From assembly GCF_964204645.1 (NCBI RefSeq), contig NC_134028.1, forward strand, positions 16,313,653 to 16,377,652: a stretch of 64,000 nucleotides of DNA. Direction: 5' to 3'. The notes beneath the pieces are model-generated. The model saw only the letters and a program-made list of their open reading frames with translations, ran no database searches and was not told where the DNA came from. Numbering within the stretch: position 1 is the first letter of the stretch; each line of letters opens with the position of its first letter. Position numbers and translations under genes: made by a program. Source of the stretch: Tubulanus polymorphus. Taxonomy: Eukaryota; Animalia; Nemertea. This document shows positions 1 to 64,000 of the stretch, in pieces.

Positions 1-600
1 CGTCAAAGCGCACGTTCAGTCGTCACTTCTTTGACATAAACCCATCGTTAGGGTCAGTTTATCAGTTGCATATTTTTGCAGACGCGAGTAGCGTTTCTTA
101 TGGTTGTTGTGCGTATTTAGTTGTCAATGGTCTGTCTTCATTATGTTTAGCGAAATCTCGCGTGTTTCCGTTAAAACCATTGACAATTCCGAAGCTCGAG
201 TTACTTGCTGCTGTTATTGCGTCTAGACAGTCAGATAGACCTAAGCTGGATCGCCAGTGAGAAAACATTACTCCATAGATTTGTGCAGTGAGTTGACCGG
301 GGATTGCAGTTGGAATCATTGAAAAATCGTCAAAAAATCCTGCTGACAACGTGTCCAAGAGGTTCCGATTATCTTACGTTGCGTGTTAATGATCTGTGGT
401 GGCACGGTCCTCCATGGTTGCGTGATGGTAGTTGCCCATCAGTCCTCTCTCCGTCGCCTGTACCGAGTTCTGAAATTGCGGTTATGTGCGTAAATGTTGC
501 GAACATGCATTGCGTTCATGATATGTTAGATATTGACAGATTTTTATCATTGCCTACTTTATTACGAATTACTGCGACAATTCGTCGTTGTGTCGATATA
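1..600 (+). pseudogene. Bel/Pao LTR retrotransposon pol, RNase H region (frameshifted); left part, split by a LINE
   Basis: Motifs LHIFADAS..YG.CAYL, LAKSRV.PLK.LTIPKLELLAA and LWWHGPPWL are typical of Pao-family RNase H. The frame rejoins across the LINE as ...RRCVDI|WLKRKRRSQ at ~5064. Confidence 0.9.
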
Positions 601-707
601 TACAAATACAAATAATCTTTATTGAGCCTTAGCAATACAAAATCCTCATCGGTTAGATAACAATAAAGTGGACATTACAGAAATAAAATTTGCAATATAA
701 GATTTTG

Positions 708-950
<243 letters not shown>

Positions 951-1089
951 CATACATTCACACAAACACAAAAGTACACATACACAGATACACACATATA
1001 TACGATATAACATGCGTTTAATCATCACATGTATATAGCTTTCAGAGGGTTGTAAGGGTCCAAGATTTGGTTACATCACATTATTGACT

Positions 1090-1092
<3 letters not shown>

Positions 1093-1139
<47 letters not shown>

Positions 1140-1174
1140 CATTATTATTATCATTATCATTATTATTATTATTA
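1093..1174. repeat. (ATT)n microsatellite at the end of LINE ORF2
   Basis: Direct reading; encodes poly-Asn on the minus strand. Confidence 0.95.
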
Positions 1175-4100
1175 TCAGTGGCTACCCGGGCCCTAAAACA
1201 CTCACTGACATATTGAATAGAGGGCAACAGGATGTCGATTTCTTCCGAGCTAACCAACAGGAGGCTTTTACATATGTCGTTGAGGTCCTTAAAATTAGTG
1301 AAAGATTCTAGGTGTTCGCAGTGTTTAGATCTTAGGCTAGAATACCTGCGACACCTAGACAGAAAATGAATCTCATCTTCGACTACTCCAGGACACCACG
1401 GGCAGTATCTTTTGTCTGCAACTTTCCTTTTATATCTGCCTCTCTCTATTTCTAAGTTATGGTTAGAGATACGCAGTTTAGCAAAGGACGATATTTGTGC
1501 TCTATCAATATTTAGGCGAGCATAGGTTTCCATACGAAAGTTTTTTTTTTTTTATTTTGCAGTAGAATCTCAGCTTATTACTATTTTCGTTATTTAAAGC
1601 AAGTCCATTAATATATCTAAAGAAAAAGGAATCATACTTGGAACATAGCTTGGCTTTGATAGCTTTAGTCGTGGCTGGAATAGACACAGTACCTCTGTTA
1701 TGCCAGATATGCTCGAAACCTATACATTTTAAAATACCATGTATACGGTAAGAAATCTGGTTCATTAAGCAGACACGACTGAACGAGGCGTGTAGATTTA
1801 TCTGGTGAAACTTTGTTTAGTGATAGCCAGTATTTGGTAGCGTGGATAATTGCACGAATGGCTAGAGGGTATCGTCCTAGTTCGCCTTTTGAGCCTATGT
1901 TCGAAGCATGTTTACCGACCCCTAGTACAACTTTACAGAATTTAGTATGAATTTTTTCGGGAAAAAACTTATCACAGAGAGCCTCAATCCGGTCATGGTT
2001 CTGCATGCGGGCATCGTTCTTTATGTTAATATGAAACAATGACCATACCTCTGATGCGTATAGTAAAATAGGTTTCACACAGGCATCGAAGAGGTTGAGC
2101 ATAAGTGGGATGTTATTACAGGAGAATTTGAATATTTTCCTTAACAGGAAGACTACCTTAAGGGCCTTTTGGCATAGCCTATTAATTCCAAGGCTGAAAG
2201 ACCCAGAACAGGATAAATGGAGTCCCAGGTACTTATAGCTTTGAACAATATTCAAAGGAGCCGGACCAAAGTACAAGTTGAACTTCTTCAAAAGTTTGCC
2301 ACCTTTGTTAAAAATAATTACCTCCGTTTTAGAGATATTAACCTCCATTCTCCATTTTTTACAATATTCTTCCAAGTTATCCAGACAAGCTTGTAGCCCT
2401 GTTTCTGATTCAGATATTAGAATTAGGTGATCAGCGTACATTAACACATTGAGCTTTTTGGTCCCAATTTTGACAGGGTGACAATTCTCAGAGTTTAGAA
2501 AACTGGGAATATCATAAATAAATTGGTTTAAAAAAATGGGCTCAAAACGCATCCTTGTTTTAAGCCTATTTCCGAGGATATAAAATCGGTGAGGCCCGAG
2601 GATGTGCTGACCGAGTAGTATACATTTTTATAGATATCTTTAACGATTTGAACTAAGGGGTCATTGTGGCCCAGACAGTCAAGTTTGTAAAAGAGGGCTT
2701 GTCTCCATACTTTATCATAAGCTTTCGAGAAGTCTACAAAGCATACAAAGAGGTAGCGACCTTTTTTGACCATTTTGCCATTTATAGATTTTAAAACTAA
2801 GATATGGTCTGATGTCCTACATTTTTTTCTAAAACCGATCTGGTTTTCTGGAATCAGGTTGAACTTCTCACAAGCCTTTTACAGCCGGTTGCTTATGAAC
2901 CTGACGAAGAGCTTACTTAGACAACTTGAGACTGCTATCCCACGGTAATTATTAGGGTCTTTAGGGCTACCCGCCTTAAATACAGGTTTTTATGGCACAG
3001 TTTCTATAAACATTAGGGTAGGTACCATTACAAACAATCAAATTAAATAGTTTTACTAAGCAGTCTAACGCTATGTCGTTAACGCCTTTTAGAATTTCGT
3101 TTCGTATGCCATCGAAACCGGCGCTAGTACCATTTTTTAAAGTTTTAATGGCTTTTTTACCTCCTCAGACGTAAACTCACTATTGTCCAGGCACGTGAAG
3201 TTTGTCTTTCCGGGCAGAATGTCAAGATCCGGGTAAGAAGAGGAAAATAACTTCTTGAAGTGAGCATACCATTCGTACGGGGACACATTATTGGCTTTAT
3301 CGTTAGAAATGGAATTCCCATTCTTGAATTTATTATTTATATCCCAAAACGCTTCGGGGTTTTTACCCTCTAGTTTACTAAGGCTATCAAAAATTGAGTT
3401 TCTATACTCTCTATTTGCCTTTTTAAGTGATTTCTTATAGTCTTTTTTAAGTAGATAGTATTGGGCGATTATACTTTTATTTTGAGGTTCCTTAGAGATG
3501 CGACTAGCCAGTTTAGTCAAGGTTCTTTTCATTACCTTACATCTAACATTGAACCAAGGTTTATGCTTCGTGCTATGTTCATCTGTGAACTTGATCCGCT
3601 TCCGATCCACTCGAGGGGTCTTAAACTTTGAGAGGACATCCACTATTTCCTTGGTCATATTTTCAACCCCTTCCTTATCCATGCTATTGTTTTGGGCCAG
3701 AATGGAAGATAATTTTTGTCTGTTAGATGGAGAATTCAGATAATTTTGGAAGGCATCAAAATCTTCAGGGGCCCATTTGGGGAACACTGTCTTTTGTCTA
3801 AGGTTAATAGAGGGATTGTTGGTAGGCTGCCCGCAGTTAGGAACATATAGGTTCAAATCAGTTACTATTTGACAATGATCAGAGAAAGTAGTGAATTCTT
3901 TCACCCTAAAATGATTGATACGCTCAAGCATGTTGACGCCGGAGAGACAATAGTCACTAATTGAAGAGCATCCGTAGGAACATCTTTAGTACTATTTCTT
4001 TTTAGTAAGACCAAGTTACATACAAATGTGATGGTGGGAGGGGGATCTTGAATTTCAAATTCTCCTCATCATCAGCGATTATATAGTCGAGATCATTACA

Positions 4101-4869
4101 ATTAATGTTTGCGTTTAGGTCTCCTAATATCAGAATATCACCTTCTTGGGAATATTTGCAAGTATCAATTTCGATTTTTTCCAGGGTATTTAAATTATCC
4201 TTGTTCTTCATAGAAAAGGAAGAGTGTTGAGGGGAATTATACACGAAGCACACATATGAGTCTACCTTTGACTTAAAAAAGGTTTTTCTTAACTTAATCC
4301 ATAAATATTCAGTATCGTGACAAGGGAGTACTTCAATACCAGCTTTAATGTGAGGTTTACAGAATAACAATTATCCTCCATAAATACCTTTACTTTCACG
4401 CTTCCTTCTAACACTATTTAAAATATGGTACCTTCAAGAGATAAAACATCCCTTTCACCCGCTTTGGTATCTTGTAAGCAGATTATGTCCTCCTTAAAAT
4501 TCGAAGAAAAGTGAGGATCATTCAACTTACGCCTACGAACATTATCTTCGTCAATGTAAAACAACCCGTGAACATTCCAACTACTCACTGAAAGCTTATA
4601 TCTATTATTACGAGACATAGTAAGATTAAAAACCAGTAATAAGACTACTTCAAGAGTAACTGAATAACAAAAGTAACAGGGTAATTAAACTTATAACCAG
4701 TAACAATTTTTAGCAGTATTGACACTACGGTCACAAATGAGAAAGAATAAACTTCTAAAGGCTTTAAGTTCTAGAGAACACGAACCCGTAAAGCAATGCT
4801 TCAATCAGCAGTCTAAGAGACATTATGTTCATAATTCTATATACAATGCGGTAATTAAAAAGAGGTATA

Positions 4870-5061
4870 AGAGATACAAAACCAAATACTTAATGCTAGC
4901 ATTTGATGGGCTATATCTGAACATACATTAATAAAAAATAGATACATTTCCGAATATTTTATGGTAGCATTTGAAAGACTATGTCAGAACATACATAAAA
5001 AAGGAGATACATAAACAAGTACTTAATACTAGCATTCGATAGGCTATATCCGAACATACAT
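4870..5061. repeat. About three imperfect ~60-70-bp tandem repeats at the LINE 5' region
   Basis: The motif tagcatt.ga...g.ctat.tc.gaacataca recurs at ~4896, ~4966 and ~5030. Confidence 0.6.
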
Positions 5062-6511
5062 TATGGTTAAAGCGAAAGCGTCATATGGTTAAAGCGAAAG
5101 CGTCGCAGTCAGCTTACGTACATGCTTTGGGCTACGTGCGAGTGAATTAAGTATGTTCTTAGATGATGGTATTATCAAGTCCAATGGTCGTATCCATAAT
5201 TCAAACTTAGATGATTATACGAAATTTCCACCGGTTTTGCCACCCGGGCATACATTTACCGAGTTATGGATGCGCATGTTTCCGTTCATCATGAAGGTTT
5301 GCCTGTTACTATGACGAGGGTCCGACAAAGGTATTGGGTACCTCGTTTGCGTCAGTTTGCGAAGAACATATTATTGGATTGTTATGTCTGTCTAAAAGGA
5401 CAGGGACCTCCGTACTTGTATCCTCCTCCACCCCTATACCGAAAGAAAGGGTTAAGGACGCTCCACCGTTTGCGGTTACAGGGATTGATTATGCTGGTCC
5501 GTTTGAGTTCCTAGCTGTTATAAATCCGGTATCATTGGCGAAGTCGTATATTATTCTGTTCACATGCGCAGTAACCAGGTGTATTCATCTTGAGTTGGTT
5601 ACTAATTTGTCATAACTGACGTTTATGTTAAGTTTCCGTCGTTTCTGCAGTCGCAGATCCTGTCCGTCGTGTTGTATTTCGAAAAATGCGTCAACATTTC
5701 AATCCGCTGAAAAGCAACTGAAGGAGTTGTTTAATTCGCCCGAGTTGGAGCGAAATTTAGCTGATAGAGGGTGTGAATGGAAATCCATTCCGCGTCGTTT
5801 ACCATGGTTTAGCGGTTTTTACGAGAGACTCATCGGACTTACAAAATGTGCATTAAAAAAAACTTTCAATCGTTCCAAGTTGGGACTTACTGAACTGCAA
5901 ATAGTCGTTACCGAAATAGAATGTACGTTAAATAATCGTCCGTTAACTGCGTTAACTGGAGTTGCAGATCCAGTGCCGATTACACCGTCGCAGTTTTTCA
6001 TGGGTCGAAATACCAGTGGATTACCGTATCAAAATGTGGATCACCAGGAATAAACGATCCAGATTACATTAAACAGAGCGATGTTGTGATCCGTGCGAAA
6101 AAACGTGCTTGCTTGTATACCGATTTTCAAAAGCGTTGGCGTGAAAATATTTTACCGCTCTAAGGGAGAGGTATGGCGTGCCGCGAAGCGCTTCCATGGG
6201 ATAATGCCCCTGTATGATCGGCGATGTTGTTTTGGTCCACTCGGACAGAGATCGTTTTCAGTGGAAACTTTCGGTGATAACGAGCCTCATTAAGGGTCCG
6301 GATGGTTTATATCCCGGGAATTAAGACCCGTTACGGGTTTTCGAACAGACCCACCAATCGTCTTTATCCGTTGGAGATATCGTGTTGCGATGCCGGGGAA
6401 CTTTTAGAATCACCCGAAGAAATGGAACATTCGGTTCCCGTTAGACCAGCTCTTCGGACAGCCGCTGTGAAGGCTCGTCAGTTAATGAAGGAACAGTCAA
6501 AGTTCTTGTGA
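5062..6511 (+). pseudogene. Bel/Pao pol integrase region (HHCC zinc finger, core domain, C-terminal domain), frameshifted
   Basis: Motifs H..VHHEG...RQRYWVP...C..C, PFAVTGIDYAGP, LFTCAVTRCIHLELV, FYERLIG, LNNRPLT, PITPSQF and RPTNRLYPLE. Confidence 0.92.
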
Positions 6512-6574
6512 TCAGTGATGTGTAAAAGACACTTTTATTTTCAGTAGAAACGTAGCATTGATGTGGCCGGAGTA

Positions 6575-6780
6575 TGTCGGGGATTAAACATTTTTAATTT
6601 AATTCCTCCGTTTCCCTTTACACTTGGATGGCGTGATACTCCGGTCCGAATGTTTGCGCAGGCGCACTGAGGACAGTGCAACGCGAGTTAGTCGAGAAAC
6701 TTGTTGTAATGGCGTCCAAATTAAAATGTGTCGGATTCATGTGAACCGCTTTTGTTCGCGTTAATTTCTTGTGTCTACCA
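6575..6780 (+). repeat. Probable 3' LTR (or part of it) of the Pao element
   Basis: TGT start immediately after a PPT-like GGCCGGAGTA downstream of pol. The right boundary is uncertain because no second LTR is in the window. Confidence 0.5.
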
Positions 6781-7339
6781 CACTATATTTCTATAGAAAT
6801 GATGATATCAACCTATTAAGCTTATCCACCTTATTTCACTAGCTGATCCACATTTAATGTTATGATGTCATGATGGAAGTCAAAACCGCGTCAACAGAAA
6901 TTTTGTAGAATCAAGATTTTGAAGGGTTTCGTCTTCGTAAGCCCAATCCTACCGAACAAAGCGTAAGACCTTGGCGATTTTAAGTTCTTCCGACGCAAAA
7001 GACATTAAATTTTCACATGTGCAATTTTGGACTGTTAAAGATGCTGCATAAAAAACGTGCTCAAATAAATCGAATTTTTGAAACTTTTTGGTAAATTTTC
7101 CAAAAAAATAATATAATAAACCCACGACTTTCAACTTTGCGCACAATGAAGAAAAACCAATTACGAAATATATTTTGCTTAATCTGTTCAATTCGCCCAT
7201 TAGTAGTGAAATTACAGACTAATGAAATTGGGTTTGAGTGTGCTAAAAATTGTATTAAGCATACGAATGATTATCCATCGGCCAGACCGTTGACATAGGC
7301 TTGCTGATGCGAGCCAAAAATATTTCAGGCATTTTTATA

Positions 7340-7870
7340 ATATCTTATTATAAAACGGCACTTTTAATAAAATTCTTCAGAATATTTCTTTAATTTTTCA
7401 ATTAGTCCTTAATCTTAGTTACTTAAGTACCACTGATATTTTGTACAGTTAATATATCTATATACCCCAGCCGTCCCATCCCCATTAAAAAAGCCTATAA
7501 CAAAATACTCTTTTCTTCTAATGAGACAGGTTCTATGTCATAAATATTGTTAATTATTTCATCAAATTATTATATTTCACTTTATTTCATCACCATTGTT
7601 TTTGATTAAACTATGGTCTTCTGTTACATCAAAAACTCCTAATTTAGTTCTAACTCTATATAGTATTCTAATTTTTTAATGCTCATTATATTATTCAATT
7701 TTCTTCCATCCATTTCTTGTCCAAACATCCATTGATCCATTGATCCGTATAAATCAATTTTCACGATGAGAAATACGAAGTTCATTTTGTCTAGGAATTT
7801 CTTCTAAAATTCTTCTTATTAATATTTCATTATTGTATTTTAACAATATTTAAGTATCAGCTGTTACAGA
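7340..7870 (-). pseudogene. Decayed intein (Hint N-terminal blocks A and B plus first LAGLIDADG motif) inserted in motif C of a Maverick pPolB
   Basis: Hand translation gives VEILYFD|SVTADT*ILLK, DVWTRNGWKKI, LYRVRTKLGVFDVTEDHSLIKNNGDEIK and VIGFFNGDGTAGVYRYINCTKYQWYLSN*D*GLIEKLKKYSEE. Confidence 0.85.
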
Positions 7871-8232
7871 ATCAAAATACAAAATTTCAACGTTTTTCTC
7901 TTAAGTATGGTTGTGGAACATCATGATAAAAATCATTCATAAACAATTTGCGAAATTTCTAAAACAGTTTTACCAATGAATATAGGGTTTATTAAATTTC
8001 ATTGCATTTCTCTTTATTTTACTGCTGTTAAATAACCTTCAAATCTTTTATTTCCTAAATGTCTAGGACTTGATTGTAAATGACGTCATCTTTCAGAAGT
8101 TTTTACTAATTCAATATCACTTCTATTTCTAATATATTCACCTGTTTTTCCATAAAAAACAAATATTCATTAATTTAAAGAAATCTTTCTCAAATCAGTT
8201 TTTGAAGTATTTCTCTATTGAGTATTAAAATC
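7871..8232 (-). pseudogene. Older Maverick pPolB remnant (motif B to motif C), downstream of the nested insertion
   Basis: Collinear with 22500-22860: DFNT..R, KDFFKLMN..YGKT.E.IRNR.DIELV, KFNKP..IG..VLE.S, EILYFD. Confidence 0.88.
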
Positions 8233-8588
8233 AGTAATAGGGGTAATAGGCTTTCAAGCCAAAGGTCGAACGGTCGAGCTCGTAAAAATGAAAAACATGA
8301 AAATAATTACAATTTCTACTTGAATTACTTGCGAAACTCATAAAAATGAAAAATAAATTCTCACACACTCGAATTTATTTTTCATTTTTATGAGTTCACT
8401 CCTAATTCAAGTAGAAATTGTAATTATTTTCATGTTTTTCATTTTTTACTCACCCGCCCGTTCAACCTTTAACCTGAAAGCCTATTACCCCTATTACTCT
8501 TAAAATAATCATATACATGAATAACATTTAAATTGACAGATTATTCAATATAAAAGTGTAAGCCCTCATAGAATAGATATATAAATAG
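8233..8588. repeat. Left TIR; 8233-8498 is itself an imperfect palindrome
   Basis: Reverse complement of ~26085-26439. It starts AGTAATAGGGGTAATAGGCTTTCA and has TGAAAGCCTATTACCCCTATTACT ending at 8498, with the hairpin centre at ~8360-8371. Confidence 0.95.
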
Positions 8589-9200
8589 TTATTTTATAAA
8601 TTTATTTTCATATGGAAATTGAAGCGTCAGTAATAATTTTGAACCTTTATTATTCTTTAATTTATTCATATATTCATCATGTAATTCAGTAGGTATAATT
8701 TGATTTTCTTCCAATGATTGTTGCATAGATTTTCTATCTTTATTGAAGAATAAAACTAGAAATCTTATATTCTCCCTAAAGTCTTTAACAATTGAATTAT
8801 ATTTTTGATTTAAAACCCATGTTGTTATCCCAAAATGTCTCCCAGAAAAAGCTAGATAACATAACTCACTTTCTCTCACTTTTGAATCATGTAAATTTGC
8901 GCAATCATCTACAATGAATAATGTATTTGATCCTTTATAAGTATCAATTGCTATTTTTATACAATTATCTAAATTTTCTTTTACTGTTTTAGGATCTAAT
9001 ATAATAAACTTTTTTATCTTAACTATATCTCTATTATATGTTTTATTCATTTCATAAGTTGGACAGAATAATATTATATTATCAAAATGATTCTTATAAA
9101 TAGTTTCTAACAAATCTAATATGAAATGTGTTTTACCACAGTTTGTTACACCAGTAACTAACATATTATGTGGTTCAAATATAAATAAATCTTTATTCAT
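8589..9200 (-). CDS. DNA-packaging ATPase (A32/FtsK-like)
   Basis: Walker A GVTNCGKT, Walker B LFIVDD and the GRH...Q motif of A32-like ATPases; ORF is intact. Confidence 0.92.
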   Translation of the reverse strand: MNKDLFIFEPHNMLVTGVTNCGKTHFILDLLETIYKNHFDNIILFCPTYEMNKTYNRDIVKIKKFIILDPKTVKENLDNCIKIAIDTYKGSNTLFIVDDCANLHDSKVRESELCYLAFSGRHFGITTWVLNQKYNSIVKDFRENIRFLVLFFNKDRKSMQQSLEENQIIPTELHDEYMNKLKNNKGSKLLLTLQFPYENKFIK

Positions 9201-10306
9201 TTATTTTTTTAATTTTACTAGATAAAATCCATTCATTAAATTTATCATCATATCCTTTATATTTCACCAAAGAATACTTTTTTCCTTTAAGAGTTTTTGT
9301 CTTCAATACTTTTCAATATTTTGTATTCTATTTCATCTGGATTTGGTACAAGTGATAATTCTTGTTCATAGAAATAACCTAATATTTCTTCATCTTTTAA
9401 ATCTTCTAATTTATAAACAAATGGTTTAGTTAATATTATCTTTTTAATCTTGAATATTTCTTCTGTAAAATTAAGGGTATAACCTTTATAAAAGGTTTTT
9501 CTATATTTAGATATTCTAACGTGTTGTCCTATTTTAAATTTAGGTTCGCCGAAATCATGTGTAACAAACGCTCCATATAAATTATTCCAAACTATTTCTG
9601 AATTATCTTCTTTTCTAGCTTGTATAGGTTTCATATTTATAGAACTATGTTTAGAATTATTATAACCTTTCACTAAATCATCTAACACATCGATATATTT
9701 ATATGTTTCATTAGCAGTAAAGTATTTCCACATTCTAGTTTTCAATGTTTTATTAAATCTTTCTATAATAGATGCTTTTTTATCTGAGTGTGTTGAAAAA
9801 TAATCTACATCGTTATCAGATAATAGTTTTTTAAAATGTTTGTTATAAAATTCCTTACCTTCATCAAATTGTATCTTATCTGGAATAGCTTCTTTAAATA
9901 TAGATTTAAAAGCATTTGTAACTTCTATTCCAGTTTTATTTTTGATTGCAATTGACCATGCGTATCTACTGAATATGTCTATAACATTTAATATCCAGAA
10001 ATATCCTTTATTATGTTCTTCTAAGTTCTTCATGTCAATTAAATCTGCTTGCCATTGTTGATCGATATATGAAACCATAACTTTTCTTGTTAAATAAGTT
10101 TTATCCATTTTCTTGTGGATTTGATATGTTGGTTGATTTTGTAACCATGATTTTAACTCACTATATTTTATATCACCATGTGGGTGCCATACAGCACCAT
10201 TTTCATTATCAGATTTAATTTTATTCCATAATTCTGAAACGTTAGAATATGATACTTCACTTTCTGGGTTGTAATATAAATCTCTTAAATAATGTTCTTT
10301 TTTCAT
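9201..10306 (-). pseudogene. Retroviral-like (rve) integrase with C-terminal chromodomain separated by a frameshift near 9310
   Basis: Core motifs WQADLIDM, IDIFSRYAW, QFDEGKEF and ERFNKTLK. An alternate frame at 9201-9310 reads KGKKYSLVKYKGYDDKFNEWI (chromodomain). Confidence 0.92.
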
Positions 10307-10312
10307 CTTATT

Positions 10313-10711
10313 TTAATCCATTAATAATAATTTAGATTTAGTTTCAATGGTTTTACGATTTGACTTATTTTCTGGTATGATAGGTTTATTGTCTGAAAAC
10401 GGATAACTAAGTTTCCGATTATCATTGGAATCATCTTTATCATCAGATTTGAATTTTGATTTATATATTACACCGGATAATATAATAATTGTGATTAACC
10501 CAATTGTAATATATAAGTAATTATTACTTCCAGCATTAGAAGAATTAGATGGATTATTATTTGAATCAATATCAGATAAAGTCTGTGATTCATTTATATC
10601 AGTTAATTTCTTTTTCTTTGCTTTTTTTAATTCTGGAGATCTTTTTCCTAATTCTCTTGCCCATTTAATTTGTTTCTCGGATCTAGCCTTTTTCTTAACG
10701 CCATCACTCAT
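10313..10711 (-). CDS. Hypothetical single-pass membrane protein with basic N-terminus
   Basis: Hydrophobic segment YLYITIGLITIIILSGVIY; TAAATG start. Confidence 0.7.
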   Translation of the reverse strand: MSDGVKKKARSEKQIKWARELGKRSPELKKAKKKKLTDINESQTLSDIDSNNNPSNSSNAGSNNYLYITIGLITIIILSGVIYKSKFKSDDKDDSNDNRKLSYPFSDNKPIIPENKSNRKTIETKSKLLLMD

Positions 10712-11306
10712 TTATTTTAGTTAATTTTTGTTTTGATTCATTTTCTGTTTCGCCGTTTGGTTGTAGTACATCTGTTTCGTTCTTACCTGATTTATATTCC
10801 ATAGGTTTGATTTTCGAAAATGTTATGACGCCAGTAGAAATTAATGTCATAACCGATCCTAATTGAAATGAAGCATATCCAACCCATTTTTGTAATTCAG
10901 TCATAACTAAGTAATCATTTTTTAAATCACTATATAATTTATTTTCATCATTAATTGTCATTAACCGGTTACATAATTTTGAATAACATTTTATAATACT
11001 ATCTGAAATAGAATCATTTATTCGAGCCAATCTAGCTTCTTCATAAATCTTAAAATATTTTATTACTTTATCGGGTTTCATAGAGTCTAGTTCTTGAAAA
11101 GTAATGGTCTTAGTTAAAAATTGTTTAGATTTCCAGCCAGCAATTAGTAACTCAAGATGGTGTTTACAATATAAATAGTATTCATAATCAATATTGTTAT
11201 CAACTTGAATAGAATTAGAAACAACTGGATCCTTATTATCACTAATACCCAAATCATCTAATGTTTTTTCAATATCAATACAATTCTAACTCGATTTCTT
11301 TGACAT
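10704..11306 (-). pseudogene. Hypothetical Maverick protein with hydrophobic C-terminal segment; in-frame TAG at codon 7
   Basis: The ATG at 11306 has TAAATG context and is in frame with the 182-aa ORF (MSKKSS*NCIDIEKTLDDLGIS...). Confidence 0.65.
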
Positions 11307-11917
11307 TTATATTAGAGAAATTTAATAAGAAAAATATTATAAGTATTATAAAACTAGATAGTTAAAGTTAAAGAATTCTAGTATTGACTACTGATACTAG
11401 CTATTTGAATTTAAAGAATTTCTATTTGAATCTATTCAAAATATAAAGTATTCTCTTTTTGAAAACAAAGTATTAAAAATATAATAGAATTCACTAGCTA
11501 GTTGAAGTTATTGTTTTTTTATTATATTTTATTTAAATTAGGATTTAGATTATCTCACTACTATTGTTTATCTATAGGAGCAGTAATTATAACTGTCCAG
11601 ATAAGTCATTTCGGATTCTCGATTATAAATCCTAAAACTGAAAATAAATTCAAAGAAACGACTGGTGGAAATACTATTTCATAAACACATATATTTCATT
11701 CTACAATCATTATCGATTTCCACATTCCAAGCCGCTCCTCTCAGGCCCGGTAAGGTATGCGTGGAATGCAGGAATCAATAAAGTACAATACAACATCTGT
11801 CACTGCGATATTAACAATAGCTGAATATAGAATAATGGAAAATGCATTTAGGGTAACCAAATACAAATACAAAAAATCTATATAGTATGAAAAATTGTTA
11901 ACTAAACAAAGAAATCA

Positions 11918-12649
11918 TCATTGGGATTTTATAATTCCGACCAGAATTCTTTGATTTCGGGGTAATTTTTTTCGGGGTAACATTTTTTCGATTTCTGCCA
12001 AATGATTAATAACGGTAGGAAATGGTAAACCAAATAACTGAAATTTTTTAAATGAATATAATTTCCCAATCCCTCTAAGTTTTCTTTCATACCCGACACT
12101 AATATGTATATTTTCTTTAACCCAATTAGCCCATGAAATATTTATAGTTTGAGTCGAATGAAAAAGAACAAACCCTTTATTCAAGGAATTCCCAAAAATT
12201 ATAAAATCCCAAAGATGATTTGTTTGTTTCGTTAACAATTCTTCATACTCGCTTATCAGTAATCCACTAATTTCTGAAAATAAATGCACGTCTATTTCAC
12301 TAAAGTTCGATAAATCTATATGATACAGTAATTTTGATTTTAAATATTCGTGTAGTTCACAACCGCTCAATTTGATTCTATTTTCTCTAAGTCCTAATAA
12401 TGTTTTTAAACTTGGCGTTGGTATTTTTGGTAATTCTTGTATCTTTGATTGTTTGGTTGTAATTACTTCGTCCAAAATTGACACTAAATGTTTATAATAA
12501 TCCATATGTTTCCTGAGTTTTTCGATATTTTTTTCTTCTATATCTATTACAGTTTCTTGTGATGGCGTGTTGACATCCATACATTCTGGCTCCTCACTTT
12601 CTTGCGTTAGATTTGGAGTAGACAGTGGAGTTCTTGATCTGTATGACAT
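11918..12649 (-). CDS. Hypothetical cargo protein (243 aa), possibly helical DNA-binding
   Basis: Long ORF containing W..WVKENI.IS..YERKLR. It lacks the TAAATG start, and its flanks are less AT-rich than the core genes. Confidence 0.6.
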   Translation of the reverse strand: MSYRSRTPLSTPNLTQESEEPECMDVNTPSQETVIDIEEKNIEKLRKHMDYYKHLVSILDEVITTKQSKIQELPKIPTPSLKTLLGLRENRIKLSGCELHEYLKSKLLYHIDLSNFSEIDVHLFSEISGLLISEYEELLTKQTNHLWDFIIFGNSLNKGFVLFHSTQTINISWANWVKENIHISVGYERKLRGIGKLYSFKKFQLFGLPFPTVINHLAEIEKMLPRKKLPRNQRILVGIIKSQ

Positions 12650-13090
12650 TTTTTACTAAATATCTAGAATGTAGAATAAAACTAACTTGAAGTTGTAGTT
12701 GTCAAATATCAATTACAGCACTTAAACATGTTTAACGTTTCCCTGCGTCTTAATAACTACAAAAACAGTACTTACATTTATAACTGTAAACTCCTAATTG
12801 TGTTTCTAGAGAGAAATCTTATACGTTCTATATATTGCGTCTGTTCAGTTCGTATGTTGTAATGCGACTGCACTCAATATACCAGGCACTGTCTGTCTAA
12901 GCAACAGATGTTCCTTTGTGATGTAATTGATTAATCCTTTTCAACTGAAATAGCACATTCGATCAATATTCAAATGAGGTGCGCCCCGATCAACTGAATA
13001 TAACGTGCGACAGATGCTTTTGTAAACAACCTAATACAATTACATATAGGCGGTTTGACATAGATCGAGAGTAACCGGTTTTCTAAGCGC

Positions 13091-13744
13091 TTAAGCTTCA
13101 ACGTATTTTTCATTATGTGTTGAATTCCATAATTCAACAAATGTCTTTGCTTTATCCAGTTGATCTAAATATAACTGTAAATCTAGTTTATTAGATTTAA
13201 TTATGTTTTCCTTCTTTTCTAGAGGCCTTAAATTTTTTCAACTCCAAATAAGTTTTTTATTGTATTCATCATTCATGTTAAATTTAGAAATCGGCAACAC
13301 GTGATCAATATGAAAGTATTCACCATAATTATCTATATTCATTTTATCGTCGAATTGATATATTATCCATGATATGAAAAATTCATCTGTACAACCCAAT
13401 AAATTAGATAGTGTTTCTGAATGTGTTTCTTTGTTGAATAATTGTGTTAATCTAGATCTTAAGCATTGTTTCAATCTAAAATTAAGATTTGTTTGATATC
13501 TTTCTCTCATATATTCTGTCATATAATCATTATAAGCTTCTCTATTATCTTCTCGATATTGTTTGGTATATAGTTTAGTACAAGTTTTACAGCAATATTG
13601 AAAACCATCTTTGCTAATCTTACGCTTACTAAATTCTGTTAAAGCTAATTTATCTAATTCACATTTATAACATTTCTTGTAGTATATATTTATGACACCA
13701 GTGTTATTTGTAATATTGATAATTTGTGGTTGTTCTGGTTCCAT
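13091..13744 (-). pseudogene. HNH endonuclease with N-terminal CxxC...CxxC zinc finger (large-DNA-virus/phage type); premature TGA at 13238-13240
   Basis: KKCYKC...F.K.K.SKDG....CKTC, LLGC, then FHIDHVLP. Reading through the stop gives KNLRPLEKKENIIKSNK. Confidence 0.8.
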
Positions 13745-13907
13745 TTATTATACATATTTTTTTACTAAATTGATTTTAGAAGTTATTCATTTATATGTTA
13801 TTCATGAATATATATGAATTATTTCAATAAAACTTTACATTTTTAATGTTTAAAGATCTAACTCATACAAATATAAATATTGAAATATTTTTAAAATATA
13901 CCTATGG

Positions 13908-13982
13908 ATTAGATACCCTATTAGATACCCTATTAGATACCCTATTAGATACCCTAATACCTGATACCCTATTAGATACCTT
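13908..13982. repeat. 12-bp tandem repeat (ATTAGATACCCT), about 6 copies, in a non-coding spacer
   Basis: Direct reading. The following AATACTTAAAACCCCCTTTTTT block occurs at both ~13984 and ~14202. Confidence 0.85.
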
Positions 13983-14257
13983 GAATACTTAAAACCCCCT
14001 TTTTTTAAATAATTATTATTTATACAATTTTCAACCAATTTATTTTTATTTTTTCAACTAATATATGAATAAGTTTGAAAATAATAAAGGTTATTTATTA
14101 TTACTGAGGTTTCAATTTCCATATGAATATCAGTTTATAAAATAAGATATTTTATGTATTAGATTGTATTAGATATGTATTAGATACCTTAAATACCTTA
14201 AATACTTAAAACCCCCTTTTTTAAAATAAATATTATTTTTACAATTTTCAACCTTTA

Positions 14258-15137
14258 TTACTTTTTTGAGTTAAATATAATTAATATCTTAATCACTTTC
14301 ACTATCAGACCCCCTAACAATTTATTCAAATGCTCTATCGAATCTTCTTCTAATTCTTCATTATTTTTATGCTTATTCTTCACCCATTTTACCGCATCAT
14401 CAATAGTTGTTTCATTGTTATGCTTATTCATCCAATCAAATTTATCATTATTTTCTACTTTATGTTTCATAGAATCTTTATTATCAATATCTGTAACTAT
14501 ATCACCATGTGGGTGCCATACGGCGCCATTTTCATTATTATCTTTATTAGTGTTTGCTCCTAATATTTCATTTACAATGTTTGATCCTAATATTTTATTA
14601 GCATCGGTTAAATTCATCTTTATTAGGTGTTGCTAATAATAAATCTTCATATAATTCTTTACCATTTACTTTTTTATTTGAAACAAACTTTGTAACATAT
14701 CTAAATGGGTGTTCTATAAATTCTCTTAAACCAGCACGTTCTATTACATTAGTAATATGTACCCTTGCATTCATATGTTTATTCCAATTTGATGGAGCGT
14801 TTGAAAATTCACCTTTACAATCACAATAATTTCTTTTTTCACTAATATTTAATATTATTTCATTATTTGATGTAGAAGGTATTACATTATTAGATGTAGA
14901 AGGTATTACATTATTAGAAGTAGAAGGTATTACATTATTAGATGTAGAAGGTATTACATTACTTAAATTATCAACAACTTCACTTTTATTATTATCTATT
15001 TCTATTAGTTTAGTTTTATAAATTTTGAAAATAGGATCAAATATCAAAGCTATATTACAAGGTATTACATAATATAAACCATCATTATTTTCATGTGTAT
15101 CGATGTATGGAATATGTTTATATACTTTACCTTCCAT
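14258..15137 (-). pseudogene. Hypothetical protein, probably one gene split by a frameshift at ~14610; contains a 27-bp (NVIPSTSNN) repeat, about 4 copies
   Basis: Overlapping ORFs 14598-15137 and 14258-14617; tandem repeat at ~14862-14962; C.C...H....H zinc-finger-like motif. Confidence 0.6.
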
Positions 15138-15169
15138 TTATTATATACATTTTTATTAAAGTTGAAATT

Positions 15170-16410
15170 TTAATACATAACATTATTTAATTGAGAATTT
15201 ACAATATTTAATTGCGCGTCAGATATAATATAAATGTGCATTTTAAAATTTTTGATTCCTTTATTCTTTGTCATGAATAATTGTATTCCATCTTTAGTGT
15301 TTTGTAGTTTTTTTCCAGAACCATGTAATGAATTATCCTCTGTTGTTCTAAAATCTAACCATAATGCATATTTATTACCGGTATAATAATAAATTTGATT
15401 AATATTACAATTTTCAGATGATTTTACTTTTTCATGTTTTCTAATTTCTGGCCATTGATCTATCATTCTCATTCCTTGACAAAATATTTTATTTGCTATT
15501 CCTTCGATAGTTATTTCTACTTTTGTTATTTCAGGATTATAATAATTATCAACATTTATTGCGCCATTAGTATATGTTGCAATGGTAAAAAATATTAATA
15601 TACCTTTAATAGATCTTCTTGGGAAGTTAATATTCTCATTAATTATTTCATCATTTGCATTAATAGTTACAGGTTTAAATTTATCAATATAATCATATAA
15701 TAATGAAAATCCTTGATTGTATTGAGTTTGAATTATACTTGAAATATTTTCATCAGTTACTGTATCATATTCTAAACATATATTCGATAATTTATAACTC
15801 ATATCTTTATTTACGCTAGATATATTGCAATTTCATTAACAGGAGCAAATGTTATTTCGAATATAACATCTTCTTGAATTGCGTATTTATATAAAGGTGC
15901 ATTGTTATTTATCAATTCAAAGTCTAATGGGATTTTATATTTGCTTCCATATATACTTTTTATCAATTTATCTATAGCATTAGTTAATATTGCATTATGT
16001 GTTTCTGATCTTAATTTATTTTGGTTTTCTGATTGGATTCCTTGAAATATCATGTTATTTCTATTTTCTTTAGTTAACCATAAATCTTTATAATGCATAA
16101 ATAAATTATAATCATCTAATGAGAAAACTGTTTCTGGGCCGATCTTTATTGTTAATTTTTTAATCAAATATCTTCCAACATTATCAACAACATAATTATT
16201 TTTATTACCGGTTACTTTTATATCGGCTGATAAATAAATACTATTTGGAACGTAAAAAGTATTTTGTGTTAATCGAGGGATTCTAACATATAAAGTTTCA
16301 TCGGGATTAATATTAGAAGGGTTATGAGTAATTATATGATGTGATCTTTCTGCTTTAATAGCATTAGATATTCTATGATTCTTAGAAGGATTGATATAAC
16401 TCCCACTCAT
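15170..16410 (-). pseudogene. Major capsid protein (double jelly-roll/hexon-like), split near 15805
   Basis: About 410 aa combined and beta-rich (ITHNPSNI.....LYVRIP, IKKLTIKIG, LSNICLEYD, YALWLDFRT..DN.LHGSG, YIISDAQLNI). Size and position fit a Polinton MCP. The assignment is from family recall, not from a search. Confidence 0.75.
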
Positions 16411-16430
16411 TTATTTAAAAAAAAAATTAA

Positions 16431-17891
16431 TTATTTATTTTTTATCATGTTTACTAATCCAAAATTAATTGCACTTACAACTGTAATTAAAAATAAAATA
16501 ATATGTTCAGCAGCAAAGTTAATAATGTTTCCTGCAGATTTCAATATAAAACCAACAATTGATGCAATAATTCCTGGTAATGCTGCAGCAGATTTTTTAG
16601 ATAGTTCCCATAAATATTTTGCAAATTTCTTTAAACCATCCTTAACTTTATCTTGTATAGAATTATTATCATTCGGGGGTTTATCCGGTTTATTGGGAGT
16701 AGGTGTAGATTTCAGTGAATTTGATATTGCTAAACCAATTGTTGTAAATAACATAGTTACAGCTGTTAGAATTGAAAGAATTGTTATTCCTTCTAATTTA
16801 AATAACAATTTTATTCTATCTGTTAATGATATTTCAGAATCTGGTTTTATCAACAAATCTTTAAAAATAACTTTTAATCTATTAATATTATAATCATATG
16901 ATTTTAATAATAATTTAATTTCTTCTTTTTGTAATTCTATGTTATATCCTAAATCATCTTTTTCTTTTTCTAAATATGCATTTCTTTTTTTAAATTCTAT
17001 TTCTTCAATAACTTTATTATCTCTATCTAATTTTAGTTGTTCCGATTCTTTTCTTGATTTAAATAATTCATCTTCTAAAGTTCTGATTTTTAAATCTCTT
17101 ATACTTTTATCATGCGCAATTTTATCAGATGCATGTCTTATACTTTCAATTTCTCTAATTACTTTATCAGAAAATATATCTAAATCTTCTAATTCTTGAT
17201 CTGTTGCATCAATTAATCCATTCGGTAAAAGTTTTTCAATTGGAACTTTATTTGATTTAAGTTTACTAGTTTTGGAAGTTTTATTCTGTTCAGAAGTTGT
17301 TTCTGTTTCTGAATTTTTATTGATTATTTTTAATAAGTCATCAATTCTTTGACTAAATTCTAGTATATTATCCTCTCTTTCTTCTTGTGTAACATCAGTT
17401 ATTTCATTACTATTACTTATTCTCTTAATTCTAAATGTTTCTAAATTTTTCAAAGTTGATTCCGCTAATATTTTAGTTAGTCTTGTCCTTTGATTAGTGA
17501 TATCAATATAATAATCACCATCCAAATTATAATAATATTTACCTTTAAAAAGTTTTAAATTTTCTACTAAAATTCTGGCGCCTCTATCATTTATATTATA
17601 TCCAGATTCTTCAAATACATGTGGGAACTTATATATAAATTTATAATTTTCTAAATCTTGTCTTGATAAACCTTGATTTTCATTTTCAGGAGGTATTCTC
17701 GATCTAGTTCTTCTATCAAATTAATCTGTTGATGGGGCTTTAGAACCACTATCTGCTAAATTAGAATTATATGCTGATTCATTACCATCATCAATATTAG
17801 TTTCTGCATCATTATAATCATCATCAATATATCCCTCATTATTATTTCCCATTTCTCCCATTTCATAATCTTCTCCACCTTCTACATCCAT
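16431..17891 (-). pseudogene. Coiled-coil protein with 2-3 C-terminal hydrophobic segments; N-terminus disrupted
   Basis: The ATG at 17891 (MDVEGGEDYEM) has TAAATG context. The 364-aa ORF has a heptad-rich region followed by ITILSILTAVTMLFTTIGLAI, LPGIIASIVGFIL and IILFLITVVSAINFGLV. Confidence 0.7.
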
Positions 17892-17906
17892 TTACATAAT
17901 AAAGAA

Positions 17907-19294
17907 TTAAAATCTTAAATATAATATTCCTCCGATTACAATTCCTATACAAGTTAAAGCTAATTTAGCATTTTCATGGGATTTATTATCATCATTTAGT
18001 TTAATTATTTCATGTTGAATATTATCAGTTCTAATATTTTCTGATGTATTGTAATATTTTATTTTAGAATCATTATTTAATTTAATATTATTAGTTTTAG
18101 TTTCTGTTGATTGAATATGTTTTTTATTTTTTTCACCTTCCATTAATTTTGGAGCAGTAATAATCTCTTTATTTATATCATTTAATCCAAATGAATTATT
18201 TATTGTTGCAGTTTTAATTAGATTATTGTAACCAATTATGTTTCCCATCTTTAATACTAAATCATTAGAAATAATAAATAGATTAGGGCCTATACAATAA
18301 TTTAATCTAATATGTGATTTATCTAAATAATTTTGATATCTTACAATGTTTTCTGGAATCGATCTATTTTTATCATTATGAATGGAATCTTCAAATAATA
18401 CTTTGAATTGTTTCTGTGTATCAAATGATGTATTTAAATTTCCAATTATTGGGGATCTTGTTTCAACCTGTGATCCTAGAATACATATCAAATAAGTTCT
18501 AATAGATTTATTTATTCTTTCTATACCTGATTTAGTAAAACCTTCATTATTTTCTAAAATGAAATAAACCCAACCATTATTGTTTTCTTGTTTTAAATGA
18601 TCATAAAATTTCGGTAATTTATTGAAATTTAATGTTCCCAAATCCTTAGTTTCTATTTTACCATAACCTAATTTATTATTATAGATATTATTAAAACTAT
18701 TAGATGGTATGGGAAGTGCACAATATTCTGCAATCTTTTTAGGGCAAGGAAGTGATCTTATTGTTCCAATTTTTGTTCTAAAATCAGAATATTTATATCT
18801 ATATTAAATTCATTACAAATTTTATAAAACTTTGATAAATTAATATTATTATCTAATTCTTTAAAATATCTAGATCCTGGCAAAGCGCACTCTAATTCAT
18901 TTAATATTATTCTGATTTGAAAGGTTGTATGAAATCTAAATAAACTTTAAATTAATTTATATTTAGAATTATTCAAATGATCATTCCAACTAATTCCACA
19001 ACCTGTTGTTGCACAATAAACAGCAAAATTTAATTGGTTCTGCCAATACTTCATATTAGATTTTAATAACCATTGTTTTTCATCTTTCAACTTTTTATAA
19101 TTAATTAAATAGACATGAAATATATTTTCCATCTTTGCATTAAAATTATTAGTTTCAGTAACATAAATTTCTAAATTAGTTAATGAATCTAAAACTTCAT
19201 TTCTATATGTAATATCTTTATTAAAATCTATTGCTGGAATATTATATTTAATTGATTTATTATATTGGAAAGCTTTTGGAAAACTATCTGCCAT
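17907..19294 (-). pseudogene. Conserved Maverick protein with C-terminal membrane anchor, frameshifted
   Basis: ORFs 18947-19294 (WQNQLNFAVYCATTGCGIS) and 17907-18641 (ends LALTCIGIVIGGILYLRF). A homologue lies at ~61195-62575. Confidence 0.7.
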
Positions 19295-19321
19295 TTATAT
19301 AATTAAAAAATTGATAATTTA

Positions 19322-19748
19322 TTAATTCTTTTAATAATTTTTTTATCTTGTTCTTCAACTGTTATATGGCCATTTAAACTTATTATATAATCTAGTGTAT
19401 TTTTTAATTTATTAATTTCTTTTATATTAGTTTTAATTTTTCTTTATTACTTTTTATATTCAATTTTGAACTTATACCAGTTAAAACACTTGAACTTAAT
19501 CCTAATACACCAATTGATATAGCTAAAGGTGTTAATGGACTGAATATTGCAAAAAATGTTATTACAGAACTAATTGTAACCGAACCACTGATAATAAGAT
19601 CATATATAATTTTAGATTTTAAATATTTTTTCTTTTTTATCTTTAAGTCACTTTCAAATTCTAATATTTGTTTTTCTAAATATGTTTTTAATTTAGTTTT
19701 ATTTATATCATGAGGAATAATATCAATATTATCAACTTTATCATCCAT
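19322..19748 (-). pseudogene. Small two-TM membrane protein, frameshifted near its C-terminus
   Basis: IYDLIISGSVTISSVITFFAIFSPLTPLAISIGVLGLSSSVLTGIS. The homologue at 62603-62881 supplies the C-terminus. Confidence 0.65.
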
Positions 19749-19769
19749 TTATTTAGCAAAAAAAAATTA

Positions 19770-20192
19770 CTAATTAGTAAACTTATAAGCAACAAATATA
19801 ACAATAACAGTTCCACCTAAAATCCATATTATTTCATATTTCTGTTGTTCTTTACTTGGGGTATAATAATCTGATAATTTAGGTTTGTATAGATGTAATT
19901 TTTCTTTATTGGTTACCGCGTTATATAAACTCATTGCATCATCAACTGATTGAAAATCTCTATGTGAAATCTTCTGACCATATAATTCTTTGTTAATATA
20001 ATCCATATAGTTTTGCCTCTTTTCTCTATATTCTTCTGCTGCTTTATTGTATTTCTCTAGTGCTAAGTTATGTCTTCTTTGTTCTCCTAATGAACTATTT
20101 TTATCAATATGCTTAAATAAATAACCACCACCAGTAAATGCGAAAGCGTTAACGATTGCCGATCCTATAATAGTTATAATTGCAGAAGCCAT
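19770..20192 (-). CDS. Small membrane protein with hydrophobic N- and C-termini
   Basis: MASAIITIIGSAIVNAFAFTGGGYLF...RRHNLALEK...IIWILGGTVIVIFVAY. Confidence 0.75.
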   Translation of the reverse strand: MASAIITIIGSAIVNAFAFTGGGYLFKHIDKNSSLGEQRRHNLALEKYNKAAEEYREKRQNYMDYINKELYGQKISHRDFQSVDDAMSLYNAVTNKEKLHLYKPKLSDYYTPSKEQQKYEIIWILGGTVIVIFVAYKFTN

Positions 20193-20216
20193 TTATTTAG
20201 CAAAAAAATTATGCAT

Positions 20217-20438
20217 TTATATGGGAGGAATATATTTTTGTTTTTCCAAATAATCAATAGTTAAATTAGATAAAGTAACTGCTAATGTTAATTTTAAAAT
20301 ATCATTTATATCAAATCTATCAACATTAACACTTCCCATTTTGAATACTTTTTTTAATACCATTGAATAACCAACAGTTCCAACTGATAGTAATGCTCCA
20401 TTATATAATCCAGTTATTATCCACTTATTATCACTCAT
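20217..20438 (-). CDS. Small hydrophobic protein (73 aa)
   Basis: Intact ORF with TAAATG start; homologue at ~63025-63243. Confidence 0.7.
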   Translation of the reverse strand: MSDNKWIITGLYNGALLSVGTVGYSMVLKKVFKMGSVNVDRFDINDILKLTLAVTLSNLTIDYLEKQKYIPPI

Positions 20439-20795
20439 TTATTTATCAAAAAAATTACTATCATCAAAATATTTAGTTAACTTATTTATGATTAATTCAA
20501 CATTTATTTCATTACTAGTTTCAATTGTATATATTTCAATTATTATTTTTTTAATATCATCTATAATAAAATCTTCATCTAATTCATAAAATCTTAAAGA
20601 TTCTCTAAATAAATTAGTAATCTTTTCTACATTTAAAGTTTCTTTATCTATTGTTGTTCCATACTCAAATGTTGTTTCATTAGAAAATGCAATATTTTTA
20701 ATATGTGTAATTACATCATTAATGTTAAATTTCATTTCTTTCTCATGTTTAAAATCAAACCCAAAACATATACTCGGTCCAACAGTTATATTCAT
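20439..20795 (-). CDS. Hypothetical acidic protein (118 aa)
   Basis: Intact ORF with TAAATG start; homologue at 63340-63579. Confidence 0.7.
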   Translation of the reverse strand: MNITVGPSICFGFDFKHEKEMKFNINDVITHIKNIAFSNETTFEYGTTIDKETLNVEKITNLFRESLRFYELDEDFIIDDIKKIIIEIYTIETSNEINVELIINKLTKYFDDSNFFDK

Positions 20796-20811
20796 TTATA
20801 TAGTGAAAAAA

Positions 20812-21567
20812 TTACTCTCTACATCTTATAACTAATTCATATATCACAGGAAAGTTATTCAAATCAATTAAATAACCATTATGATTTCTTATTTCTAATT
20901 TGAAATTATTGAAATGTGGAATGCAAGGTTTAAAATCACATTCTGTTAAATTATAATTTATTTGAGTTCCAAATTGTTTGACGTTTTTTAATGGTAAAAT
21001 ATTTAGTATACTAGAACTACAAATTGTTTCTTTAGTAGCTTCGAAAGTTTTTGTAGGCTCGATTAAATTGCAATAAATATAAAAGTGTGTAAAAGGTATT
21101 ATATTTGAGCTGCCTTCTGCGTTTCCAGTAACTCTAAGCGGTTTAATTCCTAACATTTTAGCCAGTGGTTTGTTTACCATAAATTTATGTTGTTCATTAG
21201 ATATCTTTATTCTAATTTTATTAGTACTATCAATTTTATTAAATTTAATTTCAAATACAGAAGTACCCCCGATCTTCAACCGAGCTCTTCTATTAATTTC
21301 CTGCGCTAATGATTCTAAATTATATAATCCTGGTTTTAAAAATATATGAAACCATTTATCTTTATTTCTCATATAAATCATAAACCCTCTATGTTCAAAA
21401 GTTTTATCCGATATATTATAAATTGAGTTACATAAACTTATATTTACTAATTTTAAATCAACACAATTTTTATATTCTCTATCTAATTGTACTAGTAAAT
21501 TATGAGATTTATAATTTGTAAGTCTTCTAGAATCTACAAATATTCTGTATTCTTTTAATTCCGCCAT
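20812..21567 (-). CDS. Minor capsid protein (penton, single jelly-roll)
   Basis: IFVDSR, S.YNI, PGLYN...L...IN, FYIYCNLI and LEIRNHNG.LIDLN match Polinton/virophage penton patterns. Confidence 0.8.
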   Translation of the reverse strand: MAELKEYRIFVDSRRLTNYKSHNLLVQLDREYKNCVDLKLVNISLCNSIYNISDKTFEHRGFMIYMRNKDKWFHIFLKPGLYNLESLAQEINRRARLKIGGTSVFEIKFNKIDSTNKIRIKISNEQHKFMVNKPLAKMLGIKPLRVTGNAEGSSNIIPFTHFYIYCNLIEPTKTFEATKETICSSSILNILPLKNVKQFGTQINYNLTECDFKPCIPHFNNFKLEIRNHNGYLIDLNNFPVIYELVIRCRE

Positions 21568-21589
21568 TTATTTTACATATTTTCTTATT

Positions 21590-21938
21590 CGAAATCTATT
21601 TCATGGTGCCCTTTTTCATTCTTACCTTTGTATACGAAATATAAATCTCCAGAACATAATTCTTCTTAGTCTTCACTTGATAATCTATGAAATCTATCCG
21701 GTAAATATGTTCTGAATTTATATGTATTTCCTTTTAATCCTTCATATTCTAAGTGTATAACTAATTTATCTCCATATTTGTTAGTAACTGTATCAATATT
21801 TGTAAATAGATATTTCTTATGGATTGTTAATTCTTTTAACTTCTTAAATTTATAATCTACTGATTTGACATTTGATGTATCTTTTATTCTATCTAGAAAT
21901 AATTTGTTGTTCTCACTGTTTGCTTGTTTACTCTCCAT
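21590..21938 (-). pseudogene. Small Maverick protein, possibly an OB-fold ssDNA-binding protein; premature stop at ~21666
   Basis: FKKLKEL....KY.......V.NKYG...VI.L...YLP.RF pattern, located next to pPolB. The fold call is an inference. Confidence 0.5.
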
Positions 21939-21967
21939 TTATAATACATATTTTTATCAAAATTTGA

Positions 21968-24900
21968 TTAACACGTTAGAATTCTTTTCATTATCTCGTT
22001 CTCTTTTGTTTCTTCTCTTTTAAATTTTAAGTATTCATCTAAATTACAACCATAAGCAACTGTATGAATTCCATCATCTAATATATATCTTTTATCATCA
22101 AATGGGTTTAGACTTATCTTTTCAATTTCTTCAATAAATATTTCATGATCTTCAGATCTTAAACATTTCATCTTATGTTTTCTAACTTCTTCATTGAATA
22201 TACAATTGATGTAATCTTTGAAATAAATATTCTTTTCTACTACACTTTTGGTTATTCCTTTTAACTTTTTAGCTTCATGTTCTTTAGTTTTATATGAATA
22301 CATTTTAGATCTAATTCCTATGAACTCTATCATTTCTTCACCACCTAATTCATCTTTGAATTTACCGGGAACTTTTTTATTATCATCGCTAAACAATTCA
22401 TGATCTTAAGGATAGTTACTGAAATCAAAATGATGTTTTAATGTTTTTAAATCATCAGTTATGTTATCAGTTTGTATCTTTAATATGTAAGAATCGGTAT
22501 CAAAATATAATATTTCTATATGTTTTTCTCCAAAAAGTGGTTGTAATACATTATAATAGAATTCATACATTAGTAATTTTGATAATTCTAAAACTGATGC
22601 TCCAACATAAATTGGTTTATTAAATTTCATAGAAGTTCTTCTCATCTTAACTGCAGCTAAATTTTCATCAAATATTCTGCTACCAATGAACTTAGGATAT
22701 GTTTGTAAATGCCTAATTCTTTTACCATTACTGACTAACTCAATATCATTTCTATTTCTAATATTTTCACAAGTATTACCATAGAATGCATTATTCATTG
22801 ACTTGAAGAAATCTTTCTCGAAATCAGTTTTAGCTTCAGTTCTCTGTTTGGTGTTAAAATCTATATATTTTTCTAACCACTTAGATTGACTGAATGAAAT
22901 AAATCTATGTACTTTTTTAGAATCATTCCTTCTTTTAGATAAAACTTTAACATTCTATAATGTACTACATAATTATATTTATCTTCCTGAGTTACCATTA
23001 ACTTTTCTGTATGAATATTATTTTCGGGTTTAATTCTTTTTCGATAACTTGATAATTCTTCATGAGTTACAGTTTTATGTTCGGGACAGTAAGCTAGATT
23101 TCTAGATTTAAATTTAATATGTTCAGGATATTCTAAATCTACAACAAAGAAGTAATCAGTATCTGAATTATCTGCAATATCGAGAATTCTTTTCTTCCAA
23201 TCAAATTTATCATTATTTTCATTCTATAAAACTTCACTTATTTCAAATACTCCATAAGGTTGTGGTTCCATCATTGCCCAACCATACAAATAATTTGCAT
23301 CTATATATAATAACTTATATCCAGGGTTATCATTTACATTGAAATATCTATCGCCTAATACACCTGAAACTCCTCCTCTTATAGATTTTTCAAATAATAA
23401 TAATAGATCTATATTTGTTAACAAATCCATTTTTATATCTGTAAATTTTAATCCACAATCCCATGTTAAACCTGGGCTAGAAAAACAATGACAAGGATCA
23501 ATATTGAAATATTTTAGGTTTACATCTCTAAACCTTTCGAATATATCGGTTAATAATAATAAATCTGATTTTAGATATAAATCTAATTGCCCATGATTTT
23601 CTATTTTGAAGTGATTCCAAATATTCAATGTTCTATTATAGACTTAATCTTTAACATATTCATTTTTTAATTCATCATAGAATTGTTCTTTTAATAATTC
23701 AGTTATATTAAAATCATTATGATTTTTATAGAAAGAATATGGAATTGCGCCTTTATATCTCATTAATTGAAAATCATCATTATTTGGGTAATATTCTTTT
23801 AATATTTTTAATTCATCATCAACTAATGATTTTGATAAGTTATCTAATGAACTATTTAAAAATCTATATGAATCTATAAATCCTAGACACCCAAATTGGA
23901 ATGATATATAATTCTCAGATGTTTAAGCTAACATTCTAAATTTATAAGTTGGTATTTTATCTTTTGATCTATTTGAATTTAATTTTTCTATTTCATTATT
24001 AATTTCTTCAATTTATGGCATAACTGTTTGATAAATAAATGAGCATCATATCCTGATAGATTATGAAATATAACTGATACAAAGTTAATTTTCATAGCTT
24101 GTAAGTTACAATTCTCATGTGCAGCGCCTCTAAACTTTCCATTCAAATGATCATGGTCTCTTACTTTTTCATCTCTAAAATTAAATATCTTTTCACAATA
24201 ATAACATTTATCTGCAAACGCAAATTCTTCTTTATCTTCTTCTGTCATTATAATTTCTATATTTGTATTCAATAATTTACTAAATCTTATTTCATATTCA
24301 ATTAATAAGTCACAAAAATGATTGATAACATTTTCATTTCATAATATTCACTTTCAATTAGTTCTGGATAATCAGATTCAATATATAACCCGAAAGCTGC
24401 AGCTGATTGATGAATCTTTTTAACAGTATAATCTTGATCAGTTAGTTCTTTATTTAATGATTCAAAATCTCCATATATATAACAAATGGAACTTTATTTT
24501 TGTAATCATATTTTTTGAATTCTAATATTTTATCCTTTTCATTTGGTAAAACTAATTTACAATAATCATGATTTTCACATAATTGTTTATGATTTAATAA
24601 TGTACTTTCATTACTGAATTAATGTAAACATTTTCTACATAGATATATTTTATTATGGTGATCACTTTCTGTTCTAAAGAATAAATCTATTTTTTTAATC
24701 CACATATAATGATTCTCATAATATAATACATCTATAACATCGTTTGAATCATAATCTTTTGATAGATATAAAGGTTCTAATGTATAATGTTTTATATTGT
24801 TACCTTTTGTATTTGGTAATTTGATTAAATCAAATACATTTATCTTTATATTATTATCTCTTTCTATTTTTGGGATGTTTTTAATTATAACAGGATACTT

Positions 24901-25940
24901 ATCTATCTTGTAATTATTTTCAAATTGTTTATAATGAGTTAATCTAAAACTATGTTGTTTATAATCTTCAACTGGGTGTAAACAACTTATTATAGCCCAT
25001 AGAAAACATTTATCATCTTCATTTTGTACATTTATTACAGCATTAGTTTTAAATGGTAGTTTAATATAACTCGATGCTTCAATATCTGGTTCTTTATAAT
25101 ATGATACATTATTTTCATCAATTGGTTTTGATTTAGTTAATTTGGTTTTTTGACTTATTATATTTTGTGTTATAAACATGTAAAGTCATAAATATTATTT
25201 CATCAAATATTAAACCAGATCCTTCAAAATATTTCTCTTCTATTTTAGTTTTTACTTCATTATAACATTTATCTAATTTATCATCTATATGTTGTTTAGA
25301 TATAATATGTTGTGAATGAGAATTTATATTATATATTGGTTTATCTTCAGATTTTATAAACTTTACTTAAGAAGATATACTAATTTTAGGATATTCAACA
25401 TCAGTTATTATTTTTATTATTTCTTTCATATTTTCTAAATGTTTTTTATTTTCTTCTAATGTTTTTCCTTTATGAAATTTAAACTCAATAGCTGCTGGAC
25501 CAATATCACTTTTAAATGCTTCGGTTATCTCTATATCGTTTTTATTATCTAATGAATTAATATATTTTCTTACATCTTCCATGTATGGTCTTTTATTGTT
25601 TAATTTATTTTTTTATGTTTTTAATTGTCTTCTGTTTCTTATCATTATCTTTATCAAAATAATCTTCACCTAAAATATCATTATTCTTATTTCTAATATG
25701 ACTTTTAGATTTTAAATGTTCTTTATAATATCTTTTATCACTGAATGATTGATTACATGTATCACATTTGTGTGTTTCTTTTTCATTCTTTAATTCATCT
25801 AATTTAGTTTCTAATATATCATCTTCATATTCTAGTTTCAATTTATTCTCTAAATGTGTTTTAGTTTTATTGTGTCTTGCTTTTTGGGATTTATCTATAT
25901 TGATATTACATGTTGGACAGTAGTACTTATTTGCTTTCAT
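21968..25940 (-). pseudogene. polB: Protein-primed family B DNA polymerase (pPolB) with several frameshifts and stops
   Basis: N-terminal C2H2 fingers; vOTU-like DDKCFLWA...HY; ExoI IYGDFES (~24470); endonuclease VII-like RDHDHLNG.FRGAAH..CN; ExoII FHNLSGYD; motif A YIDANYLYGWAM; motif B MNNAFYG; motif C YFDTDS; KLKGI. Confidence 0.95.
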
Positions 25941-26084
25941 TTTAATATCAAATTTTTTTAAAAATTGATTTTAGAAGTTCAATGATTTATATCATGTATT
26001 ATTTCAATCACATTTTACTAACACTTTTAATGTTTAAAAATCTAACTCATACAAATATAAATATTGAAATAATGTTGTAAATAT

Positions 26085-26439
26085 ATCTATCTATATATTC
26101 TATAAGAGCTTACACTTTTATATTGAATAATCTGTCAATTTAAATGTTATTCATGTTTATGATTATTTTAAGAGTAATAGGGGTAATAGGCTTTCAGGTT
26201 AAAGGTTGAACGGGCGGGTGAGTAAAAAATGAAAAACATGAAAATAATTACAATTTCTACTTGAATTAGGAGTGAAACTCATAAGAATGAAAAATAAATT
26301 CGAGTGTGTGAGAATTTATTTTTCATTTTTATGAGTTTCGCGAGTAATTCAAGTAGAAATTGTAATTATTTTCATGTTTTTCATTTTTACGAGCTCGACC
26401 GTTTAACCTTTGGCTTGAAAGCCTATTACCCCTATTACT
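26085..26439. repeat. Right TIR; 26173-26439 is an imperfect palindrome
   Basis: Near-exact reverse complement of 8233-8588 with a few substitutions. Confidence 0.95.
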
Positions 26440-26445
26440 AAAATC

Positions 26446-27575
26446 TATATATTTTTCTAACCATTTCGATTGATTAAATTCAAATAAATCTATGAACTTT
26501 TTAAAACTCCATTTGCTGATATTAATACTAACATTCTAACATTCTGTAATGAACAATATGATTATATTTATTATTTTGTGTGAATAGTAAATTTTCTGTA
26601 AAAACGTGAACTTTTGATATTTTTCTGATATTCGCTATAACTATCATCTAGGTAATATATCGGGACAATATGGTAGATTTTTAGATTTAAATTTTATTTC
26701 ATCATGATATTCTATATCAACTTAAAAGACATAACCAATTGGAGCGTGGTCTTTTAATTGCGCCTTCCCAATCGGTTTTATCATCATTTTCAACTTCTGT
26801 TAATATGAAATCTTTTTTGGTTGATAATGCATCATTGCCCAACCATATAAATTATATGCATCAATCTATAATACTTTATATTCATCATTTGCTTTATAAT
26901 GTCTATCTCGCATAACACCACTAATTCCACCACGAATCGATATTTCTAATAATAAAACCATATCGGGATCTTTTAATAGATCTTATTCTACATTTGTATA
27001 TTTCAAACTACATTGCCAGGCAAAACCAATACTTGAATAACAATAAAAAGGATTAACAAAAATGATTTATTATAACTTCTCTAAATTTTTTAAACATATC
27101 TTCCAGAATAACTACATCCGATCTTAAATATCAATCAACTAATTCAACATGATTTTCCATTTCAAAATGATCCCAAATATGTAATGTTCTATTAAAAACT
27201 TCACGTTTTACATATTCATCTTTTGATTGATTCTAAATTGTTCTTTTAATAATTCTGTTACTTAAAAAAATCATCATGTGTTTCATAAAATGAATAAGGA
27301 ATTGCACCTTCATGTCTTAATAATTTAAAATCTTGTTCATTTGGTTTATAATATCGTAATATTATAAAATCATTATAAACAAAATTCTAAAAGAATCTAA
27401 AAAAATCTAAAACAACCAAATTTATACGAAATGTTATTTTCAGATGTTTTTGCTAATAATTTGAAATCATTTTTTCATCATTATAGCGTTGTATTCTTCT
27501 ATTTCTTGGTTAATCACACCTAATATTCCGGATAATTGTTTTATGAATAAACGAGTATCATATCATCATAACTCA
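26446..27575 (-). pseudogene. Older Maverick pPolB remnant (exonuclease to motif A), upstream of the nested insertion
   Basis: SIRGGISGV..DR and IDAYNLYGWAM. WLEKYI|DFNT is continuous across the TSD with 8232. Collinear with 22860-24060. Confidence 0.88.
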
Positions 27576-27823
27576 TGAACAATTTCGAATTCAAGATGGC
27601 TGACATTGATCACATGACCTGAAAGCACCGATCTGAACCGAGGAAAATTATTCTTATTCTTCTGTGTATATTTATTCTGTTATCCAGGTATATTTATTCT
27701 ATTATTCTATGTAGCCCTAATTCATCTTTAGTGTATAGTTTGTTCATTTGGGCTGACTAGTTTCTGAGTAATGCTTAGTTAACTGGAGACACGAGTTTCA
27801 CCAAAAAATCGTCTCAGTAAATT

Positions 27824-28578
27824 TCAATACTGGCCATTTAAAATGTCACCTTTTGCCTGAAGAAAGTTTAAATCCATCCAATGTTTAAGTTCAGTATAGC
27901 AAAGTTGGAGTGTATTTTTGGACACCAATTCGTTAACTTTTGGTTTTATCCTGATATACAATTGTGAATCATCTGCATAAAAATGAAAATCTAAATTGAA
28001 TTTCCTTATGATATCGACAATAGGAAGAACGTAAATGGCGTACAGCAGTGCACCTAAAACAGACCCCTGCGGTACACCAAATTTGAGTAAACATGGTTCA
28101 GACTTAGAGTCGCCTATACAAACAGTTTGATAGCGATCAGTAAGGTAAGATTCTAACCATTGGTAGCAAGTACCTGACAGACCAATTCGGTGTTTAACAC
28201 GAGCGAGTAGAGTATCGTGGTCAATAGTGTCGAAGGCGGCGCTCAAATCGGGCATAACCAGCCCAACTACCATACCCTGGTCAATTGACATCAAGATATC
28301 ATTCTGAACACGTACAAGAGCAGACTCTGTACTACAACCTGACTTATAAGCCGACTGGTAAACCTCATGTAAACCATTATTTTGAAGATGTTGATTAAGC
28401 TGATAAGCTACTACTCGCTCCATTACTTTTGATATGAAATGCAGAGTAGACACTGGTCGGTAATTCTTGAGACATTCAACATCAAGACTAGGTTTTTTTT
28501 AAAAGTGGATGAATATATGCAACTTTATAAGAGTCTGGAAAAACACCGGACTCGAGACATTTGTTAATCATAACAGTA
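27824..28578 (-). pseudogene. L2/CR1-group LINE reverse transcriptase fragment
   Basis: NYRPVS, QSAY...STE.AL, DLSAAFDTIDH, GVPQGSVLG and YADDSQLY. Confidence 0.9.
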
Positions 28579-29804
28579 AACAAGAAAACTTTAACTTTAA
28601 TAAATTATTTGACGCCTGCGAAAAAATGTAGAATTTCTGGGAGCTTATGTGGAATTGCAAATTTGAAATCGAAGTTTTAAGAAATTTGGGGAATTATGAG
28701 ATTTGGCGATTGGGTAGATGATACAGTCTTCAACTGGTCTAATTTAAAATTGTCAACTTGTGACCGACTTCGATTCACTTTTGCCTCTAAGCTGGTCTGC
28801 AACTTCATTGCCTCCATGGTTGAAGAAAGAGTTATTTGGATGTTTGCTTCATCATGACGTTGAGCATATCGTGTAGCCAGCCGGCCCGGTCCCGGGGCCC
28901 GGTTTGGCTGTCACTCGATATCCTAGACTTGAGTCTGGGTTGAAGTAGACATTGTCATTTAAAGAACTAATTCATGTTATTCTGTATGAATTAACCGTGT
29001 GTCTTGTATTTTGTATTTTCTTATTTTAAGATTTGTAAGTTTTTTAAATTTTATCCCGGAATTTCAATGTAAAAAGGATCAATAAAGTATTGAATTGAAT
29101 TGTCACCTTATACACATGCCATCAATGGACGCGGAGCCGTATATGACAGCTATGCTATTATAAATTGCTAATCTCATGAAACTTGCATACCCCTTATATC
29201 GAACATATTTTCTAAAACATTTGAATATTGAAATTATATGTTAACACGTTTTTATATAGACCGCTTGTAGCCGCCGATGAAATTCACGCCGGCCCTACTC
29301 AGATCGTAGATAGCTTCGTCATTCCACTAGCATCCCCATGTCAGGGTCTGACTTTTATATCAGACTTCCAAATCGTGTATACATCCGCCATTTAACCGAA
29401 TAATCCGATTTACTTATCATTTCTATTTATGCCTGCCGCTCCTGATATGATCATACATCCTTTACTATTACAATACGTCTTCTTATGATATTCAATGCAA
29501 TATAACATTTCGACGTTCAAATAGACGTCATTATATAATCACAGGGAGCCATTCTGCATCTTTATCAATAATATTTTGCCAAATAGCTTGTATGTGTACA
29601 CATAAACCTGTGACGTTTTGCACATCGATTTACGGTTGTCGTTTGTAAAATGACGCTGAATGGTTAACATTGTTTAGGTTTCATAATGGTAACGTTTTAT
29701 AAGGCGTCAAAAAACGGAATGAGGTAAGGTAGAGCTGCTTTTAACAGCCATGTAGGAATGGCATCGAGTTTACAATGCTTAGAAGGAGACTGCATTATAA
29801 ATTT

Positions 29805-32173
29805 CGGTTCCTGAACTTCGCTGAAAAAGCTGAATCACTGAAACGCTGAAACGCTGAAATAAAAACGCTGAAATTTCAGGGAATTTCCGAAAAACGCCGA
29901 AATTTCAGGGAATTCCCGAAAAACGCTGAAATCGTGCTAGGTACCAACAATACACGTTTTGAAATATTTTCCGGGCCGGTGTCCGCTGCCGAGTCCTGAA
30001 CCGTGTTTTAGTCTCTACCTTCGGTTACAGAGACATGCATGGACAGTATGTGTGGAGTATACTTCTAGAGGCCACTTGTTGGACAAATTAATTCGCTTGA
30101 AATCCGGATTTTTAATGCATACAGGCAGCATAATGAGGAAAACCCATTCACAAACCGTGCAAGCTAACTTAAACACTATGCTCAATATTCCCTGCAAGAC
30201 GCAAAATATCTTATTTGAACGTTCATGTATAAAACATGGAGCAACTTTTCTTTTGTCAACATGTTGATGGGCGACGGACTATGTCACTATGGTATTCTCT
30301 GAAGGAGGTAAATTAAATTTGACAGCTAGTTATATAAATGATGCAGCTTTTGGACAAAAGGGATCTAACTAAATTTCTTTTTAATTCACTGTGGAATGGA
30401 ATGGAATGGATTGACGCCAATGGCATGCAGTAGGCCCCTACATATGGGTCATACTGATTAGCGTCAACCAATTAATCTAAATCGGGCTAACCATTCAACA
30501 ACTGTGAATAATTTATTTGCTGTGGCGTGATAATAATTAGTTTTTTTGAAGAAATGACATACCAACTGTTAGAAAAATGTACCGATTCTTATTTTTAGAC
30601 TACTACTGAATCTATAAAAGGAGGAGTCATAGATAAAGTTGATTTGCTTAGCTGGTGACACTTCTTGTCAAGTACATCATCTCAAGTACTGGGTGTTTTG
30701 TAAGTTTAATTTCAGTATTTATTTACTAAGTGCTGTTCTCTCGGACCTCAGTGCTTTCAAACTAGGCCCACCCCATAGGCTATATAGTCCAGGGTGCATT
30801 AGCCACTATTCTTTTATATCCGACTAAAATGCACCTTTTTCTATTTTTAGATTCAGGCTTAGAATGTGCAAATTTTTTGAGATACTGAGAAATCAGATGG
30901 CACCAGTAAACTTCAACTGCGAAATTTGCAGCAGGATAGCTAACCGACACAATTTTTAAAAATAAAATGGCTATTCGAATGCTATTTCAATAATAACTTG
31001 ATTCAACCAGAGAGAAATAAGTCAATTGCGGATGTACAGTACACCCACTTTTCTTCCCTGTTTCCTGGTACCAAATTTTTAGTCTTAAGCTAAGCGATAT
31101 TCTAAGGTATACTAGTGGATTTCATTAGAATATGAAGCAATGGAACCAGAATTCTAGCCAGAGTTAAGCGAACTATTGATTCTGATATAATGTAAGAACT
31201 GATTTCCTTTGTATACTCTTGCAGAATGTGTTATGTTTTATTTCAAGCTGTTAAATAATATAGTTAGACAAATGTCCAATTATTGGATCTTTCTTGTTGA
31301 CTCGTTTAATTTTGTGAATTAAGAGTTCCAGTCAACCACAATGTGCAGTGCCTAGCCTTCATCTACACTAAAGCCAAGCCTGTGTATGGGAAAAAAATAT
31401 CGTTCGACTCCTATAGGCCAGACACATCAAAGCATGCAATACATTGCAGATAGTAGTCTCCGGCAAGTCGAAAGAGAAAGTAAACCAGGTTTTACCCCGT
31501 ACCCTACCCGGGAACAAAGACACTTAAAGATTCCTTCCTCCTTGTAGAAATTGTAGAAATATGGCACCCAATTGTAGCAATGCTAAGTACAGTATACTAT
31601 GACGGTTGAACCTTTATTAACGAATTTCAATGACACCGAAAATAGAATCAAAATAATCATTAGTTCCATGCTAGCACTTAATTTGGGTTATCAGGTTCAG
31701 CCTAACTGTACTTTCATTCAGCTACAACTTGCATGAGACTTGGCAATGATAAGTTGCAAGAAATCACCAAACATAAGAAAAAATATTGTGAATTAATATT
31801 ACTGTGATTAAGAATTTATTCAAATGAAGTGATAACTTCATTGTTAGATCGTACCGGTATATGCACATAAAACTATGGCAAAAAAACACATCTAACAATC
31901 TACGCAATCGATCAAGTCGATCATGACGACGACCTTAAGGCATGTCTCTGTAACCGAAGGTAGAGCATAAAACACGGTTCAGGACTCGTCAGCGGACACC
32001 GGCCCGGAAAAAATTTCAAAACGTGTATTGTCGGTACCTAGCACGATTTCAGCGTTTTTCGGGAATTCCCTGAAATTTCGGCGTTTTTCGGAAATTCCCT
32101 GAAATTTCAGCGTTTTTATTTCAGCGTTTCAGCTTTTCAGTGTTTCAGCTTTTTCAGCGAAGTTCAGGAACCG
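29805..32173. mobile_element. Non-autonomous Mutator/foldback-like DNA transposon
   Basis: About 235-bp TIRs (CGGTTCCTGAACTTCGCTG...CAGCGAAGTTCAGGAACCG) containing GCTGAAA repeats. 9-bp TSD TATAAATTT at 29796-29804 and 32174-32182. The empty site is visible at ~32388. Confidence 0.9.
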
Positions 32174-32182
32174 TATAAATTT

Positions 32183-34011
32183 GGCCAGCTCAGCCTCTGT
32201 AACCAACTTAAATTCATCCATGTGAATACCATTGAATATATGCAACTTTATAAGAGTCCGGAAAAACACCGGACTCGAGACATTTGTTAATCATAACAGT
32301 GAAAAACGGAATGAGGTAAGGTAGAGCTGCTTTTAACAGCCATGTAGGAATGGCATCGAGTTTACAATGCTTAGAAGGAGACTGCATCATAAATTTGGCC
32401 AGCTCAGCCTATGTAACCAACTTAAATTTATCCATGTGAATACCATTGAATTCGGGTTCGTTCAAGACTGTAGTGGAAGGACTAGGATAATCAGTTTGTC
32501 CCTGATGTTGGTATATTTTTTTAAAAAATTAGCAAAGTTGTTGGCGAGTACAGTCTTGGAGGAACACGATGGTAAATGAGTAGTACGGTTTAGGAGGTTA
32601 TCTATAATTTCAGACAACCTCTTAGGATTGTTATAGTTACTATTAATCTTATCAGCTAAATGCTGTTTTTTAGCTGATAAGATGAGACAATTTACAACAT
32701 TTCTCTGAGTAAGGAACATTTCTCTATGAATTGAAAGTTTAGTTGCTCGCCATTGCTTTTCTAATTTACGGCGAAGCTTTTTAGCTATGCGAATGTCATC
32801 ATTAAACCAAGGAGCGTGAGGACGAAGTGTAATTGGCTTTGTAACAACAGGGGCATGTTCGTCCAGTGAAGAGGTCAGAGCGGCGTCTAGCTCCAAAGCC
32901 ATCACGCGGGGATCGCGAATATTTAACATATCCACTCTACTCTTGAACGACTCACTGAATTCACAGACATTGATATTTCTAAGTTTTCTGTAAGATATAA
33001 TTTTTGTTAAAGCACACGGACGTGAGATGTTGACAGTAAAGTTAACTGGAAAATGATTGGAAAGTCCAATATCAGCAGCATTGATAGATCGAACAAATGA
33101 ATCTTCAGAAAGGCGGGTGTTCACTAAATCCAATGTATGGCCCTTCCAGTGCGTTGGTACATTGACATGTTGACAGAGGTTGAAGGAATGCAGAAATGAT
33201 AAAAATCTCTTGGCAGTTGAATCTTTTCGATCATCCACATGGAAATTTATATCACCAACAACTAATAATTTACTGGAACAAGCAATGGTTTCTTCTAGGA
33301 GATTTCCAAATTCAGTCAGAAACTGGGAAACAGTAAATCTATTTTTTTTCTGTTTGGAGGTGGGCGATAAATGTTTATCAGACGTATACAGTCTTCTTTA
33401 AAAATCAAGTCTATAGCTATCGCATCGAAACTCTTGGCATTTGGAAGTTTAACCTACTTCGGTTGCAAGGTGGCATCATAGATAATTCCGGCACCGCCGC
33501 CCTTTCCATTACACCTTGGTGAGTGCATTAAGTTATAACCAGACTGGTTAAAGTTGGCCTTCACAATGCAGTCATTATCGGTCATCCAAGTTTCAGATAC
33601 AGCAGCAATTGAGACTGAATGATCAAAAAGATAATCAGATACGGCTAGCGATTTGTTACAGATAGATTGAGCATTGATGACTGCGAGGTTAAGTTTTAAA
33701 TCAGATTTGTCCTTGACCATAAGCACATATATTAAGTTTTTCTGATTGACTAAGTTAAAAGTCTGTTCAGGAATTGACGGTCTGTTTGACATTATGACAG
33801 GAATAGCACCATTGTCAGCTTCACCATAGTAGAAGTAATTCCTTTTGTTGAGTTTTGATCCATCTCTACAACCGTGACTGGTTGATTGTTTGGCATTGCT
33901 CGATAGTTCATGCAATCTGTCATAAATTGGTTTTGATATTCTGTATGTTGAACTGAGTTCACCAAGTCCTTTAATAACATTCCAAATACTATGCCGTGCT
34001 GCCATCTTCAT
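32183..34011 (-). pseudogene. 5' part (APE endonuclease and linker) of the L2/CR1-group LINE
   Basis: INAQSICNK, VSETW, GGGAGI, QHVNVPTHWKGHTLDLV, LSNH and PWF motifs. 32236-32300 duplicates 28511-28577. Confidence 0.85.
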
Positions 34012-34139
34012 ACATATAATCCAAATAAATTCTTCAGACTAAAAACACCATTTGTTCAGTAAAACCGCAAAGTTAACAGTTAATAAATGCATGTATAGAA
34101 TCCTGATGTATTCACTGATGTACTGGTATCCAATGTCGT

Positions 34140-35092
34140 AGTCAAAATAAAATCACAGCTGAATAAAACTACTTTAGTCGGAGAGATACAAAACAGTGCA
34201 GCCACAACACGGCGTGACCTTGTATACAGCGTCGACGACTCTAAAATACTGGATGATGATCTGAAAGAACTATCCATGTGGGCCAAGAAATGGCAGATGT
34301 CCTTCCAACCTGACAAATGTAAAGTTCTTCGCATAGGCAAAAACCATCCAGACTACCTATACTCCATGAACGACAGTGAAGGCAAAACTCACCTTCTCAA
34401 AACTTCAACCCATGAAAAGAACCTCGGAGTTGTCATGGACCCATCACTGTCATTTGATACCCTTATTAAACAAGTCACCACTACAGCAACACGTATGTTG
34501 ATTATAATTCGGAGAACCTTCACAGCCTTAGACAAAGACTCCTTTAAGATCCTCTACAAAAGCCTTGTTCGCCTGCACCTTGAATACGCCGCTAGCATCT
34601 GGTCACCCTACCTCCGGAAACACGTCGATAGCCTAGAACATGTACAACGCCGTGCAACAAAACTGGTCCCAGGTCTTCGTGACAAATCATACGAACAACG
34701 CCTCAAGGACCTTGAACTCCCATCCTTACATTACCGCCGAGCTCGAGGTGACATGATCCAGAAATATACATATCTGCATGGCCATTACAAAACTGCTAAC
34801 GTCGAGAGACTCTTGCCACTGACCGCAAATCTAACCGACAGACATTCGAGGGGACACCCACTTAAACTTACCAAGCCAAGATGCAAGATAACCATCAGAC
34901 AAAACAGTTTCACCCAGAGAGTTATTGAACCCTGGAATAGTCTCCCAAGTCAAGTGGTAATGACTGACACAATGGACTCATTCAAGTCGAGTCTCGACAC
35001 CACTGGAGGGACCGTCTCTACACCCTGTTAACCGTGCACCCTAAAAAAGTATAGTCTTAATCGGTTTAAAGGCAAAAGCCTACGCAACCGTA

Positions 35093-35146
<54 letters not shown>
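34140..35146 (+). mobile_element. 5'-truncated CR1-like LINE with (GAT)n 3' tail
   Basis: WA.KWQM.F...KC, LGV, LYKSLVR.HLEYA..IWSP, RR.RGDMI, RGH..KL and WNSLP; (GAT)n at 35096-35146. Confidence 0.9.
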
Positions 35147-35148
<2 letters not shown>

Positions 35149-35814
35149 CAAAAAATTTTAAGTACTTAAGGTAATTTTTTTGTTTATTTGATAAAATAGC
35201 TCTGAAAACTGCGGACGAAAATCTGTGTTTGCGTGTAAGAAACAGGAATTAAACGCTATATGACAATTTTGCGCAAGACGTTGTAGGGCACCGCAACAAT
35301 GACCGGTGCTCAGACTTGATGAGGTGGTGTTATCAGTTTGTTTAATTTTTCTATTGCTACTTTTAGATCAATCTTACCGAAATATTTCTTGGACTCGATC
35401 AGCAACATTCGACTGAGGTCCATATTTCATTTCCTCACAAGCAAACCAGAATCGGATGTTTTCTTGACTATATTCCTTTTTTAAGTATGACTCAAATTCA
35501 TGCCGCCCAGTAGCATCAGCCAGAAGCTCATTCAAACCAAACATCCATCGTTTTACGCGTCGCTCAGTGGGTGTATCGACCCTAAAAAGACAATGATATC
35601 CAATTAGGAGCCATTCTAAAGAATGCCTGTATGCGGGAAAGTTGTACCATCATACTTTTTTCAGGCTTAGTCCAACCGTAAAATGTTGCTGTGGCACGTG
35701 AATTGTGACTGCAACTTGGAACGATGGCGTGTGCCACTGTCTTTTAGTCTATAATAGATAACCATCAATGAATATTTTAGTAAGATTTCTTTTACTTAAT
35801 AGAGAAGTGAATGA

Positions 35815-36510
35815 TTAATAAGAGGCCCACGGTCCTTATACCTTCATGACGCATTAGAAGAGGAATGATCCAGTAATCAAAGTTTTACAGAAGTTTGGTT
35901 TTGAAATAGTTAAAATGGTATAGGCTATGTGGCGATAATGTTCATTTCTGTTAATATATCCTTACATGAAAAAAGCACATTTTCACTGCCCCAAAGATCA
36001 CACTACATGAAAAAATTCACAAAGAATTGTAGGCTGCATCGTGCTGAAAAGAAATGCAAGATGGATTGCAACCCTGGCGAATACACTTGACTTCAATTTT
36101 CATGAGGGATAGATATTTCACCTACCAATATTCTTACACCTAATATCATGAAAATGGATCAATAATTGCAGGCAGTTTGGTGCTTGAAATTCAAGATGGC
36201 TACCCTGGCGGCCATATTTGAAAGCCGATGACCTCCATATACGATAGGCACGGACAGCTTAGCTACCCTGATCCTCAGACCAGATTTCGCGAAAATCCTT
36301 CAGGAATTGCGGGCTGCATCGCAAAAAACAAGAAATTCAAGATGGGCACCTCAATGACTGCCATATTTGATCACCAATGACCTTTTTTACAAAGGGGGTG
36401 GACATCTCGCCAGACCTTATCTTCAAGCTTATTTTCAAAAAGATTCATCGCAAATTACAGGCGAATTACTGTGTCGAATTCAATTCAATTCCATAGGGAT
36501 TAAGGCCCAT
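35815..36510. repeat. Unclassified interspersed repeat with internal CAAGATGG...GCCATATTTG subrepeats
   Basis: About three degenerate internal units (~36057, ~36192, ~36338); AAGAGGCCC start. Confidence 0.4.
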
Positions 36511-36639
36511 GCGATAGAAGTCAATTAAGATTCGAATTTTTAAATAACCAGCACATATGCCTACTCAAATCACATGTAATTAAGAAATTCAGTGTTTCTT
36601 AGTTTGGTGTCCCTGTTTGCATCGCGCACGTGGTTTATA

Positions 36640-37682
36640 TTTAGGGTTTTCTGTTATTTCACAGAAAACCCTATTGATATCCGCGTGATTATTAGGGTTT
36701 TCTGTTATTTCACAGAAAACCCTATTGATATCCGCGTGATTATTATTATTATTATTTTCTTCCACACTATGTTTACCAAAAGAACATAGGCTTTGTTACC
36801 TTACCGCTGTTTCATATACAATCCATATAATATCGTTCACCTCACTGAGATCTACAAATAGCCCGCGTGTTTTTTCACGAATCATCGTTACAAAAGCGCT
36901 GTCGGGCTGTAAACATCGAAAATTTAGCCCCATTCAATGGGGCGACATGTTTTTCGAGTCGTCATCCCGAAATCAACCCGCAGGCCGACTGTCACTTCGA
37001 TTATCAATTCAAGTATAAATGAACTAATTTATTGCCGCAGACTTCACATTCAGTCGCGGTCTTCAAACAGTGATTTTAACAATATCCCATTTTCCTCATC
37101 AAATCATATTACCGATACACTGGAAATTAACTACTTTAGATTTTAAAAGCACTGTCGAGCCGTAAACATCGACGAATCGACGTGTGTTACTACATCGACG
37201 TTCCGGGGATGAGCTGCGAGTTTCTCCTCATCATGAGAATCAAATCGAGTACAAATTAATTTATTACTACCAGTGATTTGGCTGCGGGTTTCAAGGAGTT
37301 AGTTTAACAATACCAATTTTTCTATACCGAATTAACCGTGTATTTACTAAGATAAATCTTTAGTGTACCGGGGAATCGTAGGCCTAAACTAAACAGGCCG
37401 AAGAGATATGGCGGAGAAAAGCTGTTATGTCGACGAGGTATCAAAATAAAAGAATATATTTATTCGGCCGCGGGCTTCAACCATTTATCAATACTCTATA
37501 TTTCCTACAGTACATACCGATCATTGTCAAATGCATAAGGTATTTACTGAATACAAGTATATAGCACACTCCTATCCGTATGCTGGACTCACACTTGACA
37601 TTCGGAGTAAGCGTTCGCTGTGGTGGAAAGGAGATCGTTCGCTGTGTCGCTTGAAGTGTTTATCGAGTTTTACGCGACCTTA
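36640..37682 (+). repeat. Repeat block A (hairpin AGGGTTTTCTG-TTATTTCA-CAGAAAACCCT plus (ATT)n); further copies at ~44016-45302 and ~48250-49152
   Basis: Near-identical sequence at three loci. The terminal hairpin plus microsatellite resembles non-autonomous Helentron-type ends. The hairpin is tandemly duplicated at 36641 and 36691. Confidence 0.75.
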
Positions 37683-38699
37683 GGGTCTGACTATTTCAGA
37701 TGGCTGGGAGTCACCTTCATTTCGGTCAACGAATTATACATTTAGACTTCACCTACGTACCTAAAATGGCGGACGATTCAACTACATCTTCCGATCCGTC
37801 TTATTCTTGTCATGATTGTCATGATTTTATGGAAGTGTCAGCACTCATCAATGAACACGAAATGAAGTCAAGAACTACGTGGTGCGTATGGTGGAAGGAC
37901 AAGTTATCTGAATATAGTGGTGGTATGTTTATCTTTTACCGTAATTTTAATGTCTCTCTACCCTCTAGTCTTGTTTTCTGTTCTATCTATCTAGACCTAT
38001 AGTACAGTATAATAACTAATATGCTGATGAGTGTTGTGTTAAGAAAACACTTGTCGTGTTGACATATGGCCTCGCACACAGCATATATACACGAGTACGA
38101 ATAAGCCTTCCTGTATGTACTGTTTTTCGATATGATCGTATGCATATAGGCTAATACATGCAGGCGCGCGTCACCGGAATTACAGATATTATTGGGGCAA
38201 ACCACTTCAATTTATTTCAGCGAAATCACATATTCCGACATAAGCAAGGCTATTTTGAATGAAATATGAAGCAAAGATACCAGAAATTCAATCCGAGCTA
38301 AATGAATCCGAGACTGATATGGATCCGACATAGGCGGAGTCTACTGTAGTATTTACTTTCGAAACTCTTCTATCACTGAACTGCTTTTAATGTAGTAAGT
38401 ATTTTATGTTCATACAGTCTGAAAGTCCGTCTGGACTTTCTGACTGCATACTTAATACCAAAACATATTTTTGGTGGGTGTGCAACATGCTTTTTTCTCT
38501 TTCACTTATTGCTTTTTGACTTAATGTTTTTGTCTAATACTCCATATAACATGTATATTTTTGATAAAGGTTATTGGGATCATTACACAGCACAAATGTG
38601 GTGCCGATTAGTTCACATAAAAAATATGCTAATTATTTGAATATAGGAACATTTAAAGTTGTGGAAAATTTTTGTCCATTGTAAATGTGTGGACTCATT

Positions 38700-38795
<96 letters not shown>

Positions 38796-39512
38796 TATAT
38801 AATAATTGGAGGTAGGTAATTTGATAACATCTATTTTCTGCACACTTCGGCAACAGGTGAGCTAATTTGGCCATTTTGGTTTGCTTTTTAACTTTTTACA
38901 CATAATAATTTCTTATATCTTAGTAACCCGATCGTTGTAGAGAAATGTTTGACAATCACCATATTTGTATATCAATGACTTGTAATATTCACCATATTGT
39001 ACTCATTGTCACCTAACATCATCTGCACCGTATGCACTATTAAAATGCTGTAAGGCCGTGTTGTAATCCAATTTTTTTAAGTCAATCAGAACTATGTACA
39101 TGTTTATTCACATTTCAAAATTGTGTAAGTTGATTTATATCAGAACAATGTTTATTCAAATTTAAAAATTTGTGAAATAAAAAAGTTTGTATGGTACATA
39201 TATGTTTATGGTTTTAGTTTGTATTTTTCTTCAAGTTGAATGTAATTTGGGAGGACTTTTTAAGGAATTTCCTTTTGGATAGCCGATCTCCTGATTGGAA
39301 ATAAGTTTCTATTGGTCATTAATTTGAATTTCATTCAGACAAAAAATGGGAATTTTGTTTGAACGAATTGCGCTGAAGGACCGAGTTCGTGGAACGATTT
39401 ACGGGATTCAAACCCAGTGTATTGGGCTACGTTACATCGTAGGTGAAGTCTAAATGTATAATTCGTTGACCGAAATGAAGGTGACTCCCAGCCATCTGAA
39501 ATAGTCAGACCC
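37683..39512. mobile_element. Non-autonomous Mutator-like DNA transposon
   Basis: 75-bp TIRs (GGGTCTGACTATTTCAG...CTGAAATAGTCAGACCC). 9-bp TSD GCGACCTTA at 37674-37682 and 39513-39521. Empty sites occur at ~45294 and ~49144. Internal (TA)n at 38703-38791. Confidence 0.92.
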
Positions 39513-39622
39513 GCGACCTTAAGGCTTTAGTATGGTGGCTGATAAGATAAAAAAACACGAATATGCAAATGAGGGCGACATTACGACAAAACGACAAAAC
39601 TAAAATAACGCGAGAAAACAAT

Positions 39623-41393
39623 GATTTTGATTTTGTCGCCCGCGACAATTCATTATTTTGGTTTTGTCACACGCGACAATTCAATATTTTGGTTTTATCG
39701 CCCGCGACAATTCATTATTTTGGTTTTATCCCTTGCGACAATTCATTATTTTGGTTTTGTCGCCCGCGAAAATTCAATATTTTGGTTTTATCGCCCACGA
39801 CAATTCACTACTTTGGTTTTATCGCCAGTGACAATTCATTATTTTGGTTTTGTCGCCCGCGACAATTCTTCTTTTTGGTTTTGTCGCCCGCGACAATTCA
39901 TTATTTTGGTTTTATATTTTGTTTTTGTCGCCCGCGACAACTTTTTGTTTGTTTTGTCGACCGCGACAATTCAATATTTTGGTTTTATCGCCCGCGACAA
40001 TTCAATATTTTGGTTTTATCGCCCGCGATAATTCATTATTTTGGTTTTGTCGCCCGAGACAATTCATTATTTTGGTTTTATCGCCGGCGACAATTCATTA
40101 TTACGGTTTTATCGCCGGCGACAATTCATTATTTTGGTTTTGTCGCCCGCGACAATTCACCATTTTGGTTTTGTCGCCCGCGACAATTCACCATTTTGGT
40201 TTTGTCGCCCGCGACAATTCATTATTTTGGTTTTATCGCCCGCGACAATTCATTATTTTGGTTTTATCGCCCGCAACAATTCATTATTTTGGTTTTGTCG
40301 CCCCGACAATTCTTTTTTTGGTTTTGTCGCCCGCGACAATTCATTAGTTTGGTTTTGTCGCCCGCAACAATTCAATATTTTGGTTTTGTCGCCCGCGACA
40401 ATTCAATATTTTGGTTTTATCGCCCACGACAATTCATTACTTTGGTTTTATCTCCAGCGACAATTCACCATTTTGGTTTTGTCACCCGCGACAATTCATT
40501 ATTTTGGTTTTGTCGCCCCCACAATTCTTTTTTTGGTTTTGTTGCCCGCGAAAATTCAATATTTTGGTTTTATTGCCCACGAAAAATCACTACTTTGGTT
40601 TTATCGCCAGCGACAATTCATTATTTTGGTTTTGTCGACCGCGACAATTCTTCTTTTTGGTTTTGTCGCCCGCGACAATTCATTATTTTGGTTTTGTCGC
40701 CTGCGACAATTCACCATTTTGGTTTTGTCGCCCGCGACAATTCACCATTTTGGTTTTGTCAACCGCGACAATTCATTACTTTGGTTTTATCGCCCGCGAC
40801 AATTCAATATTTTAATTTAATCGCCCGCGGCAATTCAATATTTTGGTTTTATCGCCCGCGATAATTCATTATTTTGGTTTGTCGCCCGCGACAATTCATT
40901 ATTTTGGTTTTGTCACCCGAGACAATTCATCATTTTGGTTTTATCGCCCGCGACAATTCATTATTTTGGTTTTGTCGCCCGCGACAATTCACCATTTTGG
41001 TTTTGTCGCCTGGACAATTCACCATTTTGGTTTTGTCGCCCGCGACAATTCATTATTTTTGTTTTGCTGCCCCCACAATTCTTTTTTTGGTTTTGTCGCC
41101 CGCGACAATTCATTAGTTTGGTTTTGTCGCCCGCGACGATTCAATATTTTGGTTTTATCGCCCACGACAATTCATTACTTTGGTTTTATCTCCAGCGACA
41201 ATTCATTATTTTGGTTTTGTCGCCCGCGACAATTCTTCTTTTGGTTTTGACGCCCACGAAAATTCATTATTTTGGTTTTATATTTTGTTTTTGTCGCCCG
41301 CGACAATTTTTTTTTTGGTTTTGTCGCCCGCGACAATTCATTATTTTGGTTTTATCGCCCGCGACAATTCATTATTTTGGTTTTGTCGCCCGA
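39623..41393. repeat. 31-bp satellite array (TTTTGGTTTTRTCGCCCGCGACAATTCATTA)
   Basis: Direct reading of tandem units. Confidence 0.97.
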
Positions 41394-41394
41394 A

Positions 41395-42524
41395 GAAAAT
41401 TTTGAAGACGCTTTGATCAATTACCTTGATCTTTCGTTTATATTTGAATCTACCAAAGGCCCATCAGCATAAGAAAATTGGGTCGATCTGACTCCTATGA
41501 CCTTTTTAGTGCCCAAAAATGTCAATTTTGGCCAGAATTCTAGGTCCTGTAGCTTCCTACTGGTTTGCCATTTCTCATTGCAAATACTGATAGATATTCT
41601 TTAGAGAGGGATGTTTTATACCTGGGACAGGTATTTTTGATCAGCCAATTATGACGCAATTGGCGGCCATCTTGGTGTCATCAGTACTCATTCGTAGGTG
41701 GGAAAAAGTTTTTCCACAATTAATTGATACCTAAGCATATTGTGTTACTACATTCAATTGGAAAGTTGTAGCCCATAACGTGTTCTATGATTTTGGTGAG
41801 TTTCAAGGTCATTGGTTTTTGTATGTGGCCATCAGGGGGCGTTGAATAATACAATAACTTAGTATCGCTATATTATATTTGTACCAAGGCATATTTTGTT
41901 ACCATGATCAATGGCAAAGTTGTAGTTCATGACATCGTCTATGATTGTGGTGAGTTTTTAAGGACATTAGTTATTCCATATAGTCACCAGGGGGCGTTGA
42001 ATAGTAGAAAAGCTTAGTTTTTCCTTATTAGATTGGTACCTAGGCATAGTTTGTTACCATGATCCATTGCAAAGTTGTAGTTCATGACATCGTCTATGAT
42101 TGTGGTGAGTTTTAAAGGACATTAGTTATTCCATATAGTCACCAGGGGGCGCTGAATAGTAGAATGGCTTAGTATTTCCTTATTAGATTGGTACCTAGGC
42201 ATATTTTGTTACTATGATCAATTGCAAAGTTGTATTTCATGACATGTACTACGATTGTGGTGAGTTTTAAGGTCATTGGGTTTTGCATATGGTCACCAGG
42301 GGGCTTTGAATAGTAGAATAACTTAGTATTTCCATATTAAATTGGTAACGAGGCATATTTTGTTACAAAATCATAGCTGCTCACATGTTCTATGATTGTG
42401 GTGGGTTTCAAGGTCATTGGTTTTTGTATATGGTTACTAGAGGGCGTTATGCATTGAAATTGTTAGATTGTTGAGCATTTGAAACCACTGCCCAAGTGAG
42501 CATGGTGTCCCTGGACCCCTAGTT
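41395..42524 (+). mobile_element. 5'-truncated copy of the Helentron-like element with ~156-bp internal repeats
   Basis: Matches 50702-51225 plus 53391-54018 and lacks the 51226-53383 insertion. Confidence 0.75.
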
Positions 42525-42820
42525 TGGTTTTGTCGCCCGCGACAATTCATTATTTTGGTTTTGTCGCACGCAACAATTCAATAGTTTGTTTTTGTCGTCC
42601 GCGACAATTCATTATTTTGGTTTTATCGCCCGCAACAATTCAATATTTTGGTTTTAACGCCCACGACAATTCATTATTGTGGTTTTATCGCCCGCGACAA
42701 TTCATTATTTTGGTTTTATCGGCCGCGACAATTCATTATTTTTGTTTTGTCGCCCGTGACAATTCAATATTTTGGTTTTGTCACCCGCGACAATTCATAA
42801 TTTTGGTTTTGTCGCCCGTG
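42524..42820. repeat. Short 31-bp satellite array; duplicated at 43338-43634 and 54018-54280
   Basis: Same unit and the same variant order in the three copies. 42426-43238 and 43239-44052 form a ~814-bp tandem duplication. Confidence 0.9.
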
Positions 42821-45414
42821 GTTTTGTCGGAACATAAAGTTTTTGGTCGAACAGTGTGTTAAGGTTGTTTTGGAAATTTACTCGGTCTGGTATATTTTGG
42901 ATTACTGTGTATGTCATTTGTCAGGACATTAAACAGAAGACGACTTAGGATACTACCTTGCGTGATTCCACTAGTTAGACCGTCTCACTCCAAGATGAGG
43001 CGTTCCGTTGATTTCGGTTACAAGTTTCCGTTCAGAGATAACTGCTGTGCCATTTGGGAGACCTATCATTGATACTGTTTCCTAATAGCCTGTTCAGTAA
43101 TGGCTGATGTTGAGCCTTATCAAATGCTTTGTTGAAATCCACCGTTGAACAGGATTCTAAGACTGTGCAGAAAACCCGTTATCGCTGCTTTGCAGCTATA
43201 TTTAGGGTTTTCTGTTATTTCACAGAAAACCCTATTGATGTATATGGTCACTAGAGGGCGTTATGTATTGAAATTGTTAGATTGTTGAGCATTTGAAACC
43301 ACTGCCCAAGTGAGCATGGTGTCCCTGGACCCCTAGTTTGGTTTTGTCGCCCGCGACAATTCATTATTTTGGTTTTGTCGCACGCAACAATTCAATAGTT
43401 TGTTTTTGTCGCCCGCGACAATTCATTATTTTGGTTTTATCGCCCGCAACAATTCAATATTTTGGTTTTAACGCCCACGACAATTCATTATTGTGGTTTT
43501 ATCGCCCGCGACAATTCATTATTTTGGTTTTATCGGCCGCGACAATTCATTATTTTTGTTTTGTCGCCCGTGACAATTCAATATTTTGGTTTTGTCACCC
43601 GCGACAATTCATAATTTTGGTTTTGTCGCCCGTGGTTTTGTCGGAACATAAAGTTTTTGGTCGAACAGTGTGTTAAGGTTGTTTTGGAAATTTACTCGGT
43701 CTGGTATATTTTGGATTACTGTTTATGTCATTTGTCAGGACATTAAACAGAAGACGACTTAGGATACTACCTTGCGTGACTCCACTAGTTAGACCGTCTC
43801 ACTCCAAGATGAGGCGTTCCGTTGATTTCGGTTACAAGTTTCCGTTCAGAGATAACTGCTGTGCCATTTGGGCGACCTATCATTGATACTGTTTCCTAAT
43901 AGCCTGTTCAGTAATGGCTGATGTTGAGCCTTATCAAATGCTTTGTTGAAATCCACCGTTGAACAGGATTCTAAGAATGTGCAGAAAACCCGTTATCGCT
44001 GCTTTGCAGCTATATTTAGGGTTTTCTGTTATTTCACAGAAAACCCTATTGATATCCGCGTGATTATTATTATTATTATTTTCTTCCACACTATTTTTAC
44101 CAAAAGAACATAGGCTTTGTTACCTTACCGCTGTTTCATATACAATCCATATAATATCGTTCAGCTCACTGAGATCTACAAATAGCCCGCGTGTTTTTTC
44201 ACGAATCATCGTTACAAAAGCGCTGTCGGGCCGTAAACATCGAAAATTTAGCCCCATTCAATGGGGCGACATGTTTTTCGAGTCGTCATCCCGAAATCAA
44301 CCCGCAGGCCGACTGTCACTTCGATTATCAATTCAAGTGTAAATGAACTAATTTATTGCCGCAGACTTCACATTCAGTCGCGGTCTTCAAACAGTGATTT
44401 TAACAATAGCCCATTTTCCTCATCAGATCATATTACCGATACACTGGAAATTTACTAATTTAGATTTTAAAAGCACTGTCGAGCTGTAAACATCGACGAA
44501 TCGACGTGTGTTACTACATCGTCGTTCCGGGGATCAGCTGCGAGTTTCCCCTCATCATGAGAATCAAATCGAGTACAAATTAATTTATTACTACCAGTGA
44601 TTTGGCTGCGGGTTTCAAGGAGTTAGTTTAGCAATACCTATTTTTCTTTATCAAATTAACCGTGTATTTACTAAGATAAATCATAAGTGTACCGGGGAGT
44701 CGTAGGCCTAAACGAAACACGCCGAAGAGATATAGCGGAGAAAAGCTGTTATGTCGACGAGGTATCAAAATAAAAGAATATATTACTTTATTCGGCCGCG
44801 GGCTTCAACCTCTATAACAATACCATCAATACTCTATATTTCCTACAGTACATATCGATCATTGTCAAATGCACAAGGTATTTACTAAATACAAGTATAT
44901 AACACAATCCTTTCCGTATGCTGGACTCACACTTGACATTCGGAGTAAGCGTCCGCTGTGTGGGGGAAAGGGATCGTTCGCTGTGTCGCTTGATTGAAGT
45001 GTTTATCGAGTTTGACGCGGCTTTAGGCCTACCGGTACTGAGCTTTACTGTCTCAAACAAACACAGTATAATTGTTGCGTTTATTAACGGACTCATTGGA
45101 TTGAACTTCAAAACAAAATTTACGATATTTAGGTGGGTTGTTATTCAATAGGCCTACGACCAATCTGTCCGGATGTTAGGCCTACGCATATACATAGGCC
45201 TACATAGGCTAGTAGCCTCTACTAGGTTAAGCGTTCGCTGTGGGGGAAAGGAGATCTTTCGCTATGCCGCTTGAAGTGTTTATCGAGTTTTACGCGACCT
45301 TAAGGCTTTAGTATGGTGGCTGATAAGGGCCATGCGTAAAAAAAACACGTATATGCAAATGAGGGCGACATTATGACAAAACGACAAAACGAAAATAACG
45401 CGACAAAACAATAA

Positions 45415-46422
45415 TTTTTAATCGCCTGCGACAATTCATTATTTTGGTTTTATCGCATGCGACAATTCATTATTTTGGATTTATCGCCTGCGACAATTCA
45501 TTATTTTGGTTTTATCGCCAGCGACAATTCATTATTTTGGTTTTATCGCCTGCGACAATTCATTATTTTGGTTTTATCGCCTGCGACAATTCATTATTTT
45601 GGTTTTATCGCCAGCGACAATTCATTATTTTGGTTTTATCGCCAGCGACAATCCATTATTTTGGTTTTATCGCCTGCGACAATTCAATATTTTGGTTTTA
45701 TCGCCTGCGACAATTCATTATTTTGGTTTTATCGCCAGCGACAATTCATTATTTTGGTTTTATCGCCCGCGACAATTCATTATTTTGGTTTTATCGCCCG
45801 CGACAATTCATTATTTTGGTTTTATCGCCAGCGACAATTCATTATTTTGGTTTTATCGCCAGCGACAATTCATTATTTTGGTTTTGTCCCACGCGACAAT
45901 TCAATATTTTGGTTTTCTCGCCTGCGACAATTCAATATTTTGGTTTTATCGCCAGCGACAATTGATTATTTTGGTTTATCGCCCGCGACAATTAATTTTT
46001 CTGGTTTTGTCGCCCGCGACAATTAATTGTTTTGGTTTTGTCACACGCGACAATTCATTATTTTGGTTTTATCGCCCGCGACAATTTTTTTTTTGTCGCA
46101 GTTTTATCGCCTGCGACACTTCAATATTTTGGTTTTATCACCTGCGACAATTCAATATTTTGGTTTTATCGCCTGCGACAATTCAATATTTGGTTTTGTC
46201 CCACGCGACAATTCAATATTTTGGTTTTATCGCCAGCGACAATTGATTATTTTGGTTTTATCGCCCGCGACAATTCATTTTTTTGGTTTTGTCACCCGCG
46301 ACAATTCAATATTTTGGTTTTATCGCCAGCGACAATTGATTATTTTGGTTTTATTGCCCGCGACAATTGATTATTTTGGTTTTATCGCCCGCGACAATTA
46401 ATTTTTTTGGTTTTGTCGCCCA
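45415..46422. repeat. 31-bp satellite array (variants GCCTGCG/GCCAGCG enriched)
   Basis: Direct reading. Confidence 0.95.
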
Positions 46423-46511
46423 CTTTATTAGCTTTTGAATAATTAGGCCAATTAATAACGTAATAAAGACTTATGCTTTCGCCTATTTTGGAGTCGATTA
46501 ATCTGATATAG

Positions 46512-46928
46512 TACGGACGCGATAAAGGGCCTCGAGATGTCGCGTTCCAACTCGACAAGTCGCCATATTTATGTCGATATATCGCGATATATCGCGTCAA
46601 GTCGACATGAATATGTCGTCACATCGTGACGTTTTCACGTCAAATTTCGCTTCTTCGCCCATTTTCCACGGGACAAGCCATCATTTAAAGACATGTCTAA
46701 ATGTAAGATGAGGACACCAGTGATAAGACGACTGAGTTTCAAGTCGTCATGAATATGTCGACTTGTCGCGAGGAAAGTGGTCGAGAGAACGAAATATGTC
46801 GTCAAAACGTCACGATATATCGACATATTCATGTCGACTTGACGCGATATATCGCGGTATGTCGACATAAATATGAAGACTTGTCGAGTTTGAACGCGAC
46901 ATCTCGAGGCCCCTTATCGCTTCCGTAC
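46512..46928. mobile_element. MITE-like fold-back element; partial second copy from ~46987
   Basis: GTACGGACGCGATAAAGGGCCTCGAGATGTCGCG... and ...CGCGACATCTCGAGGCCCCTTATCGCTTCCGTAC form ~125-bp inverted arms. The TSD is not resolved. Confidence 0.7.
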
Positions 46929-49261
46929 TTCCGTATAAAAGTGATATTAAAGCGATCATTCAAGTGATCCTACTTAATGAAAGATCTACGGAAGCGATAA
47001 AGGGCCTCGAGTTGTCGCGTTCCAACTCGACAAGTCGCCATATTTATGTCGATATATCGCATAAAGTCGACATGAATATGTCGACATATCGTGACGTTTT
47101 GACGACTTGAAACTCAGTCGTCATATCACTGGCGTCCTCATCTTTCAGCAACGCCAGTCACATGGAGTCGTACGTGTTCTACTTTCTGCGACGCGACGCG
47201 ACACGACTGTCACAACCAACCGACGCGCTCTTGCGACTGGCAGAAACTATTTGCACACAATCGTATTGCAACCGACTTGCACCGAAACTTGCGATGCAAT
47301 GCGAGGATCGCATCGTGCCACAAGACCAACCTACGTCAGGCGTAAGTTACTGCGGAGCACCAGAAATATCTTTTTTTTCGTTCAAAAGACCTTTCGCTTG
47401 AAAATTCTTTCGTCGGAACAAAATTTATTTCGTTCGAACCAATAATATTCTATAGGAATGAACCAATTTGAAAAAATCGTTAAAACAAAGTTGAACAAAC
47501 TTTTTTTTTGTCCAAACGAAAGGTTTTTCGTTCGAACAATCGTTCAATTGAAAAGAATCGTTTTAATTTGAACAGAATTTTCTTGTCAGAACATTAAGTT
47601 ATTCGTTCGAACAAGTATATTGAAAAAAGTTTTTTCTCCGAACCGAAAGTATTAAGTATTTCGTTCAATCGAACAGAATTGTTTTCATTCAAACAAAAAA
47701 TTGTTTTCGCTCAACCAAATTTTTTTGCCGGGACTAAAAATTTTTCATTTCAACAATAACATAGCTTTTTATTCGAACACATTTTTTGTCAGAATGAAGA
47801 AAATTTTTGGTTCAAGCAAAAAGCGTATTGTTCGATCAAACATAATTATTTTCATTCGAACAAGATTTTCTTGTTGGAACATTAAGTTTTTTGGTCGAAC
47901 GGCGTGTTAAGGTCGATTTGGAAATTTACTCGGTCTGGTATATGTTGGATTTCTGTGTATGTCATTTGTCAGGACATTAAACGGAAGACAACTTAGGATA
48001 CTACCTTGCGTGACTCCACTAGTTTGACCGACTTATTCCAAGATGAGGCGTTCCGTTGATTTCGGCTACAAGTTTTCGTTCAGAGATAACTGCTGAGCCA
48101 TTTGGGCGACCTATCATTGATACTGTTTCCTAATAGCCTGTTTATTAATGGCTGATGTTGTGCCTTATCAAATGCTTCGTCGAAATCCACCGTTGAACAT
48201 GATTCTAAGACTGTGCAGAAAACCCGTTATCGCTGCTTTGCAGCTATATTTATTATTATTATTTTCTTCCACACTATTTTTACCAAAAGAACATAGGCTT
48301 TGTTACCTTACCGCTGTTTCATATACAATCCATATAATATCGTTCACCTCACTGAGATCTACAAATAGCCCGCGTGTTTTTTCACGAATCATCGTTACAA
48401 AAGCGCTGTCGGGCCGTAAACATCGAAAATTTAGCCCCATTCAATGGGGCGACATGTTTTTCGAGTCGTCATCCCGAAATCAACCCGCAGGCCGACTGTC
48501 ACTTCGATTATCAATTCAAGTATAAATGAACTAATTTATTGCCGCAGACTTCACATTCAGTAAACTAAACACGCCGAAGACATATAGCGGAGAAAAGCTG
48601 TTATGTCGACGAGGTATCAAAATAAAAGAATATATTACTTTATTCGGCCGCGGGCTTCAACCTCTATATCAATACCATCAATACTCTATATTTCCTACAG
48701 TACATATCGATCATTGTCAAATGCACAAGGTATTTACTAAATACAAGTATATAACACATAATCCTTTCCGTATGCTGGACTCACACTTGACATTCGGAGT
48801 AAGCGTTCGCTGTGGGGGAAAGGGATCGTTCGCTGTGTCGCTTGAAGTGTTTATCGAGTTTGACGCGGCTTTAGGCCTACCGGTACTGAGCTTTACTGTA
48901 TCAAACAAACACAGTACAATTGTTGCGTTTATTAACGGACTCATTGGATTGAACTTCAAAACAAAATTTACGATATTTAGGTGGGTTGTTAAATTCAATA
49001 GGCCTACGACCAATCTGTCCGGATGTTAGGCCTACACATATACAAAGGCCTACATAGGCTAGTAGCCTCTACTAGGTTAAGCGTTCGCTGTGGGGGAAAG
49101 GAGATCGTTCGCTGTGTCGCTTGAAGTGTTTATCGAGTTTTACGCGACCTTAAGGCTTTAGTATGGTGGCTGATAAGGGCCATGCGTAAAAAAAAACACG
49201 TATATGCAAATGAGGGCGACATTATGACAAAACGACAAAACTAAAATAACGCGACAAAACA

Positions 49262-50433
49262 ATAATTTTGGTTTTATCGCCCGCAATAATTCATTATTTT
49301 GGTTTTATCGCCCGCGATAATTCATTATTTTGGTTTTATCGCCCGCGACAATTCATTATTTTGGTTTTATCGCCCGCGACAATTCATTATTTTGGTTTAT
49401 CGCCCGCGACAATTCATTAGTTTGGTTTTGTCACCCGCGACAATTCAAGATTTTGGTTTTTCTGCCGCGACAATTCATTTTTTGGATTTGTCGCCCGCGA
49501 CAATACAATATTTTGGTTTTATCGTCAGCGACAATTCATTATTTTGGTTTTATCGCCCGCGACAATTCATTATTTTGGTTTTACCGCCCGCGACAATTCA
49601 TTAATTTGGTTTTGTCACCCGCGACAAAACAATAATTTTGGTTTTGTCGCCCGCGACAATTCATTATTTTGGTTTTATCGCCCGCGACAATTCATTATTT
49701 TGGTTTTATCGCCCGCGACAATTCATAATTTTGGTTTTGTCACCCGCGACAAATCAATATTTTGGTTTTGTCGCCCATGACAATTCAATATTTTGGTTTT
49801 TATCGCCCGCGACAATTCATTATTTTGGTTTTATCGCCCGCGACAATTCATTATTTTGGTTTTGTCGCCTCGACAATTCTTTTTTTGGTTTTGTCGCCCG
49901 CGACAATTCATTAGTTTGGTTTTGTCGCCCGCGACAATTCAATATTTTGGTTTTGTCGCCCGCGACAATTCAATATTTTGGTTTTGTCGCCCGCGACAAT
50001 TAATTATTTTGGTTTTGTGGCCCCCACAATTCTTTTTTTGGTTTTGTCGCCCACGACAATTCATTAGTTTGGTTTTATCGCCCACGACAATTCATTACTT
50101 TGGTTTTATCTCCAGCGACAATTCATTATTTTGGTTTTGTCGCCCACGACAATTCATTATTTAGGTTTTGTCGCCCGAGACAATTCATTATTTTGGTTTT
50201 ATCGCCCGCGACAATTCATTATTTTGGTTTTGTCGCCCGCGACAATTCATTATTTTGGTTTTATCGCCCATGACAATTCATTATTTTGGTTTTATCGCCC
50301 GCGACAATTCAATATTTTGGTTTTATCGCCCGCGACAATTCATTAGTTTGGTTTTGTCGCCCGCGACAATTCAATATTTTGGTTTTATCACCCGCGACAA
50401 TTCATTAGTTTGGTATTGTCGCCCGTGACAATT
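49262..50433. repeat. 31-bp satellite array
   Basis: Direct reading. Confidence 0.95.
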
Positions 50434-51684
50434 CTTTTTCAGTCCACTTGGGACTTTAGTCCCAAGGGGGCTATTGTGTTCACTTTTCGTCCCTCCGTCC
50501 GTCCATAGACGGAATCCAGTTATTTTGGGAAGTTTTGAAGACGCTTCAAGGTAATGTCTTGATATTTGGTTTATACATGTATCTACCCTAGAAACATCGT
50601 CAGCCCAAAAACTGGCCCTGTCAGATTCAAGATGGCCGACTGGCAGCCATTGTTGTTTGCCAAAATCAGCACTTTTTAAACATTTTCGAAGTTTTCGTGT
50701 GAAATTTTGAAGACGCTTCGATCAATTACCTTGATCTTTCGTTTATATTTGAATCTACCAAAGGCCCATCAGCATAATAAAATTGGGTCGATCTGACTCA
50801 AGATAGCCGTCCTATGACCTTTTTAGTGCCCAAAAATGTAAATTTTGGCCAGAATTCTAGGTCCTGTAGCTTCCTACTGGTTTGCCATTTCTCATTGCAA
50901 TTGCTGATAGGTATTCTTTAGAGAGGGATTTTTTATACCTGGGACAGGTATTTTTGATCAGCCTATTATGACGCAATTGACGGCCATCTTGGTGTCATCA
51001 GTACTCATTCGTAGGTGGGAAAAAGTTTTTCCACATTAAATTGATACCTAAGCATATTGTGTTACTATATTCAATTGGAAAGTTGTAGCCCATAACGTGT
51101 TCTATGATTTTGGTGAGTTTCAAGGTCTTTGGTTTTAGTATGTGGCCATCAGGGGGCGTTGAATAATACAATAACTTAGTATTGCTATATTATATTTGTA
51201 CCAAGGCATATTTTGTTACCATGATCAGGGAAGTGTGATGAGATGGAATACGGACGCTATTGTGCAGCTCTTGTCGAATGTGCGTTGTAATTGCCCTAAA
51301 GCCGATAACGGTTCGTCGGCGAGCGCTTTGTTACGTAACGCGCCGATAAGCGATAACCAACGAGATCGGGAATCTCCCGTAATAATTCAGTTGTTTCCGA
51401 ATATCGGTTTTTCATCCCATAATAAACTTATTTAAAAATTCCTCTGTAAACTGGTAAAACTCAACACCTGATTTCCCCTCATCAATTTCAGTCGATCAAC
51501 TTGTATTCACAATTGTCTTAAATTTAAGTGCCCCCTAGTTTGTCTCTTAACTGCTTCTCTTTAATCTGTTTTAGCGTGTAACTGTTTCTACGTTAATTTT
51601 CCTTTAGTTTGTATCATCTCTGATTACTTGAATTAGTCTCTTAGTCTCTGGATTGTATATATATCTCATAATTTCTGTAGTATT

Positions 51685-51735
51685 CATTATTTCTGAAGAT
51701 GACTATTAGGACATAGACGAAACGTCGAATAAACT
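51685..51735 (+). ncRNA. Putative minimal type I hammerhead ribozyme in a Penelope pLTR-like fragment
   Basis: CTGAAGA, stem II (GACTAT/ATAGAC), GAAACGTC, with flanking TTATTT/GAATAA able to form stem I. Confidence 0.5.
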
Positions 51736-52346
51736 ACTAACATTTTTGGACTTTTTCGTTATCATTGTGCGATTCTCTCTACATCGCTTCCGACGGATAT
51801 AGTGTTTTATCAATCGTGATATCGGTTCTTTCCGCTGTATTAAAATGGCAACGGTTGTCAACGAAATTATAAATGATGACGATTTTGACGAACTATTCTT
51901 TGATAGTGACGAATTGGTTCAGATCGATACGGAAATATTACGGGAATCCTCTGGATCAGGATCAACTAATTCGGCCGATTCTAGTGAGTGTTATTCCTTT
52001 TGAATCGATGAAATATCGGAATAGTTTCCACCTAATTGCAGGCACTTTATTCTTTCCTTTTCTTTTTCATATAGGTACTTCTCAGGCTCAGCTGACCAGA
52101 GACTGCGATCTGAACACGAGAAAACACACATACAGGTATTTTTTACATTTATTTTTATAATCAATACAATCCTTTTAGGTTATAAAATAATAAACGAATA
52201 CAGAAAATAATTATATAAACATAATATAAAAAATCCAGATAAGTACATGTTAAAATAATAATCATTATTATTATTTTCGCAGGAACACTATATATTTGGA
52301 AAAGGCTATGACTGAAGTGATTAACCATCGAGTATTTAAATTCAGT

Positions 52347-52679
52347 TCAAATGGAATGGTAGCAGTACATTATGGAAAATCGATGGATAAAATTTTGACT
52401 ACAAATACGTCGCCGTCCAGACTTGGAATTAACCAGTGGTTTACATGTCCATTGTTTTAATTTGATAGTCACAGGGACAGTTTTTTTAACGTTTTTGTTC
52501 TTACGCCATTTTTGTAATTTGACACGACACATATTACAGATGTATATCGGGTACTGTTCAGTATCATCATCAAAATCAATGTTGAACAACTCCTTCACAT
52601 GGCTTTTGAAATTATTTTTATCGATAGGACGACGATCCGGAGGTTTCGCATTTTTTCCACACAATCGACAAAGATCCAT
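52347..52679 (-). pseudogene. Transposase N-terminal fragment with RAG1-N/Chapa/ZAD-like C4 zinc finger
   Basis: LCRLCG...VKELFNIDFDDDTEQYPIYICNMC, located inside the TIR element. No DDE domain remains. Confidence 0.7.
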
Positions 52680-55299
52680 GACTAAAAACAAGAAAAGGTT
52701 AATTAAATGAGATTGCTGATGCTATTTAGGCAACTTGGTTTATATGGGGGACAATAACTTGTAGGCCTAATGTAAACGTTATTAAGTAACATTATTATGT
52801 AGTAAATACACATTTTAAAGATCATACTTCGTGTATATGTTTGTGTCGTAACATAGCAACATGACGTCAGAAACGAAAGCTGCGCGAGTCTGGGCCGAAA
52901 TATTTGACATCTTCAAGGCCCAAATAACGCTAAACCCGGAATCGGAACGAACTGGCAAAAACATATGTTTAACACATAAAAACAGACTTTAATCACAATA
53001 TAAATACTTAATGTTCCGATACCGGGTTTCGGAGATATAGAAGAATAAAAATACATACCTTTTTGGACAAATTTTACGAGAAATTGTTGAATTTCAACCG
53101 ATTTTCTAAAGAAAAATATGTGTATACACAGCCACTTCCACGTTGTTCAATGAACTGCAGTGCGCATGCGTAGTATCGATCGCAGAACATTTATCGGGCT
53201 AAAACTATTGCGGGTTGTTCTGCGACCAAATCAAAGTTGATGTTGACTGGTGTTCAGCTGGTAACACACACTCGATAAGCGTAGCTTACTGCTGTTGCGG
53301 TAACCTTTGATGTACGGGCTGAATTGAATAGCCTACATCCGGCAATTAAAAGCGTCCGTATTCCATCTCATCACACTTCCCTGCCATGATCAATTGCAAA
53401 GTTGTAGTTCATGACATCGTCTATGATTGTGGTGAGTTTTTAAGTAAATTAGTTATTCCATATAGTCACCAGGGGGCGTTGAATAGTAGAATGGCTTAGT
53501 ATTTCCTTATTAGATTGGTACCTAGGCATATTTTGTTACCATGATCCATTGCAAAGTTGTAGATCATGACATCGTCTATGATTGTGGTGAGTTTTTAAGG
53601 ACATTAGTTATTCCTTATAGTCACCAGGGGGCGTTGAATAGTAGAATGGCTTAGTATTTCCTTATTAGATTGGTACCTAGGCATATTTTGTTACTATGAT
53701 CAATTGCAAAGTTGTATTTCATGACATGTACTACGATTATGGTGAGTTTTAAGGTCATTGGGTTTTGCATATGGTCACCAGGGGCGTTGAATAGTAGAAT
53801 AACTTAGTATTTCCATATTAAATTGGTAACGAGGCATATTTTGTTATCACAATCAATTACAAAATCATAGCTGCTCACATGTTCTATGATTGTGGTGGGT
53901 TTCAAGGTCATTGGTTTTTGTATATGGTCACTAGAGGGCGTTATGTATTGAAATTGTTAGATTGTTGAGCATTTGAAACCACTTCCCAAGTGAGCATGGT
54001 GTCCCTGGACCCCTAGTTTGGTTTTGTCTCCCGCGACAATTCATTATTCTGGTTTTGTCGCACGCAACAATTCAATATTTTGTTTTTGTCGTCCGCGACA
54101 ATTCATTATTTTGGTTTTATCGCCGCGACAATTCAATATTTTGGTTTTAACGCCCGCGACAATTTATAATTGTGGTTTTATCGCTTGCGACAATTCATTA
54201 TTTTTGTTTTGTCGCCCGTGACAATTCAATATTATGGTTTTGTCACCCGAGACAATTCATAATTTTGGTTTTGTCCCCGTGGTTTTGTCGGAACATTAAG
54301 TTTTTTGGTCGAACAGTGTGTTAAGGTCGTTTTGGAAATTTACTCGGTCTGGTATATTTTTGGATTACTGTGTATGTCATTTGTCAGGACATTAAACAGA
54401 AGACGACTTAGGATACTACCTTGCGTGACTCCACTAGTTAGACCGTCTCATTCCAAGAGGAGGCGTTCCGTTGATTTCGGTTACAAGTTTCCGTTCAGAG
54501 ATAACTGCTGAGCCATTTAAACGACCTATCATTGATACTGTTTCCTAATAGCCTCTTTAGTAATGGCCGATGTTGAGCCTTATCAAATGCTTTGTTGAAA
54601 TCCACCGTTGAACAGGATTCTAAGACTGTGCAGAAAACCCGTTATCGCTGCTTTGCAGCTATATTTTACTGTTATTATTGTTTACATCGAACGTCTTCAA
54701 CAGCTGATACAACCGCAACTACGCCTGTCAATCAGATTAATTGATTCATATAAGCTTACTAAAATGCTCACTATGAAAAAAGTACGCGGTGAATCAATCC
54801 GGAATTTTTCAGTAGAATATGAGACACTAGGTACCATTCTTTAAAAGTTAATTTGTTGTATGTCATTAACGATCAGTTATATAATACTTTATTCGTAACC
54901 TTTGAAGCGGCGCACCGGTACCGAATGCTCAAGCTAGGTCAGTCACGTAGGCCAACATTAACACGAAACAGACCACGGTTTTCCCTGTTAAGAACGTCTC
55001 TACACATGAATAAAAGGGACTATAATGGACCATTTGCAATCATCAATCATTGCGCGCATACTGGCGCGAATCTGAAAGTTTGTGACGTCATTTCATGAAT
55101 AAATAAAAAAGGAAGGCTCCGAGAATATCCAAATCACAGGTTACTGTGAATAACTGGGGTTCGACCATTCACAAGTAAAAAATGTACTTCCTTGTTTGTG
55201 AAGTAAGTTTATTCATACTGTTATTAAAAGCAGTCCCTTTTAAACATTCTATAATAGTATAGTTTTGTTCGTGGATATCAATACTTCGAAATATCAACA

Positions 55300-56426
55300 G
55301 CGGTTTATTTATTTAAGATCGATCTTGGGTCCTCTTCTCTTTATTTTGTACATTAACGATTGCCCCAATGCGTCAGCCATTTTTCAGACTATAATGTTCG
55401 CGGATGATACTAATATCTTTGCTTCCCATAAAGAGTACAGAATTTTGGAGAAAACTGTCAATTTTGAACTTGCAAACTTGGACGTCTGGTTTAAGTCAAA
55501 TAAACTTTCATTAAATCTTGACAAAACACATTTCATGGTATTTAGTAGAGCTAAGAAAAAAAGGACTTCGGAATATATATCGGTGATGTACCTTTACAAA
55601 AAGTAAGTAACACCAAATTTGTAGGAGTCCAAATTGATGATAATTTAAATTGGAAAGCCCATATACAAAATATTGCGAAGAAAGTGGCACAAGGTATTGG
55701 TATCAATCGACGCTTATCACATTATGTTCCACGATCCGTTCTTCTAAAATTGTACTATTCTCTTATTCATCCTTACATTCATTATTGTAACATGACTTGG
55801 GCAAATAATACCACTACTAATCTTAACTGTCTTGTGGTATTACAAAAGAAAGCGATTAGAGCGATTAATGGAAGCGGCTACTTAGCGCACACGTCACCTT
55901 TATTCAAAAAGTACAAACTTTTGAAATTAGAGGATATCAACAAACTACAAATTTGCCAGTTCATGTACTTATATAATAAAAATGATGTCCCTAAAGCCTT
56001 CGATGATTTCTTTTTATTTAATTCGCAAATTCACAACCACAACACTCGAAATAGTACTGGTATCAATTTCGTAATCCCATATTCAAGAACCAACGTTCGT
56101 TACAATTCATAAAGATCGAAAGGTCCAAGACTTTGGAACACTTTGAATCCTAAGTTGAAACTATCTAAAAATTTCTGTTATTTTAAAAGAAATTTAAAGA
56201 AGTCCATCATAGACAATTGCTAACTCATGTGAACATCGTTTAAATTTAAGTATTGAGCCCGTCTGAAAGTATGTATGTGTGTGTATGCATGAAGCGTGTG
56301 TGAATATGCGTGTTTTTTTTCTTTTCTTTCCTTATTTTGTTTTCCTTTTAGGGTGCCTGATACTACAAGCTTTGCTTTTTTCGGGTCGCCCTGCTGTTAT
56401 TTTACATCAGTATATATCGATATGGA

Positions 56427-56430
<4 letters not shown>
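55300..56430 (+). mobile_element. 5'-truncated CR1/L2-group (Crack-like) LINE
   Basis: SILGPLLFILYIND, FADDTN, NKLSLN..KT, LYYSLIHPYI.YC..W, LQKKAIR and H.HNTR. Confidence 0.88.
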
Positions 56431-56431
<1 letters not shown>

Positions 56432-56504
<73 letters not shown>

Positions 56505-56512
56505 TATATATG
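56432..56512. repeat. (TA)n microsatellite
   Basis: Direct reading. Confidence 0.95.
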
Positions 56513-56539
56513 TACGTATGTATATGTATGTTGTAATGT

Positions 56540-59500
56540 AAGTCTTATATATCTTTTATACATTGATGTAAATTATTCAGAAAATAAATATATGATATGA
56601 TATTTGCAGTGAAATATTTCCACATTCTTGCTCTTAATGTTCTATTAAATCGTTCAACAACTGCTGCTTTTTATCCGATTTCGTTGAAAAAAATGTAATA
56701 TTATGGTAATCTAAGAGTTTATGAACTAATGAATATTCAAATTCTTTTCCATCATCAATTTGGAATTTTTTCTGGTTTTAATGTATTTGAAAGAAACTTA
56801 TTTAAAATTATTGATGTTTGTGCAGCATCTATTCTAAATAGTGGGAAACTAAATACATAACGACTAAAAATATCAATTATATTTAATATCCACCAATAAT
56901 CATTATTCTCTATTCTGTGTGTTGTATATGTTGGTTGCTCTAAAGTTAATTCATTTATATCTTTATATTTGACTACATTTCGAGGGATTATCATAATTTA
57001 TCTTGTTTTACTTTGTGCCATATATTTTTTACAGAAGAATAGGCAACTGAACTCTCAGGATTATGATATAAATTTTTTAAATATTGTTCTTTAGGATTAG
57101 GGTTTTTTTATCCCCATTTATATGTCATTAATATTTACTATTTATTTTGAATATTGAATACTCTGTAATTGTGAATTTGTTATATTTAAATGCGCATCAG
57201 AAATAATATAAATATGTATTCTATAATTGTCGATACCTTATTTTCTTTTTCATAAATAATTGTATTCCACCTTTTGTATTTTTCAATTTTTTTACCAGAA
57301 CCATGTAAAGAATTATCCTCAGATGTTCTAAAATCTAACCATAATGCAAATTCATTACCGATACAATAATCAATTTGATTAATATTACAATTTTCAGATA
57401 ATTCAATTTTTTCATTCATGAAATATTTTTTGATTTCTATCCATTGATCTATCATTCTCATTCCCTGACAAAATATTTCATTTGCTTTTCTTTAAATTGG
57501 TATTTCTACTTTTAATATTTCATGATTATAATAATTATCAACATCAGTAGTACCATTTGAATATATTTTAGTAAAAAATATTAACATACCTTTAATTGAT
57601 CTTGTAGGAAAGTTAATATTACCATTAATTTTTTCACCACTTGTATTAATAGTAACAGTTTTAAATTTCTCAACATAATCATATAGTAATGAAAACCCTT
57701 GATTATATCCAGTTTGAATTGTACTCGCAATATTTTCATTAATGACTGTATGATATTATAAATATATATTTGATAATTTATATTCCATATCTTTAATTAT
57801 ACTCGAAAATACTATTTAATTTGCCGGTGCAAAAGTTATTTCAAATATTATATCTTCGTGAATTGCATATTTATATAAAGGAGTATTATTATTTATCAAT
57901 TGATAATCTAATGGAATTTCTACTACCATAAATCTTATTTATTAAATAATCTGCGGAATTAGTTACTATTGCGTTATTAGCTTTTGATCTTAATTTATTT
58001 TGATTTTATGTTTGAATTCCTTGAAATATCATATTTTTTTCTATTTTCTTTAGTTAACCATAAACCCTTATATAAATAAATACCATTTGGAACATAAAAA
58101 GTATTTTGATTTAATCACGAAATTCTAACATATAAAGTATCATTTGGAATAATATTACTCGGATTATGAGTAATTATATGATTACAACATTTTTCTTTAA
58201 TTGAATTAGATTTTTTCGAATTTTTTGAAGGATAAATATACTTTACTTTCACCTTTTATCTAGAAAAAAAAATAAATTGTCTGTTTCTATCATATTTTCT
58301 AATCCAAAAATAAATCGCGATAGACGAATGAAATATAAGTCCCACAATCACAAGTTCAAAAGCAATTTTCATCTCATATGATGTTGTTTCATTGTTTACT
58401 AATATCCCTTTAGAGGCCACTTTTGATTTCATTCGATGCAAACTTCCGGGCCTCCACCTCGATTTTCCCATTTCTGTTGAATTTCTCATTGATTTACTTG
58501 AACTGTGTTCCAAATATATGTATTTTCATTTTAAAGGGAATTTATTTCAACAGATTTTTGGATTTGCAATGGGGAATCCCCTCTCTCCTATCTTAGCTAA
58601 CTTATTTTTGGAACATGTTGAAACTGAAATTTTGCCTTTGTATACAGATATCCCTCCCAAAGCTTGGTTTCGTTATGTTCTTTGCTTGGTTTCTGATAAA
58701 TTTAACCTTCCCTTATTTTCAGAGTTCTTAAATTCACGTTACCCTAGCCTTAAGTTCACATTTGAATGGGAATCCAATAATATGATTCCTTTCCTGGATG
58801 TTATTATACACAATTGTTTTGATCGTCTCCGTTTTTCTGTTTATCGGAAACCCACCCACTCTAATTCATATTTGCATTTCTTTTCCTTCACTAGTTTTAA
58901 TATCAAGTTGTCTGTAGCCCAAAGGTTGTTTCTTCGGGCTCTTAGAATTTGTGACCCTGAATTTATTGAATCTGATATTTTAAATGTACGCAGCTGTCTT
59001 AACAAAATTGCTTATCCAGATTACGTCTTAGACCTTGCGCTTCGTAAAGCTAAAAGATCCCTTAAACCTAATTTTATACGTGTTGACTCTAACTCTATTC
59101 GACGAAAGTCTCGCATAGTTGTCCCTTATATCCCGTGTTTAGTCAAGTTGAAACCCACTCTCAAGGCGCTTAACACTGATATCATATCCAAGTATAATAA
59201 CAAAATCTCTAGTCATTTATCCAAAAATAATACTCTGTCCAATACCCATGCGATACCGGTGTTTATAAAATCCCTTGCTTAGATTGTGATAAATTCTATA
59301 TAGGGGAAACTGGTCGCTCCCTCAGCATTCGTATTAAAGAGCATAAGTAAGATATGATTAATCAAAAAACCCAAAGTGCTGTGGCTACCCATGTTTGGAA
59401 TACCAATGGCCATCAATTTGATTTTAATGATTTTCGTATAATTTTTCCGTCTCACAGTATTACCCCAACGTCATTTAGTTAAGTCGGTTTTAATGAATTC

Positions 59501-62500
59501 CCATTCAAATTCCTGTGTCAATGGTAACCTGGTTTCTCCCCCATAATTAACTTTTGTCCCTATACATTTCCTCTCTGATTAATATTACCTAGTTTTCATG
59601 TGCAATAGTGTGTGTCGATCTTGCTTATACATATACTCTGAAATGTCATAATTTTAGTCACTCTTGAGAATGGATAAAACCGGAAATTCGAGGTTTTAAT
59701 AAATTCTTTATAGTTTTGATGTTTTAAAATCTCTTTCGAACTTGTGATTGTGGGATTCATATTTCATTCGTCTCTCGCGATTTATTGCGTAGTTTTATCA
59801 CGTTACCTCAGATAAATCTTTTCCCTTGGTCTCATTGATTTTAATGGAGAATAGAATTGAATTTCCTGAAATTTGCTCAATAAAAGAAAATTGAATTGGA
59901 TTTGATATTTGATATTTTGGATTTGCAGAATAAAATTTGATTGAATTTGTAGTTTGAGCACACGGCTAATAAGCATATAGAGGTCATCTATCCGATTTAA
60001 GAAAAAGCTATTTTTCCTGGACTTTGCACAATGGTCAATTATATTTTCTATAGTGCTAATAAAAATATTCCTCCCAAAAACCAAATCAACTAAAGCTTTC
60101 ACAGAAATCGATCTTGAAAAACAATTTTAGATATATAACTAAAACCAGGAAGTACCGCGGGTTTTTAAGGGTTAGGTGTAGATTTGATATAGCTTAACCT
60201 ATTGTTATAAAAATCATTGTTATAGCTGTTGAAATAGAAAAAATAGTAATACCTTCTAATTCAAATAATTATTTTATTCTATCTTTAATTATATTTCAGA
60301 ATTTTGTTTTATTAATAAACTTTCATAATAACTTTTAATCTTTTAAATTTATAATCATATGATTATGATAATAAATCTTTTTGTTCTTTCTGTAATTCTA
60401 TATTATATTCTATTTCTAAGTGTTTATTTTTAAATTTCTCGTCACTTTATTATGAGCAATTTTATCAATTTCATTTCACCCACATATAAACTATCTTAAT
60501 GCTTTTTCAGAAAATATATTCAAATCTTCTAATGCTTGATCTGTTGTGTCAGAAAATCCATTCGGTAAAAGTTTTTCAGTTTGCACTTTCTTTGATTTAG
60601 GTTTACTGGTTTTAGAATTAATAATCTTTAGGATTTGTTTCTGATTCTAAATTTTCATTAATTATCTTCAAAAAAATCATAATTTCTTCGATTAACTATT
60701 CTTTTATTTAGATTTATTTCTTGTACTATAACATTAGTTATATCATCATTATTATTTATCTTTTTAATTCTAGACTGTTCTTATTTAGTTTAAGTTGATT
60801 TTGTTATTATTTCATCAAGTCTTTTATTAGAAGATATCTAAAAATAATAGTAATCTTTCAAATGCCAATAATAATCACCATTTAAATATTTCAAATCTGG
60901 TGCAAAAATATTGTGCACCTTTACCAGTTATATTAAATCCAGATTTTTTTAAATATTGGTTTAAAATTATCAATTAATTTATCATAATATAATTCTTTTT
61001 TTAAATTATTTCTGGATCTTTAATAGTATTCAATCTTGAACGTAATTTATTAAAAAATTCACCAGTAGGTATTGTTAAATTAGAATTATATTCAGCATCA
61101 TTACTAAAATCAGGTTGCTGTCCATCAGTTATATTAGATTCATCAAAGTTTTCCATTCCAAAGTCTTCTCCACCTTCCATTTATATAATAAGAAAATTCA
61201 TATCTTAAACACAATATTCCACCAATTATAATTCCAAAACAGGATATAGCTGATTTAATATTTTCATGCGATTTATCATTATTTTTATGTTCAATTATTT
61301 CATGTTGAATATAATCAGTTTTAATATTTTCTGTTGTATTACAATCATTTAATTTAGAATCATTATTCAATTCTATATTCTAAGTTTTAATTTCAGTTGA
61401 CTGAATAACAATTTTTTCACCGTCCATTGATTTTGAAGCAGTAATAACTTTTTTATTTATATTATCAAAACCAAATGTATTATTGATTGTTGCAGTTTTG
61501 ATTAAATTATTATAACCAATTACATTTGCTATTTTTAATACTTAATCCTTAGAAATAATCAATAAATTCTGTCCAATACAATAATTCAATGATATATGTG
61601 ATTTATCTAAATAATTTTGATATCTTATTATATTTTCTGGAATTGAGATATTTTCATCGTTATGAATTGAATCTCCAAATAATACTTTAAATTGTTTTTG
61701 TGTAACTAATGAAGTATTTGAATTTCCATTTAACGGTGATCTTGTTTTAACTTGTGATCCTTAAATACAAATTAAAAAATTGATATACATTGATTTATTC
61801 TTTGTATACCTGATTTTGTAAAACCATCACTATTTTTTACAATAAAGTAAATCAAACCATTATTATTTTCTTGTTTTAAATTATCATAATATTTTGGTAA
61901 GTTATTGAAATGTAATGTTTTTGAATCTATATTTTCTATCTTACTAACACATTAAATACTATAAAAAAGATTTAAACTATTAATTGGTAAGGGAAGTGCA
62001 CAATATTCTAACATATTTTCAGGACAAGGAATTGATCTAATTGTTCCAATTCTGTTCTAAAATCAGAATTCTTTATATTTATATTACATCCATTTCATAT
62101 TTTTTAAAACTTTGATCAATTAATATTATTATATAATTTATTAAAATATTTTAATCCCGATAGAGGGCTTTCTAATTCATTTAATGTGATTCTATTTTGA
62201 AACTATGTAAGAAATCGAAATAAACTGTGCATAAATTTATATTTAGAGTTATTTAAATGATTATTCCAACTTATGTCACATCCTGTTGTTGCATAATAAA
62301 CTGCAAAATTCAATTGATTTTGCCAATATTTCATATTAGATTTTATTAACCATTGTTTTGCTTCTTTCAATCTTTTAAGATAAATCAAATATAAATTAAA
62401 TATATTTTCCATTTAATCATTAAAATCATTAGTTTCAGTAACATAAATATCTAAATCAACTAATGAATTGAAAACAAAATGTAAATATGTAATATCTTAA

Positions 62501-63895
62501 TTAAAATCTATTGCTGAAATATAATATTTGATTGATTTATTATATTGAAAAGCTTATGGACAATTATCTACCATCTATATAATAAGAAAATTAATAATCA
62601 ATTCATTCTTTTAATAATTTATCTTGTTCGTCGGTTGTAATATTTCCATTTAAACTAATTATATAATCTAATGTATTTTTCAATTTATTAATTTCTTTTG
62701 TATTAGATTTATTTTTTTCTATATTACTTTTTATATTTAATTTTGAACTTATTCCGGTTAAAACACTCGAACTTAAACCTAAGACGCCATTTGAAAGAGA
62801 AAGTGTTAATTGACTGAATATTGCTAAAAATGTTATTACAGAACTAATTGTAACAGATCCACTAACAATAAGGTAATACATAATTTTACTTTTTGAATAT
62901 TTTCTCTTTTTAACTTTTAAATCATTTTCAAATTCTAATATTTGTTTAAGCTAAGGCGTTAACAATTGTTGACCCAATAATAGTTATAATTGCAGATGCC
63001 ATTTATTCAACAAAGAAATTAAACATCAATTGGAGGAATATATTTCTGTTTTTCTAAAGAATCAATTGTTAAATTAGATAAAGTAAGTGCTAATGTTAAT
63101 TTTAATACATCATTTATATCAAATCAGTCAACATTAATATTTCCTATTTTAAATACTTTGTTTTATAACATTGTGTATCCGACAGTTCTAACTGATAATA
63201 ATGCTAAATTATATAATCAATTAACTATCCACTTTTGATCCATTTATTAAAGACGAAATTACCATTTTCAAAATATCTAGTTACTTCTGCTATCATTATT
63301 TCAACATTTATATCATTATAAGTTTCATTTTCAAATATTTCAGTAATCATTTTTTAATATCATCAATAATAGAATATTCATCTTATTCATGAAATTTAAA
63401 GATTTTCTAATTGAATCAGTCATTTTTTCTACATTATAAGCATCTTTATTTAGAGTTTTGACATAACTAAATGTAGTATTTTTAATATGAGTTATCACAT
63501 CATTGATTTCAAATTTCATTTCTTTTTCACGTTTAATATCAAATCCAAAACATATACTCGGTCTAACAGTTATATTCATATATTTATTACAAACAATTAC
63601 TCATTACATCTTATTACTATTTCATACATAACAGGAAAATTATTTATATCAATGAATTCACCATTTTGATCTGTTATTTCTAATTTGGAATTATAAAATT
63701 GTGGAATACAAGGTTTAAAATCATATTCTGATGAATCATAATTAATGGTAAAATATTAAATTGCAATAAATATAGAAAGTGTGTAAAAGTTATTAAATAT
63801 GGTGTAGCATTAATATTTGTAAAAACTTTTATCTGGGGTAATTCCTAACAGTTAAGCTAAAGGTTTTCTTACCATAAATTGTGTAGTTCATTAGC
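56540..63895 (-). mobile_element. Third, heavily decayed Maverick of the same family
   Basis: Homologous to and in the same order as genes in 9287-21567: integrase ~56560-57117 (ILNIIDIFSRY), MCP ~57165-58250 (ALWLDFRT.EDNSLHGSG), membrane-gene cluster ~60172-63579 (WQNQLNFAVY) and penton 3' part ~63605-63895. No TIRs are visible. Confidence 0.9.
58308..59786 (+). mobile_element. Penelope-like retroelement (RT plus GIY-YIG) inserted in the decayed Maverick
   Basis: SYDVVSLFTNIP, GFAMGNPLSPILAN, LKFTFEWE...PFLDV and VYRKPTH. A frameshifted PGVYKIPC.DC...YIGETGR...R..EH lies at ~59255-59347. About 50-bp inverted ends at ~58310-58362 and ~59733-59786. Confidence 0.92.
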
Positions 63896-64000
63896 TACAT
63901 GTATCCTCATTTTGTTTCAGCTATCACTTAAAAAAAATCAATAATAAATCCGACATCAACACCCATTTTCAACCAAGCCTTTCTATAAATTTCTTGCGCT

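Follow-up and report, generated by a model that had tools for sequence, protein, structure and literature searches.

The locus examined here raises the question of how an intein resembling those of giant-virus DNA polymerases (PolBs) came to lie in the protein-primed polymerase (pPolB) gene of an old Maverick in what is likely an invertebrate genome, and whether it marks a recent encounter with a virus or long residence in Mavericks. An earlier, sequence-only reading had proposed that a homing intein moved between the PolB of a large DNA virus and a Maverick pPolB, which would imply co-infection of one cell. Analysis of the whole 64-kb stretch of DNA (the window) and of related proteins points to a more layered history, in which the window copy is very probably a dead, truncated member of a pol-c intein lineage resident in Maverick/Polinton pPolBs and likely spreading between copies by homing.

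The intein remnant and its host gene

Positions 7870-7343 of the minus strand hold the N-terminal half of a LAGLIDADG intein of the pol-c type (YxD/TDS, the slash marking the insertion site). All motifs quoted in the sequence-only reading fall in one minus-strand frame: the remnant starts as EILYFD/SVTADT, continues with VWTRNGWKKI, reaches block B with its TxxH (YRVRTKLGVFDVTEDHSL, DVTEDHSL) and then the first LAGLIDADG motif, IGFFNGDG, followed by KYQWYLSN..GLIEKLKKYSEE. Both a Ser N-terminus and the block B TxxH are accordingly present, the insert begins at 7870 and not at 7891 as first placed, and the mimivirus PolB intein motifs cited in that reading agree with the mimivirus protein itself (P0196). 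Thirteen in-frame stops lie in 7283-7891, 12 of them within the intein-aligned part, as expected of an insert described as broken by stops, and about 19 codons are deleted internally relative to P0022, the closest intact relative. The second LAGLIDADG motif, blocks F and G and the C-extein are missing; profile and tblastn searches across six frames of the whole 64-kb window found neither the second half of the intein nor the C-extein. The truncation suspected earlier is thus real and larger than supposed, the entire C-terminal half being gone instead of the last block alone, and with it the C-terminal Asn and the Ser/Thr/Cys at +1. Because of the 12 stops and the missing half, the window copy is dead, and is, judged by its sequence, a pseudogene unable to splice.

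The assignment to inteins is carried by a profile (length 349) of 108 non-Maverick polymerase inteins, whose sole match in a six-frame translation of the window is the remnant at 7870-7343 (99.5 bits, i-E 6.7e-32, covering profile positions 1-191). The proposed kinship with giant-virus PolB inteins is supported. The excised remnant scores 109.4 bits, compared with at most 6.3 bits for shuffled versions (460 of 500 shuffles scored). The more general models that had been suggested for this purpose responded weakly at best: TIGR01445 reached 22.5 bits, under its cut-off of 24.5, and a Pfam search with the remnant gave no match. A PDB sequence search with the remnant returned two chance matches only (E ~0.5), viral contigs one weak locus and phages one weak match. 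A hedgehog-type Hint domain, named beforehand as an alternative identity, is contradicted by the lack of a PF01079 match in the remnant and the pPolB inteins, by the LAGLIDADG insert and by fold comparisons, in which the top matches are inteins.

The host gene is, by homology, an old alpha-type Maverick pPolB, protein-primed. Nucleotide homology between this old gene and the pPolB of a younger neighbouring Maverick (72%, 368 columns) ends at 7871/22499, exactly at the intein junction, and positions 26439-27383 are 69% identical to the same young gene. The young pPolB reads EILYFDTDS (Y at 22507), an empty site, as had been noted. The best blastx match of 7871..8232 among 50 alpha pPolBs compared is P0010 (62%). 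The extein groups with pfam03175-type pPolBs rather than with RNA-primed PolBs and, with flanks 69-72% identical to the neighbouring Maverick gene, the locus is no endogenous giant-virus fragment with PF00136-type PolB flanks; on this point the earlier assignment held. PF03175 itself matches P0022, P0127 and P0144; its match on the neighbouring pPolB (E 3.5e-4) is below the cut-off.

The old carrier element is identified by its polymerase remains alone; terminal inverted repeats (TIRs), target duplication, integrase and capsid belong instead to the young element (Table 1). This second Maverick, of complete length, is nested in the polymerase gene of the older one and flanked by a clean 6-bp target duplication (8227-8232 and 26440-26445). 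Its TIR contains an internal palindrome (8233-8498 is 85% identical to its own reverse complement), and one of its ORFs (13238-13744, minus strand) combines a Cys-rich N-terminus with a weak HNH match (E 0.074) and is possibly a free-standing homing endonuclease. The Atlas clusters nearest to this pPolB family are eukaryotic, Arthropoda being commonest, and a comparison of the young pPolB with viral contigs gave three loci. Elsewhere in the window, remains of a third Maverick at ~56600-64000 are 71-83% identical to the young element's genes, with no pPolB found among them, and several tandem arrays, with an apparent unit of ~31 bases, and larger duplicated blocks occupy ~39500-54700. The remainder consists of retroelements (RT matches by Pfam), which by eye we take to be of the CR1, L2, Penelope and BEL/Pao clades, and the window holds no host cellular gene. 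Together with the Atlas clusters, this set of retroelements makes an invertebrate host likely.

Table 1. Features of the window that bear on the intein and the two nested Mavericks (coordinates are those of the window).
Feature	Position	Strand	Details
Unrelated high-copy repeat adjoining the truncated end of the intein	6862..7323	.	identical 462-base contig spans the junction
Intein remnant	7343..7870	-	block A Ser1 codon at 7870, block B TxxH (T of TEDH) at 7624, LAGLIDADG motif 1 at 7495; 12 stops, ~19-codon deletion
Frameshifted stretch of old pPolB adjoining the intein on its upstream side (motif B region to YFD)	7871..8232	-	72% nt identity to young pPolB 22499-22861
Younger Maverick inserted in old pPolB	8233..26439	-	TIRs 8233-8613 / 26061-26439, 95% identical
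A32 ATPase of young Maverick	8589-9200	.	within 8233..26439
rve integrase of young Maverick	9287-10312	.	within 8233..26439
Capsid-like ORF of young Maverick	15811-16410	.	weak match
pPolB of young Maverick, broken	21971..25937	-	empty intein site YFD/TDS between 22499 and 22498
More upstream stretch of old pPolB (from exonuclease to motif A region)	26440..27577	-	69% nt identity to young pPolB 22855-23826; tblastn with P0010

The intein in other Mavericks

Reads of the same organism (three runs, at most two samples, one study) gave 47, 4 and 9 contigs on 7300-7960 in the three runs, mostly less than 90% identical. Because the identical contig in Table 1 bridges the junction of repeat and intein, that junction is not peculiar to the window assembly, although the run that yielded it may be the source sample. 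In two of the runs, X2 and X3, one contig each runs from the intein into a young-type flank that matches the young element (22519-22548) at 27 of 30 bases by eye; the depths of these contigs are 205 (X2) and 69 (X3), about ten times those of the respective locus-identical contigs (21.6 and 5.2). Summed depths differed ~20-fold between two runs of one sample and are not read as copy numbers. Since these contigs join the intein to this flank, the young family, or one closely related to it, also contains the intein, although its window copy is empty; the intein is thus present in two Maverick families of the organism that are ~70% identical.

Beyond this organism, protein searches show that an intein in a pPolB is no one-off: at least five other pPolBs carry a full intein at the same site (P0022, P0127, P0128, P0129 and P0144) and at least two carry pieces (P0171 and P0328). 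P0022 (1693 aa, 67% identical to the young pPolB) is the one full-intein carrier among the 120 of 912 matches listed for the young pPolB; it reads YGD/S...N/TDS, and its intein is 41% identical to the remnant (E 6e-36). Among the 120 of 1236 matches listed for the P0022 intein region, pPolB exteins occur in P0022, P0127, P0128, P0129, P0144 and the partial P0171 (a stop inside the intein in L050), the others being RNA-primed PolBs. A further search with 130 new representative matches added P0328, in which the second half of this intein is joined to a C-extein that is 74% identical to P0007 and by eye almost the same as that of P0010, the closest relative of the old element, and P0432, an intein fragment nearest to the P0127 family. 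P0144, which has PF03175 and no BLAST match to the alpha pPolB P0007, is read as a beta-type pPolB, the classes following PMC8502044; by eye it also carries a VSR-like nuclease insert. P0220 and P0243, with a precomputed PF03175 label and no match to P0007, were treated as RNA-primed PolBs. Two other Maverick-type pPolBs, P0012 and P0024, are filed as Bartonella sp. and Sulfurimonas sp. and are probably eukaryotic contamination of genome bins.

The intact copies, known from protein sequences with DNA context for L050 alone (4.2 kb), hold an in-frame insert of ~340-355 residues in the catalytic YxD/TD(S/A) motif. All five full inteins keep Ser1, TxxH, two LAGLIDADG motifs, the terminal Asn and Thr+1. 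The anticipated HN/T ending is found in P0127, P0128 and P0129, while P0022 ends in SN/T, and P0144 and P0328 in KN/T, as does mimivirus. PF14528 exceeds its cut-off in P0022, P0127, P0128 and P0144, and PF14890 in P0127 only. An alignment-based structure model of the P0022 intein (28 sequences, pLDDT 87.8), used in place of a single-sequence prediction with a pLDDT of 39.9, matches best HEN-containing inteins in the PDB (TliVMA, E 2e-16) and NCLDV PolB inteins in BFVD, so that the relatives' intein is modelled as a Hint plus HEN fold. ESM Atlas matches for the P0127 region were all below 0.9. From the conserved residues, the Hint domain is predicted to self-splice and restore the polymerase.

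Occupied and empty alleles

Evidence of homing comes from the P0127 cluster (136 members; the 15 listed lie on ENA contigs between 57 kb and 1 Mb in length). Seven of the 12 near-full proteins among those listed are occupied and five are empty; their exteins are 94-99.7% identical, and the two kinds of allele differ by 346 aa. Both the window junction and this family thus show a conserved site that is filled in frame in some alleles and empty in others. All ten columns that separate occupied from empty alleles lie within 1036-1086 of 1193, the site being at ~1043, and such separating columns arise in 1 of 792 possible 7/5 label splits; in a tree built without this tract the two kinds of allele intermix, with weak signal. 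We infer that this clustering reflects co-conversion of flanks, a process described for intein invasion (PMC10643990), whose expected pattern it matches.

At the 16 columns closest to the site, occupied alleles show no variation, while empty alleles vary at 5 of these 16 columns against 76 of 1100 elsewhere (p 0.004, the columns having been chosen post hoc), as attack by the endonuclease would predict. The empty alleles read DTDA (four) or DCDS (one). In a motif count that left out 8 of 120 pPolBs, DCDS was present in 24 of the 36 related pPolBs with an empty site, compared with 1 of 75 others. Mavericks may accordingly be evolving a cut-resistant catalytic motif (DTDA, DCDS), which we put forward as a hypothesis because DCDS may have a single origin. 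As an observation in its own right, DCDS replaces DTDS in motif C across most of one Maverick clade that adjoins the intein-polymorphic family, a possible case of endonuclease escape.

Phylogeny and origin

In a tree of 52 rows, from which 14 long or short inteins and near-duplicates had been dropped, the Maverick inteins form one side of a branch (SH-aLRT 94), and after removal of 20 more their clade has a support of 100 in 32 rows (mixture model, quick search). The remnant is sister to P0022 in both (90 and 96, respectively). When the tree is rooted on three other-site inteins, from which the same-site (pol-c) rows split with a support of 99, the Maverick clade is nested among NCLDV-type pol-c inteins (99, 97), beside a group that includes ChoanoV1. 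A C-terminal motif of GFPL type recurs in all five full Maverick inteins and in one NCLDV clade only, that of ChoanoV1; outside the motif the two groups are no closer than average, and an AU test does not reject joining them (p 0.37). GFPL was also considered as a Maverick-specific marker and ruled out, since in two scans it lay in frame at 72 of 77 loci, comprising 67 of RNA-primed PolB type, 4 unrelated and 1 pPolB (L050); a stricter GFPL-type pattern gave no matches in genome contigs.

On the host tree, carriers make up 5 of 50 alpha pPolBs, require four changes and fall in one subclade, each beside empty relatives. Intein and host trees are largely congruent among alpha pPolBs, with the same pairings, which implies that the intein's past includes a long stay in these genes with losses, and its occurrence in alpha as well as beta pPolBs calls for one or more lateral moves. 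The comparison of intein and pPolB phylogenies that had been proposed therefore yields at least one lateral alpha/beta move and an alpha history that also fits inheritance with losses.

Proposed mechanism and competing explanations

Taken together, these observations suggest a cycle in which the Hint domain would excise itself (Ser1, TxxH, terminal Asn, Thr+1) and restore the catalytic motif of the polymerase, while the two-motif LAGLIDADG domain would cleave Maverick alleles that lack the intein. To judge from the allele pattern, repair templated by an occupied copy would then bring in the intein together with ~50 codons of flank. If splicing restores the catalytic motif, imprecise loss of the intein would be impossible. 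For the first capture, a Maverick and a donor PolB gene would have had to share a cell, and flanking homology would have been almost absent; as direct homing between such distant genes was held implausible by Ogata et al. (PMC549080), illegitimate repair at the shared motif would be the likely route. The lineage would then have persisted, with losses, in one alpha-pPolB subclade, with at least one alpha/beta crossing. In the window its carrier decayed and was split by the younger Maverick, and the intein's C-terminal half was lost.

A single ancient capture followed by passive inheritance, with empty alleles arising through loss, or through conversion by divergent families that lack the intein, and no homing at present, would account for the shared pairings of alpha pPolBs in the two trees, and the tract, which is symmetrical round the site, could mark removal instead of gain. 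This is nevertheless improbable in view of the retention of both LAGLIDADG motifs in all five full-length inteins compared, the spread over alpha and beta pPolBs and over two families of this organism, and the variation of empty alleles near the site. A recent, direct transfer from a giant virus into the old element, by co-infection of this animal, we regard as highly improbable: NCLDV inteins, including that of mimivirus (35% identity to the remnant, E 2e-24), score almost as high as some Maverick inteins, but the top matches are Maverick pPolB inteins, the remnant stands with P0022 inside the Maverick clade, and its GC content (25.6%) is like that of the host element (24.3-24.7%). Since its nearest kin are Maverick inteins with a clade of their own, the cross-class jump must be old and have taken place in some host cell. 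The kinship to NCLDV inteins that prompted the sequence-only reading thus stands, while the window copy itself is no recent arrival; we infer co-infection for the ancient capture, and it says nothing on the present animal.

As regards that capture, the intein lineage probably derived, long ago, from the RNA-primed PolB of a large DNA virus, the direction from giant virus to Maverick being favoured by the rooted tree and the shared C-terminal motif. A source outside the NCLDVs (an archaeal or phage PolB), or movement from Maverick to giant virus, seems rather unlikely and would concern origin only, being compatible with homing. It draws on unrooted trees that place Maverick and NCLDV inteins on opposite sides, on an AU test that does not reject NCLDV monophyly, that is, an un-nested arrangement (p 0.32), and on P0005, which joins the Maverick clade in the rooted tree; against it, P0005 is a very long branch (2.0), GFPL is shared with a single NCLDV clade, and rooting on other-site inteins nests the Mavericks within NCLDV-type rows. 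By eye, P0005 is a PolB of non-NCLDV appearance, and it seems to contain three inteins. The resident, homing lineage preferred here may be extended to a bolder proposal that we advance tentatively: an active, giant-virus-derived homing endonuclease in animal nuclear genomes could now be converting Maverick copies, including those of this organism, with cut-resistant motifs (DTDA, DCDS) evolving in the Mavericks, and the intein could be a fossil trace of a time when Mavericks replicated next to giant viruses.

Significance and comparison with known systems

With this lineage, an intein allele already known from other polymerases is found in a class of host gene new to it, and the intein-bearing pPolBs probably lie in animal chromosomes. 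Inteins are stated to be absent from metazoan genomes in one review (PMC8529194); the window intein would be an exception that resides in an integrated virus-like element and not in a cellular gene. It would also document exchange between two polymerase classes that share little besides the catalytic motif, and so bears on encounters of Mavericks and giant viruses in cells. Because occupied and empty alleles are almost identical, homing, co-conversion and resistance can be tested directly. A nuclease that targets a repeat present in many copies could also promote ectopic recombination in the host genome. Searches of full-text literature found no description of a true intein in a protein-primed polymerase; an earlier mention may exist in supplements, subscription journals, InBase or Repbase.

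Among described systems, the host gene of the Chilo iridescent virus intein is ribonucleotide reductase. That intein (cited in PMC549080) likewise occurs in a DNA virus of an animal, but is Gln-type, belongs to a non-integrating NCLDV and is neither chromosomal nor in a pPolB. Nuclease domains in Polinton polymerases are known as HNH and VSR inserts (Jeong et al., 2023, PMC10748475; Krupovic et al., 2024, PMC11161782), which Krupovic et al. speculate 'result from intein invasions' (PMC11161782; PMC11071308); the words intein, Hint and LAGLIDADG are absent from the main text of Jeong et al., as is 'intein' from the main text of Starrett et al. In contrast to the HNH or VSR inserts described in these texts, the present insert combines Hint and LAGLIDADG domains in an intein, interrupts the active-site motif and exists alongside empty alleles. 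Archaeal pol-c inteins (PMC549080; PMC4760082) share the catalytic motif C site and the intein architecture, but lie in cellular genes and are far more distant; the best archaeal match of the mimivirus intein itself is 24% (PMC549080). The closest parallel is the mimivirus (APMV) PolB intein (Ogata et al., 2005, PMC549080; P0196), which has the same YGD/TDS site, Ser1, Asn and Thr+1, TxxH, two LAGLIDADG motifs and a length of ~350 aa. Its host is the RNA-primed PolB of a free giant virus of amoebae, whereas the inteins considered here occupy the pPolB of an integrating element and form a separate clade.

Follow-up and report, generated by a model that had tools for sequence, protein, structure and literature searches.

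The window, which is the whole stretch of 64,000 nucleotides analysed, contains at positions 8233-26439 an integrated and now decayed copy of a Polinton-like virus (PLV) of approximately 18 kb with a GC content of 24%. The element is bounded by a 6-bp target-site duplication, AAAATC, at 8227-8232 on the left and 26440-26445 on the right. Its terminal inverted repeats (TIRs), at 8233-8587 on the plus strand and 26084-26439 on the minus strand, are approximately 355 nt long each and 97-98% complementary. Both TIRs open with an imperfect palindrome of 267 nt (8233-8499 and 26173-26439), which folds with -102.9 kcal/mol (z -22; none of 100 shuffles is as good). Thus, the AT-rich imperfect hairpin termini claimed in the preliminary description of this DNA are present. 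The form of the palindrome is identical at both ends, and short reads are unable to phase the hairpin arms. The hairpins are weak or uninformative as evidence for transcription by a large virus, because such termini are already known from protist virophages and PLVs.

The curated gene set of the element consists of 17 genes, all on the minus strand, and 13 of the 16 gaps between them are shorter than 100 nt. From the left, it begins with an open gene for an A32-like packaging ATPase (8589-9200; PF04665, E 3.7e-12) and an rve integrase (9287-10306; PF00665, E 1.3e-9), which has a shorter C-terminus than its relatives and a small in-frame insert. These are followed by a conserved 132-aa protein with one predicted transmembrane (TM) segment (10313-10711), a conserved gene of approximately 200 aa broken near its 5' end (10704-11306), a 243-aa accessory ORF (11918-12649) and an HNH endonuclease gene with an internal stop (13091-13744). 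The accessory ORF has a homologue in none of 44 family loci and is present in few copies, because its read depth is low. The segment upstream of the HNH gene (13744-13905, minus strand) is 76-78% identical to the segment preceding the pPolB gene (25941-26090). A variable gene in two pieces (14258-15137) lies after the gene for the major capsid protein (MCP; 15170-16410), which is split between two frames. Next come two interrupted genes for conserved proteins of approximately 485 aa (16431-17891, C-terminal TM segments) and 440 aa (17907-19294, one C-terminal TM segment), the first open piece of a two-TM SLATT-like protein (19422-19748; PF18142 matches the homologue in the relative L001 at E 1.3e-3, below the cutoff), a conserved 140-aa protein with two predicted TM segments (19770-20192) and a conserved 73-aa hydrophobic protein under the TM threshold used (20217-20438). 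The right part encodes a 118-aa ORF (20439-20795), a candidate minor capsid (penton) protein (20812-21567; matched by hhalign to the putative pentons of the canonical Mavericks L046 and L047 with 93.7%, E 1.9e-7), a 90-aa ORF (21666-21938), which may resemble the small OB-fold-like proteins of Mavericks, and pPolB, which contains zinc fingers and a domain like endonuclease VII (21968-25940; PF03175, E 1.7e-8; PF02945, E 7.5e-6). The pPolB gene is in 12 stop-free pieces. Because five genes have predicted TM segments, the proposed cluster of membrane proteins is confirmed. The 440-aa protein has 1372 related clusters at 50% identity, a predicted fold of low confidence (pLDDT 39) and no match in a profile search of the PDB.

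The tight packing of genes on one strand holds for the window copy, but is not a trait of the family, because the relatives L002-L004 and L017 have a two-stranded layout. Together with the gene order of L002-L004, a piece of the ATPase 3' end that lies in reverse at 14060-14145 (plus strand) suggests that the left arm of the window copy has been inverted. The one-strand layout is uninformative as evidence for a helper virus. That the genes lack introns, as also proposed, is read solely from the co-linear ORFs of intact relatives.

The element is nested in the pPolB gene of an older copy. The left piece of this copy (7270-8232, minus strand) contains pPolB motif C and an intein at approximately 7270-7870, and the right piece (26440-27450, minus strand) is a further part of pPolB with approximately 70% nucleotide identity. 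A third, more decayed sibling with integrase, MCP and membrane block (56550-64000, minus strand; approximately 78-81% nucleotide identity) is broken by other insertions and ends at the window edge. All three copies are decayed. The family accounts for 0.66% of the host DNA reads. At the element terminus, more than 1800 reads continue into diverse flanks, which indicates many dispersed sites. Hundreds of dispersed copies fit a transposon-like spread too. The window copy is too damaged to serve as the inducible antiviral reservoir proposed for this locus, and the three copies are a nested insertion and a neighbour, in a family with many sites, rather than a dedicated array. The presence of three copies in one locus was rejected as evidence for a helper. 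A sequencing run guessed to be RNA (X7) yields only six short pieces and has no bearing either way.

The element is thus a genuine yet broken copy of an integrating PLV, with pPolB, rve integrase, A32 ATPase, double-jelly-roll MCP and penton, and without an adenain protease. The MCP of the family is predicted to fold as a double jelly roll divergent from that of canonical Mavericks. The Maverick MCP profile PF21738 does not match the MCP of L001 and matches that of L046 at 1e-16, and hhalign of the family MCP against the L046 and L047 MCPs gives 0.1% with a two-sequence profile. In the fold comparison, mavirus and Sputnik are no nearer than NCLDV capsids. An adenain-type protease was detected with a profile built from the L046 and L047 proteases neither in six frames of the window nor in those of the 44 family loci, most of which are partial, in agreement with the claim that a maturation protease is missing. 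This absence is uninformative as evidence for a helper, because mavirus-type virophages and entomopoxvirus PLVs encode a protease, as described for them (PMC11296320, PMC10120064).

The family shares pPolB and rve integrase, TIRs starting with AGT, a 6-bp duplication, the ATPase and a related penton with group 1/2 Maverick-Polintons (Polintoviricetes, adintoviruses). It differs from them in its unmatched MCP, in the lack of a detected adenain/Ulp1 protease, PLA2 or mu-like gene, in its larger number of TM proteins and in its start motif. Its double-jelly-roll MCP, penton and A32 ATPase, all divergent from those of Mavericks, are as in PLVs of the Aquintoviricetes type, and the lack of a cysteine protease and the MCP fold separate it from Virophaviricetes/Maveriviricetes. 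The name 'Maverick' used previously is therefore imprecise, because the capsid is of the PLV type. Scans of IMG/VR with the MCP, the ATPase and the window-type pPolB detected no family member. In the protein clusters looked up, no eukaryotic host is named; the names given are those of Bartonella assemblies, which probably contain host DNA as contamination.

Several genes of the family are of a type found in large viruses. The intein in pPolB of the older copy is detected by TIGR01445 (E 2.5e-5, above the curated cutoff), in line with the claim of an NCLDV-like intein in a sibling copy. It occupies the PolB motif-C site and retains an N-terminal splicing region and LAGLIDADG-like motifs; a C-terminal block was not found in this decayed pPolB. 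The decayed intein is missed by Pfam and PDB sequence searches and is found only by NCBIfam. An intact pPolB with a full intein (P0154) is 44-48% identical. The intein family comprises approximately 740 stretches in IMG/VR, most of them in PolB and topoisomerase II of the NCLDV type, and occurs also in prasinovirus-like contigs, contigs of pandoravirus size and a large-phage-like PolB. Prasinoviruses and pandoraviruses have a nuclear phase. In a tree of 50 inteins, the nodes near the window sequence lack starred support, and no donor is therefore claimed. The HNH gene is large-virus-type, as proposed, in so far as the structural neighbours of an intact relative are dominated by NCLDVs (TM-score 0.61-0.65) and the best four of 21 related IMG/VR loci are NCLDV-like contigs; its feature neighbours are, however, dominated by phages, and the remaining 17 loci are unclassified, several of them phage-like in appearance. 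L001 encodes a deoxynucleoside kinase, and L012 gives a weak VLTF3-like match (E 6e-4). Among the family proteins scanned, there is no Pfam match to RNA polymerase, TBP or TFIIB.

The strongest signal of the element lies at its gene starts. TAAATG stands at 14 of the 17 window starts, the background frequency being 0.061 per ATG (p 6e-15); the exceptions are pPolB (AAAATG), the integrase (TAAGATG) and the 243-aa accessory ORF. The claim of TAAATG gene starts is therefore correct, and it extends to 64 of 69 homology-anchored starts in 20 related loci with a GC content of 20-44%. This pooled count omits the near-duplicates L003, L013, L023 and L029, the window itself and loci without a complete anchored start, which was obtained in 28 of the 44 family loci. 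The loci with TAAATG span at least three MCP branches, down to approximately 35% identity. T is present at -12 in 58 of 64 TAAATG starts, compared with 32 of the 116 TAAATG sites that are not starts (p 7e-17). For TTT at -14 to -12, the counts are 39 of 64 starts and 6 of 116 other sites. A purine follows ATG at 68 of 70 starts, and T is found at -3 in 93% of the starts. The signal is thus bipartite, with a T-rich element at -14 to -12 followed by TAAATG. It holds for most of the lineage, is independent of GC content and is arranged like the vaccinia late promoter, in which a T-containing core precedes TAAAT(G/A) by 5-7 bp (PMC5294985); the layout is similar, but the spacer of the family is 8 nt.

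TAAATG starts could also arise from AT richness, from the packing of the genes or from the way in which ORFs are called, all the more because the element has a GC content of 24% and the rule of taking the first ATG after a stop slightly favours TAA-ATG. This explanation is most improbable and is refuted for the loci examined. TAAATG is found at 33 of 35 starts in the 11 loci with a GC content of at least 33%, T is fixed at -12, and TAA is the stop codon of the upstream gene in only 2 of 58 cases, which also means that the signal is not due to translational coupling. Other branches of the lineage carry a TATA-type motif and have TAAATG at none of 18 starts, including none of 10 at 29-31% GC. 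Four control elements (L045-L048) were compared. TAAATG occurs at 1 of 33 starts in the canonical protease-encoding Mavericks (1 of 14 in L046, with 29% GC, and 0 of 19 in L047) and at 1 of 9 in a third rve element (L048). The absence from AT-rich sister branches and near-absence from canonical Mavericks indicate that TAAATG is not an AT artefact. The comparison with AT-matched Mavericks, one part of the test by which the preliminary description proposed to refute its own reading, did not refute it; it included three canonical Maverick controls, one of them (L046) near the family in AT content. TAAATG is present at 4 of 6 starts in L045, which belongs to a giant-virus bin, and the motif is therefore not unique to the lineage. 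In 80 mostly giant-virus loci, it accounts for 87 of 816 starts, and none of 64 loci reaches 50%.

Taken together, the lineage has the genes of a virus, has integrated at many sites in the rve manner and, in most of its members, carries the bipartite signal at nearly every gene. A promoter motif of large-virus type before most genes is what is expected of a virophage lifestyle, and a poxvirus-type late signal at gene starts suggests that the lineage likely borrows its machinery for transcription from a large DNA virus. We consider it fairly probable that the lineage is virophage-like and is transcribed by the RNA polymerase of a large virus. The proposal to this effect in the preliminary description gains support from the start signal and the intein family; this support does not extend to the helper itself, to its being a poxvirus or cytoplasmic, or to an antiviral role. 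A co-infecting large DNA virus that has promoters of the poxvirus type would likely supply the late machinery for the genes of the element, and intact copies would act as virophages of an animal. The helper RNA polymerase would start within TAAAT, and its slippage would add a 5' poly(A) leader. This would account for the retention of T at -3, a position at which host ribosomes prefer a purine. [quoted passage not shown] Entry into the germline would occur by rve integration, mostly followed by decay, and the branches with a TATA-type motif would correspond to a different helper. Slippage at TAAAT/TAAAN is documented for the polymerases of vaccinia and of a yeast cytoplasmic element (PMC6211774), and virophage-helper pairs are described as marked by shared promoter motifs, which differ between EMALE types (PMC10945749). 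None of the 80 intein and 21 HNH loci, a sample without poxviruses, is dominated by TAAATG (17 of 301 starts in the HNH loci). The NCLDV early motif AAAATTGA is upstream of none of 26 window ORFs in sense and is not enriched; this result and the AAAATG and TAAGATG starts of pPolB and integrase count against a helper. The poxvirus early terminator TTTTTNT is depleted in ORFs, but A6 is depleted too, indicating that this signal is not specific.

Alternatively, the lineage may consist of autonomous nuclear viruses with a late switch of their own, in which a conserved protein (for example, the 118-, 200- or 440-aa protein) directs host Pol II to the T-rich element and TAAATG, and the NCLDV-type genes reflect occasional co-infection. 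Several core genes have no assigned function, rve integration requires access to the nucleus, and the canonical Maverick L047 has its own fixed motif near ATGs, so that fixed motifs need not mean a helper. In addition, TsV-N1 is described as a nuclear lytic PLV (10.64898/2026.06.19.733378), and an account of coral polintoviruses reports expression of their genes and mentions no helper (PMC11131425). However, inteins are not known in nuclear genes of animals, and TBP and TFIIB are absent from the Pfam matches mentioned above. If TAAATG served as an initiator, the untranslated region would be 1-2 nt long, with T at -3 in nearly all cases; if it had the role of a TATA box, the start site of Pol II would fall within the ORF, as judged from PMC5294985 and general background. 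We regard autonomous nuclear viruses as rather unlikely. Still less likely is a lineage that once depended on a helper and is now mainly a self-synthesizing transposon in this host, with inherited promoters and only pPolB and integrase still of importance. The abundance of the family, the diverse flanks and the decay of all three window copies agree with this explanation, as does the lack of TAAATG at pPolB and integrase, which only one other gene shares. However, where relatives have intact ORFs, their capsid and membrane genes have retained the signal despite deep divergence, suggesting continued selection in the lineage, and the integrase genes of L002 and L017 do start with TAAATG.

The helper-transcribed, virophage-like lineage is most readily compared with mavirus/EMALEs and CroV, which also combine rve and pPolB in an integrating virus with many endogenous copies and have a promoter motif before genes that differs by type (PMC10945749). 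The family differs from them in its non-virophage MCP, lack of adenain protease, poxvirus-type rather than CroV-type motif and probable animal host. The entomopoxvirus PLVs AHEV_PLV1/2, CBEV_PLV1 and Ca_PLV1, proposed to be parasites of poxviruses, are likewise small double-jelly-roll animal viruses with mosaic replication modules; compared by description, they are approximately 12 kb long, all have a cysteine protease and none has rve (PMC11296320). The words 'promoter', 'TAAAT' and 'intein' are absent from the main text of that paper. Gezel-14T (PgVV), a helper-dependent PLV with monocistronic genes, shares tightly packed genes in one orientation, but has the early motif AAAATTGA, a tyrosine recombinase, TVpol and an algal host (10.1101/2022.07.28.501842). 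The yeast elements pGKL1/2 also encode pPolB, and their TAAAN initiator gives 5' poly(A) leaders by slippage, but they have their own RNA polymerase and capping enzyme and neither capsid nor integrase (PMC6211774); no such polymerase or capping enzyme was detected in the family. Animal-embedded outliers with a non-Maverick capsid module, as in the family, include cnidarian MCPs outside the Maverick cluster (PMC10120064), Polinton-3_NV and N1A_NV (PMC11296320), coral elements near PLVs (PMC11131425) and Aquintovirus-like ATPases of octocoral, hydrozoan and bivalve (10.64898/2026.06.19.733378). Judged by description and resemblance, these probably belong to the same or a neighbouring lineage, which has probably been glimpsed in print already. 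The accounts of them in these four sources describe no promoter, intein or helper, and TAAATG starts as a signature of the lineage were not found in the literature searched.

The lifestyle of animal Mavericks and related elements, be it that of an autonomous virus, a transposon or a virophage, has long been in question. If the lineage is helper-transcribed, endogenous virophages would be present in the germlines of animals as well as in protists, and the promoter motif would serve as bait for unknown pox-like viruses of invertebrates. The intein in an animal-embedded pPolB is a record of gene traffic with giant viruses. Tentatively, it is possible that a large animal-embedded PLV lineage, with more than 1300 clusters for one core gene, consists of virophages whose promoter type records the helper, TAAATG pointing to undiscovered pox-like invertebrate viruses and the TATA-type motif to asfarvirus-like ones, and that intact germline copies may give their hosts an inducible defence as mavirus does.

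TAAATG is located at the start of 14 of the 17 genes of the element at 8233-26439 (background 0.061, p 6e-15), in agreement with the preliminary description. A metagenome scan gives 44 family loci, 28 of which have at least one start that can be anchored by homology, and four near-duplicate loci were removed before starts were pooled. TAAATG is present at 64 of 69 homology-anchored starts in 20 related loci, which belong to at least three MCP branches, and at 33 of 35 starts in the 11 related loci with a GC content of at least 33%. Comparison with Mavericks, proposed in the preliminary description as a way to refute its reading, gives 1/14 and 0/19 starts for two protease-encoding Mavericks and 1/9 for a further rve element; in 80 loci, mostly of giant viruses, the count is 87/816. 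Four loci of other branches, three of them at 29-31% GC, have TAAATG at 0/18 starts, and were put into one group only after their starts were known. A 9.7-kb pPolB element from a giant-virus bin (L045:1-9754) has TAAATG at 4/6 starts with a common upstream motif.

The start signal is bipartite: T is present at -12 in 58 of 64 TAAATG starts, compared with 32 of 116 TAAATG sites that are not gene starts. The base after ATG is a purine in 68/70 cases, and the TAA is the stop codon of the neighbouring gene in 2/58. The membrane and capsid block of the window has TTT at -14 to -12, while the penton, HNH, ATPase and a few other genes have an A-run ending in T in its place. These two patterns recall the vaccinia late and intermediate classes (PMC5294985), to which the genes might be assigned by analogy. 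In L012, L014, L015 and L025, TAAATG gives way to a TATA(A/G) or TAGA motif no more than 16 nt from the ATG (15/18 starts, a raw count with a loose pattern). This motif recalls the TATATA late motif described for ASFV and pacmanvirus (PMC5294985, PMC11788076), and another helper may be indicated for these branches. A weak VLTF3-like gene is also present in L012. A TAAATG or TAAAT signal was not found described for such elements in the literature on polintons, mavericks and virophages, in a coverage outside which most subscription journals fall; two matching records concern yeast plasmids and aphid small RNA; the word 'promoter' is absent from the main text of the entomopoxvirus PLV paper (PMC11296320) and the coral polintovirus paper (PMC11131425).

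The element is an AT-rich island (24% GC versus about 38% over most of the window), flanked by a 6-bp duplication, AAAATC, with terminal inverted repeats of ~355 nt (97-98% complementary) at both ends. The first 267 nt of each repeat form an imperfect palindrome (z -22). The hairpin termini of the preliminary description are thus present, but are not distinctive, because terminal palindromes are described in Halocafeteria virophages as well as PLVs (Polinton-like viruses) (10.64898/2026.07.28.741278). All seventeen genes are on the minus strand, including pPolB with an endonuclease VII-like domain, a penton candidate, a block of small conserved genes (five with predicted transmembrane segments), MCP, HNH, rve integrase and A32 ATPase; this one-strand layout is copy-specific and does not hold as a lineage trait. 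The copy is dead: its pPolB is broken into 12 stop-free pieces, its MCP is split over two frames, and there are interruptions in several further genes. It is inserted in an older copy, within the pPolB gene of the latter. A third sibling copy lies at 56.5-64 kb, and all three are decayed, a weak point for the antiviral reservoir proposed in the preliminary description. An identical in-frame insert of ~49 nt is present at 10169-10217 (integrase) and 14498-14546 (gene after MCP); integrases of relatives are without the former.

Fragments of host retrotransposons lie at 1698-2552 and 27824-28423, both with reverse transcriptase matches, and at 55244-56112 and 58332-59282; one fragment splits the third sibling copy, and these neighbours look LINE-like and Penelope-like. 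Elsewhere in the window, an element of 2.4 kb at 29805-32173 carries inverted repeats of 234 nt that are 97% complementary, and 39600-54300 contains arrays of a 31-bp satellite and of a 155-bp repeat, with duplicated spacers.

Thirty-two intact MCP relatives are found, and the fold predicted from a 30-sequence alignment is a double jelly roll (pTM 0.80), best matched in structure by NCLDV and virophage capsids at ~8-14% identity. The MCP matches neither the Maverick MCP family nor two canonical Maverick MCPs, and no adenain protease is found in the window or the family loci. Because of this double-jelly-roll MCP unlike those of Mavericks and the lack of the protease, the element is, by sequence and predicted structure, a PLV-type capsid module combined with Maverick-type pPolB and rve. 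The missing maturation protease had also been taken as a sign of a helper, but it is a weak one: protease loss is frequent among PLVs, and poxvirus-associated PLVs retain theirs. The lineage is large, judging from the 1372 clusters at 50% identity formed by one core gene. Animal outliers with PLV-type capsids, likened here by description only, are mentioned in PMC10120064, PMC11296320, PMC11131425 and 10.64898/2026.06.19.733378. Two pPolB types alternate in the family (L017, L023, L024 and L029 versus the window and L006). L001, a close relative, contains a deoxynucleoside kinase (10343-10981; PF01712, E 1.7e-31). Internal palindromes at L001:9082-9359, L002:3684-3875 and L004:3183-3255, located 3' of the ATPase or between convergent genes, are possibly hairpin terminators, such as mimiviruses use, or a terminal junction.

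The NCLDV-like intein reported for a sibling copy is located at PolB motif C of the older copy, where it is seen as a decayed N-terminal splicing region with LAGLIDADG-like motifs. The relative closest to it lies in P0154, a pPolB that is intact and whose intein is complete; inteins of NCLDV-type PolB and topoisomerase II and of one large-phage-like PolB come next. In IMG/VR the intein family comprises some 740 stretches. Both pPolB types of the family contain this intein, P0154 being one such case. Intein invasion of polinton pPolBs has been suggested from homing-endonuclease inserts (PMC11161782). For the HNH nuclease, called large-virus-type in the preliminary description, the four best IMG/VR relatives are NCLDV-like; the remaining 17 of 21 are unclassified, and several are phage-like in appearance. 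By their relationships, intein and HNH show gene exchange with large viruses; they do not indicate the site of replication.

If a TATA box for Pol II overlapped the ATG, transcription would begin within the ORF, and a T encoded at -3 makes a poor context for translation. Slippage at TAAAT by a vaccinia-type polymerase, for which it is described (PMC6211774), would give a poly(A) leader in place of this T. A helper virus is the simplest source of the transcription machinery, because the family proteins scanned with Pfam give no match to a polymerase or basal factor. The helper would supply the RNA polymerase as in mavirus, where reactivation is limited to EMALEs with the late motif of CroV (PMC10945749); the same arrangement is proposed for this family. 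Transcription of the element genes by a helper virus is therefore somewhat favoured on balance, and within this reading a pox-like helper is favoured by analogy.

Against helper transcription, no helper is found among 80 intein and 21 HNH loci, no early motif is present upstream of pPolB, coral polintoviruses are reported to be expressed (PMC11131425), and a canonical Maverick (L047:1-15597, protease-encoding) also has a fixed start motif, TATAAAA preceded by an A-run, a few nt 5' of most ATGs. An autonomous nuclear virus is a possible but clearly less probable explanation. That the family is a relic now spreading as a transposon is unlikely. A DNA run labelled as the same species has 84,608 reads out of 12,895,792 (0.66%) on 7300-26000 at an identity of at least 85%, and more than 1800 reads run out from the element terminus into varied flanks; the depth near 600 in 1.93 Gb suggests ~300 copies in each Gb of the host's genome. 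C2H2 zinc-finger flanks occur at related loci, L028 for example, and together with the LINE-like and Penelope-like neighbours they suggest an animal as host. An artefactual TAAATG is very improbable. With a promoter that is lineage-wide, the question of an animal virophage becomes open to direct test.
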